Source: Dehalococcoidia bacterium
Lineage (GTDB): Bacteria; Chloroflexota; Dehalococcoidia; Lucifugimonadales; UBA1127
DNA: 64,000 nt
Direction: 5' to 3'
Assembly: GCA_965116355.1 (NCBI GenBank)
Contig: OZ220679.1
Location: 23,819 to 87,818, forward strand
Shown here: in pieces, positions 1-64,000 of the stretch
Layout of the letters: each line of letters starts with the position of its first letter
Position numbering within the stretch: position 1 is the first letter of the stretch
Made by a program: the position numbers and the translations under genes
The notes under the pieces: model-generated
Database searches by the model: none
What the model was told of the DNA's origin: nothing
The model's input: only the letters and a program-made list of their open reading frames with translations

Positions 1-2
1 AG

Positions 3-1628
3 ATCCGCGTGACGGCTACCTACCGCATCGGGGACAGCACCGCCAGGGAGACGGCGTCGCTGACCTCGGACTACCCGGTGATAGCGGAGAGGCCCTCGGA
101 CAGGAAGAACGCGCTCAAGTTCAACCCGGACGAGGTCACCATGGAGGTGGCCGAGAACAGCGGCAAGGGCACGGTGGTCGGCACGGTGACCGCCACGGGC
201 GCCCACGGCAAAGTCAACTACACGCTGGTCGATCCTAACACCGCCGACGAAAACAGGTTCAAGATCGACCAGCAGACGGGCCAGATAACAATCCTACTCG
301 ACAAGGGCTTCGATTTCGAGGCTGGTGCGGGCAGTGCTAGGAACTGCACAGATGAGGACAGATGCGAAGTCACGGTCAGGGCCACCGACGCCTCCGGCGC
401 AGCCACCGCCACCCCCGCCGACTCCGACAACAACGTCTACGTCGACATGACCGTGATCATTGCGATCACGGACGTGAACGAGAAGCCGGTGTTCGGCTCC
501 AATGATGAAGCCAACCCAACCAGTGCAGTCTCACCGAAGATGATAAAGAGTCCCGAGAACAGGAAAGCGCTATTCGACGACGATGGCCCCGTTACCAGCG
601 ACTTCGGCGTCACCTACGCGGCGACGGACCCCGAGGACCTCAACGTCAACCTGACGCTGATGGGGCCGGACGGGGCCAAGTTCGAGCTCGACGAGGAAGG
701 AGTGCTCTCCTTCAGGGAGGCGCCCGACTACGAGAAGCCGACGGACCGCAACCGGGACAACGTGTACGAGGTGACGGTGCGGGCCTCGGACGGTGTGCTG
801 CACGAAGACCGGATGGTCAAAGTCACCGTCACCGACGTAGACGAAGCTCCGTTGATCATGGCCAGCGGCATAGCCATATCCGGCCCAGGCTCGCGGAGCT
901 ATGCCGAGAACGGCACGGACGCCGTAGGGACCTACGAGGCCAGGGGCGAGGCCGCGGCCGCGGCCCGCTGGACCCTGGAGGGCGATGACGCCGCAGATTT
1001 CACGCTCAGCAGCGCCTCCGGCGCGAGCACGGAGCTCAGGTTCAGGAGCTCGCCCAACTACGAAGCTGCCGCGGACGCCGACAGGGACAACACCTACATG
1101 GTGACCCTCAAGGCGACCGCCAACGGCGAGATGGACACCCATGAGGTGACCGTCAAGGTCACGAACGTGGATGAGCTTGGTGCAGTGCGCCTTGCACCTG
1201 CAACCCCCACTGTCGGGAACCCAATCGCTGCCGCAGTTGCTGACAGGGACGGCGAAATTAGCAACCTTACCTGGGTGTGGGAAACCTCCTCGGACAAGGT
1301 GACCTGGACCGAAGTGACGGGCAGGGTGCAGGACGTGGGGGTCGAGCGAACCAGCGTCTACACGCCGGTCGCGGCGGACGAGGGCAAGTACCTCCGGGCG
1401 ACGGCCAACTACACCGACGGGCATGGGACCGGGAAGAGCGAGATGTTTGTGTCGACCAACATGGTGACCACAGGCGACCCGCTGGTCGCCCGGTACGACG
1501 CCAACAACGACGGTGAGATTCAGAAGCGCGAAGTCATTACGGCCATCAACGAATACCTCGATGGAGGTACAAACGCCCCCACCAAGGCCGATGTGATCCG
1601 GCTGATAAATCTTTACCTCGACGCCTAG
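3..1628 (+). CDS. Cadherin-repeat surface protein with C-terminal dockerin/EF-hand-like Ca-binding segment (5' end outside window)
   Basis: The frame is open to the window edge. Cadherin-type repeat ends recur (ITDVNEKP, VTDVDEAP, VTNVDELG). The C-terminus reads YDANNDGEIQKREVITAINEYLDG, a dockerin/EF-hand-like loop. Confidence 0.75.
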   Translation: MRVTATYRIGDSTARETASLTSDYPVIAERPSDRKNALKFNPDEVTMEVAENSGKGTVVGTVTATGAHGKVNYTLVDPNTADENRFKIDQQTGQITILLDKGFDFEAGAGSARNCTDEDRCEVTVRATDASGAATATPADSDNNVYVDMTVIIAITDVNEKPVFGSNDEANPTSAVSPKMIKSPENRKALFDDDGPVTSDFGVTYAATDPEDLNVNLTLMGPDGAKFELDEEGVLSFREAPDYEKPTDRNRDNVYEVTVRASDGVLHEDRMVKVTVTDVDEAPLIMASGIAISGPGSRSYAENGTDAVGTYEARGEAAAAARWTLEGDDAADFTLSSASGASTELRFRSSPNYEAAADADRDNTYMVTLKATANGEMDTHEVTVKVTNVDELGAVRLAPATPTVGNPIAAAVADRDGEISNLTWVWETSSDKVTWTEVTGRVQDVGVERTSVYTPVAADEGKYLRATANYTDGHGTGKSEMFVSTNMVTTGDPLVARYDANNDGEIQKREVITAINEYLDGGTNAPTKADVIRLINLYLDA

Positions 1629-1644
1629 AGCCCATTAGAAGACA

Positions 1645-1686
1645 GGACGCGAGGGTGCGCAATGGATACCGCGCACCCTCGCGTCC
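1645..1686 (+). terminator. Perfect 16-bp stem / 10-nt loop hairpin just after the stop of the first gene
   Basis: GGACGCGAGGGTGCGC (1645-1660) pairs with GCGCACCCTCGCGTCC (1671-1686). The stop codon is at 1626-1628. No T-tract follows, so intrinsic-terminator function is inferred only. Confidence 0.5.
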
Positions 1687-1705
1687 CAACGAAGGGGGCA
1701 TAAAC

Positions 1706-4198
1706 TTGTTCAACGCAGCTATAACCAGGATCGCGGCTGCCGCCATTGCCGTGGGTCTCGTCGCCCTGATGGCCATCCTGCCGGCAGCCGCGCAGCAAAG
1801 CCCCAGCGCGACGCGGTCCTTCTCCTCGGCATCGGTGGCGCCCGGCGCGGACGTGACGGTCACCATCGCCGTCGCCAACTACGGCGGGTTCGGTCGGGTG
1901 ACCGAGAACTTGCCGGCGGGGTTCACCTACAAGTCCTCCGGCCTCGACGACAGCCAGGTGGACAGCAGCCGCGGCGAGGAGGTCCGGTTCACCCTGCAGG
2001 GTGACAGCTCCTTCACCTACGTCGTCACCGCCTCCAGCACGGCCGGCGCCCACACCTTCTCCGGCACCCTACGAGACTCCGACAAAAACAACCACCCTGT
2101 CGGCGGCGCCTCCCGCGTCACCGTTGCCGGCCAACAGCGCGACGCCAGCGCGACGCGGTCCTTCTCCTCGGCATCGGTGGCGCCCGGCGCGGACGTGACG
2201 GTCACCATCGCCGTCGCCAACTACGGCGGGTTCGGTCGGGTGACCGAGAACTTGCCGGCGGGGTTCACCTACAAGTCCTCCGGCCTCGACGACAGCCAGG
2301 TGGACAGCAGCCGCGGCGAGGAGGTCCGGTTCACCCTGCAGGGTGACAGCTCCTTCACCTACGTCGTCACCGCCTCCAGCACGGCCGGCGCCCACACCTT
2401 CTCCGGCACCCTACGGGACTCCGACAAAAACAACCACCCTGTCGGCGGCGCCTCCCGCGTCACCGTTGCCGGCCAACAGCGCGACGCCAGCGCGACGCGG
2501 TCCTTCTCCTCGGCATCGGTGGCGCCCGGCGCGGACGTGACGGTCACCATCGCCGTCGCCAACTACGGCGGGTTCGGTCGGGTGACCGAGAACTTGCCGG
2601 CGGGGTTCACCTACAAGTCCTCCGGCCTCGACGACAGCCAGGTGGACAGCAGCCGCGGCGAGGAGGTCCGGTTCACCCTGCAGGGTGACAGCTCCTTCAC
2701 CTACGTCGTCACCGCCTCCAGCACGGCCGGCGCCCACACCTTCTCCGGCACCCTACGGGACTCCGACAAAAACAACCACCCTGTCGGCGGCGCCTCCCGC
2801 GTCACCGTCCAGGCCCCGCCAGGGCCTGCCTCCCGTTCCTTCTCCCCCTCGCAGGTAACCCCAAACGGGAAGGTCACGGTGCGGATCACTGCGGCTAACT
2901 ACGGTGGGTTCGGTCGGGTGACCGAGACCCTGCCCGCGGGGTTCATCTACAAGTCCACGAGCCTCGACGCCAGCCAGGTGGACGCCAGCGGCGGCCAGAC
3001 GGTCAAGTTCACCCTGCAAGGGGAAACGTCCTTCACGTACACGGCTACCGCGCCAGGCACGGCCCGCACCTACACCTTCTCCGGAACGTTCAGGGACAGT
3101 GACCGAAACGACACGGGTGTCGGCGGCGCTTCCCGCGTCACGGTGCGGGCCGCCTCAACCGGCGGCGGCTTCGGCAGCGGCGCCCCGCCCAACCGTGCTC
3201 CTTCCTTTGACGAGGGCGCCAGCGCCTCGCGCGCGGTCGCCGAAAATTCACCGGCCGGCACCTACGTCGGGCTTCCCGTGGCCGCCACCGACCTTGACAG
3301 GGATCGGGTCGGCTACAGCCTGGCCGGTGACGATGCGGCGTTGTTCAGGGTCAATCTGGGCAACGGCCAGATCTCCGTCGGCCTCGGCACCGAGTTGGAC
3401 TTCGAGGCGAAGGACTCCTACGTCGTCGACGTGGAGGCCACGGACGCCTCCGGTGCCCGTGACACCATCAGGGTCACCATCATGGTGACCAACGTGGACG
3501 AGGCGGGCGTGGTGACCCTGACGCCGGCTGCCCCGGCAATCGGCGCGCTGATTACGGCATCGCTCCACGAGCCCGACGGCGCCGTGACCGACCTCCTCTG
3601 GGGGTGGGAGCGCTCGCTGAACTTGAGCACCTGGGCCGCAGTGCCCGGCGACGGGTGGACCTACACGCCGTCGGAGGCTGACGCCGGCCACTATCTGCGG
3701 GCGACGGCGACCTACAGCGACGTCCTTGGCGGCAACAAGCGCGCGCAAGCGGTGACGTCCGAGGCAGTGCCTGTCCCGCCGACCCCGACCCCGACGGCGG
3801 CACCCACGGCCACGGCGACGGCGCCGCCCCCGGCACCCACGGCCACCGCGGTCCCTTCGGTACCCACGGCCACGGCGGTCCCTCCGGCCCCAACGGCCAC
3901 GGCGACGGCGGTGCCGCCGGCCCCCACGGCCACCGCGGTCCCTTCGGCCCCGACGGCCACGGCAACGGCGCCGCCGCCGGCTCCCACGGCCACCGCGGTC
4001 CCTCCGGCCCCAACGGCCACGGCGACGGCGGTGCCGCCGTCGCTAGCGCCCACCGTGATCGTTGTGACGCCAGCACCTACTGCGACGGTGGCGGTGGTGG
4101 AGGAAGGCGGATTCTCGCTATGGGTGGGCGTCCTAGTCCTCCTGGTGGTACTGGTATTAGCGGGAGTTGCAGTGCTCTACTTGACCTCAAGGAGGTAA
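1706..4198 (+). CDS. Repeat-rich cell-surface protein: signal peptide, 4 Ig/CARDB-like 114-aa modules, cadherin repeat, Pro/Thr-rich linker, C-terminal TM anchor
   Basis: The long ORF spans 1655-4198. The preferred start is TTG at 1706, with AAGGGGG 7 nt upstream, giving LFNAAITRIAAAAIAVGLVALMAILPAAAQQ as signal peptide. A cadherin-like end VTNVDEAG is present. A PTATA-type linker precedes the C-terminal GGFSLWVGVLVLLVVLVLAGVAVLYLTSRR. Confidence 0.85.
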   Translation: MFNAAITRIAAAAIAVGLVALMAILPAAAQQSPSATRSFSSASVAPGADVTVTIAVANYGGFGRVTENLPAGFTYKSSGLDDSQVDSSRGEEVRFTLQGDSSFTYVVTASSTAGAHTFSGTLRDSDKNNHPVGGASRVTVAGQQRDASATRSFSSASVAPGADVTVTIAVANYGGFGRVTENLPAGFTYKSSGLDDSQVDSSRGEEVRFTLQGDSSFTYVVTASSTAGAHTFSGTLRDSDKNNHPVGGASRVTVAGQQRDASATRSFSSASVAPGADVTVTIAVANYGGFGRVTENLPAGFTYKSSGLDDSQVDSSRGEEVRFTLQGDSSFTYVVTASSTAGAHTFSGTLRDSDKNNHPVGGASRVTVQAPPGPASRSFSPSQVTPNGKVTVRITAANYGGFGRVTETLPAGFIYKSTSLDASQVDASGGQTVKFTLQGETSFTYTATAPGTARTYTFSGTFRDSDRNDTGVGGASRVTVRAASTGGGFGSGAPPNRAPSFDEGASASRAVAENSPAGTYVGLPVAATDLDRDRVGYSLAGDDAALFRVNLGNGQISVGLGTELDFEAKDSYVVDVEATDASGARDTIRVTIMVTNVDEAGVVTLTPAAPAIGALITASLHEPDGAVTDLLWGWERSLNLSTWAAVPGDGWTYTPSEADAGHYLRATATYSDVLGGNKRAQAVTSEAVPVPPTPTPTAAPTATATAPPPAPTATAVPSVPTATAVPPAPTATATAVPPAPTATAVPSAPTATATAPPPAPTATAVPPAPTATATAVPPSLAPTVIVVTPAPTATVAVVEEGGFSLWVGVLVLLVVLVLAGVAVLYLTSRR
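1805..2809 (+). repeat. In-frame tandem repeat, period 342 bp, about 2.9 near-identical copies
   Basis: Copies begin at 1805, 2147 and 2489. The only difference found is a synonymous a/g at 2074 versus 2416 and 2758. A diverged fourth module follows at about 2830-3150. Confidence 0.95.
3767..4100 (+). repeat. Low-complexity Pro/Thr/Ala-coding repeat (PTATA(V/T)PPA units)
   Basis: The translation reads ...PTPTPTAAPTATATAPPPAPTATAVPSVPTATAVPPAPTATATAVPPAPTATAV... and the acggccacggcgacggcg units are visibly reiterated. Confidence 0.85.
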
Positions 4199-4200
4199 AG

Positions 4201-4277
4201 GGACTGGACAGTTAGGGCACGGCTTTCGGGTTCCGACCCTTAAGTCGTGCCCTAACTGGTGACTGGTTGTTCAGTCC
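4201..4277 (+). terminator. Long nested hairpin downstream of the surface-protein gene
   Basis: GTTAGGGCACG (4211-4221) pairs with CGTGCCCTAAC (4246-4256). The outer arms are GGACTG (4201-4206) and CAGTCC (4272-4277). It begins 3 nt after the TAA stop at 4196-4198. Confidence 0.45.
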
Positions 4278-4389
4278 CAGGGGGGAATTGCGCCCCCTCC
4301 ACCGGCCGTCCAGCTTCAATGTCCTTGAACACTTGACAGAGCCCCCCGAGAAAGCATGCATGACCTGAAAAATTTCAGATGTGTAAGAG

Positions 4390-6798
4390 GTGGGTGTGGC
4401 CTTGAGTGAAACCTGCTTTCTCAGACGAGAGAATGAGTTGCTGCGAGAGCGGCTCTCAAAGCTAAGCGATGTCAGCCTATGCATCAACGAGAGCCTGGAC
4501 CTGGACACGGTACTGCAGGGCGTGGTGGATGGGGCACGCTCCCTGACCGGCGCCCGCCAAGCCTGCGTAACCGTCCCGGGCGACGGGGGACTGCCGCCCA
4601 TCTTCATCACCTCCGGCATGACCCTGGAAGACAGGCGGCTACGTTTCGAGCTGCCCGGAGGGCGGGAGTTATTCGAGCACCTGAGCGGCCTGCGGGAACC
4701 TCTGCGGGTTGCCGACTTCTCCGGCTACGCCAAGGAGATGGGTCTACCAGAAATAGCGCCGCCGTTGGGACCGGTGGGAGCCTTTCTGGGTGCGCCTATA
4801 CCACACATGGGCGACCGGGTGGGCAACTTCTACCTGTCGGGCAAGGAAGGGGACGCGGGGTTCACACCGGAGGACGAGAGCATGCTGGTGCTCTTCGCCT
4901 CTCAGGCGGCGTTGGCCATCGCCAATGCCCGCCGCTTCCGCGAGGAGCAGCGGGCGAAGGCAGACCTGGAGGCGCTGATCCACACGTCGCCGGTGGGCGT
5001 GGTGGTCCTCGGCGCCGGGACGGGCAAGCTCCTGTCGATCAACCGGGAGGCGCTGCGGATCGTGGACGGGCTGCGGAGCCCGGACCAGAGCGTGGAGCAG
5101 CTGCTGGAGATGGTGACCTTTCGGCGGGCCGACGGTCGGGAGGTCTCGCTAAATGAATTCTCTCTGGCTGAGCTGTTAAGCGCAGGCGAGACAGTGCGCG
5201 CCGAGGAGATCTGGATGTCGGTCCCAGATGGCCAGAGCGTTACCGCTCTGATCAACGCCAGTCCAATCTACTTGAAGGGAGATGAACTCGAATCGTTCGT
5301 CGTAACGATTCAAGACATGACGTCGTGGGAGGAAATAGAGCGTATGCGAGTGGAGTTCCTGGGTATCGTGAGCCACGAATTGAGGACGCCACTTACTTCC
5401 ATCAGAGGCTCGGCGACGGCCCTGTTAGATGATGCATCCTCTCGAAGTCCCGCCGAAATGCGTGAGTTCTTTCGGATCATCGTCGAGCAGGCCGACCAAA
5501 TGGGTGCACTGATCAGCAACCTGCTGGATGTCGCGCGCATTGAGGCGGGGACGCTGCCGGTAGACCCCAAGTCGGTGAAGGTGATCGACCTGATCGACTC
5601 CGCAAGAAACATCTTCTCTAGCGGAGGAGGCGTGAACGATATCCACATTGATGTCCCTTACCACCTCCCCTTGGTCATGGCAGACCGTCAGCGCATCGTA
5701 CAAGTGCTTGGCAATCTCCTTTCCAATGCGGCTATGTACTCTTCCAATGCATCTCCCATTAGGGTTAGTGCAGTGTGGACGGGCCAGCACGTCGCCTTCT
5801 CCGTCACCGATGAGGGCCAGGGTATACCGGGCGAGAAGTTGCCCCACCTGTTCAGGAAACACTTCCGCCTCGACACCGAGGGCCAGGGACACGAACTTAC
5901 GAGATCGGGCTTGGGTCTTGCGATCTGCAAGGGTATTGTGGAGGCCCACGGGGGTCGAATTTGGGCCGAGAGCCGCGGAGAGGGCTTTGGAACTCGGTTC
6001 TCCTTTACGATCCCGGTGGTGGAGGAAAATCTGGGCAGCACGGATACATTATCCGCTCAGTCCTTGGCTTGGTCGTCGCAGAACGCCAATGTGCAACGCC
6101 CCATTCTCGTCGTAGACGATGACCCGCGGACGCTTTGGTACGTCCGAGATGCACTCTGGAAGGCGGGGTATAACTCAATAGTGACCGGTGACCCGAGAGA
6201 GGTGTTGAGCCTTATCAAGGTGAACTATCCGTTATTGGTCTTGTTGGACATGATGCTCCCGGGTACCGACGGCATCACACTAATGCAAGAGATACGGGGG
6301 GTGGCCGACGTGCCGGTAATCTTCCTGTCCGCCTATGGTCAGGAAGACTACATCATTAAGGCCCTTGACATGGGTGCGGTGGACTACATCGCAAAACCCT
6401 TCTCTCCGACTGAGCTTGCGGCAAGGATTAGGGCGGCGTTACGCCAGAGTAGGTCGGGACAAGAGCTGCCGGAACCGTATATGTTTGGGGACCTTACCAT
6501 CAATTACGCCCAACAGAGCGTAACCGTGGCCGGTCATCCGGTGGAATTGACCCCCACAGAGTACTCAATGCTGTACGAGCTCTCAGTAAACGCCGGTCAC
6601 GTATTGACCCACGATTACCTCCTGAGGCGGATCTGGGGACCGGAGTTCTTGGGCTACTCACAGCCTGTACGCTCCTTTGTCAAGAAGCTCCGCCGCAAAC
6701 TGGGCGACGACTCGAACAACCCGAAGTACATCTTTACGCGCCCTCGCGTTGGCTATCGCTTGGGGAAGGGTGAATGGTTCGAGGAAGCGACGACTTGA
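4390..6798 (+). CDS. Fused sensor histidine kinase / OmpR-type response regulator (GAF-PAS-HisKA-HATPase_c-REC-wHTH)
   Basis: H-box FLGIVSHELRTPLTSIRGSA, N-box GNLLSNAAMYS, G1 VTDEGQGIPG and G2 GSGLGLAICKGIVEAHGG are all present. The REC domain has VVDDDP...LVLLDMMLPGTDG...DYIAKPF. The C-terminal wHTH reads LTPTEYSMLYEL...KLRRKLG...IFTRPRVGYRL. Confidence 0.9.
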   Translation: MGVALSETCFLRRENELLRERLSKLSDVSLCINESLDLDTVLQGVVDGARSLTGARQACVTVPGDGGLPPIFITSGMTLEDRRLRFELPGGRELFEHLSGLREPLRVADFSGYAKEMGLPEIAPPLGPVGAFLGAPIPHMGDRVGNFYLSGKEGDAGFTPEDESMLVLFASQAALAIANARRFREEQRAKADLEALIHTSPVGVVVLGAGTGKLLSINREALRIVDGLRSPDQSVEQLLEMVTFRRADGREVSLNEFSLAELLSAGETVRAEEIWMSVPDGQSVTALINASPIYLKGDELESFVVTIQDMTSWEEIERMRVEFLGIVSHELRTPLTSIRGSATALLDDASSRSPAEMREFFRIIVEQADQMGALISNLLDVARIEAGTLPVDPKSVKVIDLIDSARNIFSSGGGVNDIHIDVPYHLPLVMADRQRIVQVLGNLLSNAAMYSSNASPIRVSAVWTGQHVAFSVTDEGQGIPGEKLPHLFRKHFRLDTEGQGHELTRSGLGLAICKGIVEAHGGRIWAESRGEGFGTRFSFTIPVVEENLGSTDTLSAQSLAWSSQNANVQRPILVVDDDPRTLWYVRDALWKAGYNSIVTGDPREVLSLIKVNYPLLVLLDMMLPGTDGITLMQEIRGVADVPVIFLSAYGQEDYIIKALDMGAVDYIAKPFSPTELAARIRAALRQSRSGQELPEPYMFGDLTINYAQQSVTVAGHPVELTPTEYSMLYELSVNAGHVLTHDYLLRRIWGPEFLGYSQPVRSFVKKLRRKLGDDSNNPKYIFTRPRVGYRLGKGEWFEEATT

Positions 6799-7372
6799 GC
6801 CTCTTGCGATATTTGGGCAGAACTTCCTCTTGAAGTTGGTCTAGACATTGCTCACGCTCTAACCTGCCTGTGGGACGAAGGGCTTGGGGACCACTTCCCT
6901 GATGCACATACATCTTGGGTGTCCCACGAGGCGCAACCGGTCGTCCACGCGCGATGAGTTGGAAGACACCGGCATCGCTTCCAACTCACAACCCGGTCGT
7001 AAGCCGCCGAGCCGGGACTGCCATCTCCCGGATCGTTTCGCATGTGGGTGGTCAGGCAGCCGATAGGAGAGGCCGGCGTCGTCATAGGCCGACGTCTCCA
7101 GGAGGGTGGTAAAATCCTTGAGGGCTTCCTTCCGGAGGCGTGGGTCTGGCAAGGCCCCGTGGAGTACTAGTCAAGGCGTAGGGAACTGAAAGCGCTCGCG
7201 CACAAGGTCCGCGAAGGACGTGAGGCGTTGGGTCGTAAGACAGCGGCCCTAGATGACGAGGTCGCCAGCGCTCCGGCGTGGGAGGCGGAGCATCGCCGCC
7301 TCCTGGAGCAACAGCTCCGGAGGGCGCGGTGCCCCCGGAGGCGTTCTTGATCGTGAGCACCCCCCACCGGCA

Positions 7373-7786
7373 TCACAACGTTGCACTATCCTGCCCTTCG
7401 GCCTCACCCAGCCGGTAGCCTACGCCAGGCTCGTTGAAGATGTACCTAGGATTGTTGGCTGGCTCCCCGAGCTTCTGGCGCAGCCGCTTCACGTAGGCCC
7501 GCACCACCCCAAAATCGTCAGGCGTCCGCGTTGACCAGACTCGGGTCATGAGGTGCTCCCTGCTTAGTGTCCGCCCAGCGTTTACGGCAAGCTCACAGAG
7601 CAGCCGGTACTCCGTTTCGGTCAACGCCACTGCCCGGCCGCCCAGCGTCACCCGGCGCCTGGCGTAGTCCACGGCCAGCTCCCCCTGTTGGGAATACTCC
7701 CAGAGCGGCTCCCTTTCCGGCGGGTCACGCCGAGGTCCGCGCCGGTCAGCCGAGCATCCCTCGAATCTCCTCCGCCTGTTTGTCAC
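7373..7786 (-). CDS. Orphan OmpR/PhoB-type winged-helix DNA-binding domain protein, probably a remnant of a third hybrid kinase/regulator paralogue
   Basis: LTETEYRLLCELAVNAGRTLSREHLMTRVWS...YVKRLRQKLGEPANNPRYIFNEPGVGYRL closely matches the C-terminus of the 9328-11730 protein. No REC or kinase part lies upstream. The Arg-rich N-terminus looks non-native. Confidence 0.6.
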   Translation of the reverse strand: MTNRRRRFEGCSADRRGPRRDPPEREPLWEYSQQGELAVDYARRRVTLGGRAVALTETEYRLLCELAVNAGRTLSREHLMTRVWSTRTPDDFGVVRAYVKRLRQKLGEPANNPRYIFNEPGVGYRLGEAEGQDSATL

Positions 7787-7931
7787 TCACTATTCTGATG
7801 ACCTTGCTGGACGGATCTTCCGCGGCGACACCGCGGACGGCCTTCCGCCCGTTCTTCAGGGTTACCAGCTCCGGGTCCTTGATAGCCACCATCTTCCTCA
7901 GCGTGAGCGAGTACGCCGTCAGTTCTCCCAT
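7746..7931 (-). CDS. Small hypothetical protein (61 aa)
   Basis: A strong SD is present (AGGAAGGAGACGGAA before the ATG at 7931). The composition looks plausibly coding and no family was recognised. It overlaps the annotated start of the wHTH ORF by 41 nt. Confidence 0.5.
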   Translation of the reverse strand: MGELTAYSLTLRKMVAIKDPELVTLKNGRKAVRGVAAEDPSSKVIRIVSDKQAEEIRGMLG

Positions 7932-8206
7932 TTCCGTCTCCTTCCTGTTTTGCCGGTTTTTGGGTTTGATTCCTCACAGACCCTTGGTAGGGTCTCAGCT
8001 CGAATAAACCGACCTGCTGAAAGAGCTAGCGGGTGCGATGGTTCGTTGCCGTGTGGCTCCGTTCTAACCTGGCTGCTGGATTGGCGTCGGCGCTCATCAA
8101 TACGGGCCGGCCGTAAGGGGAACCTCCCCAAGAGGCAACCCCCAGCATGAGGGCACTGGGGGTTACCTTCCCACGAGGGCTTGTTGAGGTCGGCCATCGC
8201 CCCCTT

Positions 8207-8944
8207 CTAGGAGCCGAAGGCCAGGATGTAGGAGAAGTTCTCCGTGTCATCCGTGTCGCAGACCACGTCGCTCTGCACTATCTCATCGTCCAGGTCCACG
8301 CTGGAGTCGTCGCAGCCCCGGGGCAGGTCGTCGTCCTCTATGTCGTCCTCTATGTCGTCAAACATGTCCTCCGCATCATCTTCGTCGTCGAACTGGAAAA
8401 CCGCGTGGAGCCTCACTTCGTCGTCACTCTCCTTTTGGATGGCGGAGCCCAGGATGCAGTCGGAGCCGCAATAGCGAAGGCTCCATGCCACCCCGAAAGG
8501 CAGCCTTGCGACCACGTCCGTCACCTCATCGGAGTAGGAATCATCCCCCTCCTTCCACCGTTCCAGCGCGTCCTCCATGTCGTCCTCGTACTCGGCGATG
8601 AGCACCGTGCCGCCGCCCAGGAAGGCGAAGGCTTCCCAGTATTCACTCCTGTTGACCCAGGCCTCCTCGCCCTCAATCTCATCGTCGTCATAGTCCTGGT
8701 CGTCCAATTCGTCCTTCAGATCGTCCAGGTCTTCGACACCGCCGAGAAGGATGAGGTCGCCGTCTTCAGCGACGCCGAAAGCCATGAACTCCAGGTCGTC
8801 GATGTCCAGGTCGAAGTCGTCTTCCAGGTATGGCGTGCTGGCCCAGCGCGATTCCACGATTCGCTGCAAGTCCCGCAGGTCGTCGTCGTCAAAGAGTTCG
8901 GCGGTGTCGATGTAGTACATACCGTTGGAGTCATCGGGCAGCAT
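8207..8944 (-). CDS. Extremely acidic (Asp/Glu-rich) hypothetical protein, probably a lipoprotein whose true start lies upstream of the first ATG
   Basis: The 245-aa ORF contains long D/E runs. The in-frame upstream sequence (8945-9058) encodes RREDRKGPLLAAFVLLLPTCGGG, a signal-peptide plus lipobox-like segment. Confidence 0.7.
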   Translation of the reverse strand: MLPDDSNGMYYIDTAELFDDDDLRDLQRIVESRWASTPYLEDDFDLDIDDLEFMAFGVAEDGDLILLGGVEDLDDLKDELDDQDYDDDEIEGEEAWVNRSEYWEAFAFLGGGTVLIAEYEDDMEDALERWKEGDDSYSDEVTDVVARLPFGVAWSLRYCGSDCILGSAIQKESDDEVRLHAVFQFDDEDDAEDMFDDIEDDIEDDDLPRGCDDSSVDLDDEIVQSDVVCDTDDTENFSYILAFGS

Positions 8945-9327
8945 CTTCAGTATGACGCCTGCGGCATCGGGGCTGACCCCACCGCCACAGGTGGGCAGGA
9001 GTAGGACAAACGCCGCAAGGAGCGGGCCCTTCCTATCCTCCCGGCGCTCCGCAGGAATCGGAGGCGAGCAATGGCGACTGACATCGGAACCCTCCTCTCA
9101 TCTATCTCTTGCCGAAAAGCGCACCCTGCGCCGCTGAGCCTCGGCCTCTTGCTCACACCGCCAGGCCTTCTTGGGCGGGGCGTTGAGCGCCAACCGCGCC
9201 ACCTCCGCCGGCGGCCCGTCGATAGGTCCCGGCAACGGGTACTGGATGGCCCCCTGGCGGCATAGGCGATCTTGCCATCGGACGCCTCCAGAATCTCCTT
9301 CGACCAGCTTGACGGGAGCGTGCCGGA

Positions 9328-11730
9328 TTACGTCTGCAGCGGCACCCCCTCCCCACCCAGCCGGTAGCCGACGCGAGGCTCGTTGAAGATGTACCTGGGG
9401 TTGTCGGCCGTCTCCCCCAGCTTCTGGCGCAGCCGCCTCACGTAGCCCCGCACCATGGTCGAGTCGTAATATTCTCGCGTCGACCAGACCCGGCTCATCA
9501 GGTGCTCCCGGCTCAGCGTCTTCCCCACATTCACCGCGAGCTCGCAGAGCAGCCGGTACTCCGTGTCGGTCAACGTCACCGCCTGGCCGTCCATCGCCAC
9601 GCGTCGTGTCGCATAGTCGATGGCCAGATCTCCCAACTGGAATGAGCCCTGGGGCGGCCCCCGCTCCGGCCCGTCCCGTCGCCGCAGCGCCGCCCCCACC
9701 CGGGCCACCAGCTCGGTGGTGGAGAAGGGCCTGGCGATGTAGTCGTCTGCGCCGATCTCGAAGGCCGTGGCAAGGTCCCGCTCCGGGGTCCCGCCGCGTC
9801 CCGACAACAGCACCACCGGCGCGTCGGTCACCTTGGATATGCGCTGGATCAGGCCCGATCCGTCGGCCCCCGTAAGCGCCGAGTCCAGCAGCACGAGGTG
9901 GGGCCGCTCCATCGCGATGAGCCGCTCCACCTCCTCCGGGTCCCAGGTCGCCACGGGGGTGTACCCCGCCTCGGTAAGGGTGTTGCGTATGTGCCACAAC
10001 GCCTGGGGGTCGTCGTCCACCACCAGCACGCGCCCGTGGTTCCGCGCGGCGCGCCGGTGGCCGCCGGCCGGGAGTCCCACCGGCGCCCCTCGTCCCAACG
10101 CGGTCTCCTCGGCCGCCGGCAGGGTGAAGATGTAGCGGGACCCCAGGCCCGCCCCGTCCCCCTCGAACCAGATGCGGCCCCCATGTGCCTCCACGATCCC
10201 CCGGCACACCGACAGGCCAAGCGTTTCTCCCCCTGTGACGATCTCGCCTCCGCCGCCCACCGGGGAGTGCCTTTGAAACAGCAGCGGCTGGGGCTGGGGG
10301 GTAGGTCTCGGCCCCGTTTCGGCCACGCACACAGCCACGTGGGAGTCCTCCCGCTGGGCGCTCACCGTGATGACCGCCCCCCCAAGGGAGTGGCCGGCGG
10401 CTTTGGACAACAGGCGGTCCAGCACCTGGAGCGCCCGTTGCCGGTCCGCCATGACCTGGGGCAGGTCCGGGGGCAGGTCAACCTCCACCTGGTCGCCCGC
10501 CGCACTCTCGAGGAACGACGCCCGGGCCTGGCCCGCCAGAAAGGCCATGTCCGTGGGTTCGGGGCTCACCAGCAGCGTCCCCGCCTCGATGCGGGCAACC
10601 TCCAGCAGGTCCCAGATCAGGCCCCGCATCCGGTCGGCCTGCCACTTGATGAGGCTGAAGAGCTCGCGGGTCCTCGCCGGGTCCAGACGGGTGCGGTCCT
10701 CCAGGACGGCTGTGGCGGAACCCGTGATGGAGGTCAGGGGCGCCAGCAGCTCCCGGCTCACCATGCTCATGAACTCGGCTCGCTGTCTGCCCAGCTCCTT
10801 TATGGGCGGCAGGTCCTGCAGCGTGACCACCACCGACGCAACGCCGTCCTCCTCCGAGAGGATTGGCGTGGAGTTGATAATGGTGGTGACCCGGCGCCCG
10901 TCGGGGACCTGGATGACGATCTCCTCGGCCCGCACCTTCTCTCTCGAACTCAGCGCCCGTGCCAGGGGATACTCCCGGAGGGAGACCTCCCGCCCGTCGG
11001 CTCTGCGGAAGGTCAGTATCTCCAGCAGCTGCTGTGGGCTCTGGTCCGGGCTGCGCAGCCCGTCGACGATCCGCAGGGCCTCCCGGTTGATCGACAGGAG
11101 CGCGCCCGTCCCGGCGTCGAAGACCACGACGCCCACCGGCGTGGTGTTGACCAGCGTCTCCAGGTCGGCCTTGGCCCGCCGCTCCTCCCGGTAGCGGCGG
11201 GCGTTGGCGATGACCAGCGCCGCCTGGGAGGCGAACATGACCAGGGTCTCCTCATCCTCCTGGCTGAACTCTCTCCCCTCCGCCTCGTGGGCCAGATAGA
11301 TGGTGCCCACGCCCACCCCTTGGTGTCGCATCGGGGCCACCAGCAGGGAGGACGCCTGCACTGGGGGCGAGAACTCCGGCATCCCCAGCGCGCTCAGGTG
11401 GCCGGCGATGTCGGAGACCCGGAGGGGAGCCTCGGCCTGGCTCAGGTATTCGAAGAAGCCCAACCCCTGGGGCAGTTCCCACAGCGCCTGATGCTCCTCC
11501 CGGGTCAGCCCGGAGACGATGAAGTCGGTCCGCTGCCCCGCCTCGCCGGGAACGGTTATCGCGCCGTAGCGGGACCCGGTCAGGGTCCTGGCGCTGTCCA
11601 CCACCTCCTGCAGCACCGTGTCGAAGTCCAGGCTTTCGTTGATGCGGAGACTGGCCTCGCTCATGCGGGAGAGGCGGTCTCCCGGCGCCCGGCCTTCGGG
11701 GCTCGCTTCCGGTTGCTCAGCTCGGTTCAA
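9328..11730 (-). CDS. Paralogous GAF-PAS-HK-REC-wHTH protein with degenerate kinase and receiver catalytic residues (pseudo-kinase type)
   Basis: It has the same domain order as 4390-6798. The H-box reads FMSMVSRELLAPL (Arg326 in place of His). The N-box is LLSKAAGHS (Lys in place of Asn). G1 is VAETGPRP (no DxGxG). REC keeps LVLLDSALTG, but the conserved Lys is Arg (DYIARPF). Confidence 0.9.
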   Translation of the reverse strand: MNRAEQPEASPEGRAPGDRLSRMSEASLRINESLDFDTVLQEVVDSARTLTGSRYGAITVPGEAGQRTDFIVSGLTREEHQALWELPQGLGFFEYLSQAEAPLRVSDIAGHLSALGMPEFSPPVQASSLLVAPMRHQGVGVGTIYLAHEAEGREFSQEDEETLVMFASQAALVIANARRYREERRAKADLETLVNTTPVGVVVFDAGTGALLSINREALRIVDGLRSPDQSPQQLLEILTFRRADGREVSLREYPLARALSSREKVRAEEIVIQVPDGRRVTTIINSTPILSEEDGVASVVVTLQDLPPIKELGRQRAEFMSMVSRELLAPLTSITGSATAVLEDRTRLDPARTRELFSLIKWQADRMRGLIWDLLEVARIEAGTLLVSPEPTDMAFLAGQARASFLESAAGDQVEVDLPPDLPQVMADRQRALQVLDRLLSKAAGHSLGGAVITVSAQREDSHVAVCVAETGPRPTPQPQPLLFQRHSPVGGGGEIVTGGETLGLSVCRGIVEAHGGRIWFEGDGAGLGSRYIFTLPAAEETALGRGAPVGLPAGGHRRAARNHGRVLVVDDDPQALWHIRNTLTEAGYTPVATWDPEEVERLIAMERPHLVLLDSALTGADGSGLIQRISKVTDAPVVLLSGRGGTPERDLATAFEIGADDYIARPFSTTELVARVGAALRRRDGPERGPPQGSFQLGDLAIDYATRRVAMDGQAVTLTDTEYRLLCELAVNVGKTLSREHLMSRVWSTREYYDSTMVRGYVRRLRQKLGETADNPRYIFNEPRVGYRLGGEGVPLQT

Positions 11731-11992
11731 CGATGCACCTCGCCAGTATGATTGGTGACTTCGCAGTTAGTATAACACGTCGTCCTGGCCTAAAGTCCAG
11801 TTGTTACAGATATTTGCACCATCTTTTTTACCGAGTATTTACTGACTTTGCATGCACTTTTCTCCCATACTGTTTTCTGGCGTTCTGTGCTTTCTCTACC
11901 GAAAGGTCGCGATGCAGTCCGTTCGAGCGCATTCCAGCGGTTCGGACAACGCGGCGGCACGGGCGAACGCATATGCAAAAGGGACTGTGATT

Positions 11993-13714
11993 ATGATGTT
12001 GCGCACCAGGTTTGCCTTTCCGGCCGTCATCGTGATGTTGTTGGGGCTCCTCCTGGCCGCCTCGAACACCGGGCTCAGCCCAACGGTCAGCGCTGCGCCC
12101 AACCAGCAGACCACCCTCGACATCCCCCACCAGATGGTGCCGAGCAACTGGGCCTGGATTCCTTCTGGACTGGGCCCCGGTGATTCCTTCCGGCTGATGT
12201 TCGTAACCGAAGGCTATATCGATGGGACGACCAACGGCATCAGCCGCTACAACTCCTTCGTCCGTGAGGCGGCCAAGGCCAGCAGCATGTTCAAGGACCA
12301 CGAACACCTGTACCTCTCCTTCACGGCGCTGGTGTCGGTCTACCAGGGCCTGGATGCGAGGGGCAACACCCGCACGCGGGTTGGTGACCCAGGGGAACAT
12401 TCTCCCATCTACTGGGCCGGGAACGCCGGCAAGAAGGTGGCCGACAACTACGCCGACTTCTACGACGGCAGCTGGGACTCGCGCGAAGCCAGGAAGTCCG
12501 ACGGCGGCTGGTACCTCATTGAGTTTCAGAGAGTGCTCACCGGCTCCACCCACCAGGGCACCCATGCGATCCACGGAAACGGCTGGAACCTGGGACTGGG
12601 AAGCCCCCCGGCGTGGTGGCACGCTGGGCTTCGGGTGACTGCGGTCGGCTCCATTGGCACCGAGCATCACGATACGCCGGGGAAAGAGATCTACATGAGT
12701 GGGGAGGCGAATGCCTCGGATATTTACCCGATATACGGCATATCGCCCCTGCTCAAGGTGCGGAGCACCACCGGGGTCAAGCCGGTCATCGGCGGGCCGA
12801 CGGGGACGGTGCGAGGCCCCTTCGACGTGTCCATCACCTTCCCTGACGACGACCAGATCAACGGGATGGCCCTGGCCGACATCACAGTCGTCGGCGGGAC
12901 GGCATCGAACCTGCGCCACACCGCCGGCGCCGGGACAGCGGCGGGGGCGGAAAACGGCACCGCATACGCCGTCACCATCACGCCCGACTACGACGAGAGC
13001 ATCTACGACTCGACCACGGTGATCGTCTCCATGAGCGACGGCGTGGTGTCGGACGTCAACGGCTGGAAGAGCGTCGCCTCGGATGCGTTGATCGTGAAGT
13101 CCACCTACCTTGAGAAGAAGGCGGTGACCATATCCTTTGACGAGAACGGGGTGGGGACCGTTCCCAGGTCATGGGTCTACATACCCTCCGCCGACCTGAA
13201 GCCCGGTGACAGCTTCCGGCTGCTGTTCGTCACCTCGGACACCAGGAACGCCCAATCAAAGAACATCGACGACTACAACAGCTTCGTCCAGAACGCGGCC
13301 GGCAGGAGCGAGCTTCTCAGGAACTTCAGCGGGCGCTTCCGGGCCCTGGCGTCCGTGTACCGCGTTCACGCCATAGACAACTCCGGCACCAGGGGGACCG
13401 GCGTACCCATCTACTGGCTGGAGGGAGCTCGAGTCGCCAACAGCTACACGGACTTCTACGACGGATCGTGGGCGTCCAAGGCGGGCACCGACGAAGCTGG
13501 AAGAGGACTGGGGCATTCGACCGACATTTGGACGGGCACCAATAGCGATGGAACCAGGAACGGTCAGGGGCTGGGCAGCACCTTCTTCTACAGCACCTAC
13601 GACAGTTTGGGAGTCCGCAGTCCCTTTGGAATCTCCGGCACCAGCACCGACTACAAGAACCACTTCTACTCCCTCTCGCCGGTGCTGAAGATAGCGGAAC
13701 CCGGAGGGCTGTAG
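11993..13714 (+). CDS. Secreted protein with two endostatin/DUF1554-like (C-type-lectin-fold) modules flanking an Ig-like module
   Basis: Signal peptide MMLRTRFAFPAVIVMLLGLLLAASNTGLSPTVSA. There is an internal duplication: GDSFRLMFVT...YNSFVREAA...FTALVSVY...PIYWAG...YADFYDGSW versus GDSFRLLFVT...YNSFVQNAA...FRALASVY...PIYWLEG...YTDFYDGSW...IWTGTNSDGT. The family call is tentative. Confidence 0.7.
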   Translation: MMLRTRFAFPAVIVMLLGLLLAASNTGLSPTVSAAPNQQTTLDIPHQMVPSNWAWIPSGLGPGDSFRLMFVTEGYIDGTTNGISRYNSFVREAAKASSMFKDHEHLYLSFTALVSVYQGLDARGNTRTRVGDPGEHSPIYWAGNAGKKVADNYADFYDGSWDSREARKSDGGWYLIEFQRVLTGSTHQGTHAIHGNGWNLGLGSPPAWWHAGLRVTAVGSIGTEHHDTPGKEIYMSGEANASDIYPIYGISPLLKVRSTTGVKPVIGGPTGTVRGPFDVSITFPDDDQINGMALADITVVGGTASNLRHTAGAGTAAGAENGTAYAVTITPDYDESIYDSTTVIVSMSDGVVSDVNGWKSVASDALIVKSTYLEKKAVTISFDENGVGTVPRSWVYIPSADLKPGDSFRLLFVTSDTRNAQSKNIDDYNSFVQNAAGRSELLRNFSGRFRALASVYRVHAIDNSGTRGTGVPIYWLEGARVANSYTDFYDGSWASKAGTDEAGRGLGHSTDIWTGTNSDGTRNGQGLGSTFFYSTYDSLGVRSPFGISGTSTDYKNHFYSLSPVLKIAEPGGL

Positions 13715-13717
13715 GCA

Positions 13718-14782
13718 ATGATAGGGGAAGGTTTGACCGGCAGAATGCGCCGCACCGCCGCGCTGTTGGCGTTGCTGCTCGCCGCCTCCGCGCTGTCCGC
13801 CGCCTGCGGCGACGGGGACGCGGGTCTGACCCGCGCCGGCGTGCAGGAGATCGTCAGGGCGGAGATGGCCGCCGCGCCGACTCCCACTCCCGGAGTGACT
13901 TTCTCCGATTTGGACGAGGCCGTCAGCAAGGGCATGGCGGAGATGCCCTTGCCGGAGCCCGGGCTATCCAGGAGCGAGGTCGAGGAGATCGTCCGGGCCG
14001 CCATCGCCGCCATCCCGCCCAGGTCCGCCCCCGCCGACTACACCCGGTTCTTCGTCGACAGCGCCATCGCCCGGTACGAGACCCAGGGCCTCGACGCCAC
14101 CCTTGCCCACTACAACCGGGAGGAGAGCGTAGACGGCCAGTGGTACGTCTTCATCATCGACGAGAACGATCTGGTCATCGCACACCCCGACCCGGACCGC
14201 CGGGGCCTTGACCTCAAGGGCTGGGTGGGCACCGACGATAACGGCTACAACTTCGGGCCGGAGATGCTCTCGGCCACCGAGGAGGGCAAGTGGGTGTCCT
14301 ACGTGTACCGCAACCCGGAGAACGGGGGCCTTGGTTCCGGCGCATTTGAGTTGAAGAACGTGTGGGTGGAGCGGCGCGACGGGTTGTTGTTCGCCTCGGG
14401 CTGGTACATCGACGCCGACGAGTTCACCAAGAGGCTGGTGTCCGTGGCGGTGGACAACTTCCGCGACGGAGGGCTGCCGGCGACGGTGGCCTACTTCGCC
14501 AGCCCCGGAAGCGCCCTGGCCGGCCTGGAAGCGGCCATCGACTACTACAACGCAGCCGAGACGGTGGAAGGCAAGTGGTTCGCCTTCATAGGAGACCCCA
14601 GCGGGAAGGTCGTGGCCCACTCTGACCAGACGATGATCGGAGGGAAAGTTCAGGAGCTGCTGGGCGGCGAACCGTTCGACGCCACGGAAGAAGGCGTCTG
14701 GGTGACCTCGGAGTCGTTGAGCGTCTACGTGACGAAATATGAAGGGTACGTCTTCGGCTCAGGCTGGGGCCGGGACGAGTAG
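13718..14782 (+). CDS. Lipoprotein with two sCache/PDC-like extracellular ligand-binding modules
   Basis: Lipobox LLLAASALSAACGDG. The motif is repeated as ...YETQGLDATLAHYNREESVDGQWYVFIIDENDLVIAHP...GKWVSYVY...RRDGLLFASGWY and ...YYNAAETVEGKWFAFIGDPSGKVVAHS...YEGYVFGSGW. Confidence 0.75.
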   Translation: MIGEGLTGRMRRTAALLALLLAASALSAACGDGDAGLTRAGVQEIVRAEMAAAPTPTPGVTFSDLDEAVSKGMAEMPLPEPGLSRSEVEEIVRAAIAAIPPRSAPADYTRFFVDSAIARYETQGLDATLAHYNREESVDGQWYVFIIDENDLVIAHPDPDRRGLDLKGWVGTDDNGYNFGPEMLSATEEGKWVSYVYRNPENGGLGSGAFELKNVWVERRDGLLFASGWYIDADEFTKRLVSVAVDNFRDGGLPATVAYFASPGSALAGLEAAIDYYNAAETVEGKWFAFIGDPSGKVVAHSDQTMIGGKVQELLGGEPFDATEEGVWVTSESLSVYVTKYEGYVFGSGWGRDE

Positions 14783-14799
14783 GAAGGAAACACAGAAAC

Positions 14800-15732
14800 A
14801 TGGTGAGAGATGAGTCGCCCGTCATCCTCCTCGCCGTCCTCCTGGCAGTCATGCTGGCCCTGGGCGCCTGCGGCGGCAACGGCGGCGGCGCGGAGAGCCA
14901 GACCGCCCGCGAGGACGCGGGCCCGACTGTCGCCAGGGCATCCGAAGTCCAACCAACCGTCGCATCGATTGCCGCCGGAGAGTTCGCCTCAATAAGCATC
15001 GGGTGGGATTACAGCTGCGGGGTACGGCTTGATGGCTCCGTCACTTGCTGGGGCAGTAATGAGTATGGCAAGGGTACTCCACCGGATGGGGAGTTCGCCT
15101 CGGTCAGCGCCAATAATCAGCACACCTGCGGGGTGCGGCATGACGGCTCAGTGGAGTGCTGGGGCTGGCGTGGCGATGGCCAGACCTCGCCGCCGGAGGG
15201 GGAGTTCTCCTCCGTCAGCGCCGGGGGGCGCCACACCTGCGGGGTGCGCGGCGATGGCTCCATCACCTGCTGGGGAACGGACTCGGAAGGCCAGGCTACG
15301 CCGCCGGACGGGGAGTTCTCCTCCGTCAGCGCCGGGACATACAACTCCTGCGGAGTCAGGACCAACGGCGCCCTCGAGTGCTGGGCCAAGGTTCCCGAAG
15401 AGCTCATCTCCACACCGGAGGGGGAGTTCGCCTCGGTCAGCGCCGGGTCGGAACACGTCTGCTGGGTGAGGACCAACGGCGCCGTGGGATGCCTGACGGA
15501 TGCAGAATGGATCGAGGTCACGCCGCCGGAGGGGGAGTTCGCCTCCGTCAGCGCCGGGGGCAGCCACACCTGCGGGGTGAGGATCGACGGGTCCGTCGAA
15601 TGCTGGGGTAAGGATTATTACGGTGAGGCCACGTCGCCGGACGGGGAGTTCGCCTCCGTCAGCGCGGGGGACAGCAACACCTGCGGGGTGAGGACCAACG
15701 GCTCCGTCGAATGCTGGGGTCAAGACTACTAG
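14800..15732 (+). CDS. RCC1-like beta-propeller repeat lipoprotein
   Basis: Lipobox VMLALGACGGNGG. About seven repeats of GEF(A/S)SVSAG..H(T/V)CGVR.DGS(V/I)(E/T)CWG are present. Confidence 0.85.
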   Translation: MVRDESPVILLAVLLAVMLALGACGGNGGGAESQTAREDAGPTVARASEVQPTVASIAAGEFASISIGWDYSCGVRLDGSVTCWGSNEYGKGTPPDGEFASVSANNQHTCGVRHDGSVECWGWRGDGQTSPPEGEFSSVSAGGRHTCGVRGDGSITCWGTDSEGQATPPDGEFSSVSAGTYNSCGVRTNGALECWAKVPEELISTPEGEFASVSAGSEHVCWVRTNGAVGCLTDAEWIEVTPPEGEFASVSAGGSHTCGVRIDGSVECWGKDYYGEATSPDGEFASVSAGDSNTCGVRTNGSVECWGQDY

Positions 15733-15846
15733 GGCCAGGCCACGCCGTCCTAGCAGCCGGGCTGACAAGGACTCGTACTCAAGCCTTGGATTTAGACGGA
15801 CTGCAGATCTCGTCGAGGCCGTGGCACTCGTTGGCTCAGGGCATCA

Positions 15847-15875
15847 TTGACAAAAGAACATTCGTTCTTTACCAT
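15847..15875 (+). promoter_or_regulatory. Sigma70-type promoter TTGACA-N17-TACCAT upstream of imuB
   Basis: TTGACA is at 15847-15852 and TACCAT at 15870-15875, with a 17-bp spacer. It lies about 33 nt upstream of the imuB ATG. Confidence 0.65.
15855..15868. promoter_or_regulatory. LexA (Cheo-type SOS) box AGAACATTCGTTCT
   Basis: Perfect palindrome GAAC-N4-GTTC located inside the promoter spacer, immediately upstream of the imuB-dnaE2 mutagenesis genes. Confidence 0.8.
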
Positions 15876-15907
15876 CACGCCCCCAACCCAAACCTTTGAG
15901 GGGCGTG

Positions 15908-17353
15908 ATGTCTATTGCGTGCGTGCTGATAACCCACCTGCGGGCCAAGGTGGAGCTGCGCCGACGGCCCGACCTGGCGGAAGTGCCGGCCGTCATCGTT
16001 GACCGGTCCGGGCACAGACCTGTGGTGGTCGACCGCTTTCCCGCCGCCGATCGCGTACCCCTGGGCGTGCCGGTGGAGGAGGCGTTGTCGCTGCACGCCG
16101 GAGCGGTGGTGATCGAGGCGGACGAGCCCGCCTACCGCGCCGCCTTCCAGCGGGTGCTCGCGGCCCTGCAGGGCGTCAGCGACCGGGTCGAGGAGACGGA
16201 GCTGGGCACGGCCTACGTGGGGCTGGACGGCCTGCAGGATATGTACGGCGGCGAGGCCCGGCTGGTGAGCGCGCTGCTCAGCGCAGCGCCCGGCGATCTG
16301 GCGCCCCGGCTCGGCGTGGCCGGTGGCAAGTTCCCCGCCTTCGTCGCCGCATCCTGCAGCGCACCGATGGGCGCGACCAGGGTCCCGCAGGACGCGGCGG
16401 CCTTCCTGTCGCCCCACCCCGTCAGCCTCCTCCCCGTCGCCGCCGAGACACGGGCGGCGCTGGCTCGCTTCGGCCTTCGCACCCTGGGGGACGTGGCGGC
16501 GATGGCGCGGGAAACACTCGTCGACCAGTTCGGCGCGGAGGGCGGGCTGGCGTGGGACCTGGCGCGCGGGGTGGACGACAGCCCACTGCGTCCGCTGCGG
16601 CATGAAGAGGTAGTGGAGGAGCGGACGGCGCTCCCCGTGGAGGCGTCGTCGCTGGAGCTGCTGGTGACGGCCGTCGACGCCTTGCTGCGGCGGGCGTATG
16701 CGCGGCCCCGGATGCGGGGCCGGTATGCCAGTCGGGTTGCCCTTGCGTGCTCCCTGGCCGACGCGCCGCCGTGGGAGCGGGTCTTCCACTTCAAAAGCGG
16801 CGTGGGGGACTGGCGGCAGGCCTCCAGCCTCCTCCGTCCCCGGCTGGAGGCGGACCATCCGCTGTCGCCCGTGGAGGAGGCCGTGCTGACCCTCGGCGGC
16901 CTTACCGGAGACATCGGCGTGCAGGGAGGCCTCCTGCCCGACCTGCGGGCGGACCGCGAGGGCCGACTGGCGGAGGCGGAACGGCGGTTGCAGCCCCACA
17001 TGGGCGGCGGCCGGGCCCTCTACCGGGTGGCGGCGGTGGCCCCGGACCACCCCGCGCCGGAGCTGCGGTCGGTGCAGGTCCCCATCGACCCCGGCGGGCG
17101 CAACGCCCTGAAGCCCCTGGGCGTCCCCGTTGCAGTGGCGGTGCGCGAGGACCCGGCCCGGATACCTACGGCGGTGGAGGTCGGCGGCCGCTGGCAGCGG
17201 GTGGCCGGCATCGACGACCAGTGGACCTTCGACCTCTGGTGGATGCCCCAGCCGATGGAGCGGGACTACTACCGCGTGAGCGGCGAGGACGGCCGCCAGA
17301 TCACCCTGTTCCGGGACCGGCACGGCGATTGCTGGTACCGGCAGAACGCCTAG
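15908..17353 (+). CDS. imuB: ImuB-like Y-family DNA polymerase paralogue
   Basis: The N-terminus MSIACVLITHL... is followed by a Y-family-like core, and the gene sits directly upstream of dnaE2. The ATG at 15908 has GAGGGG 5 nt upstream. The ORF track starts at TTG 15896. Confidence 0.75.
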   Translation: MSIACVLITHLRAKVELRRRPDLAEVPAVIVDRSGHRPVVVDRFPAADRVPLGVPVEEALSLHAGAVVIEADEPAYRAAFQRVLAALQGVSDRVEETELGTAYVGLDGLQDMYGGEARLVSALLSAAPGDLAPRLGVAGGKFPAFVAASCSAPMGATRVPQDAAAFLSPHPVSLLPVAAETRAALARFGLRTLGDVAAMARETLVDQFGAEGGLAWDLARGVDDSPLRPLRHEEVVEERTALPVEASSLELLVTAVDALLRRAYARPRMRGRYASRVALACSLADAPPWERVFHFKSGVGDWRQASSLLRPRLEADHPLSPVEEAVLTLGGLTGDIGVQGGLLPDLRADREGRLAEAERRLQPHMGGGRALYRVAAVAPDHPAPELRSVQVPIDPGGRNALKPLGVPVAVAVREDPARIPTAVEVGGRWQRVAGIDDQWTFDLWWMPQPMERDYYRVSGEDGRQITLFRDRHGDCWYRQNA

Positions 17354-17367
17354 CCGAGGGTTGCGCC

Positions 17368-20300
17368 GTGACGGACAACTACGCCGAGCTGCACGCCAAG
17401 AGCTTCTACTCCTTCGGCCTGGGCGCGTCCCACGTCCACGAGCTGCTGGCGCAGGCGGCGGAGCACGGCGCCCCGGCCCTGGCCCTCACGGACACCAACC
17501 TGTGCGGCGCGCTGGAGTTCGCTCGGCTGGCCGGCAGCCTCGGCGTGCGGCCCATCACCGGCGGGGAGCTGACCCTGGCCGACGGCGCGCGGATCGTGCT
17601 GCTGGCGAAGACGCGCGCGGGCTACGCCAACCTCTCGCGCCTCTTCACCCTCGCCAACGGCGTCGACCGCCGCGAACCCCGGCTGGACCCGGCCCACCTG
17701 CCCGACTACGCCGAGGGGCTTGTCCTGCTCACCGGCGGGCGCGACGGCCCGGTGTCGCGTCTAGCGACGGCAGGCCGGTTCGACGCGGCCCGCGCGCTGC
17801 TGCGCGACTACGCATCGTGGTTCGGATCTGCTGGTGTGTACGTGGAGCTGCACCAGAACTTCCTGCACGGGGACACGCTGCGCAACCGGCTGCTGACGAC
17901 GCTCGCGCGCGAGACCCGTCTGCGCATCGTGGCCACCAACGACGTCCACTACCACGCGCCGGAGCGGGCGCGGCTCCAGCACGCGCTGGTGGCGGCGCGG
18001 CTCAACACCACGCTCGACCGCGCCCTGCCTCACCTCCGCCCGAACCACCACCTCCACCTGAAGGACGCTGCCTCGATGTCCCAGCTCTTCTATGAACGGC
18101 CGGACGCCGTCGCAAACAGCCTGCGGATCGCGGAGCAGTGCGCTTTCGACCTGGCCACGGGGCTGGGCTACACCCTGCCGCACCCTGCCGTACCGGAGGG
18201 GCACACGCCGGAGAGCTACCTGCGCCGCCTCTGCGACGAGGCCGCCATGCGCCGCTACGGCTCGGTCCCGCCGCAGGTGGAGGAGCGCCTGGACGAGGAG
18301 TTCCGGCTGTTCCGCCGGCACGGGCTGGCGGGCTTCCTTCTGCTGTACCGGGAGATCGGGCTGCTGGCCCAGCGCATCATGGAGGAGCGCGGGCTGGCCC
18401 ACCCGGAGACGCCGCTGGAGGAGCGGCCGCCGGGCCGGGGGCGGGGGTCGTCCGTCGCCTTACTCACCGGCTACCTCATCGGCATCAGCCACGTGGACCC
18501 GCTGCGGTGGGGTCTCACCCTGGAGCGGTTCATCCCCGAGGACATGACCATGCTGCCGGACATCGACCTCGACTTCCCCCGCACGCTGCGCGACGAGCTC
18601 ATCGGGCGAGTCCACCGGCACTTCGGGCCGGAGTACGCGGTGCTCGCCGGGGCCATCGCCACCTACTCGGTGAAGGGCATCGTGCAGGACCTTGGGAAGG
18701 CGCTGGGGCTGCCGAAAGACGACCTGCGCCTCCTCTCCAAGCAGCTCGGCTCCCACGACGCCTGTGACCTGCGGGGCGAGATGCTGGCGCTGCCCGCCTT
18801 CCGCGAGCGGGTGGACGCTCCGGGCTGGCGCGACCTGCTGGCGCTGGGGCCGCAGCTCATGGACGCCCCGCGAATCCTCGGCCAACACGTCGGCGGCATG
18901 GTCCTCAGCGACGCGCCCATCCCCGCCATGACGCCCGTGCGGGCCGGGGCCACCGACGACCGCTACATCATGGACTGGAACAAGGACAGCGTGGCCGACG
19001 CGGGGTTCGCCAAGATCGACCTGCTCTCGCTGCCGGTGCTGGACCAGATCGAGGAGGCGCTGGACCTCATCGAGGCGCGGGAGGGTCTCCGTCCGGACAT
19101 CAGCCGGATCGACCCGGAGGACCCGGCGGTGTACGACATGATCAACGCGGGCCGCTCCAAGGGCGTCTTCCTGCTCCAGTCGCCGGCGCAGCTGAAGATG
19201 GGGCAACGGCTGCGCTCCCGGTGCCTGCTCGATCTCGCCTATCAGGTGGCCCTCATCCGGCCCGGCGTCGGCGTGCAGGGCAGCGCGGTGTCCCAGTTCG
19301 TCGAGCGGTACCGCCACGGGGCGACGTGGGACTACGACCACCCGCTGGAGGAGCGGGCGCTGGAGCGCGGCTACGGCATCATCGTGTGGCAGGAGCAGGT
19401 GGTGCAGCTCCTCATGGACGTGGCGGGGATGACGGCGGCCCAGGCCGACGAGGTGCGCCGCGCCTTCGCCAGGCCCAACGGCGCGCACCTGATCGCCATG
19501 CACCGGCGGCGCTTCCTGGAGGGCGCGCGGCGCAACGGCGTGCCGGAGGACGTGGCGGATCGGATCTTCGGCAAGGTGAACGGTCACTACATGTTCCCGG
19601 AATCCCACTCCCACGCCTTCGCCGTCACCGCGTACCAGGCGTCGTGGCTGAAGCGCCACCACCCGCTGGCGTTCTTCGTCAGCCTGATGAACAACCAGCC
19701 GATGGGCTTCTACCCGGTGGAGACGCTGAAGGAGGACGCCCGGCGTTTCGGCGTGCCCTTCCGCAACCCGTGCGTGAACCGCAGCGGCGAGCGGTGCAGG
19801 CCGGAGGACGGCGCCGTGCTGCTGGGGCTGGCCTTGATCAAGGACGTGGGCGAGACCTCGGCCCGGACCATCGTGGAGGAGCGGGAGCGGCACGGCCCCT
19901 ATACGGAGCCTGCCGACCTGGTGCGGCGCACGGGGCTGAAGCCGCAGGCGGTGCAGTCGCTGGCGCTGGCCGGGGCCTTCGACGCCCTGGTCCCCAACCG
20001 CCGCGAGGCCCTGTGGCAGGCGGGCCTCGCCACGCGCCCCAACGGGCGGGGCCGCCGCGCCTTTCCCGTCTCGACCGACGACCGCGTTCCCCCGCTGGCG
20101 GACTTCTCCCCCTTCGAGCGCATGGCCGGCGAGTACCGGGTCATGGGCGTCTATCCGAAGGGCCACCTGATGGAGTTCGTGCGGCCCACGCTCGACAGGG
20201 ACGTGCTCCCCACGTCGGCGGTGGAGTCGCTCCCGGACGGTGCGGAGGTCCGCGTGGCGGGCTGGCCGGTGGCGCGGCAGCACCCGCGCGGGCGGGAGGG

Positions 20301-20514
20301 GACGGTGTTCGTGACGGTGGAGGACGAGACCGGGGACGTGCAGCTCATCGTCTGGCCCCACGTCTTCGCCCGCAGCGGGCGGACCCTGGGCAGCCGGGTG
20401 ATCCTCGCGTCGGGCGTGGTCTCGCGCTACGACGGCACCGCCAACATCATCGTCTCGGACGCGCGGCCCGTGCGGACGGGCGTCGCCATGCCGCCTGCCC
20501 ACGACTGGCGATAG
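17368..20514 (+). CDS. dnaE2: Error-prone DNA polymerase III alpha-type subunit DnaE2
   Basis: PHP N-terminus YAELHAKSFYSFGLGASHVHELL...ALALTDTNLCG, a Pol III alpha core, and an OB-fold C-terminus. The GTG start at 17368 has GAGGG upstream. The 16747 start in the track adds Arg/Gly/Pro junk that overlaps imuB. Confidence 0.9.
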   Translation: MTDNYAELHAKSFYSFGLGASHVHELLAQAAEHGAPALALTDTNLCGALEFARLAGSLGVRPITGGELTLADGARIVLLAKTRAGYANLSRLFTLANGVDRREPRLDPAHLPDYAEGLVLLTGGRDGPVSRLATAGRFDAARALLRDYASWFGSAGVYVELHQNFLHGDTLRNRLLTTLARETRLRIVATNDVHYHAPERARLQHALVAARLNTTLDRALPHLRPNHHLHLKDAASMSQLFYERPDAVANSLRIAEQCAFDLATGLGYTLPHPAVPEGHTPESYLRRLCDEAAMRRYGSVPPQVEERLDEEFRLFRRHGLAGFLLLYREIGLLAQRIMEERGLAHPETPLEERPPGRGRGSSVALLTGYLIGISHVDPLRWGLTLERFIPEDMTMLPDIDLDFPRTLRDELIGRVHRHFGPEYAVLAGAIATYSVKGIVQDLGKALGLPKDDLRLLSKQLGSHDACDLRGEMLALPAFRERVDAPGWRDLLALGPQLMDAPRILGQHVGGMVLSDAPIPAMTPVRAGATDDRYIMDWNKDSVADAGFAKIDLLSLPVLDQIEEALDLIEAREGLRPDISRIDPEDPAVYDMINAGRSKGVFLLQSPAQLKMGQRLRSRCLLDLAYQVALIRPGVGVQGSAVSQFVERYRHGATWDYDHPLEERALERGYGIIVWQEQVVQLLMDVAGMTAAQADEVRRAFARPNGAHLIAMHRRRFLEGARRNGVPEDVADRIFGKVNGHYMFPESHSHAFAVTAYQASWLKRHHPLAFFVSLMNNQPMGFYPVETLKEDARRFGVPFRNPCVNRSGERCRPEDGAVLLGLALIKDVGETSARTIVEERERHGPYTEPADLVRRTGLKPQAVQSLALAGAFDALVPNRREALWQAGLATRPNGRGRRAFPVSTDDRVPPLADFSPFERMAGEYRVMGVYPKGHLMEFVRPTLDRDVLPTSAVESLPDGAEVRVAGWPVARQHPRGREGTVFVTVEDETGDVQLIVWPHVFARSGRTLGSRVILASGVVSRYDGTANIIVSDARPVRTGVAMPPAHDWR

Positions 20515-20564
20515 TCTGAGCAGCGATAGCTTCCGCTTGCCCTCCTCGCTACAATGAGTGTGCT

Positions 20565-21194
20565 ATGTGCGGACGATACAGCCTGATAGCAGACTTGGGG
20601 GATCTGGCGCGGCGCTTCGAGTTCGACGGCGACTGGGACGCCTTCGACAAGCGGCACAACATCGCCCCCACGCAGGGTGTGCTCACGGTGCGTGGCAGCG
20701 CGCCCCGGCACGCCGAGATCATGCGCTGGGGGCTGGTGCCGTCGTGGGCCAAGGACCTCAAGGTGGGCAATCGAATGTTCAACGCGCGCGGCGAGACGGT
20801 GGCCGAGCGCCCCGCATTCCGCACTGCCCTGCGCCGTCGCCGCTGCCTCGTGCTGGCGGACGGCTTCTACGAGTGGCAGAAGGTCGCCGGCGGCAAGCGC
20901 CCGATGCGCATCACGCTCAAGTCCGGCGAGCCGTTTGCCTTCGCGGGGCTGTGGGAGACGTGGCGCGACCCCTCCGGCGTAATCATCCCTTCCTGCACCA
21001 TCATCACCACCTCGCCCAACGAGCTCATGGCCCCCATACACGACCGCATGCCCGTTATCCTGCCCCGCGAGCTGGAGGACCTCTGGCTTGACACGGAGCT
21101 GCAGGACGCGGCGTTGCTTACTGACCTGCTCGTCCCCTACCCGGCGGAGGCGATGGGAGCGGAGGAGGCGACTTTGCTGGGTGCGGGGCGCTAG
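20565..21194 (+). CDS. SOS-response-associated peptidase (SRAP / YedK / HMCES family) abasic-site processing protein
   Basis: N-terminal MCGRY (Cys2 nucleophile) and ...HNIAPTQ...MRWGLVPSWAKD...FNARGET... A TACAAT box sits at 20550-20555. Confidence 0.9.
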   Translation: MCGRYSLIADLGDLARRFEFDGDWDAFDKRHNIAPTQGVLTVRGSAPRHAEIMRWGLVPSWAKDLKVGNRMFNARGETVAERPAFRTALRRRRCLVLADGFYEWQKVAGGKRPMRITLKSGEPFAFAGLWETWRDPSGVIIPSCTIITTSPNELMAPIHDRMPVILPRELEDLWLDTELQDAALLTDLLVPYPAEAMGAEEATLLGAGR

Positions 21195-21505
21195 GGGAGT
21201 TGGGAGTTTCAGACTCTCACTGGTGGAGTTGGCGTGGACACATGCAGCACTTAGCTTGGCGACTCGAGAGCTTCCGCCCAAGAATGCCTAGAATACTCGT
21301 GGGTTCGGAGTTAGTGCCTCAGCAAAGTTGACGGTCAGGAACTATAGCTGCCACGGTCGGTTTCGAGCGGACACTCCTTCCGCCAAACTCGGCGCTGAGC
21401 TAGGGAGCGTTCGAATGAAATGGCGTGGCCAGTTTGAAATCAGGCTCAAGCAGTTGGCCGATATGTGGTAACGCGACTATATCGCTTGAGTCTAGTTTGG
21501 TGGCG

Positions 21506-21991
21506 TCAAACGTTCAATTGCCGGAGCCGAAGTGCCAATCCGTGCCCGGGAACCAGACACCTCAGATCGTTGTGCATTGCTTCGAGCATCGCCATGACCT
21601 GGGGTGTCGATAGACTGCCGGCATCCAGCATGCTGTTGACGACCCACAGCGCATCGCGATGAGCAATCCCTTGGATTGCGCGACGCTGCGCATGGTCCTG
21701 TCCTCCGTCAGCAGGGGCCATCCTATTGCGAGAGCGAATGAATCCACCAAGTTCAGCGCCGGTCGCTCGGACTGGTTGGCGATGGCCGTTCCCAAGTCTT
21801 CGGCATCCATAGACTCCACCCTAAGTCCAAAGTCGAGGAGGTCCTGTCCGATGTACGCACTGAGGTCTATCGGCTCCTCGTGAAGGTCAGGCACCGCAAC
21901 CCGAAGCTAGAGATGGAACATCCTATCCAGCACCCCTCGCTTTGAGGACTCGATCAGGATGGAGCTGTCGCTGACGAGGACCCTGATCCAT
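21506..21991 (-). pseudogene. Decayed PIN-like (DUF4411/DUF3368-type) toxin gene downstream of the XRE-ImmA gene
   Basis: The PIN-like N-terminus (I)RVLVSDSSILIESSKRGVLDRMFHL is followed by an in-frame TAG (21907-21909). It continues as LRVAVPDLHEEP...LVDSFALAIGWPLLTEDRTMRSVAQSKGLLIA. A frameshift near 21670-21690 leads into ...HRDALWVVNSMLDAGSLSTPQVMAMLEAMHND. The only nearby ATG (21989-21991) is out of frame. Confidence 0.65.
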
Positions 21992-23048
21992 ACCCCTGTG
22001 CCACCGACCCAGCCATGATGGCTTCGATATCGCCGACTCTCAGTCTGAGCAACTCTGCAGCCTTTGATTCCGAAATCTCATTTTCTGCTAGAGCTCTTAA
22101 ACACAGGCGGCGAAAGCGCGTGGGGATCTCCTCTCGTTCGAGAGGACATGGTTCATCGGTCCTCCAGCTGCTTCCAATGCCGCTGAATATGTCCTCATAC
22201 GTGTATTGGGTGATGATGCCCAGTTCACGCATTCGGACCACCAGAGATGCGGCGCTGATGCCGAACATCAGCTTGATCTCGACAAGTTCAGCGAAGCCGA
22301 AGTTCAGTCGTCGCCGTCCCACTTCACGCACTAGTTCCTCCTCGGGTGCAAGGAAGGCGCCGGCAAAGCGATTGCAGGCTTTCTCTTCCTGGACATCCGA
22401 TGGGATGCGCAGAAGCAGGTGTCCCAATTCGTGGGCGATGGTGAACCGCTGGCGTTCGAGAGACTTGGTCGTGGAGCAGACTACGACGGGGACGTCGGCT
22501 CCACCCAACCTGCGGACGCGAGAACTCAGGCCATCCACCGATCCAGGCAAGCTGAACTTGAACACCTTGATGCCCCGCTCCTCTAACAAAGCGGTGATGT
22601 CCGGTATAGGCCCACGACCAAGATTCCACGCGACCCGAATGGAAGCGGCTGCCCACTCCGTATCTTCGACAGTGGTGATTTGGTAGGGCGCTCCGTCCGG
22701 CTCCTCCAGCCCTGCGGTGTCGATCCCCAGGACCTCTTCCACCTGCAGATAGCGGTCAACGTGATCGAGGACCTTTCCCTCCACTGCCGCTCGGTCTCGG
22801 GCCCTGGTGGAGGCCAGCTTCCTGAACTCTACCGACTCCAGGGAGACCGTTGACGGGCTCAAGAGGTGACTCAAGGGCACATCCAGGGTTTCGGCCAGGG
22901 CAATGGCCACGGCTGAGCTCGGCACCATCTCTCCTCGTTCGTACTTGCCGATTGCCTGAGCCGACACAATGCCTCCCATGACTGCGGACAAGGACCGCAG
23001 CGACAAGCCGCTGCGCTTTCTGGCGAGCTTGAGACGTTCGCTTAACAT
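21954..23048 (-). CDS. Fused XRE-family HTH / ImmA-IrrE (COG2856) zinc-metallopeptidase regulator
   Basis: HTH LKLARKRSGLSLRSLSAVMGGIVSAQAIGKYERGEMVPS and the HEXXH motif FTIAHELGHLLL. The SD AAGGAGG sits 5 nt upstream of the ATG at 23048. Confidence 0.85.
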   Translation of the reverse strand: MLSERLKLARKRSGLSLRSLSAVMGGIVSAQAIGKYERGEMVPSSAVAIALAETLDVPLSHLLSPSTVSLESVEFRKLASTRARDRAAVEGKVLDHVDRYLQVEEVLGIDTAGLEEPDGAPYQITTVEDTEWAAASIRVAWNLGRGPIPDITALLEERGIKVFKFSLPGSVDGLSSRVRRLGGADVPVVVCSTTKSLERQRFTIAHELGHLLLRIPSDVQEEKACNRFAGAFLAPEEELVREVGRRRLNFGFAELVEIKLMFGISAASLVVRMRELGIITQYTYEDIFSGIGSSWRTDEPCPLEREEIPTRFRRLCLRALAENEISESKAAELLRLRVGDIEAIMAGSVAQGYGSGSSSATAPS

Positions 23049-23062
23049 GGACCCCTCCTTTC

Positions 23063-23101
23063 GGTTTACATCTTTTGGTACAATGAGCTAGATTGTAAAC
23101 C
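23063..23101. promoter_or_regulatory. Candidate operator: 8-bp perfect inverted repeat GGTTTACA-N23-TGTAAACC containing TACAAT boxes on both strands
   Basis: The arms are at 23063-23070 and 23094-23101. TACAAT is at 23079-23084 (+) and 23097-23092 (-). The site lies in the divergent region between the XRE-ImmA gene and the six-gene operon. Confidence 0.5.
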
Positions 23102-23297
23102 AGGGTGCAAGGGGTGTGGAGACCAGATCCTTCCGGGTTGGCACCCCTGGCGCGGCAGGACAATAGACGAGTCAATGGAGGAGGAACTGACAGGATGACC
23201 CGCGGCCGTACAACCACCGCACGTTCGATGAGCGCGGGGACAGCGCTGTCATCGGCATCGACGGATTCCCCGAACGCCGCCTCGGAGGTGCGTCGAC

Positions 23298-24806
23298 ATG
23301 TCTGAGCGGACCACCAAAGGGCGCCTTATCGTCTTCGAGGGGCCGGACGGCGTCGGCAAGTCGACACTTTCTCTTGCCCTCGCCGATAGGCTCAGGGCAA
23401 TGGGTCTTCCCTGCCAGCACCTGTCCTTTCCGGGGAAGGATGCAGGAACCGTTGGCCGCCTGGTCTATGGCGTCCACCACGACCCAATACGGTACGGCAT
23501 ACAGGAGATCACAGCCGCAAGCCTGCAGGCCCTTCACATCGCCGCACATCTGGATGCGATTGAGCGGCGTATCCTTCCGGACCTCAATGAAGGTCGTTGG
23601 GTCATTCTCGATCGCTTCTGGTGGTCCACCTGGGTCTATGGGCGTGCCGCAGGGATCGACAGGACGACTTTGGACGCCTTGATCCAGGTGGAGCGTCTCC
23701 ACTGGAATGGTGTTCAGCCCGATGCCGTCTTCCTGATAGATCGGTCCAACGACTTCTTCGACAGTGACAACCGGTTGCAACTCCGGGAAGGCTATGAGGT
23801 CCTCTGCGGAGACGAGAAGACCCGGTACCCGGTCCATCAGGTCCAGAACGACAAGTCGGTCGACGAGTCCATGAATCGCGTGCTTGAAGCGCTTCGAGGC
23901 CTTCTTCCCGACGCTGTGGGCAGGAACGCGCCGGCTGAGGACAACTCTACCCCGGCACAGACCGGGCAGTTGCCTCTACTGTCGCATGACGGGAGAACCC
24001 CGTCGGTCGCCACTGAGCTGAGAGGCGCCCGCCCAACAGTTGTCTACGGCAGCTACTGGAGGTTCGCGGCAGAACGGCAGGAGATCTTCTTCCGCAAACT
24101 GGAAGGATGCCCCGCTCCGTGGACGGACGACCCCATCATCGCCAGGCACAAGTTCACCAATGCCTACAGGGCATCGGACCGCGTAAGCCAGTTCCTCATC
24201 AGGCATGTCATTTACGAGGGTGAACAGAGTCCGGAGGAGGTGTTCTTTCGTACAATCCTCTTCAAGCTCTTCAACAAGGTCGAAACGTGGGAGATGCTAC
24301 AGGGTCAGCTATCGGAGATATCCTACGCCGACTACTCCTTCGAGAGATACGACCAGGCGCTCACCGAGGCCCAGGCTTCCGGCGCAAGAATCTACTCGGG
24401 GGCATACATGATGCCGTCGGGGAGGAGCTCTTTTGGCCATACCCAGAAGCATCGCAACCACCTCTTGTTGCTGGAACGGATGATGGGGGATGAGGTGCCA
24501 CAAAGGATCGCCAGCGCACCAAGCATGGAACAGGCCTTCCAGATTCTCAGGTCGTACCCGACCATAGGCGATTTCCTGGCTTACCAGTTCGTGACGGACC
24601 TCAACTACAGCACTCTCACCGATTTCTCCGAGATGGAGTTCGTAGTTCCGGGACCTGGCGCGCTGGATGGCATCCGCAAGTGCTTCAGCGACCTTGGCGT
24701 CCTGACCGAGGCGGACGCCATCAAGGCCGTCACGGAGATACAGGAGCAGGAGTTCGAGAGACTTGGCTTGAGGTTCCGGTCCTTGGGAGGGCGGCCCTTC
24801 AACTGA
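23298..24806 (+). CDS. Thymidylate-kinase-like P-loop kinase fused to a large helical C-terminal domain (architecture of 5-hmdU-DNA-kinase / DNA-hypermodification kinases). Probably frameshifted near the 3' end, with the reading frame continuing to 24994
   Basis: Walker A FEGPDGVGKST and Tmk-like DRFWWSTWVYG. The C-terminal domain has YWRFAAERQEIFFRKLEG..PWTDDPIIARHKFTNAYRASDRVSQFLIRHV. The -1 frame after about 24795 encodes LIDCQNLFCEVSKYARVKHPDIRGV...YWYPPKWG and ends in an ATGA overlap with the next gene. Confidence 0.65.
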   Translation: MSERTTKGRLIVFEGPDGVGKSTLSLALADRLRAMGLPCQHLSFPGKDAGTVGRLVYGVHHDPIRYGIQEITAASLQALHIAAHLDAIERRILPDLNEGRWVILDRFWWSTWVYGRAAGIDRTTLDALIQVERLHWNGVQPDAVFLIDRSNDFFDSDNRLQLREGYEVLCGDEKTRYPVHQVQNDKSVDESMNRVLEALRGLLPDAVGRNAPAEDNSTPAQTGQLPLLSHDGRTPSVATELRGARPTVVYGSYWRFAAERQEIFFRKLEGCPAPWTDDPIIARHKFTNAYRASDRVSQFLIRHVIYEGEQSPEEVFFRTILFKLFNKVETWEMLQGQLSEISYADYSFERYDQALTEAQASGARIYSGAYMMPSGRSSFGHTQKHRNHLLLLERMMGDEVPQRIASAPSMEQAFQILRSYPTIGDFLAYQFVTDLNYSTLTDFSEMEFVVPGPGALDGIRKCFSDLGVLTEADAIKAVTEIQEQEFERLGLRFRSLGGRPFN

Positions 24807-24990
24807 TCGACTGCCAGAATCTATTCTGCGAGGTGTCCAAGTATGCCCGGGTGAAGCATCCAGATATCCGTGGGGTGAGCGACCGCAAGCGCATCAAGCA
24901 GTTCTACCTTCCTTCTGGAACGCCCATCGCTTACTGGTACCCTCCGAAGTGGGGCATCAATAACCTGATTCCTTCTCCAGGAGGGTCGAC

Positions 24991-26052
24991 ATGATTACGC
25001 TCTTTCAGGGTGCGACTGCCGATGAGGTCTGGCAGCAGGCGGCACAGGCGTTTCGACGGCGGGACGGAGTCGCCGTTCAAGATGGGAGAGGTGGGCCGAC
25101 ACGGGAAATCCTTCATGCTGCCATCTCGATAGCGGACCCACGGCAGCGCTGGGTGACGTCGAGACAGCCAGTATTGAACCCTGCCTTTGCTCTCGCCGAG
25201 GTCGTGTGGATCATGACTGGTCGCAATGACCTGGCATTCCTGGAATTCTGGAGTAGGGAGTACAGGAAATATGCTGGGGACGGGCTGGAGCTCCACGGGG
25301 CGTACGGGTATCGCATACGTAACCATCTCTCCATAGACCAGTTGGACCGGGCATTCCGAGCCCTATCGAACAACCCCGACACGAGACAGGTCGTCCTTCA
25401 GATCTGGGACTCCGAAGTCGACCTGCCCAACCCTGATGGGACGCCGGTAGATTACGACATCCCCTGTAACGTCATTTCGATGCCCAAGGTCCGCGACGGG
25501 AAGTTGGAGTGGCAACAGGTGATCCGTAGCAATGACGTGTTTCGTGGCCTTCCGTACAACCTCGTCCAGTTCACCAGCCTGCAGGAGATATTGGCCGGAT
25601 GGTTGAACGTCGAGTGTGGCACGTACAACCAGCTCAGCGACAGCCTGCATGTCTACGAGGGGGACACGGCTAACGTGCTAGCCTCTGGCCCTCCGCCAGA
25701 CGTCGCCCTCAACACCGACAGTCTGGCGCTTCCCAGGGATGAGTCAGACCAGGTGTTCAAGGAACTCGAATGGCGCGTCGAGAAGCTGATCGACCCAGAC
25801 CTAGCGTCCGGGGCGCTAAGAGGAATGGCATCCTGGGATTCAGCCCCCGAAGCCTACCGGAACATCATGACGGTCCTTGCTGCCGAGACCCTTCGACGCC
25901 GGGGCGACACGGATTCGGCTGTCGAGGCCATGACCACCTGCACCAATCCTGCATACCGGCAACTCTGGGCGTGGTGGCTCGCCAGGACATCTGGAGGGAA
26001 GCATGGAGCCGGTTCACCCTCCGGCGCCGAGGTTGGACCGAGGAGCCGCTGA
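24991..26052 (+). CDS. Divergent thymidylate-synthase-fold enzyme (ThyA / pyrimidine hydroxymethylase family)
   Basis: NPAFALAEVVWIMTGRND, HGAYGYRIR, DQLDRAFRALSNNPDTRQVVLQIWD, catalytic-Cys context DIPCNV, RSNDVFRGLPYNLVQF and SDSLHVYEGD. It has a C-terminal extension of about 90 aa relative to canonical ThyA. Confidence 0.8.
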   Translation: MITLFQGATADEVWQQAAQAFRRRDGVAVQDGRGGPTREILHAAISIADPRQRWVTSRQPVLNPAFALAEVVWIMTGRNDLAFLEFWSREYRKYAGDGLELHGAYGYRIRNHLSIDQLDRAFRALSNNPDTRQVVLQIWDSEVDLPNPDGTPVDYDIPCNVISMPKVRDGKLEWQQVIRSNDVFRGLPYNLVQFTSLQEILAGWLNVECGTYNQLSDSLHVYEGDTANVLASGPPPDVALNTDSLALPRDESDQVFKELEWRVEKLIDPDLASGALRGMASWDSAPEAYRNIMTVLAAETLRRRGDTDSAVEAMTTCTNPAYRQLWAWWLARTSGGKHGAGSPSGAEVGPRSR

Positions 26053-26066
26053 GGGGAGACTGCGCC

Positions 26067-26564
26067 ATGAACCAACGGATCAGGATCACCGAGTTGTTCG
26101 CCAGATTCCAGCTGGAGAAGGTGAAGCTGGGCCCCAGCTGGGCCAGCGCCGAGATCGCAATTGACGCCAGTGACAGCGACGCAGCCTGGGAACTCTACGT
26201 CGAGATGCTGACTAGGGTGGTCACCCAGCCCCTCCCGGTTGAGACGGGGGACGAGGAGACTGCCCTCGACAGCGTCTACTCGCTATTCCCCATCACCCGG
26301 GAGGTCCTGCGTCGACGCGGTAGGCGGGCCATCAACTTCACGAAGATAGCCGTCCCCATCCTGAACCAGATCGTCCGGCCCTTTACGGCAAAGTGGCACG
26401 GCAAGCGCTTGGCCGGAGAGCTGGCAGACGAGGTCATACGCAATGAGTTCAGGGACGAGCTGGCGGCCTTGCAAGAGGACCTGCGCAACTACAATCGCAT
26501 GCTAGCGCGCATAGCCGGCGTGGAAGACCTCACGGACCTGGAGAAGGACACGGGGGCGGAATGA
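26067..26564 (+). CDS. Hypothetical helical protein (165 aa), operon member
   Basis: The ATG at 26067 lies 15 nt after the previous stop. Its stop overlaps the next start (ATGATG at 26561). No family was recognised. The ORF-track start at 25770 overlaps the upstream gene and is rejected. Confidence 0.65.
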   Translation: MNQRIRITELFARFQLEKVKLGPSWASAEIAIDASDSDAAWELYVEMLTRVVTQPLPVETGDEETALDSVYSLFPITREVLRRRGRRAINFTKIAVPILNQIVRPFTAKWHGKRLAGELADEVIRNEFRDELAALQEDLRNYNRMLARIAGVEDLTDLEKDTGAE

Positions 26565-27127
26565 TGCCGAGAAGACGCCGACACAATGTGTTCGTCAGCT
26601 ACCACCATGACCAGGACCAGCGGGACAGGGAGAGATTTGTTCACATGATGGGCGACAACATCGTTGACCGGTCAGTGAACATTGGCGACATACCCGGTCC
26701 CAACCCTCCCACCGAAGCCACACTTCAGCGGATTCGGGAAGAGTTCATTGCCCAAGTGTCTGTTACGGTTGTACTGGTAGGGCGGTGCACCTGGCAGCGA
26801 AAGTTCGTTGACTGGGAGATTGGGGCCTCTCTCAGGGATACTAGGTCGAATCCTCGATGCGGGCTCCTGGGCATCCTTCTCCCCTGTCATCCGGACTACG
26901 GGAGTACCACCTATCACAGCCAGCTGATTCCGCCGAGATTGGCGGACAACTGCGACGGGGTCGACCCATTCGCATCAATCCGCGACTGGTCGGATGACCC
27001 GGATGAGGTGCGAGGCTGGATTCACGGCGCATTTCTAAGGCGAAAGCGACAACCCGACCCGGACAACGGCCGTCTGCCATTCGGGAGAAACTGGAACGGC
27101 AACTGCGCGGCGGGTTGGCAGCAATAG
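26561..27127 (+). CDS. TIR-like domain protein (DUF1863 / ThsB-like)
   Basis: HNVFVSYHHDQDQRDRERF...IVDRSVNIGDI...IREEFIAQVSVTVVLVGRCTWQRKFVDWEIGASL...GLLGILLP. Confidence 0.75.
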   Translation: MMPRRRRHNVFVSYHHDQDQRDRERFVHMMGDNIVDRSVNIGDIPGPNPPTEATLQRIREEFIAQVSVTVVLVGRCTWQRKFVDWEIGASLRDTRSNPRCGLLGILLPCHPDYGSTTYHSQLIPPRLADNCDGVDPFASIRDWSDDPDEVRGWIHGAFLRRKRQPDPDNGRLPFGRNWNGNCAAGWQQ

Positions 27128-27177
27128 GTCGTTCTTACACTGCGGTATGAAAGGAAGAGAGAAAGGGGGTAGGTGAC

Positions 27178-27654
27178 ATGGCCGACGATATACGCAATGT
27201 CTTCATCAGTCACATTCACGAGGACGATGAGGGCATCGACAACATCAAGAGGCTTGCCGAAAAGCATGGGATGACGGTCCGAAACGGCTCGGTCACTTCG
27301 GACAGACCCAACTCAGCAACCAACGAGGACTACATCAAGCACCAGATTCTGGCGCCGCGCATCAGATGGTCCAGCGTGCTCGTCGTGTACATTTCGCCAG
27401 AGACCAAACACAGTTGGTGGGTGAATTGGGAAATCGAGTACGCCCACAGCCAGGGCAAGAGGGTGGTCGGCGTGTGGGAATGGGGAGCGAAGGAGTGCGA
27501 AGTACCGGAAGCGCTCACGCGCCATGGTGATGCCGTCGTCGGGTGGAACGGAGAGAGCATCGTCGATGCCATCAACGGCGATTCCGACGAGTGGCGACAG
27601 CCGGATGGGTCTGACTGGGACTACCGTCCCATCAAGCGCTATGCCTGCCGGTAG
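27178..27654 (+). CDS. TIR-domain protein (second, distinct TIR-like paralogue)
   Basis: NVFISHIHEDDEGIDNIKRLAEKHGMTV...SSVLVVYISPETKHSWWVNWEIEYAHSQGKRVVGV. The SD AGGGGG lies upstream of the ATG. Confidence 0.75.
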   Translation: MADDIRNVFISHIHEDDEGIDNIKRLAEKHGMTVRNGSVTSDRPNSATNEDYIKHQILAPRIRWSSVLVVYISPETKHSWWVNWEIEYAHSQGKRVVGVWEWGAKECEVPEALTRHGDAVVGWNGESIVDAINGDSDEWRQPDGSDWDYRPIKRYACR

Positions 27655-27660
27655 TTCGCC

Positions 27661-28260
27661 ATGCACGCCAGGCTGTACTCATACATTGTGGCCAGGGACT
27701 ACGGATTCGCTCCGAATCCGTTCTTCGGGTTTTGCACCCTGGCGACGTGCAAGCCGCAGATACGCAAGAAGGCCGAGGTGGGAGACTGGATCATAGGCAC
27801 CGGCTCAAAGTCCAAAGGCATGGACGGACGCCTTGTCTACGCCATGAGGGTCACCGAAGCCATGTCCTTCGACGAATACTGGGCCGACAGCCGCTTCCAC
27901 CGCAAGCGTCCTGACATGCACGCCAGCATGAAGAAGGCCTTCGGGGATAACATCTACCACCGTGACAACGGCACTGGCCCATGGCGGCAACTGGATTCAC
28001 ACCACAGCCATGAAGACGGGACGCAGAACGATAGGAACGTCCGGAACGACACACAGGTCAACCGCATGCTCGTCAGCGATGATTTCATCTACTGGGGAGG
28101 TAGTGGTCCATTACTACCTGATTTTCGCGGGGAGACCGTTTGCCACAGCACACAGGGGCATAGATGCAGTTTCTCTAGCGACGTGGTTGAGGGCTTCGTT
28201 GCCTGGCTCCGTGGCTTGAACGACGTTGGCTACTGTGGGAACCCCTTAGAATGGCATTAA
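27661..28260 (+). CDS. Nmad2-like (nucleotide-modification-associated domain 2) protein; family call tentative
   Basis: The N-terminus LYSYIVARDYGFAPNPFFGFCTLATCKPQIRKKAEVGDWIIGTGS matches my memory of the Nmad2 signature. The gene starts 7 nt after the previous stop. Confidence 0.6.
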   Translation: MHARLYSYIVARDYGFAPNPFFGFCTLATCKPQIRKKAEVGDWIIGTGSKSKGMDGRLVYAMRVTEAMSFDEYWADSRFHRKRPDMHASMKKAFGDNIYHRDNGTGPWRQLDSHHSHEDGTQNDRNVRNDTQVNRMLVSDDFIYWGGSGPLLPDFRGETVCHSTQGHRCSFSSDVVEGFVAWLRGLNDVGYCGNPLEWH

Positions 28261-28724
28261 GCGTTCGGTTGCATCCCTCTTCGGCTCTTGATACTAACCC
28301 CTTACTTGGTGACGACCGGGCGCATTCCGCTTACGCAGCGGGGAGACTTTTGGGAGCTGGACTCCCTTAGCACCCTCGCCATTCAGTAATGTCTTTGCAG
28401 TCGGGTCATCCAGCACCCTCGAGATCTCCACTCACCAGTCACCGCCCAAACACACCAAAGGGAGTCTACTGTAGGCAGTCACCCAGTCCGCCAAAAGCAG
28501 CGATTGCGGCAATGCAGTGTCCGGCCGAATTGGTTCACGGCTGGTTCGGATTCGGAATCGCATATTCTCCAGTGTACAATGACGCGACCTTATTGGAGCT
28601 CGACTCTCGTATGGTAGAACACCACAATCCTAAGAAACTGGCTTGTCGACCCCGGATCAATTGTGGAATCAGGACCAGTACAATCGATGGTCAAACCTCG
28701 ACATCACAAACGCTAAGGAGAAGA

Positions 28725-29606
28725 ATGACCTTTGAATACCAGGGAGCTGATAGACAGATCTACAGTGAACCGGCAGCGGTCACGAATCCTTGCCACATTG
28801 CCGAAGATGATGGTCTTCGCTCCCGTCACATGAGGCGTTTAATCCAAGACTTGGTCTCGACCGAGGCCTGTCCTACTACACAGACAATCCCGAAGGTTGT
28901 CATTCAGTTCTGGCACGATTCCAACAATATACCTGCAGATGTCCAAGAGTGCATTGACAGCTGGAAATCGCTTGAAAGTCGAGGTGTCAAACGGGTTTTC
29001 TTTGATGACCATCAGGCGAGAAGATTCATAACCAATAGCTTCGATCTTCATCATGTAGCGGCGTTTGACCGGTGTCGTCACCCGGCGATGCGGTGTGACT
29101 ATTTTCGCCTATGCTACTTAGCTAGGCACGGTGGCTTTTACGTAGACGCCGACGAGTTTTACCAGGGAGAGGACTGCGACCCTTTGTTTGCGGATAATCG
29201 CCTAAAGATCCAGCCTTTGTGCTACGACATCCCATCAGCAGCAATGGTTCCCTACGACGTGTTCACAAGAGAAAACAGCGAATCTACGAACTGGATCTTC
29301 TATGCAAACAACAATCCGCTTGTCGCGCCGGCTTCTCATCCTGTCATCCGATTGGCCCTTCGTCGGTCGACTCGAATTCTCTTGAAGGATGAAAGCAAAC
29401 GACTCGACATACAGTCAACAACTGGACCAGGTAACTTCACCGCTAGTTTAGTTAGACACGCAATCGTTACCGAGCTTTCCGGCCAGGTTCGAGACTTTTC
29501 ATTCATAGCCAACTGGGAAGCTATTTCGATCAGCCGATGGCCGCTAAGCTATCGAAGTGATGAGCGGAATTGGAGGCTATGGAACCGTGCACAGAGGCCT
29601 ATGTAG
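28725..29606 (+). CDS. DXD-motif glycosyltransferase (Gly_transf_sug / OCH1-like, COG3774)
   Basis: VVIQFWHDSNNIPADVQECIDSWKS...RHPAMRCDYFRLCYLARHGGFYVDADEF. The preferred start is the ATG at 28725, with AAGGAG 5 nt upstream. GC is markedly lower. Confidence 0.75.
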   Translation: MTFEYQGADRQIYSEPAAVTNPCHIAEDDGLRSRHMRRLIQDLVSTEACPTTQTIPKVVIQFWHDSNNIPADVQECIDSWKSLESRGVKRVFFDDHQARRFITNSFDLHHVAAFDRCRHPAMRCDYFRLCYLARHGGFYVDADEFYQGEDCDPLFADNRLKIQPLCYDIPSAAMVPYDVFTRENSESTNWIFYANNNPLVAPASHPVIRLALRRSTRILLKDESKRLDIQSTTGPGNFTASLVRHAIVTELSGQVRDFSFIANWEAISISRWPLSYRSDERNWRLWNRAQRPM

Positions 29607-29708
29607 CAGTGTCAGGCGAACCCTGCAACCGTGTACAACGTTGGCGTCCACCTTATACCTAGTGCCCTCCTACTGGCGCCAAGCTGATGGAAGGAACTTT
29701 TACTCCTG

Positions 29709-31928
29709 ATGAATGCGGAAAAACCATCTCGATTCCTTCGGCGGGTGTGGTTTTGGGCGATGCTAGGTGCTAGGTATCTGGAGACCAACACCATTACTAG
29801 GTCGTTTGGCAATGAGAGAACGGGCGATCTCATTCAACGAATCTACGTGATCAATCTGGATCGGCAGCCCAATCGCTGGCGACAGATGAGCCAAGAGCTT
29901 AGCAGGCTACGCGACCGATCAGGAGGCTCCTTGGCCAAGCTGAGCAGGCGCTTTTCTGCTGTAGACGCAAGATACCTGTACGAGCCAAATGGTGGAGACC
30001 AAATAGAGTCAACCTATCGTTTGTCTGATCAACTCTTCGTTCAGCCGGAGCCGCGGCTGGACCACGTAGTAGATGCGCAAGCCCAAGACATCGAAATGAC
30101 ACCTCAAGAGGTGGCAGTCGCCCTTTCACACATTGAGGTTTGGAAGACAATAGCCGCAAATGAGCCGCGGTACACCCTAGTGTTGGAGGATGACATCTAC
30201 TTCCGAAGGGGATTCGCCAGAGTCTTCGACGCCACATGGGCTGACCTTAGCCAGTGGAATGGGCAGGGTATCGATGTCGACATGGTCTATCTGTCGTATG
30301 AAAGAGCTCTCAAGGAGATACCGGGAAGCCCAGTCTCTAAACTGCTGTTCAGACCAACGACCGGTCTCTGGCAACTCTCCGGTTACATACTGTCTAAGGA
30401 TGGTGCAGCAAATCTTCTCCGGCTACTACCGGTGCGGGGACCAGTAGATCTCTGGCTCAATCATCAGTTCAGGAGACTCAATGTTCTAGCCACCCGGCGT
30501 CCAATAGTCGTGCAGAGACCGGATGTACCGTCCACAAACTCTTACTCCGTACTGCCCATCCTTTCCCGAGTCGGGGTAATCACCCGAGAAAAGCCACTGC
30601 TGGTCAAAAGTATGTCACTGCGCGGGCCTGTCTTTGCTTTCGGCCAGAGTGGCTCGGGCTTAGCGTCACTCGCAATGGCACTCTCAATGCTGGGTTATAG
30701 GTGCTGCAGCGACGTTACGGCGCTGCCGACTCGTGAACATGCCGAACTATTCGGGAACGGGCGCAAGCGAGTGTTTGACGCCTATGTGAATATCGGCTCA
30801 CTAGATTCGCGCTTGCTTTCCAAACTGGCGAAGACCTACCCCAAGGCGCGATTCATCGCGACTGTGAGAGGAGATGGGCCGCCAAATGGTTCAATTGGAG
30901 AATTTCAGACCGGAGGTTCCGCACATCCTGCAGCTAGTGAACATTGGACAGACAGCAACTTGATCCGGCTCTCCGAAGAGATATCCAACAACCTCCTAGT
31001 GCTTCCATCCCTGCACCGTGACAAATGGGAATTGCTTAGGGGTTTCTTGGGATGCGAGTACCCTGCCCATGCATATCCCAATCGCGAAGACGTAATGCAA
31101 CGTCCACTCGTAGCCGAATCAGGTGATCGTCAAAATGGCTGGAGATCGCAAGTGAGGAATCTCAAAAGAGACTCGTCTCCGTGGATTGTCCCCGGGACAG
31201 ATTGGCCCGGCCTGGCACTCGCCGAAGTTAACGAGACAGTGCCTCTTGATTCTCTAGGCAACGGCCTAGTCGATGATTCCAGAGACTCGGAAAACCGAAC
31301 CTGGGTGCTACGCGACGACACCTTTCCGAGTAATCTTGCACTATTCACGCCCGACAACTTCACGATCAACAAGTGCGGCGTTGGACAGCTCACACTGCGC
31401 CAGGAGAATGCTTCCGTAAGGCAATTCACATCCGCATCAATTGCAAGTGGGCAGCGCTATCTTTACGGACGATTTGTTGCGGACCTAAGGCCATCGAACA
31501 CTCCAGGTGCGATAACAGGAATGTTCTTGCATCGCAATTCGCCTCGTCAGGAAATTGATCTTGAGTTCTTAGGCAAGGACACTACGAGCTTGCTCGTGAA
31601 TGTGTATTACAACCCCGGCGTCGAGGGGACAAAGCTGGAATATGGCTACCGAGGGACGCCTACACTCATTGAACTGGGCTTCGACGCAGCGTCGGAATTC
31701 CATCGATATGAAATTGAATGGTGTGCAGACTATATCGTATGGAGAGTCGACGGACGCCTTGTATGCAAGCGGAACATGTGGGACCCTACTCCCATCCCAC
31801 ATCTACCAATGCAGTTCAACGTGAACCTCTGGCCCTCAAGGTCCATAAGGCTGGCCGGGAGGTTGGCTACCGGTGACCTGCCTACCCAGAGTTATATTAG
31901 AAACATTGATGTACAGTCAGTCTCTTGA
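29709..31928 (+). CDS. Multidomain protein: N-terminal GT25-family glycosyltransferase, unassigned central region, C-terminal GH16 (laminarinase/ConA-like) domain
   Basis: GT25: IYVINLDRQPNRWRQM...FSAVDARYL...ALSHIEVWKTIAANEPRYTLVLEDDIYF. GH16: GAITGMFLHRNSPRQEIDLEFLGKDT...HRYEIEWCADYIVWRVDG, with the catalytic ExDxE motif as EIDLE. Confidence 0.75.
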   Translation: MNAEKPSRFLRRVWFWAMLGARYLETNTITRSFGNERTGDLIQRIYVINLDRQPNRWRQMSQELSRLRDRSGGSLAKLSRRFSAVDARYLYEPNGGDQIESTYRLSDQLFVQPEPRLDHVVDAQAQDIEMTPQEVAVALSHIEVWKTIAANEPRYTLVLEDDIYFRRGFARVFDATWADLSQWNGQGIDVDMVYLSYERALKEIPGSPVSKLLFRPTTGLWQLSGYILSKDGAANLLRLLPVRGPVDLWLNHQFRRLNVLATRRPIVVQRPDVPSTNSYSVLPILSRVGVITREKPLLVKSMSLRGPVFAFGQSGSGLASLAMALSMLGYRCCSDVTALPTREHAELFGNGRKRVFDAYVNIGSLDSRLLSKLAKTYPKARFIATVRGDGPPNGSIGEFQTGGSAHPAASEHWTDSNLIRLSEEISNNLLVLPSLHRDKWELLRGFLGCEYPAHAYPNREDVMQRPLVAESGDRQNGWRSQVRNLKRDSSPWIVPGTDWPGLALAEVNETVPLDSLGNGLVDDSRDSENRTWVLRDDTFPSNLALFTPDNFTINKCGVGQLTLRQENASVRQFTSASIASGQRYLYGRFVADLRPSNTPGAITGMFLHRNSPRQEIDLEFLGKDTTSLLVNVYYNPGVEGTKLEYGYRGTPTLIELGFDAASEFHRYEIEWCADYIVWRVDGRLVCKRNMWDPTPIPHLPMQFNVNLWPSRSIRLAGRLATGDLPTQSYIRNIDVQSVS

Positions 31929-32449
31929 CCTGACTCTGTCTCAGAGACGTCCCGCTATGCCGACGGCACAGAGTGTATCACCGCCTCACAGCGCAGTGAT
32001 TGAGTTCCATTGAGACCTTCTTGCCCAAGGCGATAGCTTCCAGTGCCCGTCGAAAACCCGGCCACAACAAATGTGTCCTTGCCTGAACTCAAGTATGCCC
32101 ACTTAGGCGAGTTCTGACCTGAAAAGCACTGAACCAAGCTTGGGAATCTCTGCTCGACGTATGTCCGAGGCAGCCCAACCAGAGTAGCCCGGCTCTAAGT
32201 GAGGATTGTGGTGTTGGAGAATTGCAGTCCCTGGGCCAAAGTGAAATGACATCTCTTTATGCGTATAGGTCCGCAGACCGTGTCCGAATCCACCAGGGTG
32301 AGTGCCCCCAACACCCTAGTCAGGACCGTTTGCGGACGAGTCCTTCTCTAGTCCAATCATAGAGCAAGGTCACTTGATTGAACGCTGAGTAAGTCATGGG
32401 CTAGGCTTCGTTTCTGCAGGGATCCCATTCATACGGACACCGAGTCCGC

Positions 32450-35400
32450 CTAACCGGACTCGGCCCATCCCTCGGACAGCACCTCCGCCTGCTCCAGCAC
32501 CGTCTGCGTCGCTTTCTCTTGCTTGTCCGGCGGGTAGCCGTGCTTGCGGAGGATGCGCCGGACGAGGACGCGCAACTGGGCACGCACGGTCTCGCGCACC
32601 GTCCAGTCGATGGTGACGTTGCGGCGCACGGTGTCGACGAGCTCGCGGGCGATGTCGCCCAGCGTGTCGTCGCCGAGGACCTGGACGGCGCTGTCGTTAG
32701 TTTCGAGAGCGTCGTAGAAGGCGAGTTCGTCTTCTGAGAGGCCGAGGCGCTCGCCGCGGGCGGTGGCCTCGCGCATGTCGCGAGCGAGTTGGATGAGTTC
32801 CTCGATGACCTGTGCCGCCTCGATCGCGCGGTTCTGGTATCGCCGGAGCGACTGCTCCAGCATCTCGGCGAAGGAGCGGGCCTGCACGACGTTCTGGCGC
32901 CGGCGGGTGGCCACCTCGCCTCGGATGAGCTTTTGCAGCAGCTCCACGGCCAGATTGCGGTGAGGCATGCCCTGGACCTCGGCGAGGAAGTCCTCCGAGA
33001 GCACCGAAATGTCCGGCTTCTCCAGCCCCGCCGCCGCGAAGATGTCAACGACGCCCTCCGAGGCTACGGCGCGCGAGATGATCTGCCGGACGGCCAGCTC
33101 AAGCTCGTCCTCGGGGCGGGCGAGGGCTTCTGCGCGCTTGGTGAGGGCGGTGCGCACGGCCTGGAAAAAGGCAACGTCGTCCCGGATGCGCCGCGCCTCG
33201 TCGTGCGTCGACGCCAGCGCGAAGGCCTGCGAGAGCTCCCGCACCGCCGTCGTGAAGCGGTCTTTGCCGTCTTCCAGCGCCAGCACGTGCTCCTGTGCCG
33301 GCGGCAGCATGGCCAGCCGCTGCTGGCCGGTGCCCGTCGCCCACCCCGACCAGTCGAAGCCGTGGAACATGGTGCAGCATACCTCGTGCTTCTCCAGCAT
33401 GACGGCGACGGCCTCGCCCTGGTCGACGGTCGCCTCGCCTTCACCGCCGCTCTCCGTGTAGGTGTGGGTGGCCTCGCGGATGTCCTGCGCCAGGCCGAGG
33501 TAGTCCACGACGAGGCCGCCGGGCTTGTCGCCGAAGACTCGGTTGACGCGGGTGATGGCCTGGAAGAGCCCGTGGCCGCGCATGGGCTTGTCGACGTACA
33601 TGGTGTGCAGGCTCGGCGCGTCGAAGCCAGTGAGCCACATGTCCCGCACCAGCACGATGCGGAATGAGTCGTCTGGGTCACGGAAGCGCTTGGCGAGGGC
33701 CTCCCGGCGCGGCTTGTTGCGGATGTGCGGCTGCCAGTCGACCGGGTCCGTGGCCGAGCCGGTCATCACCACCTTGACGGCGCCCTTCGCGTCGTCCTCG
33801 TCGTGCCACTCTGGGCGGAGGCGCACCAGCTCCCGGTAGAGGTCGATGCAAATGCGGCGGCTCATGCACACCACCATCGCCTTGCCGTGCATGGCCTCCA
33901 GCCGCTGCTCAAAGTGGGCGACGAGGTCCTCGGCGATCTGCCGGACACGCGGCGCCGCGCCAACGACCGCCTCCAGCTGCGCCCACTTGGTCTTGAGCCG
34001 CTCCCGGCGCTCGACCTCCTCGCCCTCGGTCGCGTCCTCAAAGTCCGGGTCGATGCGCGGCCGCTGCTCCTCGTCGAGGGCGAGCTTGGCCAGGCGGCTC
34101 TCGTAGTAGATGGGCACCGTCGCGCCGTCCTGCACCGAGCGCCGGATGTCGTAAACGCTGATGTAGTCGCCGAAAACGGCGCGGGTGTTGGCGTCCTGCA
34201 GCTCGATGGGCGTGCCGGTGAAGCCCACGAAGGAGGCGTTAGGCAGGGCGTCCCGCATGTGCCGCGCGAAGCCGTCGATGAAGTCGTACTGGCTGCGGTG
34301 GGCCTCGTCAGCGATGACGACGATGTTGCTGCGGTCGGACAGCATTGGGTAGGTGTCGCCGCGCTCCTCCGGGAAGAACTTCTGGATGGTGGTGAATACC
34401 ACGCCGCCCGCCGCCACGGAGAGCCTGGCCCGCAGGTCCGCGCGGCTCTCCGCCTGCGAGGGCGGCTGGCGCAGCAGGTCCTGACAGCGGGAGAAGGTGG
34501 TGAAGAGCTGGTCGTCCAGGTCGTTGCGGTCCGTGAGAACGACGACCGTGGGGTTGCGCATGGCCGGCTCCCGGGCGATCGCGCCGGCGTAGACGGCCAT
34601 CGTCAGGCTCTTGCCCGACCCCTGCGTGTGCCACACGACGCCGATGCGGTGGTCGCCGTGCTCCCCGCCGGGGTTGCGGCCCGACTCGTAGCGGCCCTCC
34701 GGATCGCCGATGGCGGCGCCTTCGCGCTGGAGGGCGGCGGCCCGCAGCGTCTCGTCGACGGCGGCGCGGACGGCGTGGAACTGGTGGTAGCCGGCCACCT
34801 TCTTGACCAACGGCCCGCCGTCGTCCTCGAACACGATGAAGTCGCACACCAGCGGCAGCAGGCGGTCGGGCGAGAAGACGCCCTGCACCATGACCTCCAG
34901 CTCCGACAGGGCGACCTCGGCCAGAGCCTCGCCGGTGACGGTGCGCCACGGCTTGAACCACTCGCGCCCGGCGGTCAGCGAGCCGATGCGCGCCGTCGTG
35001 CCGTCGGAGACCACCAGCAGCTCGTTCATCGAGAAGAGGGAGGGCAGCTCCGCCTTGTAGGTCTGCAGTTGCTGCCAGGCCGCCCAGACGGTGGCGTCCT
35101 CATCCAGGGGGTTCTTGAGCTCCATGACGGCCAGGGGCAGGCCGTTGACGAAGAGGACGATGTCCGGGCGGCGGGTGTGGCGGTTCTCCGTGACGGTGAA
35201 CTGGTTGACAGCGAGCAGGTCGTTGCGGAGCGGGTTGTCCGAGTCAATGACCCTGGCCTGGGCGCCCTGAACGCGGCCCTCCGCGAGGAACTCCACGGTG
35301 ACGCCGGCGGTGAGCATGCGATGGAAGGCGCGGTTTCGGGCCTCCAGCGACGCCCCCTCCGGCCGGGTCAGCTTGCGGTAGGCGTCGTCCAGCGCGTCCG

Positions 35401-35590
35401 GGGGCAGGCCGGGGTTCAGCCGCACGAGGGCGTCCCGCAGCCGGCGCGCCAGCACCACGTCGCCGTAGTCATCACGCTCCGGCGTCGAGCCGTCGGGTGC
35501 GATGTCCGGCCCATAGGCGACGGCCCACCCCAACTCCTGCAGCCAGGAGAGCGCGGCCTGCTCGACGGTGTCTTCATTGACGGTGGTCAT
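32450..35590 (-). CDS. hsdR: Type I restriction enzyme R subunit
   Basis: Walker [16 protein letters not shown] box [11 protein letters not shown], and a typical HsdR N- and C-terminal organisation (1046 aa). Confidence 0.95.
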
Positions 35591-36699
35591 GAAAGACTCT
35601 CGACTGCCTTGCTAGGTAGCTTCAATTCAGGCTTTTTCTTGTGACCTGACTTGGACCTGTTGGTCCAAATCTGCTCCAAGTCTTCAGAAGCTAGACACTC
35701 TTCAATCTTCTGCAGTGCCCGTTGGGAATAGCGCTTGAACGGAACCTTCCCCATCTTGAACTCCTTAAAGCAGTCCGGGTTGTCCCGCAAAGCTAGATGC
35801 TCAACCACAGCTAGGACTTTCGGCTGAGTGAGGCCGAGTTTTTCTGCTAGGCTCTTTGCTCCAAGATTGTAGAAGTCAAGCTCATTAACTCGTCGTACTG
35901 CCACGGGGAGAGCCCCCGGTGTTCCATCTTGGTTAATCTGTACCGGAGGACCTTGTGTCTTTGTCAATCTAATGGCGAGCGATGGCCCCGTACCGTCTGA
36001 AACAATGTCCACCAAAGCAACCCCTGGAAACACGTCCTGCCAAGGCTTCTTAGAGAGTTCACGACCGATACGCCTCAACTCCCTTGGACTCGGCTGTCCA
36101 CTTTCGCCTTGGATGGTAGAATCCAGAACAGTCAACGCCCTGAGCTTTGCCTCAGCCTCTAGTCTTCGCCGCTTGTTGGGGTCAAGTAGTCTCAACACTT
36201 CCGCCACTTCATGGTCAAAGACAGTCGCCAAATCAGTTGGAGCGGACGTAGATACTGGCAAAACCCTGTTGGGCAATAGTGCCGAGAGCTCTTGGCCAAA
36301 CACCTGCCTAAGCAGATCTCGAAATAGTGTTACACCTGATTGGATATGAATGTACAGTTGTTGCTCCGATATATCCAACAGGTAGTGTTGAGTTGCATCG
36401 CGTAGCCCGTTGATCGTCTGAAGGCAAAGGGCTTGCTCTTCGCTGAGGAACTTAATGGCCCCATTGCTGAGTCCTCGCCTTACACAGGTATCAAACCCAA
36501 TGGTCACCGCTGCGTCTTGATCCCGGATACTGCCGCCTCTATGCACGATGGCAGCCTTAAGCAGCATCTCAAATGCATGGTCGATATGAATGAGCGCGCC
36601 AGTTACACGACCGCGGTCCTGAGGTCTGTTGAAAATCTCAATGGCGAGCAACAAAGAATCGGAGGCTTTGTCTAGCAGCAGCTTCGTTTCCCTGCGCAT
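35587..36699 (-). CDS. DUF3644-like protein embedded in the Type I R-M operon
   Basis: The N-terminus reads [42 protein letters not shown] (DUF3644-type signature, recalled from memory). Its stop overlaps the hsdR start (ATGA). GC is low. Confidence 0.65.
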
Positions 36700-36743
36700 G
36701 TCCTAGACTCCCGTCCATAAAGCCCCGAAGACTCAACTGAAGC

Positions 36744-37622
36744 CTATCCTCTTATTGCTAGTTGCTTGCGGGAGAGATAGCTGGCAAATGAGGCGCAAGC
36801 ACCAAACATGAACAGCGCCTCATCTTGCCCCACGTTAGCTGTTTGTTGATCCAATAAGGCGTGTCGAATGCCCTGCTCATCATTGGTGTAACCGTAGATT
36901 CTGCTGAACCCTTCCCTTAGGGCTGGATGGTCAATTAGACCCTTGTCTTCCAATACCCTCAGCGCAGTACCAAGCGTCTTTGCCTCCGGTGCAATCACAC
37001 AGGCCACGGACTCAACGGCGTGAATGCTCTCTCGGACCGCACCCGCCCAGTCGTTGTCGTTGATGCGTGCGGCCGCGTTCTGCAAGTGTTCTCGCGCTCC
37101 AACGAGCCCTGCATCCTTAAGCTGTTGTATACCATTGACCAGTACAGCACCTTCTTCGGGTGTGCTTGTGGGGTAGATTGTGGGCGGGAATGTTGTATCT
37201 AGGGTGTATGCGAGCCTGTAGTGTACGAATGCATCGGCTAAGTCTTCGGACAGCCGCTCTCCAAACACTCGTCCGTGAATCATCTTCGAGAGTTCCCGCA
37301 CCATGAAAAGCAGGAGGTCATATACCTTATTGAATCGTTGAGCCAAAATGTAGGGGCGCACTAATTCGCTAAGAGTGTTCATCCCGTGACGGAATTCGTC
37401 CAAAGGTAACCCGAAGAAATCACTATGAACCAGACGCATGAGATCGTGCCAATGACCGCTTCTTGAGTAGGCAGGCAGTCCTGGCTCAGCAGCCTCATAT
37501 AGTATGTTCCAGATTCCTGTACGGGCTTCATCGCTTATTTCCTCAGGCTTTAATTGTTGAGGCAATTGTTCATACCCGAAAGCCTGAGAGAACGACAGGC
37601 TCTTGGGGTCTAGGTTAGTCAT
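36744..37622 (-). CDS. AbiJ-like protein (AbiJ-NTD4-type N-terminus + HEPN-like C-terminus)
   Basis: N-terminus LSFSQAFGYEQLPQQLKPEEISDEARTGIWNILY. C-terminus AVRESIHAVESVACVI...FSRIYGYTNDEQGIRHALLD. GC is low. Confidence 0.55.
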   Translation of the reverse strand: MTNLDPKSLSFSQAFGYEQLPQQLKPEEISDEARTGIWNILYEAAEPGLPAYSRSGHWHDLMRLVHSDFFGLPLDEFRHGMNTLSELVRPYILAQRFNKVYDLLLFMVRELSKMIHGRVFGERLSEDLADAFVHYRLAYTLDTTFPPTIYPTSTPEEGAVLVNGIQQLKDAGLVGAREHLQNAAARINDNDWAGAVRESIHAVESVACVIAPEAKTLGTALRVLEDKGLIDHPALREGFSRIYGYTNDEQGIRHALLDQQTANVGQDEALFMFGACASFASYLSRKQLAIRG

Positions 37623-37666
37623 GGCGGGATATCGGTTCCTTTTGATGAATTGAGAAAGGTGACTAA

Positions 37667-38995
37667 CTACATCCTCACGGGCACTTCTCCTGATAACAAC
37701 CGGGGCAGCAGCGTGTCCCGCTGTGTTGCAAGGTGACGAGCTTCAGCGACACTAACTCGTATGTGTTCATCCCATGGTAGCACAAGCGTTTCAAAGCAGT
37801 TAATCACTTCAAGTGGCGGCACAACCACTTGCATTGACGCGAATTGCTTGCCAGTTATAGCTCCGAACACGGTGCCGGTGTGCTCATATTGCTGGAGGTC
37901 GGGTTGCATCATCCGCACCGAGTAATAAGTGAATGAGCTTGCTCCAGAACTATGGCGCAGGGCGGCAACCCCACGCCCTATGCAACTCTTCTCCCATGCC
38001 ATGTTCACGTCACCCACTGGCGCTCTCACACTAACCATAGTATCGCCCGTTTCTGCAGTTCTGCTTGGAGCACTGCAGAACACTCGGTTAGTCGGATACC
38101 GAAATCCGAAGTCACTCCGCCCCTGAAAGAATGGAAGGCCATCGCCTTGGTCGTTATAAGTGTCTCCGGGAGGCGATTGCCCCATTGTGAGGCGGTAGCA
38201 CTCGCCCAACCCACGCACCTCCCACCCCTCCGGGATGTCGCCGAGGGGGGAGGGGACGAGGGTGTCAGGGAAGAGGTGGTAGTGCTCGGCCAGGAGGCCG
38301 GGGAGGGACTCGCCGGGGCGCCAGCGGCCCTCCATCTTCGCGCGGACCGGCTCGAAGTCGACGAACCAGGAGCGAAAGAGGGCGCGGGCCATCGCCTCCA
38401 GGGTCTCGGACATGCGGCGATTGATCTCGATCTTGTCGTCCAGCGAGCCCAGCACGTGCGCGATGGCGCGCTGCTCTGGGAGGGGTGGGAGGGGGATTTC
38501 AACGGTCCTCAAGTCACGGAGATTGATGACTTGTTGGACAGAACCTAATGAATGACCACCAAGAGAGGCTTGGCCAAGTGGCGCCGACAAGAAGTACTTT
38601 ACATACTGTGTGTCAACGCCTTTACCTAAGCGGACCAAAGCTACTTGTCTCGCCAAATTTGCGCCTGCGAGTGTTTCAGGAACTATCGCTACTTGGCCGG
38701 GATTCCCTACTAACGACACCAAGAGCTCGCCGCCTCGTAAAGTTGTACGACGGTATTGTTGCGATACGTCCACCGTAATGGTGCGAAGTTGTTCTACGGC
38801 GATTCTCCCATTGGCAATGTCGCCGCCTCGAACGAACAACACACCATCGGGATCCTCTTGTCCAGGCTTGACGACACCATAGGTTATCGGAGAACTAGGT
38901 TCCACGAGTTCACGGAGTGCACTCTTGGGCCATTGAACTAATTCCTGCAGTTTGCCCACTTCTGTATTGTCGGCCATTCTCAGTTCTAACCCCAT
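37667..38995 (-). CDS. hsdS: Type I restriction enzyme S (specificity) subunit
   Basis: Two target-recognition halves are separated by the conserved helices ...IPLPPLPEQRAIAHVLGSLDDKIEINRRM...TLLPRLLSGEV. The start is uncertain: ATG 38995 has GGGGAG upstream, while the ORF track starts at 39082. Confidence 0.85.
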   Translation of the reverse strand: MGLELRMADNTEVGKLQELVQWPKSALRELVEPSSPITYGVVKPGQEDPDGVLFVRGGDIANGRIAVEQLRTITVDVSQQYRRTTLRGGELLVSLVGNPGQVAIVPETLAGANLARQVALVRLGKGVDTQYVKYFLSAPLGQASLGGHSLGSVQQVINLRDLRTVEIPLPPLPEQRAIAHVLGSLDDKIEINRRMSETLEAMARALFRSWFVDFEPVRAKMEGRWRPGESLPGLLAEHYHLFPDTLVPSPLGDIPEGWEVRGLGECYRLTMGQSPPGDTYNDQGDGLPFFQGRSDFGFRYPTNRVFCSAPSRTAETGDTMVSVRAPVGDVNMAWEKSCIGRGVAALRHSSGASSFTYYSVRMMQPDLQQYEHTGTVFGAITGKQFASMQVVVPPLEVINCFETLVLPWDEHIRVSVAEARHLATQRDTLLPRLLSGEVPVRM

Positions 38996-39091
38996 GTCAC
39001 TCCCCAAACCTATGCTTGGAGAGGTCTTTCGCAATGGCAACGTGAAGGCTGGCGGCCCCGGCCTTTTGTCGGTGCCTCCCATTCACAGCCG

Positions 39092-39424
39092 CTATTCAGT
39101 GTACATTTCGCCGATGATGCGGCGCAGGCTTGCGGCTTCAGCGGCGGAGAGACGGGCGATGCGGCGTCCGAGACGCTGCTTGCTGATGGTGCGGATCTGG
39201 TCGACGGCGATCTCCGCGTCCTGCCCCGCGCATCGCACCTGGAGGCGGCCCCGCCAGCGCGGGTGCAGGCTGGACGTGAGCGGACAGATCACCACAGTGT
39301 CCAGGTGCCGGTTCATCTCATCCCGGCTAACGACGACAACGGGCCTGACCTTGCGAATCTCGCTGCCCACTGCCGGGTTGAGGTCCGCGATGTAGACAGC
39401 ATAGCGCCTGGGGAAAACGGCCAT
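39092..39424 (-). CDS. mazF: MazF/PemK-family endoribonuclease toxin
   Basis: YIADLNPAVGSEIRKVRPVVVVSRDEMN...VVICPLTS...VDQIRTISKQRL. Confidence 0.9.
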   Translation of the reverse strand: MAVFPRRYAVYIADLNPAVGSEIRKVRPVVVVSRDEMNRHLDTVVICPLTSSLHPRWRGRLQVRCAGQDAEIAVDQIRTISKQRLGRRIARLSAAEAASLRRIIGEMYTE

Positions 39425-39678
39425 CAGTCGAGGCCGTCGGCAATGGCGGAGTCGAAGTCGCTCCAGTCCTCGGGCTCTGCGGCCATGGCGCGGTAGGTCT
39501 CCTCCCAGGACAGGCGCTGCGTCTCCCCGCCCCGCAGGACCACGCCCTCTTCCCGCTCTTCCAGGGTCAACCGGTCGTTCCAGCCGTACTTGTCCAACAG
39601 CTCCTTGGCAAGGCGGATGCCCTTGGAGTTGCCGACGGAGATCAGCTTGACTTCCCTGATGTGCGGCGCCTGGCTCAT
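39424..39678 (-). CDS. mazE: AbrB/MazE-type (SpoVT-AbrB) antitoxin
   Basis: MSQAPHIREVKLISVGNSKGIRLAKELLDKYGW... Its stop overlaps the mazF start by 1 nt (TGATG). The longer ORF-track version (to 39993) runs antisense into the hsdM 3' end and is rejected. Confidence 0.85.
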   Translation of the reverse strand: MSQAPHIREVKLISVGNSKGIRLAKELLDKYGWNDRLTLEEREEGVVLRGGETQRLSWEETYRAMAAEPEDWSDFDSAIADGLD

Positions 39679-39760
39679 GCTCTTCGCCTCCGATATGTGC
39701 AACCGAGTGTAATTATCGTAATTACTTGTCGGCGCGTGTGTCAATGTTCCCTGAACGCGA

Positions 39761-41338
39761 TCACTCTCCGAATCCCAGTTTGGCCAGGTTCTCCGCGATG
39801 GCGTCGTCGAGACGGGCGGCCTCGGCCTGCTGCTCGCGCCACTGGGAAGCGAGGCGCGCCATCTTCTCCTCAAAGGGCTCGCCGTCGTCCTCCTGCGGCG
39901 CGGCGCCCACGTAGCGGCCCGGGGTGAGCACATGGCCGTGGCCTCGGATCTCCGCCATCGTCGCGCTCTTGCAGAAGCCGAGGACGTCGGCATAGTCGGG
40001 CTCGCCGCCGTCGCGCCATGCGTGGTACGTCGCGGCGACGTGGGCGATGTCCTCGGCGGAGAGATCTCGGCGCGTCCGATCGATCATGTGCCCTAGCTTG
40101 CGGGCGTCGATGAACAGCGTCTCGCCGGAGCGAGCGCGGCGCTCGCCGTTGCGCCGGCCCTTCGACAAGAACCACAAACAGGCTGGGATCTGTGTGGAGC
40201 GGAAGAGCTGGCCCGGCAGCGCGATGATGCAGTCGACCAGGTCCGCCTCGATGATGCTCTTGCGAATATCACCCTCGCCGGACTGATTCGACGACATGGA
40301 GCCGTTGGCCAGCACGAAGCCCGCGACGCCCCTCGGCGCAAGGTGGTGCAGGAAGTGCTGCACCCACGCGAAGTTGGCGTTACCCACCGGCGGCACGCCG
40401 AACTCCCAGCGGCGGTCGCTGCGCAGCCGCTCACCGCCCCAGTCGGAGACGTTGAAGGGCGGATTGGCCAGAATGAAGTCGGCGCGCAGGTCCGGGTGGC
40501 GGTCGTTGTGGAAGCTGTCGCCGTGGGCAATCTGCCCCTCAATGCCCCGGATTGCCAGGTTCATCTTGGCCAGCCGCCAGGTGGTGTAGTTGGACTCTTG
40601 GCCGTAGATTGAAAGGTCTCGGCGGGCGCGGCCGCTGTTGCCATTGCCCGTGGCGTGGGCTTGGATGAACTCCATTGACTGCACGAACATGCCCGACGAC
40701 CCGCAGCACGGGTCGTACACGCGCCCCTGGTACGGCTCCAGCATCTCGACGAGGAGCCGAACGACGGAGCGCGGGGTGTAGAACTCGCCGCCCTTGCGTC
40801 CCTCGGCCAGCGCGAACTGCTCCAGAAAGTATTCGTAGACGCGACCGAGGACGTCGGTGGCGCGAGCCTCCGCGCCGCCGACCTGGATGTTGCTGACCAG
40901 ATCCACGACGCGGCCCAACCGCTCTTTGTCCAGGGCAGGGCGTGCATAATCCTTCGGCAGCACGTCCTTCAGCGCCTCGTTCTCCCGCTCGACGGCAACC
41001 ATAGCGGCGTCGACGGCCTCTCCGATTGTTGGCTGCCGCGCGTGGGCCTGGATGTTGGGCCACCGCGCCTCTCCAGGCACCCAGAAGACCTCCTGGGCAC
41101 GGTACTCGTCCGGGTCCTCAGGGTCGGCGCCTTGGGCTTGCTCAGCCACAAGCCGCGCGTGCGCCTCCTCGAAGGCGTCCGAGATGTACTTCAGGAAGAC
41201 GAGACCAAGCACGACGTGCTTGTACTCGGCCGCGTCCATGCTCCCGCGAAGGGCGTCGGCCATGCGCCAGAGCTGCGCCTCGGGTGCGGCGTCGGCTGGA
41301 GGCGGGGCTGCGTTCTTGGGTCGGCGGGTGGTGGTCAT
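39761..41338 (-). CDS. hsdM: Type I restriction enzyme M subunit (N6-adenine DNA methyltransferase)
   Basis: Motif [13 protein letters not shown], motif [14 protein letters not shown], and the HsdM N-terminal domain [32 protein letters not shown]. Confidence 0.95.
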
Positions 41339-41371
41339 GTGGGTGTGCTCCTGTCAGCAAGTGAGGTCAAC

Positions 41372-41590
41372 TCATGACTCTTCAGGACGAGCATTCTTTC
41401 CTCCCGGGCCATATCCGTGTGCAACCAGGAAGGCAGCTGTATTTCCGTATACCACCCTCATGACAAACCAAAGCGCACGACTGTCATCCCCTGAAGCGAA
41501 ATGGCCTTCGGTGGATTTGCCGCAGCCACAATAGCACTCGCGGGTTCGTGGTGGTTCAGTATGCGGTGACATGCCTCCCCTCCCAGACAC
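41372..41590 (-). CDS. Small hypothetical Cys-rich protein
   Basis: RECYCGCGKSTEGHFASGDDSRA resembles small CxCGCG...GHD-type proteins. It lies immediately upstream of hsdM on the same strand. Confidence 0.4.
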   Translation of the reverse strand: MSGRGGMSPHTEPPRTRECYCGCGKSTEGHFASGDDSRALWFVMRVVYGNTAAFLVAHGYGPGGKNARPEES

Positions 41591-41957
41591 AACGTGGTTT
41601 GCTGAATTCTAGCTGCCTCACCGCATTGAAGGAAGGCATGACGCTCTGGTGCACCATCTTACCAAGTCGTTGCATGATGCGCTTGGTGGATTCTTGCTGA
41701 TCTTGTGATCTCTGTCCTACGCAAGTGCCAAGTCATTGGCCACTTGCCGCTGCCTCTGTCAGCGAGATTCGCTTATTCCACCAAAGCCCCTCTTTAGTAC
41801 ACCCGCTCCGCTTTCGGTCCTGATCCGTAGCTGAAAACGGACTGTCTTCCAGACGCCCTCTCCGCCACACTCTTTCCTTCACTCGCCACGCCGCGTTCCT
41901 CCGTCAGTTTCCAGGAGTTTCGACACGCCGCGGCGCTGCGCGCGTACCTCAGGGCGC

Positions 41958-42659
41958 TCAGGAGTCGCGAGGTGGTGTGACCTCGGCGGTGGAGGCTTTG
42001 CGCCAGAGCAGGAGCACGAGGGCTAGGAGGGCGCCCGCGACGCCACCCACGGCGCCGACGGTCCACGTCGAGTCCGCCAGGCCGGTGTTGTAGCGGCCGA
42101 AGATGGTTGCGAGCAGGACAGCGCCGAGGGCAAGGGTCAGGGCGGCGGCTACCAGACCCACTAGCAGCAGCGCCTCAAAGGTGAGCGTCCGTCGCCGGTC
42201 ATCGTCGGCTACGCCCCGCGACGCCAGTCGAGCGTCGAGGGCGCGGAGCGCCATCAAACGGTGGAGGGTCACCAGCCCCGCGAGGCTCGTAAGCAGCAGG
42301 GCGGCGTCTCGCAGCAGGACGCGGTCGCCCACCAGGTATGCTTCCACGCCGGCAAGCTCGTACCACGTCAACTCGTTATGGCCCCACAGGGGCACGCCGT
42401 GCGGCAGGGCGACGAGCGCGGCCACAATCCAGAACGCGATCTGCGCGTGGCTCAGCACCCGCAGCGTCCAATAGACTGCCACGAGAAGAGCGAGAACCGC
42501 CAGCGCCTCCAGCGAGAAGAGGCGGTCGACGAGAGCCTCGATCCTGTTCTCCCACGCCGACTCGGGCAAGCCGAACGCCAGAAAGCCGTCGCGGATGACG
42601 AGGGCCGTCAGGACCAGCAGGCCCGCCAGCAGCAGCGTCTCGATGGCAGTGAGCTTCAC
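41958..42659 (-). CDS. Polytopic membrane protein, last gene of the MoxR/DUF58 operon
   Basis: Several hydrophobic helices (LLLAGLLVLTALVI, LAVLALLVAVYWTL, LLLVGLVAAALTLALGAVLLATIF). It starts 21 nt downstream of the DUF58 gene. Confidence 0.7.
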   Translation of the reverse strand: MKLTAIETLLLAGLLVLTALVIRDGFLAFGLPESAWENRIEALVDRLFSLEALAVLALLVAVYWTLRVLSHAQIAFWIVAALVALPHGVPLWGHNELTWYELAGVEAYLVGDRVLLRDAALLLTSLAGLVTLHRLMALRALDARLASRGVADDDRRRTLTFEALLLVGLVAAALTLALGAVLLATIFGRYNTGLADSTWTVGAVGGVAGALLALVLLLWRKASTAEVTPPRDS

Positions 42660-42680
42660 GCGGGGCAGCCCTCCCTTCGG

Positions 42681-44005
42681 CTATGCGTAGGCCTCGATGT
42701 GGCGCACCAGCACGGACGTGAACTCCTCTCGAACGGGCTCCCATTCGATGACCGAGGCGCCCTTGCTCCGCAGCTCGCGGGCGACGTCGCGCGCCTCCCA
42801 GCGGGCGACGCCCAGGCCGGTGTACGCTCGCTCGGCTTCCTGCGGCGCGACGTGCAATACCCGCACGCGCCTTGAAGCGCGCGACTGGGACTTCAGCGCG
42901 ATCAACCGCCCGACGGCAGTCTTGAATCGTTCCAGGCTCACCGCGTCCTCGCCGGGGCGGGCGTACTGGACGTCAAGACGCGTGATGATGAACACGTCGG
43001 GGCGGAGGCGGTAGAGGAAGTCCTTGCACCGCTCTACGGACTGCAGGAGGTCCTGCTCGGCAGGACCGGGACGGAGGCCGGCCAACATATCCATCAGACG
43101 GTTGAACTGGCGCTTGCCGGCCTCGGGCGGCAGGAGCTCACCGGAGCCACCCGTGCTGTTGAAGGCGCAGGCTCCGAGGGTGGAGCCTCGCGAGAGGTAA
43201 TACTGCGCGAGCGTCCCAGCCGCCTCTACGGTGCTCTCCAGCGGGTTCGCGAGCGGAACGCCGACGTCCATGTGGTTGGCGACGTCCAGGAAGATCCACA
43301 CGGCCCTGCGCGTCTCGGGTTCGAGCTCGTTTACGAGCGGGAGGTTGCCCAGGGTCGCCATGCGCGCGCTGGCCTTCCAGTTGATGCGCTTGAAGGAGTC
43401 GCCGGGCTGGTATTGGCGTATCTCCTTGAACTCGTCCGTGGAGGCGCCCGTATGGGCAAGGTCGTCCTGATACTTGATGAAGCGGCGGCGGGCACGCACT
43501 CGGTTCAGCCGGGTCACGTTGCGAATCCTCGGCACCACTGATAGCTCGAATGGCTCCCCGACGCCGCCCGGCGCGCCCCGAATGGCGGCGAAGGGCGGCT
43601 GCGACTCCCACCCCGGCGGCGAGAGCTGATAAACGCCGCGCTTTGGGAATCGCACGACGTAGGACACGTCGAAGGACCGGCGACCCGGCCACTTCCAGAC
43701 CACCCGGAAGTTGCTGCCCTCGACGACCTCTGCCTCCGGCGGCAGCCGGTCGTGCACGAAGACGGGGCCTATGCCGGCGCTCGACGTAACGACGCGGCTC
43801 ACGGGCAGCGTATCGCCGACCCAGCAGGTGGCCCGCGGGATCTCGCGCCGCACGAGAATGCCGGAGGGCGCCGGCAGCGCCGTCGACAGCAGCACGCTCA
43901 GGAGAAGGAAGATGGCTCCCGTCAGCATCAGGACGTTGCCGAGAGACAGGCCCAGCACCAGCAGGGCAAGGGCCGCGGCCGCCCAGATGAGATTCGCGGG
44001 CTGCG

Positions 44006-44009
<4 letters not shown>
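42681..44009 (-). CDS. DUF58 (vWA-like) protein
   Basis: IRQYQPGDSFKRINWKASARMATL signature, two N-terminal TM helices, and a start that overlaps the moxR stop (ATGA). Confidence 0.85.
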
Positions 44010-44998
<989 letters not shown>

Positions 44999-45066
44999 AG
45001 GCGGTGGGCCACCCCTTCATGCAGATTCCGCGGTCAGGCAACCAGGGACTTCGACAGGCTGCCCCG

Positions 45067-47544
45067 TCATGGTCCGACCCCGCCACGCGCACCGGCCAAG
45101 CCCGCCAGCTCGTGGGCCGGGTCGGACTCGCCGAAGAGCATTGCGGCGGCCTCCTCGACGAGACGGAGCCGCTGCGGGCGGTGGCGAAGGACGCCACCGG
45201 GGGAGGGCCAAGGGAGGAAGAAGCGGCGCACCACGGGGTCAGGCCCCTCCAGCAACGGGAACCAACGGTAGATGGCGGTGTGCGGGTCGCGACCGCTCTG
45301 GCAGTGCGCGACCGTGAGGGCGATGGCGATCCGTTCGACGTCCGTGCCGGTCTCGACGAACTGCGCTCCAGCCTCACGTAGGCCGTCGCCGGTGACGAGC
45401 GGCAGACGTCCCCCCTCGCCCGCGAGCGCCTCGTCGAGATGGCGGAGTGCCCGGTTCAGGGCGGAAGCGCGGGCAAGTCGGCGGAGGCCGCCCTGCCGCA
45501 TGAACGACGGGAGGCCTCGGGAGAGGGCGGAGGCGCGGAGCGGCCGGCACACGGCGTGCATCGCCTCCTGCGGCGCGCCGTGCCTGTAGAGCAATCCCAT
45601 GAGGTACGCCCACAGCTCTCTCCACTCGCCGAAGTCCACGTAGCGCCGTCGCAGCTCAGCGGGAAGCACCGATCGCGGGTCCGCCTTGTCCTCGAGCACC
45701 TGTAGATGGTGGCGCCATCCAGTCCACTCGGGCGCGGGTGCGTCCGGCGACGCGGCGTCTCGCCGGAGCAGGTCCACGACGACCAAGAGCGCAAGCGCTA
45801 GGAGGACTAGCAGCGTGATGTACTCGTAGAGGGCAGCGAACCAGAGGGCCTCGTAGAGGACGGGGCGGAAGAGGAGGGCATAGAGGGCTACGAAACTGCC
45901 CAGCACCAGGCCGCGTGTCCGGTTGGCGCCGAACCACCGCACCATCGGCGAGAGCGAGGCGTTGGGGAGGGCCGTCGCGACGGGCCCCGCCACCTGCGCG
46001 ACGGCGAGCGCGAACATGCCCGCCGCCAGGGAGGCGCCCGCCAGCAGAAACCCATGCCCCATGGGCGAGAGCGTCGTGCCTGTCAGCCACGCGAGGCCGC
46101 CCGCGACGGCGAAGGCAACGGCCGTGAGCGGCGCCTGCGCCCGGCCAAGGTGGCCAGAGCCCGCCTGCCACGGCAGCGTCCAGGCAAAGGCAAGCGCGGC
46201 GGCGAGCATCGCCATGGTGTTTCGATTGTCAAAGAGCAGGTTGAAGTACGGAATGGCATCGCGGCCGTAGGGACGCGTCGAAGCGTAGTCGAGGAGGGCG
46301 GCGTTGGCGACAGGCAGGTGGTCGAGGACCACCCACACGGCCATTCCGGCGGCTGCGGCATAGGCCGTGGAGCCCGCCAAAATGAGTGCGCCCGCGAGAG
46401 CGGGTGCGAACCTGCCCGTATACGCGCCGGAGGCGTTCACGAGCACGGAACCGGCGTAGGAGACGACGATGGCCATCGTCAGCAGCGCCATCAGCTGGTC
46501 CAACGGGACGCGCAGGAAATAGAACGCGACGCCGTCGTCGGAGAAGAGGACGAACACGGCAGCGAGCAGGGCAAGCCGGCCTACAGGAAATCCGAGGGCG
46601 GCATCAACAGGCCGCCAGAACACGCCTGCGGCTCGAATGGCAACGAAGGGCAGCAGCACGGCGAAGACCTGCGGGGAGGTCAACTGGTCTAGGCTCAGAG
46701 TGTACGCAGCCGCCTCCCAGGGCTGGAGGGCAAAGTGGTCCAGCATGACGGACTCGAAGACGGGCGGCAGAGCGGCTATCGCGCCGAGCGCCATCGCAAT
46801 CCATGAGGCCTCAGCCACCAGGAGCGCGACACGGAGGTGGTTGAGTAGCCGCCCCGGCTCGGTCACCTCGACGATGCGCCGGATGGTCAGGGCGCCGTAA
46901 GCGATGCTCATAGCCACGCCGAAGGCCATCCAGAAGCCGAAGCCGTCGACGCCAACGGCGACTTCCAAGATGCCGTCGGGAGCGAGGAGGACGTACGCCG
47001 CCCCCAGCAGCACCAGGCGCGACCAGGGCGGCGTCAGCACGGCGCCGATCGCGGTGCGGGCCTCGGCTAGTGCACGGAGGGCGGCTACCGGCAAGAGCAC
47101 GAGGATGTACCAGCCCATTGTGTCGAACGCCCCCAAGTACTGCGGGATTTCGTCAAATACGGGATCCCCGAGCCGTTCCGCGAGGGCAACGGCCAATGTG
47201 GGGACGGAGTCCAGAAGGGAGAGGACAAGGGCAAACCACGCCACGTCCGTCAGCAATTTGCCCGCGTAATGGAGCGCGGTGGACGCGCGCAGCGTGCGGC
47301 CGGACCGCGTCGGGCCCCAGGTCAGCGACGCGAGGCGGCTGTTGCGCGCCCAGGCAGCAGCCCGTCCCAAGAGCATCAGGATAGCCCACATCAAGAGGGG
47401 CGGAAAGAGGGAGTCAAGTTCAATCCCGGTCCACCCTGACAGCGGGCTGGACGTCCGCCAAAGAAGGAAGAACCCCGCAACGAGGGCGGTCGTCGTGAGG
47501 ATGGCGGCCAGGGGCAGCCTGTGTGTGGCGGCAATGGTCGTCAT
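45067..47544 (-). CDS. Large polytopic membrane protein of the MoxR operon
   Basis: 825 aa with many hydrophobic segments. Its start overlaps the stop of the 2465-aa gene (ATGA). Confidence 0.75.
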   Translation of the reverse strand: MTTIAATHRLPLAAILTTTALVAGFFLLWRTSSPLSGWTGIELDSLFPPLLMWAILMLLGRAAAWARNSRLASLTWGPTRSGRTLRASTALHYAGKLLTDVAWFALVLSLLDSVPTLAVALAERLGDPVFDEIPQYLGAFDTMGWYILVLLPVAALRALAEARTAIGAVLTPPWSRLVLLGAAYVLLAPDGILEVAVGVDGFGFWMAFGVAMSIAYGALTIRRIVEVTEPGRLLNHLRVALLVAEASWIAMALGAIAALPPVFESVMLDHFALQPWEAAAYTLSLDQLTSPQVFAVLLPFVAIRAAGVFWRPVDAALGFPVGRLALLAAVFVLFSDDGVAFYFLRVPLDQLMALLTMAIVVSYAGSVLVNASGAYTGRFAPALAGALILAGSTAYAAAAGMAVWVVLDHLPVANAALLDYASTRPYGRDAIPYFNLLFDNRNTMAMLAAALAFAWTLPWQAGSGHLGRAQAPLTAVAFAVAGGLAWLTGTTLSPMGHGFLLAGASLAAGMFALAVAQVAGPVATALPNASLSPMVRWFGANRTRGLVLGSFVALYALLFRPVLYEALWFAALYEYITLLVLLALALLVVVDLLRRDAASPDAPAPEWTGWRHHLQVLEDKADPRSVLPAELRRRYVDFGEWRELWAYLMGLLYRHGAPQEAMHAVCRPLRASALSRGLPSFMRQGGLRRLARASALNRALRHLDEALAGEGGRLPLVTGDGLREAGAQFVETGTDVERIAIALTVAHCQSGRDPHTAIYRWFPLLEGPDPVVRRFFLPWPSPGGVLRHRPQRLRLVEEAAAMLFGESDPAHELAGLAGARGGVGP

Positions 47545-50500
47545 GCGCCGGCCCCCCGCACGATGCGCAACGCGCGGTACATGGACTCATATTGGCGACG
47601 GCCAATGGGATGCTCGCTGTAGTCCGCCTCCTCAAACCTGGAAATCAGCTCGTCGAGGGCCCGCTGAGATACGGGCGATCCGCCGGACACGAGCAGCAGC
47701 TCGATCTCGCGGGGCGTCGCCCTCGCCAGGCCGCGGCCAGTGTGGGCGCGGGCCCACGTAAGGAACTCGTCGTACAGGCGCAACATCTCCTCGCGGAAGT
47801 CCACCACGCGGAAGGTACGCGAGGCTTCCGCGGGAAAGTGGGCGTCATCCCCGTCGAAGACGGCCTCGACGGCGAACTCGCCGGGATCGCGAGCGATGTA
47901 GGTGACAAGGCATGTGCCGTCATCGCCGGTTGCGCAGTCCACCGGCTGCTCGCCGGTGACGGCGACCACGAGGGCCATCGCGGGAACGGGAGCGTCGTCC
48001 TCGCCCGACGCGTGGATGATGACTGCGATTTCCTCGCCCTCGCCCCAGACGTCCGGCAAGTCCTCCGCAGGCTTCGTAAAGCGGACATCGAGGTTGGCTT
48101 CCGTTCGAGTTTCCAACGGCAGGACGTCCTCGGTGTCTTCGTCCCCCAGCGGCTCCTCTTCCTGCGCGGCAACTCGGCGGCCGAGCAGCGGGACTGGAGC
48201 GAGGTTGAACCTGCGGCCCGCGTAGCCGGCGGCGGCCAGCGCGGCGACGGCCCCGGGCAGACCCACCCAGAGCAGCCAGTTGAATCCAAGGGGCGTGATG
48301 GGCACCCCGACGAAGTAGGTAAGGGACATATGGCGGCCGTCGCCGTCGTAGGTGAAGGTCATGGGCATTGCGAGGGCGTCTTCCTCCGCCGGAACGGTAA
48401 CTTCAAGCGTGGCCACACCGAGCGCGTCCGTGATGGTGGCTGCGTCACCATAGCGGAGGACGGCGCCGGGAATGGGCTGCCATCGGTCGTCGAGGAGGGT
48501 CGCCTCCAGCACGGCAAGCTCCGCGGGCCGCACTTTGCCGATGGGTGCGACGACAAGGTTGACCGCAGACTTGACCTGCAGGGGCGTGCGAGCCTCCGTG
48601 TTCAAATGTCCCGAAAAGGCGATGACCTCCGTGGCACCCAGGCGGGCGTCGGCGGGGATGGGAAAACTGAAAACAAAGCCGCCGTTCTCGTCAGTTTCGA
48701 CCTCTCCCTTGTCCAATACGGCCAAGCGAGTTGTGGGCAGGGGGCGATTGCCGAGGAGCAACACACCGCGCAGCTCAGCGCTGTCGCCGCGGGCGACGGG
48801 CTCCAACGGCTCCAGGACGATGCGAGGGATGCCAACCACAATGTCCGTGACGGCAAAGCTCGGGCCGAGGCGTTCGTTGCCCGCGTAGGCCGCCTGGGCA
48901 GAGAACTCCGCCTCGTGGGGGCCGAGCTCCTCGCCGCCGCCAAAGAGCGCGGTCTCCTCCCACTCGAAGTTGCCGTCGGCGTCGGTGGTCAGCGTGCGAC
49001 GGACACCCGCATCGACTACCACCTCGGCGTCCGGGACGGGCCGGTCTTCGACGTCCCGCAAGCTGCCAGAGAGGCGGTAGGGCTCCCCGTCGCGTACGCT
49101 GGCCGGCGCCTCGAGGGTGAGGCGGGTGGGTGCAAGAACGGAGAAGGCGCTGCGTGCATTGGCGGGCACGATGAAATCCTCGCCCGCGTAGGCGGCAGAG
49201 ATGGAGGAGGGGCCCGACTGCGGGAATGACGAGTGGCTGTACTCGAACGCCCCCTGTGCGTCGGTGGTGACGGCCGCAAGCTCGACGCCGGAGGCGTCAG
49301 TGATGGAGATGGCCGCCGAGGCGATGGGCTCGCCGCCGGAGGTGGTGAGGAGGCCCGTGAAGGACCCGCCGTCACCAAGCTCGACGACGCTGGGCCCGTC
49401 GAGGGTGAGCACGGAGATCTCGCGGACGGACACGCCGGCGACTGCCCGCGAAGCGAGGATGGGCCCGGCGCCGGGGAAGTACGCCACGACCGTATACGCG
49501 CCGGGCGCGTCGAACACGCCGTCGAATGTGAACTCGCCGGTGTTTTGGGTCTGGATTGCCCGCTCTGGTTCCTCGCCGACCTGCACGTTGACTACGCGGT
49601 CGCCGATGGGCTCGCCGCGCACACCGAACACTGCGCCAGTAACCGTAAAAGACTCGCCCACGAGGACTGACACCGGTGCATCGATAATGGCGGTGGTGGG
49701 CAGGGTCACCTGGAGGTCGATGCGCGCGCTGTTGCCGAGCAGGTATTCCTGCTCCGCCAGCTCGACCTGCACCCAGTGCGGGCCAGGGTCATCGAACACA
49801 TGCGTAAATGAGAAGCGGCCGAGTTCCCCGGTGGTGAGCGTCTCCGACATTGCGCCGTCGACGGCAACGGTCAGCTCCCGGCCCTCGACGCCGCTGCCTG
49901 TCTCTTCCATGAGGCGACCCGTGAAGACGGCCTCGCCCTCCACCGGGATGCTTGCGGGCCCAGTGAGCTCAATTCCGCTGCCTGAGATGACCGTAATGTC
50001 CGGGTCGCTCCAGGACTCCATGAAGTGGTCGTTGCCGACGGTGCGGGCAAGGAGCTGCCAGGGTCCCCGGGCCATTTCAACCGGAAGCGTCACCTCCAGC
50101 GACCAGCTGCCGTACCAGCTCGTCGTCGAACCGATCAGGGTGCCGCCTTCCTCCTTGGTCTCGTTCACGTAGACCTCGACGGTTACGCCATCGACAGCGT
50201 GGCCGGTGGCGGTTAGGACCGAGCCGCCGACGGTGAAGGGCTGTTGACGGCGCACCTGTTCCGGCCACCGGGTGATGTCCGTGACGGTGAACAGCGGCTC
50301 CGGTGGCGGTGGAGGGAGTTCGACCCCGATGTCGCTTGAGTCGCCGCCTTGCACACGGCTTGGCGCCCCGCCGGATGCGGTAGGTTCGAACTCGACCCAA
50401 CCAATGCCGTCCAGGGCAATCTCCGCCCACTGGTGGGCCTGGCTCGCCTTCACGAGCTGCGTGCCGGGGGTTGCGGCGATGGCCCAGCCGGACACGACTC

Positions 50501-53500
50501 GTGCGGGCACACCCACCGCGCGGGCCATCACGGCAAATGCGGAGCTGAACACGCCGCAGGTGCCCTCGCGGTGGTCGAAGAGGAACCAGTCGACCGGGTC
50601 TCTGCCCGGTGGAGGGAGGTCATCTACGCTGTCGGCGAAGCGGTAGGGGTAGTTGGTCCGCAGGTAGGACGCCAACGCCTGGGCCTTCGCGTAGGCCGAC
50701 GTGTGCCCGCGGGTGACCTGTTGCGCCAGCAGCCGCACACGCTCCGGCAGGTCCGGCGGCAACTGCAGATACGTGGGGTCCGACGCGGGAGCGGCGCTGC
50801 GGTACTGCTGCTGCGTGTAGCCCCGTATGCCGGTGGACCACGTATATCCATTCGTCGGCATTTCAATGCGAAAGGTCCCGCTGAACGGGTAGTAGAACCC
50901 GTCAAGAAAAGTGCCCTCAAGGTCCGGCGACACGGGCACGAACCCAGCCGTCATCGGGCCCTGCGCCTCCAGTGGCGTCAACGTAATGACATTTCGCACG
51001 TAGTTTGTTGGGTTGATCCTTTGGCCGAACAAGGCCTCGCTAGACCTGCGTTCCGGGGGGAGATCTGCCAGCGCTCCCGTGCCCGAGCGCAGCGCGAGGA
51101 AGACCAGATTGCTGACCTGCTCGTGGCGCTTCACGGGCAAGCTCACCGGGTCCAGCCGGCGCCACAGCCCATTCGCATAGACGTCTCCGGTGGCCGTGCG
51201 GATGTAGGCGGTGTTGGCGGCGCCGCTGACGTTAAAGAGAGGGGTCTCGGGCAGCCCCGCAGACTGCGCGGTGGTCGTGCCGGGGACAAAGTAGTCCAGC
51301 TTGTCTGCCTTGACGATTGACGCGCCGTTTTCCAGCCGCTCGACCTCGGCGCCCGCTTCCTCCAGCGTGCGAAGGGCCTCCTCCCGGACCTTTTCGTCGT
51401 CAGAGGCGAGGTCCTCGGCAGCCCCTTGCGAGCCGATGCTACCACTCCACTCTGAAAGCGTGCGAAGTGCGGCGCGCGAGGCAGGTCCCGCGGGCGTGGG
51501 ATCGAACTCGACCCAGCCGAGGCCCTCGAAGGCCACCTCAGCCCACTGGTGCGCCGACGCATCCGTGATCACCTGGCGGGCCTTGGTCTGGCTCACAGCC
51601 CAGCCGGACACCACGCGCGCGGGCAGACCGATAGAGCGCGCCATCATCACGAAAGCGCTGCTGAAGTTGCCGCACGTCCCGGCCCTGACGTCGAAGAGGA
51701 ACCACTCGACGGGATCGACCCCCGGCGGGGGCGCGGTCTCTCCGACCGTCTCGGCGAAGCGATAGTCGTAGTTGGCGCGGAGGTACTCCTCAATGGCCTT
51801 TGCCTGGGAGTACGGCGAGTCGTGCATAGCCGTGATCTCGAGCGCGAGGTCATGGATGCGGCCGTCACGTACCCAGTCGGGGACGAGGATGTACGGGCTG
51901 TTGACGGGCGCGGCCCACCGGGCGGCGTCGTCGAGCTGGGCCGGGGAGAAGGCGTCGACCACCGAGTTGAGCTCGTAGTCCCGGATTGGCGCAGCAACCG
52001 CGAAGGTGGCGCTTCCCGGATAGAAGGAGCCTTCCCTGTTCAGGTTGAGCAGCCGGCGGGACGTTGGGACCACCCCGGCAGGCAAATCCCGGCCGCTGGA
52101 CAAGCTGGACACGGTAATGCGCTGCGGCGTTCTGACCGCCGCCGCCACCTCAGAGGGAAGGCCCAGTCCGGGCAAGTCCGCTCCCGGCGTGGCGTAGGCG
52201 ACCGGTTCCTCACGAGGCAGCGTCCACCGTCCGTACGAGTACTCTTCTCCTACAGTGGTGCGAAGGTACTTTGTCCGGGTGCTTCCCCTGACTGCGAAGA
52301 GCGATTTGCCTTCCGGCGCCAGCGCCGTGAGGGTTGTGGTGCCCGGGATACTGGCGTTGAAGCCCCCGTCCCCCGAGAGGAGGAGCGTGCCGTTCTCGAG
52401 CTCGCTCAGCGAGCCCAGGGCATGCAGGGCTTCCAACGCTGCGTCCCGAACTTCGGGATCGATGTCGTTCAACGCTCCGGCCAACGAGAGCAACGCCTCG
52501 AGGTCGTCCAGCTCGCCGAGGAGGGTCGCCGCGGCGGCCCGCAACCGAGGGTCGTCCGAGTTGAGCAGGAGGAAGGCGAGGGGGTCAAGCCCCCACTCGC
52601 TCAGAGCTTCCGTCGCCGCATCCCTGACGAGCGCATCAGAGTCCTCGGCCCGGGCAGCAAGCAGTGAGAGAAGACCGGATACGTCCTCCAGCTGGCCCAG
52701 CGTGCTTGCGGCGGCGGCCCGCAAGTCGGCCTCGGAGTAGCTCTCCAGCATGGCCGCCACCGCTTCGGCCGTCCACGATGCTTCCATAGAGCCGAGCGCG
52801 AGTATGGACGCCTCGCGAACGACAGTATCCTCATCGTTCTGTGCGGCGTCCAGGATTGCGGCCTCAGCCTGTTCGCCGCCTATCTTCTCCAGGGCGTCGA
52901 CGGCGGCCTCACGGACGCCGGCGTCCTCGTCATTGGCGAGCGCCTGCCTCAAGGCATCGACGCTCTGGGTGCTTCCCGCAATCTCCAGTCCCCTGGCGGC
53001 GGCCTCGCGCACCTCAGCGTCCTCGTGGTTGAGCAGCAGCCAGATGAGTTCCTCCGTGCCGATCTTGTGCAGGGCGGTTTCCGCGGCCAGCTGCACGCCG
53101 GGGGAGTCGTCGTTTTCGAGGGCGTCGACGAGTGCGGGCAGCGCCTCGGGCTCGCCGAGATCGCCGAGGGTCTCGGCGGCGCGCTCGCGCTCGACGGGGT
53201 CCTCGGACTCGGCCAGGTCCTCAACGAGGTCCGGCACGGCGGGCTCCTCCCAGACTTCCGCGAGGGCCTCATGGCGAGTGGGATCGAACGTGACCCAGCC
53301 GATGCCCTCAAGGGCGATCTCCGCCCACTGGTGCGCCTGGTTGGAGTAGACGGCCTGAATGTCCTGGCTCGGGTCGATGACCCAACCGGCCACGACACGC
53401 GCGGGGATGCCGGCGGCGCGGGCAAGCACGACGAATGCGGAGCTGAACGAGGCGCTGCCGCCCCACTGCTGCTCGAAGAGGAACCAGTCAACCGGGTCCC

Positions 53501-54938
53501 TGTCCGGGGGCCGCTCGACGCCGACCCTCTCGCCCTCCGGCAGGCCGTACTCGAAGTTTTCTCGCAGGAAGCCGTGAATCCGGTTGGCGCGGGCGTACGG
53601 CGACTCGTCGCCGCTGAACTGCGCCGCAAGCTCCAGTACGCGGGCGGAAATACCATCCGGGACCTGCAGATAGGACAGGTCTGCGGCCGGCTGCGCGGAG
53701 AGAACGTCTCGGGGGGCGAAGCGCGGGATGACCGTGCGAATCTCGTACGGGCCCGTCGGGCCGGGGGCATTCAGTGTCGCGCTGAAGGGGTAGTAAGAGG
53801 CCGGCACATTCACGCTGTACAAATGGTTGGAGCTGGGGATGGGGCCCGCGTGGAACAGGTCTCCCTCAACGTACGGCGTGAGAATCATGACGTCCGGGAC
53901 CTGAAAGGCGGGCTCCACCGTTGGGCGCACGAGCAGGGCAGTGTCCAGCCGCTCGGGGGAGTAGGTCCCGTCCTCGATTGCGCTGTAGGCGGCGAGCGCT
54001 GCCTGAACCTCGTCAGGGATGACGGCGTCTTCGTCGACGGGCAGGTGGCCGAGCTCAAGCTGTTCCCACACGCCGTTCTCGTATACGTCGCCGGTGGCGG
54101 TGCGCAGGTAGCTGGTGTAGTAGGCGCCCGAGACCCAGAACATGGGAATGGGTTCCGGCACCGGGGCTTCTTCCGTACTGGCGACGGTTGCGATGGTGTA
54201 GCCGGCGAACGTCTGGGGCGACTGGGTCTCCGTGAGAACAACTTCGACCTTTTCCGGCGGGGGCTCATCAGGTTCGTTGCGCCTGAAGGCATCGACGGCA
54301 CCGACGTAGTCGCTGTCGATCGCCATTCGGTCGGGGCGCTCGAAGAGGTAGAGGCCGTCGAGCGACCTGCCGTCGAAGTCGCCGTAGACAGCGGCGGCAA
54401 CGAGCCACGCCGCGACGATGGCCGCGAGGACGTAGCGGTTGATGAAGCCGCCGATGATGAGGGACAGGAAGACGGCCGCCACGACGGCGAGGCTGCCCGG
54501 GTCGAGGATGGTGCGGTGCACCGCGTGCTCGTCATATCCGACGCCCCTTTCGAGCATGCCAGAGAAGGCAAAGTAAACGCCGGCGCCGGCGATCGCGGCA
54601 GCCGCGAGTACGCCCAGCGCAAGCGCGGGCGTCGGCCGGAGCGATCGCAGCGTGAGCGGCCACGGAACCGATGAAGCGACTGCAGCGGTCGCAAGGACTA
54701 CGGCAACGGCGAGAACCAATGCTCGCAGGAGCCCAACGCCGTTGGGAACTCCGAAGGTGTCCTGCTCGAAGGGGGTAGTCGCGAGGATGTCCCGGGGGCC
54801 GGAGGATACCTGGGAAACCAGGATGTCCAGCAGAAGGAAGAAGCCGGTCAGGGCGGCAATCAGCAGCAAGAGCAACCTGGCGTGTCGAGCCAAGCTGCCG
54901 GACAATGCATCGGCCAAGCGCGCTGTCTGCCTCTGCAT
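47541..54938 (-). CDS. Giant (2465 aa) membrane-anchored protein with three transglutaminase-like cores, HEAT repeats, Ig/CarboxypepD_reg-like repeats and a DUF4129-like C-terminus
   Basis: TGase cores: GGSASFSSAFVVLARAAGIPARVVAGW...HQWAEI...GWVTFDPT; GTCGNFSSAFVMMARSIGLPARVVSGW...HQWAEV...GWVEFDPT; GTCGVFSSAFAVMARAVGVPARVVSGW...HQWAEI...GWVEFEPT. HEAT repeats: DPVERERAAETLGDLGEPEALPALVDALENDDSPGV. N-terminal TM helices and a late TM segment (WLLWVGLPGAVAALAAAGYA) are present. Confidence 0.9.
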   Translation of the reverse strand: MQRQTARLADALSGSLARHARLLLLLIAALTGFFLLLDILVSQVSSGPRDILATTPFEQDTFGVPNGVGLLRALVLAVAVVLATAAVASSVPWPLTLRSLRPTPALALGVLAAAAIAGAGVYFAFSGMLERGVGYDEHAVHRTILDPGSLAVVAAVFLSLIIGGFINRYVLAAIVAAWLVAAAVYGDFDGRSLDGLYLFERPDRMAIDSDYVGAVDAFRRNEPDEPPPEKVEVVLTETQSPQTFAGYTIATVASTEEAPVPEPIPMFWVSGAYYTSYLRTATGDVYENGVWEQLELGHLPVDEDAVIPDEVQAALAAYSAIEDGTYSPERLDTALLVRPTVEPAFQVPDVMILTPYVEGDLFHAGPIPSSNHLYSVNVPASYYPFSATLNAPGPTGPYEIRTVIPRFAPRDVLSAQPAADLSYLQVPDGISARVLELAAQFSGDESPYARANRIHGFLRENFEYGLPEGERVGVERPPDRDPVDWFLFEQQWGGSASFSSAFVVLARAAGIPARVVAGWVIDPSQDIQAVYSNQAHQWAEIALEGIGWVTFDPTRHEALAEVWEEPAVPDLVEDLAESEDPVERERAAETLGDLGEPEALPALVDALENDDSPGVQLAAETALHKIGTEELIWLLLNHEDAEVREAAARGLEIAGSTQSVDALRQALANDEDAGVREAAVDALEKIGGEQAEAAILDAAQNDEDTVVREASILALGSMEASWTAEAVAAMLESYSEADLRAAAASTLGQLEDVSGLLSLLAARAEDSDALVRDAATEALSEWGLDPLAFLLLNSDDPRLRAAAATLLGELDDLEALLSLAGALNDIDPEVRDAALEALHALGSLSELENGTLLLSGDGGFNASIPGTTTLTALAPEGKSLFAVRGSTRTKYLRTTVGEEYSYGRWTLPREEPVAYATPGADLPGLGLPSEVAAAVRTPQRITVSSLSSGRDLPAGVVPTSRRLLNLNREGSFYPGSATFAVAAPIRDYELNSVVDAFSPAQLDDAARWAAPVNSPYILVPDWVRDGRIHDLALEITAMHDSPYSQAKAIEEYLRANYDYRFAETVGETAPPPGVDPVEWFLFDVRAGTCGNFSSAFVMMARSIGLPARVVSGWAVSQTKARQVITDASAHQWAEVAFEGLGWVEFDPTPAGPASRAALRTLSEWSGSIGSQGAAEDLASDDEKVREEALRTLEEAGAEVERLENGASIVKADKLDYFVPGTTTAQSAGLPETPLFNVSGAANTAYIRTATGDVYANGLWRRLDPVSLPVKRHEQVSNLVFLALRSGTGALADLPPERRSSEALFGQRINPTNYVRNVITLTPLEAQGPMTAGFVPVSPDLEGTFLDGFYYPFSGTFRIEMPTNGYTWSTGIRGYTQQQYRSAAPASDPTYLQLPPDLPERVRLLAQQVTRGHTSAYAKAQALASYLRTNYPYRFADSVDDLPPPGRDPVDWFLFDHREGTCGVFSSAFAVMARAVGVPARVVSGWAIAATPGTQLVKASQAHQWAEIALDGIGWVEFEPTASGGAPSRVQGGDSSDIGVELPPPPPEPLFTVTDITRWPEQVRRQQPFTVGGSVLTATGHAVDGVTVEVYVNETKEEGGTLIGSTTSWYGSWSLEVTLPVEMARGPWQLLARTVGNDHFMESWSDPDITVISGSGIELTGPASIPVEGEAVFTGRLMEETGSGVEGRELTVAVDGAMSETLTTGELGRFSFTHVFDDPGPHWVQVELAEQEYLLGNSARIDLQVTLPTTAIIDAPVSVLVGESFTVTGAVFGVRGEPIGDRVVNVQVGEEPERAIQTQNTGEFTFDGVFDAPGAYTVVAYFPGAGPILASRAVAGVSVREISVLTLDGPSVVELGDGGSFTGLLTTSGGEPIASAAISITDASGVELAAVTTDAQGAFEYSHSSFPQSGPSSISAAYAGEDFIVPANARSAFSVLAPTRLTLEAPASVRDGEPYRLSGSLRDVEDRPVPDAEVVVDAGVRRTLTTDADGNFEWEETALFGGGEELGPHEAEFSAQAAYAGNERLGPSFAVTDIVVGIPRIVLEPLEPVARGDSAELRGVLLLGNRPLPTTRLAVLDKGEVETDENGGFVFSFPIPADARLGATEVIAFSGHLNTEARTPLQVKSAVNLVVAPIGKVRPAELAVLEATLLDDRWQPIPGAVLRYGDAATITDALGVATLEVTVPAEEDALAMPMTFTYDGDGRHMSLTYFVGVPITPLGFNWLLWVGLPGAVAALAAAGYAGRRFNLAPVPLLGRRVAAQEEEPLGDEDTEDVLPLETRTEANLDVRFTKPAEDLPDVWGEGEEIAVIIHASGEDDAPVPAMALVVAVTGEQPVDCATGDDGTCLVTYIARDPGEFAVEAVFDGDDAHFPAEASRTFRVVDFREEMLRLYDEFLTWARAHTGRGLARATPREIELLLVSGGSPVSQRALDELISRFEEADYSEHPIGRRQYESMYRALRIVRGAGA

Positions 54939-55203
54939 GGTAGGCGGTTATCTACTCCCCTGCACCGGCCGTCTAGCGGTGAACCTTCACACTGGTAGTA
55001 GGTGTCGAACTATTGTTGATCTTGTGATAACGATTGCGCATTCTACCATTCCCGCTATTTGTCCGCCAAAACGAACTACGCTGGAGCAAGCACTCTCATG
55101 CGGATAGCTGACAGCCTCCCGAACTAGAGCCTTGCCCGAGTTTCCCTTGAACTCACTCAACAATCCGGCCCTATGCATTAGTGCTCGTTGTATAGTGGAA
55201 GCT

Positions 55204-56325
55204 ATGGATGACATCAAATACCGGGTAGCATTCTCCCGCATCCCCTCAGTCGGAACGGTGCGGATGCGGTTGATTGAAGCGGCGTTTTCATCAATGCAAG
55301 AGGCGTGGGAGGCGCCGACGGCGGCGCTCAAGGACGCCGGGCTCACCGCGAACGTGCTGCAGCAGGTGACGTCGCGGCGGAACGACATCGACCCGGACCG
55401 CGAGATGGAGCTGCTGGAGAAGGCGGGCGTCCGGGCGGTGTCGTGGCACGACGGCACATACCCCGCCGCCCTGAAGGAGATATACGACCCGCCGCCTGTC
55501 CTCTTCTACAAGGGCGAGTTCACCCCGGAGGACGCGTGCGGCGTCGCGGTGGTGGGCACCCGGCGGGCGTCGGCCTACGGTCGCGAGGCCTGCGCGACGC
55601 TCGTGCGGGACCTGGCGGCGGCGGGCGTGACCATCATCAGCGGGCTTGCGCGGGGCGTCGACGCCGTGGCGCACAGCACGGCGCTGGAGGCCGGCGGGCG
55701 CACCATCGCGGTCATGGGGACGGGCGTCGACGTGATCTACCCGGCGGACCACAAGCAGCTTGCGGCGCGCGTCGCCGAGGGTGGCGCGCTCGTATCCGAG
55801 TACCCGCTGGGCGTGCGGCCCGATTCCCGCAACTTTCCACGCCGCAACCGACTGCTGAGCGGGCTGTCGCTGGGCGTGCTGGTGGTCGAGGCGCCAATGG
55901 ACAGCGGGGTCATGCACACGGTGCGGTTCGCGCTTGACCAGGGGAGGGACGTGTTCGCCGTGCCCGGCAGCATCTTCTCGCCGACCAGCCTCGGCACGAA
56001 CCGGCTGGTGCAGGACGGCGCAAAGCTGGTCACCGACGCGGAGGACGTGCTCGAGGAACTCAACGTCATGCGACTCGAACAGCAGCCGTCGCTACCCGGA
56101 TTCGCACCGATTCCCGCGCCGGAGGGAATCGAAGCGGAAGTGCTCCAGCACATCGGCGGGGAGCCCATCCACATCGACGAGGTACGGCGGCAGTCAGCGC
56201 TGCCAGTGGCCAATGTCAGCAGCACGCTCTCCCTGCTGGAAATCAAGGGGCTGGTCAAGCAGGTGGGCGGTATGCGTTATATTAGAGTGATGGAACCGGC
56301 CGCCCGGTACGGAGCGGCCCGCTAG
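55204..56325 (+). CDS. dprA: DNA-processing protein DprA (Smf)
   Basis: IISGLARGVDAVAHSTALEAGGRTIAVMGTGVDVIYPADH...NFPRRNRLLSGLSLGVLVVEA. The preferred start is the ATG at 55204 (MDDIKY). Confidence 0.9.
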   Translation: MDDIKYRVAFSRIPSVGTVRMRLIEAAFSSMQEAWEAPTAALKDAGLTANVLQQVTSRRNDIDPDREMELLEKAGVRAVSWHDGTYPAALKEIYDPPPVLFYKGEFTPEDACGVAVVGTRRASAYGREACATLVRDLAAAGVTIISGLARGVDAVAHSTALEAGGRTIAVMGTGVDVIYPADHKQLAARVAEGGALVSEYPLGVRPDSRNFPRRNRLLSGLSLGVLVVEAPMDSGVMHTVRFALDQGRDVFAVPGSIFSPTSLGTNRLVQDGAKLVTDAEDVLEELNVMRLEQQPSLPGFAPIPAPEGIEAEVLQHIGGEPIHIDEVRRQSALPVANVSSTLSLLEIKGLVKQVGGMRYIRVMEPAARYGAAR

Positions 56326-56332
56326 AGGAAAC

Positions 56333-58840
56333 ATGGCAAAAGACCTGGTTATCGTTGAATCGCCGACTAAGGCGAGGACAATCGAGCGCATTCTTGGTGA
56401 CAAGCACACGGTCATGGCGTCGCTGGGCCACGTGCGTGACCTGCCGGTGCGGGGCTTGGGCGTCGACATCGAGCGGGACTTCGAGCCCCGCTACGTCGTC
56501 GAAAGCGGCGGCGGTGAGCGGCGGGGGCGCAGCACGCGCGGGCGGCAGAGCAAGGCCGACCTGGTGGAGGAGATTGCCGCGGCGGCGGGCAAGGCGGCCA
56601 CAGTCTACCTGGCTACGGACCCGGACCGGGAAGGGGAAGCCATCTCCTGGCACCTGCTGGAAGCGCTGCGCGAGCGGAAGGTGGTGCCGAAGAACACCCA
56701 GCGCGTGGTCTTTCACGAGATAACGGAGCCTGCGGTGCGAGAGGCGTTCGAGCACCCTCGCTCCATCGACATGGACATGGTGGACGCGCAGCAGGCGCGA
56801 CGGGTCCTGGACCGGCTGGTGGGCTACAAGCTCAGCCCGCTTGTCAGCAAGCACCTGATGTCCGGCGGATTGACGGCGGGACGGGTGCAGTCGGCGGCGC
56901 TGCGCATGGTGGTGGAGCGAGAGCGGGAGATTGAGGCGTTCGTGCCCGTCGAGAGTTGGTCGATTGAGGCGGCGCTACGGAAGGCAAACGGGGCGGACGC
57001 CGCCGAATTCACCGCCAGGCTGCACGCACGGCAGGGAGAACGCAGGGCATTGACGATGCCGGACGAGGCATCGGCGAGGGCAGCGCTGGCCGACCTGGAA
57101 GGCGCGAGATACGCGGTGCGCGGAGTGCAGGTGCGGCCCGTGAAGCAACGCCCCTCGGCGCCGTTCATCACCAGCACCTTGCAGCAAGAGGCGTGGCGCA
57201 AGCTGCGGTTCGGCGCGCAGAAGGCCATGTCCGTAGCGCAGTCGCTCTACGAGGGCGTCTCGTTGGGGCCGGAGGGCCCGGTGGGCCTGATCACGTACAT
57301 GCGGACGGACTCGACCAACCTGGCGGGGCCGGCGGTGAAGGAGATGAGGGACCTCATCAAGGAACAGTACGGTGCGCGCTACGTACCATCGCAGCCGCGC
57401 GTGTATGCGTCAAAGGTGAAGGGCGCACAGGAGGCGCACGAGGCCATCCGCCCCACATCGGCGATGCGCACCCCGGCGTCGGTCAGGGCGCATCTCACCA
57501 ACGACCAACACCGGCTCTACGACCTGATTTGGAAGCGCACCGTTGCGTCCCAAATGGCCGACGCAGAGACTGAACGAACGACGGCTGAGATTGACGCTGC
57601 CGCGCCATCGCGCCAAGGGTACGTTTTCCGCGCTACCGGCTACGTGTTGACCTTCCCCGGTTTTCGCGCACTGTACCTGGAGGGGCGGGACGATGCGGAC
57701 GGCGAAGGCGACGACGCCAGGACGCTGCCGCCCTTCGCCGCGGGCGACGCGCTCGTGTGCGGCGGCCTTACGCCGGAGCAGCATTTCACGGAGCCGCCGC
57801 CCCGCTACTCTGAGGCGACGCTGGTGCGCGCGCTGGAAGAGAAGGGCATCGGCAGGCCGAGCACCTACGCGACCATCGTCTCGACAATTCAGGAACGAGA
57901 CTACGTCCAGCGGAACCAGGGCCGGCTGGTCCCCACCGTCGTCGGGCGCAGGGTCAACGACTTCCTGAACCAGCACTTCACGCAGGTGGTGGACCTGGAC
58001 TTCACGGCCAAGCTGGAAGAGGAACTGGACGAGGTGGCGCAGGGCGCGCGCCAGTGGCGGGCGATGCTGGCCGACTTCTACGGGCCGTTCTCCGACAGCC
58101 TGCAGGCGACGGCCGGCAGCGCGCCCAGAGAGGGCATCGGCGCGGGCGAGGACTGCGAGGTCTGCGGCAGGCCGATGATCCTCAAGAAGAACCGGTGGGG
58201 CGGAACTTTCATGTCTTGCAGCGGCTTTCCGGAGTGCCGCAACGCCAAGCCCATCGGCGGTGAGGCCAAGGATGAGGCCCCGCTGCCGGAGGTGACGGAC
58301 GCCGTCTGCGACCAGTGCGGCAAGCCGATGACCGCGCGACGCCGGAAGCGCGATGGGTCGGCCTTTCTCGGCTGTACGGGCTACCCCAGGTGCAAGAACG
58401 TCAGGCAGCTCCCCGGCGCCTCGGGTGAGCAGGCAGTTGCGTCCGCCCTGCCGGAAGTGACCGACGAGATTTGCAACGAGTGCGGCAAGCCTATGGCGGT
58501 GCGGCAGAACCGCTGGGGGTCGCCCTTCCTTTCCTGTACGGGTTACCCGAAGTGCAAGAACGCGAAGCCAATGCCGACCGGCGCGTCTTGCCCCAAGTGC
58601 GGCGGCGCTCTGGAAGAACGGAGAGGTCCGCCGCGCAAAGGACGTCGCGGCAGGTCGACATTCTACGGGTGCGCCAATTACCCGGACTGCGACTTTACGG
58701 TGAACCAGCGCCCCCTGCCGAACCCTTGCCCGGAGTGCAACGGTCTGCTGACGCTTCAGGGCCGCGGCGGTGTCAAGTGCACCCGCTGCGCCTACCAGGT
58801 TGGGGCGGAGGAGCCGGAGGCCGCTACGGCGGAGGCCTAG
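56333..58840 (+). CDS. topA: DNA topoisomerase I with four C-terminal C4 zinc ribbons
   Basis: Toprim domain LVIVESPTKARTIERIL, active-site region ITYMRTDSTNL, and repeated C..CG.P...........F..C..(Y/F)P.C ribbons. Confidence 0.95.
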   Translation: MAKDLVIVESPTKARTIERILGDKHTVMASLGHVRDLPVRGLGVDIERDFEPRYVVESGGGERRGRSTRGRQSKADLVEEIAAAAGKAATVYLATDPDREGEAISWHLLEALRERKVVPKNTQRVVFHEITEPAVREAFEHPRSIDMDMVDAQQARRVLDRLVGYKLSPLVSKHLMSGGLTAGRVQSAALRMVVEREREIEAFVPVESWSIEAALRKANGADAAEFTARLHARQGERRALTMPDEASARAALADLEGARYAVRGVQVRPVKQRPSAPFITSTLQQEAWRKLRFGAQKAMSVAQSLYEGVSLGPEGPVGLITYMRTDSTNLAGPAVKEMRDLIKEQYGARYVPSQPRVYASKVKGAQEAHEAIRPTSAMRTPASVRAHLTNDQHRLYDLIWKRTVASQMADAETERTTAEIDAAAPSRQGYVFRATGYVLTFPGFRALYLEGRDDADGEGDDARTLPPFAAGDALVCGGLTPEQHFTEPPPRYSEATLVRALEEKGIGRPSTYATIVSTIQERDYVQRNQGRLVPTVVGRRVNDFLNQHFTQVVDLDFTAKLEEELDEVAQGARQWRAMLADFYGPFSDSLQATAGSAPREGIGAGEDCEVCGRPMILKKNRWGGTFMSCSGFPECRNAKPIGGEAKDEAPLPEVTDAVCDQCGKPMTARRRKRDGSAFLGCTGYPRCKNVRQLPGASGEQAVASALPEVTDEICNECGKPMAVRQNRWGSPFLSCTGYPKCKNAKPMPTGASCPKCGGALEERRGPPRKGRRGRSTFYGCANYPDCDFTVNQRPLPNPCPECNGLLTLQGRGGVKCTRCAYQVGAEEPEAATAEA

Positions 58841-58841
58841 C

Positions 58842-59999
58842 ATGGATGCGCGGACGCACCCGGACGCAGCGGCCCTGGATTCCCGCATTCGCGGGAATGA
58901 CGAGGCTGTGAATCCCGTTCGCCCCCTTCGTGCTCCCTCAGGACAGGCTTCGACAAGCTCCTTCGACCGGCTCAGGACGGAGTCAGGGCGGACGGAGAGG
59001 GAGAGGCCGGAGTTTCCGGGCGATCCGGGCGAGGGCCACTGGGCGCGCCCCATCGCGGAGCGGCTGCGGGTGCACCTGCAAGCCCAGCGAGGGCTGACAC
59101 CATACACCGTCCGCAACTACCTGACGGACCTGCTGCCCTTCTGGCAGTTCCTCGACAAGCAGGGAGTCACGGACCTCACCAAGCTGGACCGGCCGGCATT
59201 GCGGACGTACCTGCACTGGCTGCTTACGGACGCACGGCCGATGAACGGGGGGCGCGACAAGCCTCCCGCCATGCGTCGGGGCTCGCTGGGATACGTGCCG
59301 AAGAGCGTCACGCGCAAGCTCAGCGCCCTCCGCACCCTCTTCGCCTGGCTGAAGCGGCAAGGCGACATCCCCAACGACCCGACGGCGCTGCTCTCGACGG
59401 CGCGCACGCAGCGGCGGCTGCCGACGTTCCTCGACGTGGGCGAGGCGACCGACCTGGTTGAGGAGCCGAACACAGACTCGCCGGCGGGGCTTCGCGACCG
59501 CGCGGTGCTGGAGGTGCTGTACGGCGCCGGGCTTCGCGTCAGCGAGCTGACGGGGCTCGACGTGACGGACGTGCGCGTGGACGAGCGGCAGGCGCGGGTG
59601 CTGGGCAAGGGCGCGAAGGAGCGCATGGTCCTGCTGGGCGGCAAGGCAGCCGCCGCCGTGGATGACTACCTGCGGCATGGCCGGCCACACCTGCGGGCGG
59701 CCCGTGACGGCGGGGCCCTCTTCCTCAACAAGGACGGCGGGCGGCTGACGCCGCGGAGCGTGCAGAAGCTCGTGCGGCGCTATGCCATTCGGTCGGGCAT
59801 CGAAACGAAGGTGCATCCGCACACGCTACGCCACTCGTTCGCAACGCACCTGCTGGACGGCGGGGCGGACCTGCGCGTGGTGCAGGAGCTGCTGGGGCAC
59901 TCGAGCCCGACGACGACGGAGATCTACACCCACGTCACACAGGCGGCGGCGCGGCAGACGTACGTGTCGGCCCATCCGAGGGCGCGCCGGGGCAGATAG
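58842..59999 (+). CDS. xerC: Tyrosine recombinase XerC/XerD family (start uncertain)
   Basis: RGLTPYTVRNYLTDLLPFWQFL, ...RDRAVLEVLYGAGLRVSEL, ...HPHTLRHSFATHLLDGGADLRVVQELLGHSSPTTTEIYTHV. The first ~55 codons run through a REP-like repeat, so the real start may be further downstream. Confidence 0.85.
   Translation: MDARTHPDAAALDSRIRGNDEAVNPVRPLRAPSGQASTSSFDRLRTESGRTERERPEFPGDPGEGHWARPIAERLRVHLQAQRGLTPYTVRNYLTDLLPFWQFLDKQGVTDLTKLDRPALRTYLHWLLTDARPMNGGRDKPPAMRRGSLGYVPKSVTRKLSALRTLFAWLKRQGDIPNDPTALLSTARTQRRLPTFLDVGEATDLVEEPNTDSPAGLRDRAVLEVLYGAGLRVSELTGLDVTDVRVDERQARVLGKGAKERMVLLGGKAAAAVDDYLRHGRPHLRAARDGGALFLNKDGGRLTPRSVQKLVRRYAIRSGIETKVHPHTLRHSFATHLLDGGADLRVVQELLGHSSPTTTEIYTHVTQAAARQTYVSAHPRARRGR
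58851..58990. repeat. REP-like dispersed repeat (hairpin TCCCGC-ATTC-GCGGGA plus CTTCGAC..GCTCAGGAC motif)
   Basis: It contains ggattcccgcattcgcgggaatgacg and ggcttcgacaagctccttcgaccggctcaggacgg. These translate to the familiar IPAFAGMT / FDRLRT artefact peptides. Confidence 0.6.
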
Positions 60000-60029
60000 A
60001 CGGCGGGGGCACCCATCCCCGTTCAAGTA

Positions 60030-60150
60030 TGGGACAGGCTCCCCACGCCGTTGGCAGGCCCTTCGACAGGCTCAAGGCGAACGATTGGGAGGAGGCAGGG
60101 CCAGGGAGCGGCGGGGTTCCTGCCTGCGCAGGAACGACGGGGGCGGTTGA
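60030..60150. repeat. Second copy of the REP-like repeat family
   Basis: It contains cccttcgacaggctcaaggcgaacg and ggttcctgcctgcgcaggaacgacg (hairpin TTCCTGC-CTGC-GCAGGAA). It is related to the element at 58851-58990. Confidence 0.55.
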
Positions 60151-60258
60151 CGGGCCGTATCCCCGCTACGCTAGAATGTTCGCATAGTTGCGCGGGAAGG
60201 CAACGCTGGGGACTCCGCCTCAGCGTTCATCATCTCCAAGACTGGAGCAGATACCTCA

Positions 60259-63132
60259 GTGACGCTACTCTCCACAGGCGAGCTTTCGCTTCACGATGTC
60301 TTTGTGTGCCTCGACCTGGAAACAACCGGACTCGACCCCGACCAGGAGACGATCATCGAGGTGGGGGCGGTCAGGTTCCGGGCGGGGGAGACAGTGGACA
60401 CGCTGTCGGAGCTCGTCAACCCGAAGCGGCAGCTGTCCCCCTTCATCCAGCGACTGACAGGCATCAAGCAGGCCGAGGTCAATGCCGCGCAGCCTTTCTC
60501 CGCCATCGCCGACCGCGTGCGCGACTTCGTCGGCGACGCGCCAGTGATCGGACATAACGTACAATTCGACATTGGCTTTCTGCAGCGCGCGGGCGTGCGA
60601 TTTCCCGGGCCAGTGTGGGACACGCGAGATCTCGCCTCCATGCTGTTGCCGAACGGCAACTACGCGCTCAACATGCTGGCCCGCTCGCTGGGGCTGACGC
60701 CGTGGAACGCACACCGGGCGCTGGACGACGCCGTCGCGACGCAGCAGGTTTTCGAGCGGCTCATCGCCAGGGCGCTGGAGATGGACCCGGGCGTCATCGT
60801 CGAGATGGCGCGGCTGGCGCGAACGGCCAACTGGCCGCTGGGCCGGCTGCTGAACGCAGTGTCGGCGGAGCAGGCGGCGAAGGGCAACACGCGCACGGCA
60901 GTGCTGGGCGGCGTGGACACGCTGGCCCTGGAGCGGCGCATTCGCCCGCCGCGGCGCACGGCGGCGTCGCAGGGCGGGGCGCTGACGGCGGACGCGCTGC
61001 CCGACGACCCGGCGGAGATGGCGGCCGCGCTCGTCGGGCCGGACGGAGCGCTGGCGTCGGTCGCGCAAGGCTTCGAGCACCGGGTGGAGCAGGAGCAGAT
61101 GCTGCGAGCGGTCGCGCAGGCATTCGCCGAGGGCCACCACCTGGTCGCGGAGGCGGGTACGGGCGTCGGCAAGAGCATGGCGTACCTGCTGCCAGCGGCG
61201 GCCTTCGCGCTGCGGAACAACACGCGGGTCGTGGTCTCGACGAACACCATCAGCCTGCAGGAGCAGCTTGCGAACAAGGACGTGGAGACGGCGGCGAGGA
61301 CGCTGGAGGCTGCGGGGCTGTCCGGTGCGGCCGATCTGCGCTTCACCACGCTCAAGGGGCGGGCCAACTACCTCTGCATGCGGCGGTGGGCGCACATGCG
61401 GGCGTCGCAAACGCTGACCCTCGACGAGGCGCGACTGCTCGGCAAGCTGACAACGTGGCTGCAGGACACCTCGACGGGCGACCGCGCCGACCTGCGCATG
61501 GGGCGGCCCGACAACAACGTGTGGGACCGGCTGAGCGCATCAGGGAGCTGGCTCTGCCCGACAGGAGAGGGCGCGTGCTTCCTGCGCGCCGCCCGCGACC
61601 GCGCCGAGGCCGCGTCGGTGATCATCGTGAACCACTCGCTGCTGCTGTCGGACGTTGCGCGAGGCGGCGGACTGATCCCGGACTACGATTACCTCATCGT
61701 CGACGAGGCGCAGCATTTGGAGGCGGAGGCCACCAGCCAATTCAGCACACGCGTGGCCCACTCCCAGGCGGCGGATCTACTCGATGAGCTGGCGAACCCG
61801 CGGGGCATCGTCATGGACACGGTCAACGCCTTCCGCATGTCCCCCGCGGCACAGTCGCGCCGGCAGGCGACGGCGGACGCCGCCGAGCAGGTGATGCAGG
61901 CAGCCGGGCGGGCTCGGGAGCGCCTCGACGAGTTCTTCCCCCGGCTCATGCGCTATGCACAGGACCGAAACGAGGGCAACCAGGGGCAGCAGAACCCGCT
62001 CCGGGTGACCTCGGCCGTGCGCGCGCAGCCGGACTGGGCGGCGCTGGAAGTGGCGTGGGAGAACCCAAGCAGCGCGCTGGGCGACCTGCTGCGGGCGCTC
62101 GGCGCCCTATATGCGTCGCTGGACGGGCTGGAGGAGAACGACGTCACGGACTACGACACGGTGCGCTCGGAGCTGGCGACGCGGGAGGGCTCGCTCATCG
62201 AGCTGCGGGTCAACGCCGACCGGTTCATGTACGAGCAGGACTCCGAGAGCATCTTCTGGGTCGAGGGATCGCAACTCAGCAACGTGGCGCTATGCATCGC
62301 GCCGCTGCGCGTGGGCGAGACGCTGTGGGAGCAGCTCTTCGAGCGGCGGCAGAGCGTCGTCCTGACGAGCGCGACGCTGACCGTGGCGGGCAGCTTTGGG
62401 CCGCTGCGCGAGCGGCTGGGCCTGCGCGACGCCGAGGAACTGCTGCTGGGATCGCCGTTCAACTACCCGCAGTCCGCGCTGGTGTGCATCCCGAAGGACA
62501 TGCCGGAGCCCAACAGCCCAGGCTTCACGTCCACCGTCGCGCGGACGGTGACGGAGCTGGCTCGCGCGGCGGATGGGCACACGCTCGCGCTGTTCACGTC
62601 GCACGCGGCGCTGCGGGCCACCGCCGAGATGGCGCGTGGCGCGCTGGAGGGCGAGGACATCCGCGTGCTGGCGCAAGGCGTCGACGGGGCGCCCGCGGCG
62701 CTCATCGAAGAGTTTCTGGGCAACCCCAAGGCGCTGTTGCTGGGCACGGCCAGCTTCTGGGAGGGCATAGACCTGGCGGGCGACGCGCTTACCGTGCTGG
62801 CGCTGACGCGGCTGCCCTTCGACGTGCCGACGGAGCCGGTCTTCGCCGCGCGCTCGGAGGAGTACGAGGACGCCTTCAAGGACTACGCCGTTCCGCAGGC
62901 GGTGCTGCGCTTCAGGCAGGGGTTCGGGCGGCTCATCCGGACGGCCAGCGACCGGGGCGTCGTCGCGGTGCTCGACCGGCGGCTGACGGCGCGGTCATAC
63001 GGCAGTCTCTTCATGCGCTCGTTACCAGAGTGCACCGTCGAGCAACCCCAGCTCCGCGACATGCCGGACATCGTGCGGCGATGGCTTTCGGCGCGTACGT
63101 CCGGTCAGGGAACGTCAGGCCGGTCGTCATAG
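60259..63132 (+). CDS. dinG: DinG-family helicase fused to an N-terminal DnaQ-like 3'-5' exonuclease
   Basis: ExoI VCLDLETTGLD, ExoII IGHNVQFDIGFL, ExoIII HRALDDAVAT, Walker A AEAGTGVGKSMAYLLPA, and DEAH-type box LIVDEAQHLE. Confidence 0.9.
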   Translation: MTLLSTGELSLHDVFVCLDLETTGLDPDQETIIEVGAVRFRAGETVDTLSELVNPKRQLSPFIQRLTGIKQAEVNAAQPFSAIADRVRDFVGDAPVIGHNVQFDIGFLQRAGVRFPGPVWDTRDLASMLLPNGNYALNMLARSLGLTPWNAHRALDDAVATQQVFERLIARALEMDPGVIVEMARLARTANWPLGRLLNAVSAEQAAKGNTRTAVLGGVDTLALERRIRPPRRTAASQGGALTADALPDDPAEMAAALVGPDGALASVAQGFEHRVEQEQMLRAVAQAFAEGHHLVAEAGTGVGKSMAYLLPAAAFALRNNTRVVVSTNTISLQEQLANKDVETAARTLEAAGLSGAADLRFTTLKGRANYLCMRRWAHMRASQTLTLDEARLLGKLTTWLQDTSTGDRADLRMGRPDNNVWDRLSASGSWLCPTGEGACFLRAARDRAEAASVIIVNHSLLLSDVARGGGLIPDYDYLIVDEAQHLEAEATSQFSTRVAHSQAADLLDELANPRGIVMDTVNAFRMSPAAQSRRQATADAAEQVMQAAGRARERLDEFFPRLMRYAQDRNEGNQGQQNPLRVTSAVRAQPDWAALEVAWENPSSALGDLLRALGALYASLDGLEENDVTDYDTVRSELATREGSLIELRVNADRFMYEQDSESIFWVEGSQLSNVALCIAPLRVGETLWEQLFERRQSVVLTSATLTVAGSFGPLRERLGLRDAEELLLGSPFNYPQSALVCIPKDMPEPNSPGFTSTVARTVTELARAADGHTLALFTSHAALRATAEMARGALEGEDIRVLAQGVDGAPAALIEEFLGNPKALLLGTASFWEGIDLAGDALTVLALTRLPFDVPTEPVFAARSEEYEDAFKDYAVPQAVLRFRQGFGRLIRTASDRGVVAVLDRRLTARSYGSLFMRSLPECTVEQPQLRDMPDIVRRWLSARTSGQGTSGRSS

Positions 63133-64000
63133 TATCGCGACGTGAAGAGCAGCCCGTCGTGGCGGATGGCCCACACGTGAGCGTACAAGGTCTCCGAAGA
63201 CCTGGTGTTGGGGAAGATGAAACTGACCCAAACGCCGTCTTCCGTGGCCGCCGCCATCTCTTCGCCAATATTCCGGGCGAGGCCCGCGCCAACGCCCTTC
63301 AAGTCTGTGCCGATGAGACGCGGCGCGAGGATAGCCACGCGCACGACGTCGTTCTCATCGGCCATGGTCAGGCTCCACTGACCATCCACACTCTCCTGGC
63401 TGTTGTAATGGGCGATAGTGGCGTCCAAGCCGTTGGCCTCGTAGTACCGGATGGCCTTCTGTACATAGTCCTGGGTCTGCGCCGCAGGATTTTCAACTTG
63501 CGGGTAGTAGCCGGAGGCGAAGAGCATTCCATCGTGGCGCACGGCGTAGCCCACCTTCGGAACTTCCTTCAACGTCACCGGATGCGGCCACAGGTACTCC
63601 ACCCAGACTCCTTCGCCGCCGTCAGTGGCCTTGGCCAGCTCCCTGCCCAGCTCATAACCGTCGGAACCAATCACGTCCTTGATGTCCGTCCCTATCAGCC
63701 GGGAAATCAGAGGATGGACATGGTAGATGTCGGTGGCGTCGGTGGCGAAGAGATACCACTGGCCCTCAAAGCTGGCGACGCTGTTGTAGTAATTGAGCAT
63801 GGACTGGAGGCCGTCTCGCTCGTAGCGTTCAATGGCGCGATTCACGTAGTCCACGGTGTAATCGCGCGGGTCGGCGTCCTCCCAGGGCGGAGCAGCCGTC
63901 TCGGGCCCGCCTGCGTAGTAGCCCGAAGCGAAAATCAGCCCATCGTGCCGGACGGCCCAAGTGACCTTCTGCTGTTCCTTGCGGGATACGGGATGCGGCC
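63105..64000 (-). CDS. sCache/PDC-like repeat protein (N-terminal part outside window)
   Basis: At least two full and one partial repeat of ...Y(V/Y)..AI.(R/Y)YE..GL......YN...S..GQW(Y/S)L......D......P.LIGTD(I/L)K...............G(V/E)WV........K...YA(V/I)RHDG(M/L)LF(A/T)S(G/R)YY. The frame stays open past the GTG at 63854 to the window end. Confidence 0.8.
   Translation of the reverse strand, partial: PHPVSRKEQQKVTWAVRHDGLIFASGYYAGGPETAAPPWEDADPRDYTVDYVNRAIERYERDGLQSMLNYYNSVASFEGQWYLFATDATDIYHVHPLISRLIGTDIKDVIGSDGYELGRELAKATDGGEGVWVEYLWPHPVTLKEVPKVGYAVRHDGMLFASGYYPQVENPAAQTQDYVQKAIRYYEANGLDATIAHYNSQESVDGQWSLTMADENDVVRVAILAPRLIGTDLKGVGAGLARNIGEEMAAATEDGVWVSFIFPNTRSSETLYAHVWAIRHDGLLFTSRYYDDRPDVP

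Follow-up and report, generated by a model that had tools for sequence, protein, structure and literature searches.

The window analysed here, 64,000 nucleotides of a Dehalococcoidia contig (OZ220679.1), carries an operon in which nucleotide enzymes stand beside two TIR proteins and an Nmad2 protein, and the question it raises is whether this combination constitutes an undescribed defence system. The operon occupies positions 23298-28260 of the plus strand, where all six tightly packed, co-directional ORFs (A to F) were located as an earlier note on this DNA had described them. The ATGA overlap of C and D lies at 26561-26564, and that of A and B (24991-24994) appears once a frameshift in gene A is repaired; the gaps of 50 and 6 nt were also correct, whereas the one given as 15 nt is in fact 14 nt. 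The lower GC content was confirmed as well (0.58-0.61 in the operon versus 0.71-0.75 at 16-21 kb). Pfam agreed with the initial domain assignment for every gene, and all motifs quoted before are present in the sequence, the wording used for the TIR element of gene D aside.

Comparison by blastn with nine related loci (L001-L009, 84-92 % identity) placed the edges of homology at 21499/21549 and 28254-28302, with unrelated flanks on both sides. From these alignments, the unit moving between genomes is a 6.8-kb cassette (21499-28302) comprising a PIN-like gene, an XRE-M78 regulator and the six-gene operon. The gene order does recur in other genomes: since the eight-gene arrangement was found in 9 further loci with sharp homology borders, it is more than a chance assembly.

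The earlier note had maintained that no described system joins these modules, which proved wrong. DS-4, an anti-phage system of E. coli first reported in 2025-26 (DeWeirdt et al., Science 2026; PMC13092281), consists of a thymidylate synthase (TS), a dNMP kinase, HMUDK_hel, a ThsB-type TIR and Nmad2, and four of these five have homologues here, in B, A, E and F. The DS-4 Nmad2 is 50 % identical to gene F (2e-50), the TIR 37 % identical to gene E (4e-33), HMUDK_hel 29 % identical to the C-terminal part of gene A (1e-31) and the TS 26 % identical to gene B (5e-15), whereas the DS-4 kinase has no detectable similarity to the Tmk-like kinase of gene A. Judged by this homology, the six-gene operon is best described as a distant and enlarged relative of DS-4. 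It represents a variant of a system type that has only just been described, not a novel system, and its membership of the DS-4 family is considered highly probable. An anti-phage role of the family is probable too; cloned DS-4 had a weak effect, lambda being the only phage with a result (-log EOP 0.93, smaller plaques; PMC13092281). The complete reading, a horizontally mobile DS-4-family anti-phage cassette in a Dehalococcoidia-type genome, built of three modules and acting as proposed below, is on balance slightly favoured.

The Nmad2 module is formed by genes E and F. Gene E (27178-27654, plus strand) encodes a ThsB-type TIR (Pfam ThsB_TIR 2.6e-23), the partner of Nmad2, and matches the PADLOC ThsB model PDLC00418 over its full length (4.2e-66), as does the DS-4 TIR (9.5e-73). 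Its WVNWEIEYA motif is at least 90 % conserved among 80 sequences, and the TIR glutamate (Glu85) is conserved. The W-x-x-W-E-I element previously ascribed to both TIRs is found in gene E, whereas gene D has F-V-D-W-E-I; the glutamate is kept in both (E85 and E86). Gene F (27661-28260, plus strand) matches Pfam Nmad2 at 1.1e-72. Its AF2 model (pLDDT 82) returned in Foldseek only weak PUA-like matches (ASCH, YTH, EVE), the best with E 0.012 and TM 0.35-0.44. Nmad2 has many invariant polar residues, along with two Cys and two His, a pattern also compatible with an enzyme.

Genes A and B seem to form a phage-type 5-hydroxymethyl-dU module. Their order is that of phage PaMx11 gp49 (5-hmdU DNA kinase), gp50 (HMUDK_hel) and gp51 (TS-like). 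The analogies drawn earlier with the hydroxymethyl-pyrimidine enzymes of phages and with MilA are real. The known phage 5-hmdU route employs dCMP deaminase, dUMP hydroxymethylase, dTTPase/dUTPase, 5-HMUDK and Pplase2. Gene B (24991-26052, plus strand; Pfam Thymidylat_synt 7.7e-21) encodes an enzyme of the TS fold that is 41 % identical to gp51 (1.3e-41), and its best solved relative is the CMP hydroxymethylase MilA (2.2e-28, C-terminal extension included), in comparison to just 3e-13 for ordinary TS structures. Its active-site and specificity residues are intact, and E70, R132, C159, S180, N190, H220 and Y222 fit the dUMP-type pattern (PMC5175136). Since Arg132, Ser180 and Asn190 replace the Lys, Ala and Asp of CMP-using enzymes, dUMP and not CMP is the expected substrate. 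The product is most likely 5-hydroxymethyl-dUMP, although the sequence equally allows methylation.

Gene A (23298-24994, plus strand) encodes a Tmk-like P-loop kinase (Pfam Thymidylate_kin 1.4e-15; residues ~1-150, nearest solved structures all thymidylate kinases, best 2e-8) fused to HMUDK_hel (7.6e-98). The uninterrupted ORF spans 23298-24806 and the remainder, to 24994, lies in another frame. Alignment with four relatives (L001, L005, L006 and L008) located a 1-nt deletion at 24793-24797, where a base is missing after 24795 (GGCGGC-CC here versus GGCGGCGCC in the relatives); insertion of one G restores a protein of 565 aa, the length of the intact homologues. The lesion precedes Cys511-Glu512, invariant in 13 HMUDK_hel proteins, and module A-B may consequently be dead in this genome. 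The PIN/DUF3368-like pseudogene of the cassette (21506-21894, minus strand) is also damaged: in comparison to the intact 166-aa homologue of L001 it has one frameshift, an in-frame stop and two deletions that preserve the frame, its homologues matching PF11848 and, faintly, PF01850. These lesions could mean that the whole cassette is a decaying, non-functional remnant, which is possible but rather unlikely, since neither the regulator nor any gene from B to F is damaged, their proteins being 86-96 % identical to those of relatives, and the pairs E-F and C-D could function without A. Moreover, the TS gene is split in L007, L009 and L041, which suggests that some frameshifts in the assemblies are sequencing errors, and the lesion in A may be another.

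A functional cassette need not be a single machine. A TIR gene immediately precedes Nmad2 in 78 of 80 species genomes, and E-F is thus the near-invariant core of the family. The core is accompanied by MazG-MazG_C in 48 of the 80 genomes, by a UDG-like gene in 23, by a dCTP-deaminase-like gene in 15 and by a TS-like gene in 11, while HMUDK_hel (35/80) and a homologue of gene C (42/80) occur within 8 kb of Nmad2. A contiguous DS-4-like order without C-D is present in L025, L039 and L041. In 19 of the 80 genomes E-F stands apart from all the other operon genes; since these TIR-Nmad2 loci contain no nucleotide enzyme at all, such enzymes are dispensable for the existence of the core. Nmad2 is cellular and not viral: it matched none of 50,697 phage records, and 2.9 million viral contigs yielded 9 loci with it, against at least 555 occurrences across 185,579 species genomes.

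Gene C (26067-26564, plus strand) encodes a 165-aa helical-bundle protein, a partner of TIR proteins. It had been called unassignable, and Pfam, PADLOC, NCBIfam and PHROG indeed gave no hit; there are 3739 homologues, and a fold search with the AF2 model (pLDDT 86.7) returned no match. Gene D (26561-27127, plus strand), its partner, is a ThsB-type TIR with Glu86 (Pfam ThsB_TIR 2.8e-13; weak PADLOC matches to ThsB and PDC-M50B). Gene C adjoins a ThsB_TIR gene also outside Nmad2 loci, and the pair occurs without the rest of the operon in L095-L099. C-D is an accessory TIR pair able to function by itself as well, and the operon is a stack of three two-gene modules, A-B, C-D and E-F; the notion of six genes acting as one indivisible machine had to be abandoned.

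The solitary C-D and E-F pairs raise the alternative that independent systems merely share one transcript, with C-D as a TIR system of its own, E-F as a minimal two-gene system and A-B as a captured phage cassette. Clustering of defence genes in islands is common, and R-M operons carry inserts of this kind here. The locus itself has defence-related surroundings, which also support the main reading: the window holds, at 32.4-41.3 kb, a type I R-M system in which DUF3644 and AbiJ_NTD4 genes are embedded, hsd genes are near the cassette in 20 of the 80 genomes, and hsdM and hsdS/hsdR flank it in 9. This alternative is nevertheless unlikely. The frequencies of HMUDK_hel and C near Nmad2 are far above those expected of unlinked genes, the eight genes travel as a single block, and the DS-4 genes for TS, kinase, HMUDK_hel, TIR and Nmad2 are contiguous even though their host is very distant. 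Fusions also speak against it, namely Nmad2+MazG+MazG_C (P0300) and the chimera HMUDK_hel-TIR-Nmad2 (P0367); TIR+Nmad2 as a single polypeptide (P0312, P0289, P0265) and Nmad2+NOV_C (P0257) were found as well.

Gene content, relationship to DS-4, gene order shared with phages, modular make-up, placement in a defence island and the fusions are shown directly. For a cooperating DS-4-type cassette the following mode of action is put forward tentatively, its chemistry and its sequence of events being inferred throughout. Infection would trigger the TIR-Nmad2 core, in which Nmad2 is read as a PUA-like protein that senses a nucleotide or a nucleic acid and the gene E TIR, with its catalytic-type Glu, as a putative NAD-cleaving effector or signal generator. 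Gene B would use dUMP to make 5-hydroxymethyl-dUMP, which the Tmk-like domain of gene A most likely phosphorylates, and HMUDK_hel, with its invariant Cys-Glu, most likely has the 5-(phospho)oxymethyl group as its target. The nucleotide enzymes would then deplete or corrupt the pool of thymidine nucleotides or put hmU into new DNA, and phage replication would fail. Infection-induced corruption of (d)NTPs or DNA with participation of the TIRs remains the best of the three hypotheses of the earlier note.

Its second hypothesis, that a decayed mobile element hypermodifies self DNA, may apply. In a related scheme the enzymes place an hmU-derived base in host DNA, Nmad2 reads the mark, in the DNA itself or in the form of a mononucleotide freed when a phage degrades the chromosome, and the TIR executes the response. 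The scheme would be comparable to the PUA-Cal-HAD system, which senses m6-dAMP, or to systems that tell self from non-self by modification. The phage hypermodification genes homologous to and syntenic with A-B act partly on DNA, the Cys-Glu of HMUDK_hel recalls the essential Cys/Glu of DNA-acting Pplase2 transferases, the weak fold matches of Nmad2 are all modified-base readers, the UDG-like companions would fit, and a PUA sensor for a methylome-derived dNMP has been described. Against this, no Pplase2/AADT homologue was found in 85 loci, TS-like genes are infrequent, the operon contains no nuclease, and plasmid-borne DS-4 was active in E. coli MG1655, no requirement for earlier modification of the genome being reported (PMC13092281). 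Such marking is accordingly given a low probability, below that of independent systems.

The third hypothesis, a free modified nucleobase serving as antimetabolite, is unlikely. A MilA/MilB-type pathway, in which a hydroxymethylase and a TIR-fold N-glycosidase yield an antimetabolite or nucleoside antibiotic, could draw on the closeness of gene B to MilA and on remote matches of ThsB-type TIRs to nucleoside 2-deoxyribosyltransferase-like domains (HHpred, DefensePredictor tables), but the residues of gene B predict dUMP, tailoring, export and resistance genes are absent and the surroundings are defence islands and R-M operons, which makes it very improbable. That A and B are ordinary housekeeping tmk and thyA genes, as their Pfam matches alone might suggest, can practically be dismissed, since they score well under the NCBIfam equivalog cut-offs (54.6 versus 83.25 for the kinase, 77 versus 174.55 bits for gene B), the kinase is fused to HMUDK_hel, both genes lie within the low-GC mobile block and their closest relatives are phage and MilA hydroxymethylases.

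The DS-4-like operon is transcribed divergently from a regulator (21954-23048, minus strand) whose XRE-ImmA/IrrE nature was upheld by Pfam (HTH_3 9.6e-12, Peptidase_M78 4.6e-12). In the intergenic region (23049-23297) lie the only two promoter-like sites within 21.3-28.7 kb (23065-23094, plus strand; 23120-23092, minus strand), a count not above shuffle expectation, and the promoter assignment is suggestive only. The regulator also matches PADLOC RmrA (2.5e-55) and, under the cut-off of the model, the NCBIfam spr1629 repressor/antitoxin (1.2e-23); among the relatives, only the closest have an XRE-M78 gene beside the operon.

The operon at 23298-28260 consists of six co-directional ORFs on the + strand, as had been observed in the earlier note, and all domain calls made there by eye were confirmed by Pfam. 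Gene A (23298-24806, its frame carried on in a second ORF to 24994) encodes a Thymidylate_kin domain (1.4e-15) joined to HMUDK_hel (7.6e-98). B (24991-26052) encodes a Thymidylat_synt protein (7.7e-21), C (26067-26564) a protein with no Pfam match, D (26561-27127) and E (27178-27654) ThsB_TIR proteins (2.8e-13 and 2.6e-23, respectively), and F (27661-28260) an Nmad2 protein (1.1e-72). In the ORF listing C and D overlap by ATGA and the remaining gaps are 14, 50 and, between E and F, 6 nt. The GC content of the operon is 0.58-0.61, compared with 0.71-0.75 at 16-21 kb.

The frame of A is broken by the loss of one base after position 24795, as judged against four relatives, and the final 30 positions of the HMUDK_hel profile fall in the shifted ORF. 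Addition of one G gives a protein of 565 aa, equal in length to the intact homologues, and creates an ATGA overlap with B. Programmed frameshifting was rejected since the four relatives read straight through. The thymidylate synthase (TS)-like gene is split into two ORFs in three related loci (L007, L009 and L041), which reflects either repeated decay of the module or indel errors in long-read assemblies. Since these split genes suggest that some assembly frameshifts may be errors, the lesion in A has about equal chances of being real or an artefact.

The operon and two adjoining genes recur as an eight-gene block of unchanged order in four metagenome contigs and five Dehalococcoidia genomes. 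Nucleotide homology to the relatives starts at 21499/21549 and ends at 28254-28302, with unrelated flanks, and these limits define the mobile unit as a 6.8-kb cassette of a PIN-like gene, an XRE-M78 gene and the six-gene operon. Terminal repeats, tRNA genes and Rfam families were looked for at the borders and none was found, and a scan of the cassette region for promoters and terminators gave nothing above chance. Directly to the left lies high-GC core DNA (16747-21194, +) with a long ORF judged by eye to be DnaE-like polymerase and, after it, a gene for an SRAP (SOS-response-associated peptidase; Pfam 1.1e-70). Just outside the right border the lowest-GC stretch (28389-31928, +; GC 0.52-0.54) carries two sugar-related genes, one for a DXD glycosyltransferase-like protein and one whose 739-aa product has Glyco_transf_25 and GH16 domains together with a weak sulfotransferase-like match. 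In three of the metagenome loci (L001, L002 and L004, positions 1-3400) the cassette adjoins a ThiF/DUF6791/BubE set and a TIR_2-TPR-hydrolase protein, surroundings that resemble another defence island.

The minus-strand part of the cassette (21506-23048) is formed by the XRE-HTH and M78 peptidase gene (Pfam HTH_3 and Peptidase_M78), divergent from the operon, and then the PIN/DUF3368-like gene. The latter is intact (166 aa) in nine relatives and a pseudogene in the window, with an in-frame stop, two deletions and one frameshift; the window copy of the cassette is probably damaged. The two genes look like a RosmerTA-like (RmrT/RmrA) or spr1629-type repressor/antitoxin pair, as the XRE-M78 protein matches the PADLOC RmrA models (2.5e-55) and a small toxin-like PIN gene comes after it, although no PADLOC model was matched by this PIN-like partner. 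Alternatively, the two genes may serve to regulate the operon; the XRE-M78 gene accompanies it in the closest relatives only.

The window operon is a variant of a kind published in 2025-26 as DS-4 (working name NTTI) of E. coli (DeWeirdt, Mahoney & Laub, Science 2026; bioRxiv Jan 2025, PMC13092281). DS-4, one of 42 hits in the DefensePredictor screen, comprises five genes (NZ_QOYB01000018.1:32107-36002) encoding a TS, an 'adenylate kinase' (a dNMP kinase), HMUDK_hel, a ThsB-type TIR protein and Nmad2 (PMC13092281). It affected lambda alone, with a -log EOP of 0.93 and smaller plaques (Table S7), and was not analysed further in that study (PMC13092281). Our literature search found no later mechanistic paper on DS-4 and nothing relevant under the name 'Nmad2'. 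Since DS-4 was published with one weak phenotype, the kind is already known in outline and its support is thin. The interpretation in the earlier note was right in part: its domain calls held and the first of its mechanistic proposals is favoured below, but its view that no described system joins such modules is not supported.

Both loci are single co-directional operons which combine a TS-fold enzyme, a P-loop nucleotide kinase, HMUDK_hel, a ThsB-type TIR protein of the same subfamily and Nmad2, with the TIR gene placed directly upstream of Nmad2. Four of the five DS-4 proteins are homologous to window proteins, at identities of only 26-50 %. In BLASTP, F is 50 % identical to the DS-4 Nmad2 (2e-50), the DS-4 TIR protein shares 37 % identity with E (4e-33) and 31 % with D (5e-8), A is 29 % identical to the HMUDK_hel protein (1e-31) and B 26 % to the TS (5e-15), B and the TS having the catalytic Cys context and the Asn in common. 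The kinase of A showed no BLASTP similarity to the DS-4 kinase WP_087900469.1, which comes from an unrelated P-loop family; the Tmk-like domain of A holds the same place and its role would be analogous, common ancestry not being supported by BLASTP. The two loci also differ in gene order (TS-kinase-HEL in DS-4, a kinase+HEL fusion and then TS in the window), in the C-D pair and the XRE-M78/PIN pair, which DS-4 lacks, and in the frameshift of the HMUDK_hel gene in the window copy.

A PADLOC check had been proposed in the earlier note, and PADLOC-DB v2.0.0 contained no system for the operon locus. The matches obtained there were those of D and E to ThsB models, of the regulator to RmrA and weak ones to PDC-M50B and PDC-M51B, and the end-to-end match to the ThsB model PDLC00418 was common to E and the DS-4 TIR protein. 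B, C, F and every non-TIR DS-4 protein had no match in this database.

Homologues of Nmad2 proved to be numerous. A word-indexed search gave 7069 of them, 2648 cluster representatives were found at E<=0.001 among 1.84 billion proteins, and the gene occupies at least 555 places in 185,579 species genomes. Nmad2 is essentially cellular: tblastn gave no match in 50,697 phage records, and 2.9 million viral contigs contained nine loci, with the same modules.

The modules were counted in 80 species-genome loci, each anchored on Nmad2, after their ORFs had been labelled. A TIR gene directly precedes Nmad2 in 78 of the 80, and TIR-Nmad2 is a near-invariant core joined to swappable modules. C was present in 42 and a D-type TIR gene in 40 loci, MazG+MazG_C in 48 (Pfam MazG_C 5e-65), HMUDK_hel in 35, a UDG-like gene in 23, a dCTP-deaminase-like membrane protein in 15 and a TS-like gene in 11, while 19 loci had no nucleotide enzyme. 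Three loci (L025, L039 and L041) show the contiguous DS-4-like arrangement [kinase+HMUDK_hel]-TS-TIR-Nmad2 with no C-D between. A MazG / MazG-C / NMAD / UDG system has been predicted, without validation (DefensePredictor Fig. 6F and S12, PMC13092281); it has the Nmad2 core in common with the window locus, and TIR-Nmad2-MazG/MazG_C-UDG occurs in about 23 of the 80 genomes, whereas the window has the TS/kinase/HMUDK_hel module in place of MazG and UDG. Nmad2 is also found fused to ThsB_TIR (P0312), TIR_2 (P0289), two TIR domains (P0265), MazG+MazG_C (P0300) and NOV_C (P0257). In a further homologue, P0270, it stands beside a partial Macro-domain match (E 5.6e-4).

C-D pairs also occur alone, in unrelated contexts. 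In five loci (L095-L099) a C gene and a ThsB_TIR gene stand together with no Nmad2 nearby, once directly after a Fic-domain gene, and the pair may represent a separate, unnamed TIR system of two genes. C is predicted with confidence to be a helical bundle; neither sequence nor fold searches gave a match beyond generic helical bundles.

Both TIR proteins of the window carry a conserved Glu of the catalytic type (E85 in E, E86 in D). E is under strong constraint: the segments 'NVFISHIHEDD', 'WVNWEIEYA' (with Glu85) and the C-terminal 'R.I.RY.C' are at least 90 % conserved among 80 sequences. D and E thus resemble Thoeris (ThsA/ThsB) as ThsB-family TIR proteins with a conserved Glu, and Thoeris loci can also carry several TIR genes. 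However, the constant partner of the TIR protein here is Nmad2, and no Pfam or PADLOC match to ThsA (SIR2-SLOG or Macro-TM) was found among the operon proteins and the scanned neighbours.

Among solved structures the best relative of B is MilA, a CMP 5-hydroxymethylase (2.2e-28, aligned to residue 327), with ordinary thymidylate synthases at only 3e-13, and among phage proteins B is 41 % identical to gp51 of PaMx11 (1.3e-41). The nucleophile Cys159, Glu70 and His220/Tyr222 are retained. The CMP-specific residues of MilA (Lys133, Ala176 and Asp186) are lacking, and Arg132, Ser180 and Asn190 stand at the three positions that the MilA study linked to specificity, which is the pattern of deoxyribose- and uracil-using enzymes. 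Because of the likeness to MilA and gp51, the retained catalytic residues and this pattern, B is most likely a dUMP hydroxymethylase, although its sequence also fits plain methyl transfer.

The A-B module recalls phage thymidine hypermodification (PaMx11 gp46-51, M6, ViI and SP10; PMC8989533, PMC13458397) in its homologous TS-like protein, a putative hydroxymethylase, and HMUDK_hel protein and in the common order kinase, HMUDK_hel, TS-like. Among solved structures the N-terminal domain of A resembles thymidylate kinases only. In PaMx11 this order is gp49 (the validated 5-hmdU DNA kinase), gp50 (HMUDK_hel) and gp51 (TS-like). HMUDK_hel has matches in 499 phage records, among them records of phages whose thymidine is hypermodified. 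Unlike the phage pathways, the window locus is cellular, its enzymes are coupled to TIR and Nmad2, which are absent from phages, and the kinase of A is Tmk-like and does not belong to the validated 5-HMUDK family: gp49 (M6 gp54 type) had no BLASTP match to A or to any ORF of 85 loci. The window locus has neither a Pplase2 transferase nor decorating enzymes, and no homologue of gp46 (Pplase2 / amino-acid:DNA transferase) was found in the window or the 85 loci.

An alignment of 13 HMUDK_hel proteins, DS-4 and gp50 included, contains an invariant Cys-Glu in 'LFCEVSKY', with a Lys and an Arg shared shortly after. In A the pair falls at residues 511-512 after repair (window ~24826-24831, +), behind the frameshift. 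In Pplase2 transferases, whose sequence is unrelated to HMUDK_hel, the catalytic residues are an essential Cys and a neighbouring Glu. Because the invariant pair recalls this catalytic pair, we suspect by analogy that HMUDK_hel acts as an enzyme rather than as a passive helical domain. The HMUDK_hel profile had no meaningful match in the PDB, solved Pplase2 structures included. Some phage records label HMUDK_hel as 'aGPT-Pplase clade 1', a label which was not confirmed, with no Pfam aGPT-Pplase match. No experiments on gp50 were found in the literature search.

The accessory enzymes around TIR-Nmad2 match the phage pre-replicative 5-hmdU route item for item (a dC-nucleotide deaminase, a dUMP hydroxymethylase, a dTTPase/dUTPase-like pyrophosphatase and a nucleotide kinase), and the Pplase2 finishing step is absent from the 85 loci. 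Because they mirror this route without its Pplase2 step, a model joining a core to nucleotide corruption is favoured, in agreement with the proposal of the earlier note that infection or DNA damage induces corruption or modification of the (d)NTP pool or DNA, with the TIR proteins as sensors/NADases or N-glycosidases. TIR-Nmad2 would be the sensor/effector core, the variable enzymes would corrupt the supply of thymidine nucleotides, deplete it, or introduce hmU into the DNA synthesised during infection, and C-D would be an optional extra TIR module. Every catalytic step of this model is inferred, as are its trigger and the sequence of events. A wider reading, which we put forward tentatively and hold to be possible rather than probable, is that the two proteins TIR and Nmad2 form the core of a large, hitherto unrecognised modular defence family (at least 555 places among species-representative genomes), a core wired to swappable thymidine-nucleotide enzymes (a dUMP hydroxymethylase with kinase-HMUDK_hel, MazG-MazG_C, UDG-like and dCTP-deaminase-like proteins), and that the host would thereby, on a new principle, turn the hydroxymethyl-dU pathway of phages against them; the modified nucleotide might poison phage DNA synthesis or be the Nmad2 ligand that fires the TIR protein.

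The main rival explanation is that the host marks its own DNA and Nmad2 reads the mark. The predicted fold of F is confident (pLDDT 82, pTM 0.82) and its matches in the PDB by Foldseek, weak and below threshold, were to PUA-like readers only (ASCH, YTH, EVE); neither single-sequence nor profile searches of solved structures gave a sequence match. An enzymatic role for Nmad2 is also possible because of its many invariant polar residues and the Cys25/Cys30/His114/His115 set. Synthesis of an antimetabolite is unlikely: B resembles MilA of the MilA/MilB (mildiomycin) and BcmA/BcmB pathways from end to end, its C-terminal helical extension included, but its specificity residues are of the dUMP type, its partner is a TIR protein and not a MilB-family glycosidase, and there is no antibiotic gene cluster at the window locus. 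That B and the kinase are housekeeping genes is likewise unlikely.

The window locus and its relatives place DS-4 within a much larger family, whose modules, taken as a whole, parallel the route of phages to 5-hydroxymethyl-dU DNA and whose cassettes often lie inside type I restriction operons. If a DNA-modification pathway of phages does serve hosts as a weapon or an alarm, this would be a new type of nucleotide-based immunity. The family-level picture and the question of mechanism merit further work; however, the window copy is probably damaged and the sole experimental precedent is weak. For structural and biochemical studies, the high-GC, uncultured Chloroflexota contribute further sequence variety among the homologous parts.

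Nine of the 80 genomes (L011, L013, L015, L019, L020, L027, L043, L052 and L062) have the cassette between hsdM and hsdS/hsdR of a type I R-M operon, as TIR-Nmad2 with or without C, MazG and UDG-like genes. The hsd genes are found near the cassette in 20 and Schlafen/AlbA_2 genes in 5 of the 80. The window itself contains a type I R-M operon at 32450-41338 on the minus strand, composed of hsdR (32450-35590), hsdS (37667-39082) and hsdM (39761-41338), with a DUF3644 gene (35587-36699) and an AbiJ_NTD4-domain gene (36744-37622) embedded between hsdR and hsdS. Within this operon the GC content drops to about 0.52 at 36-38 kb.
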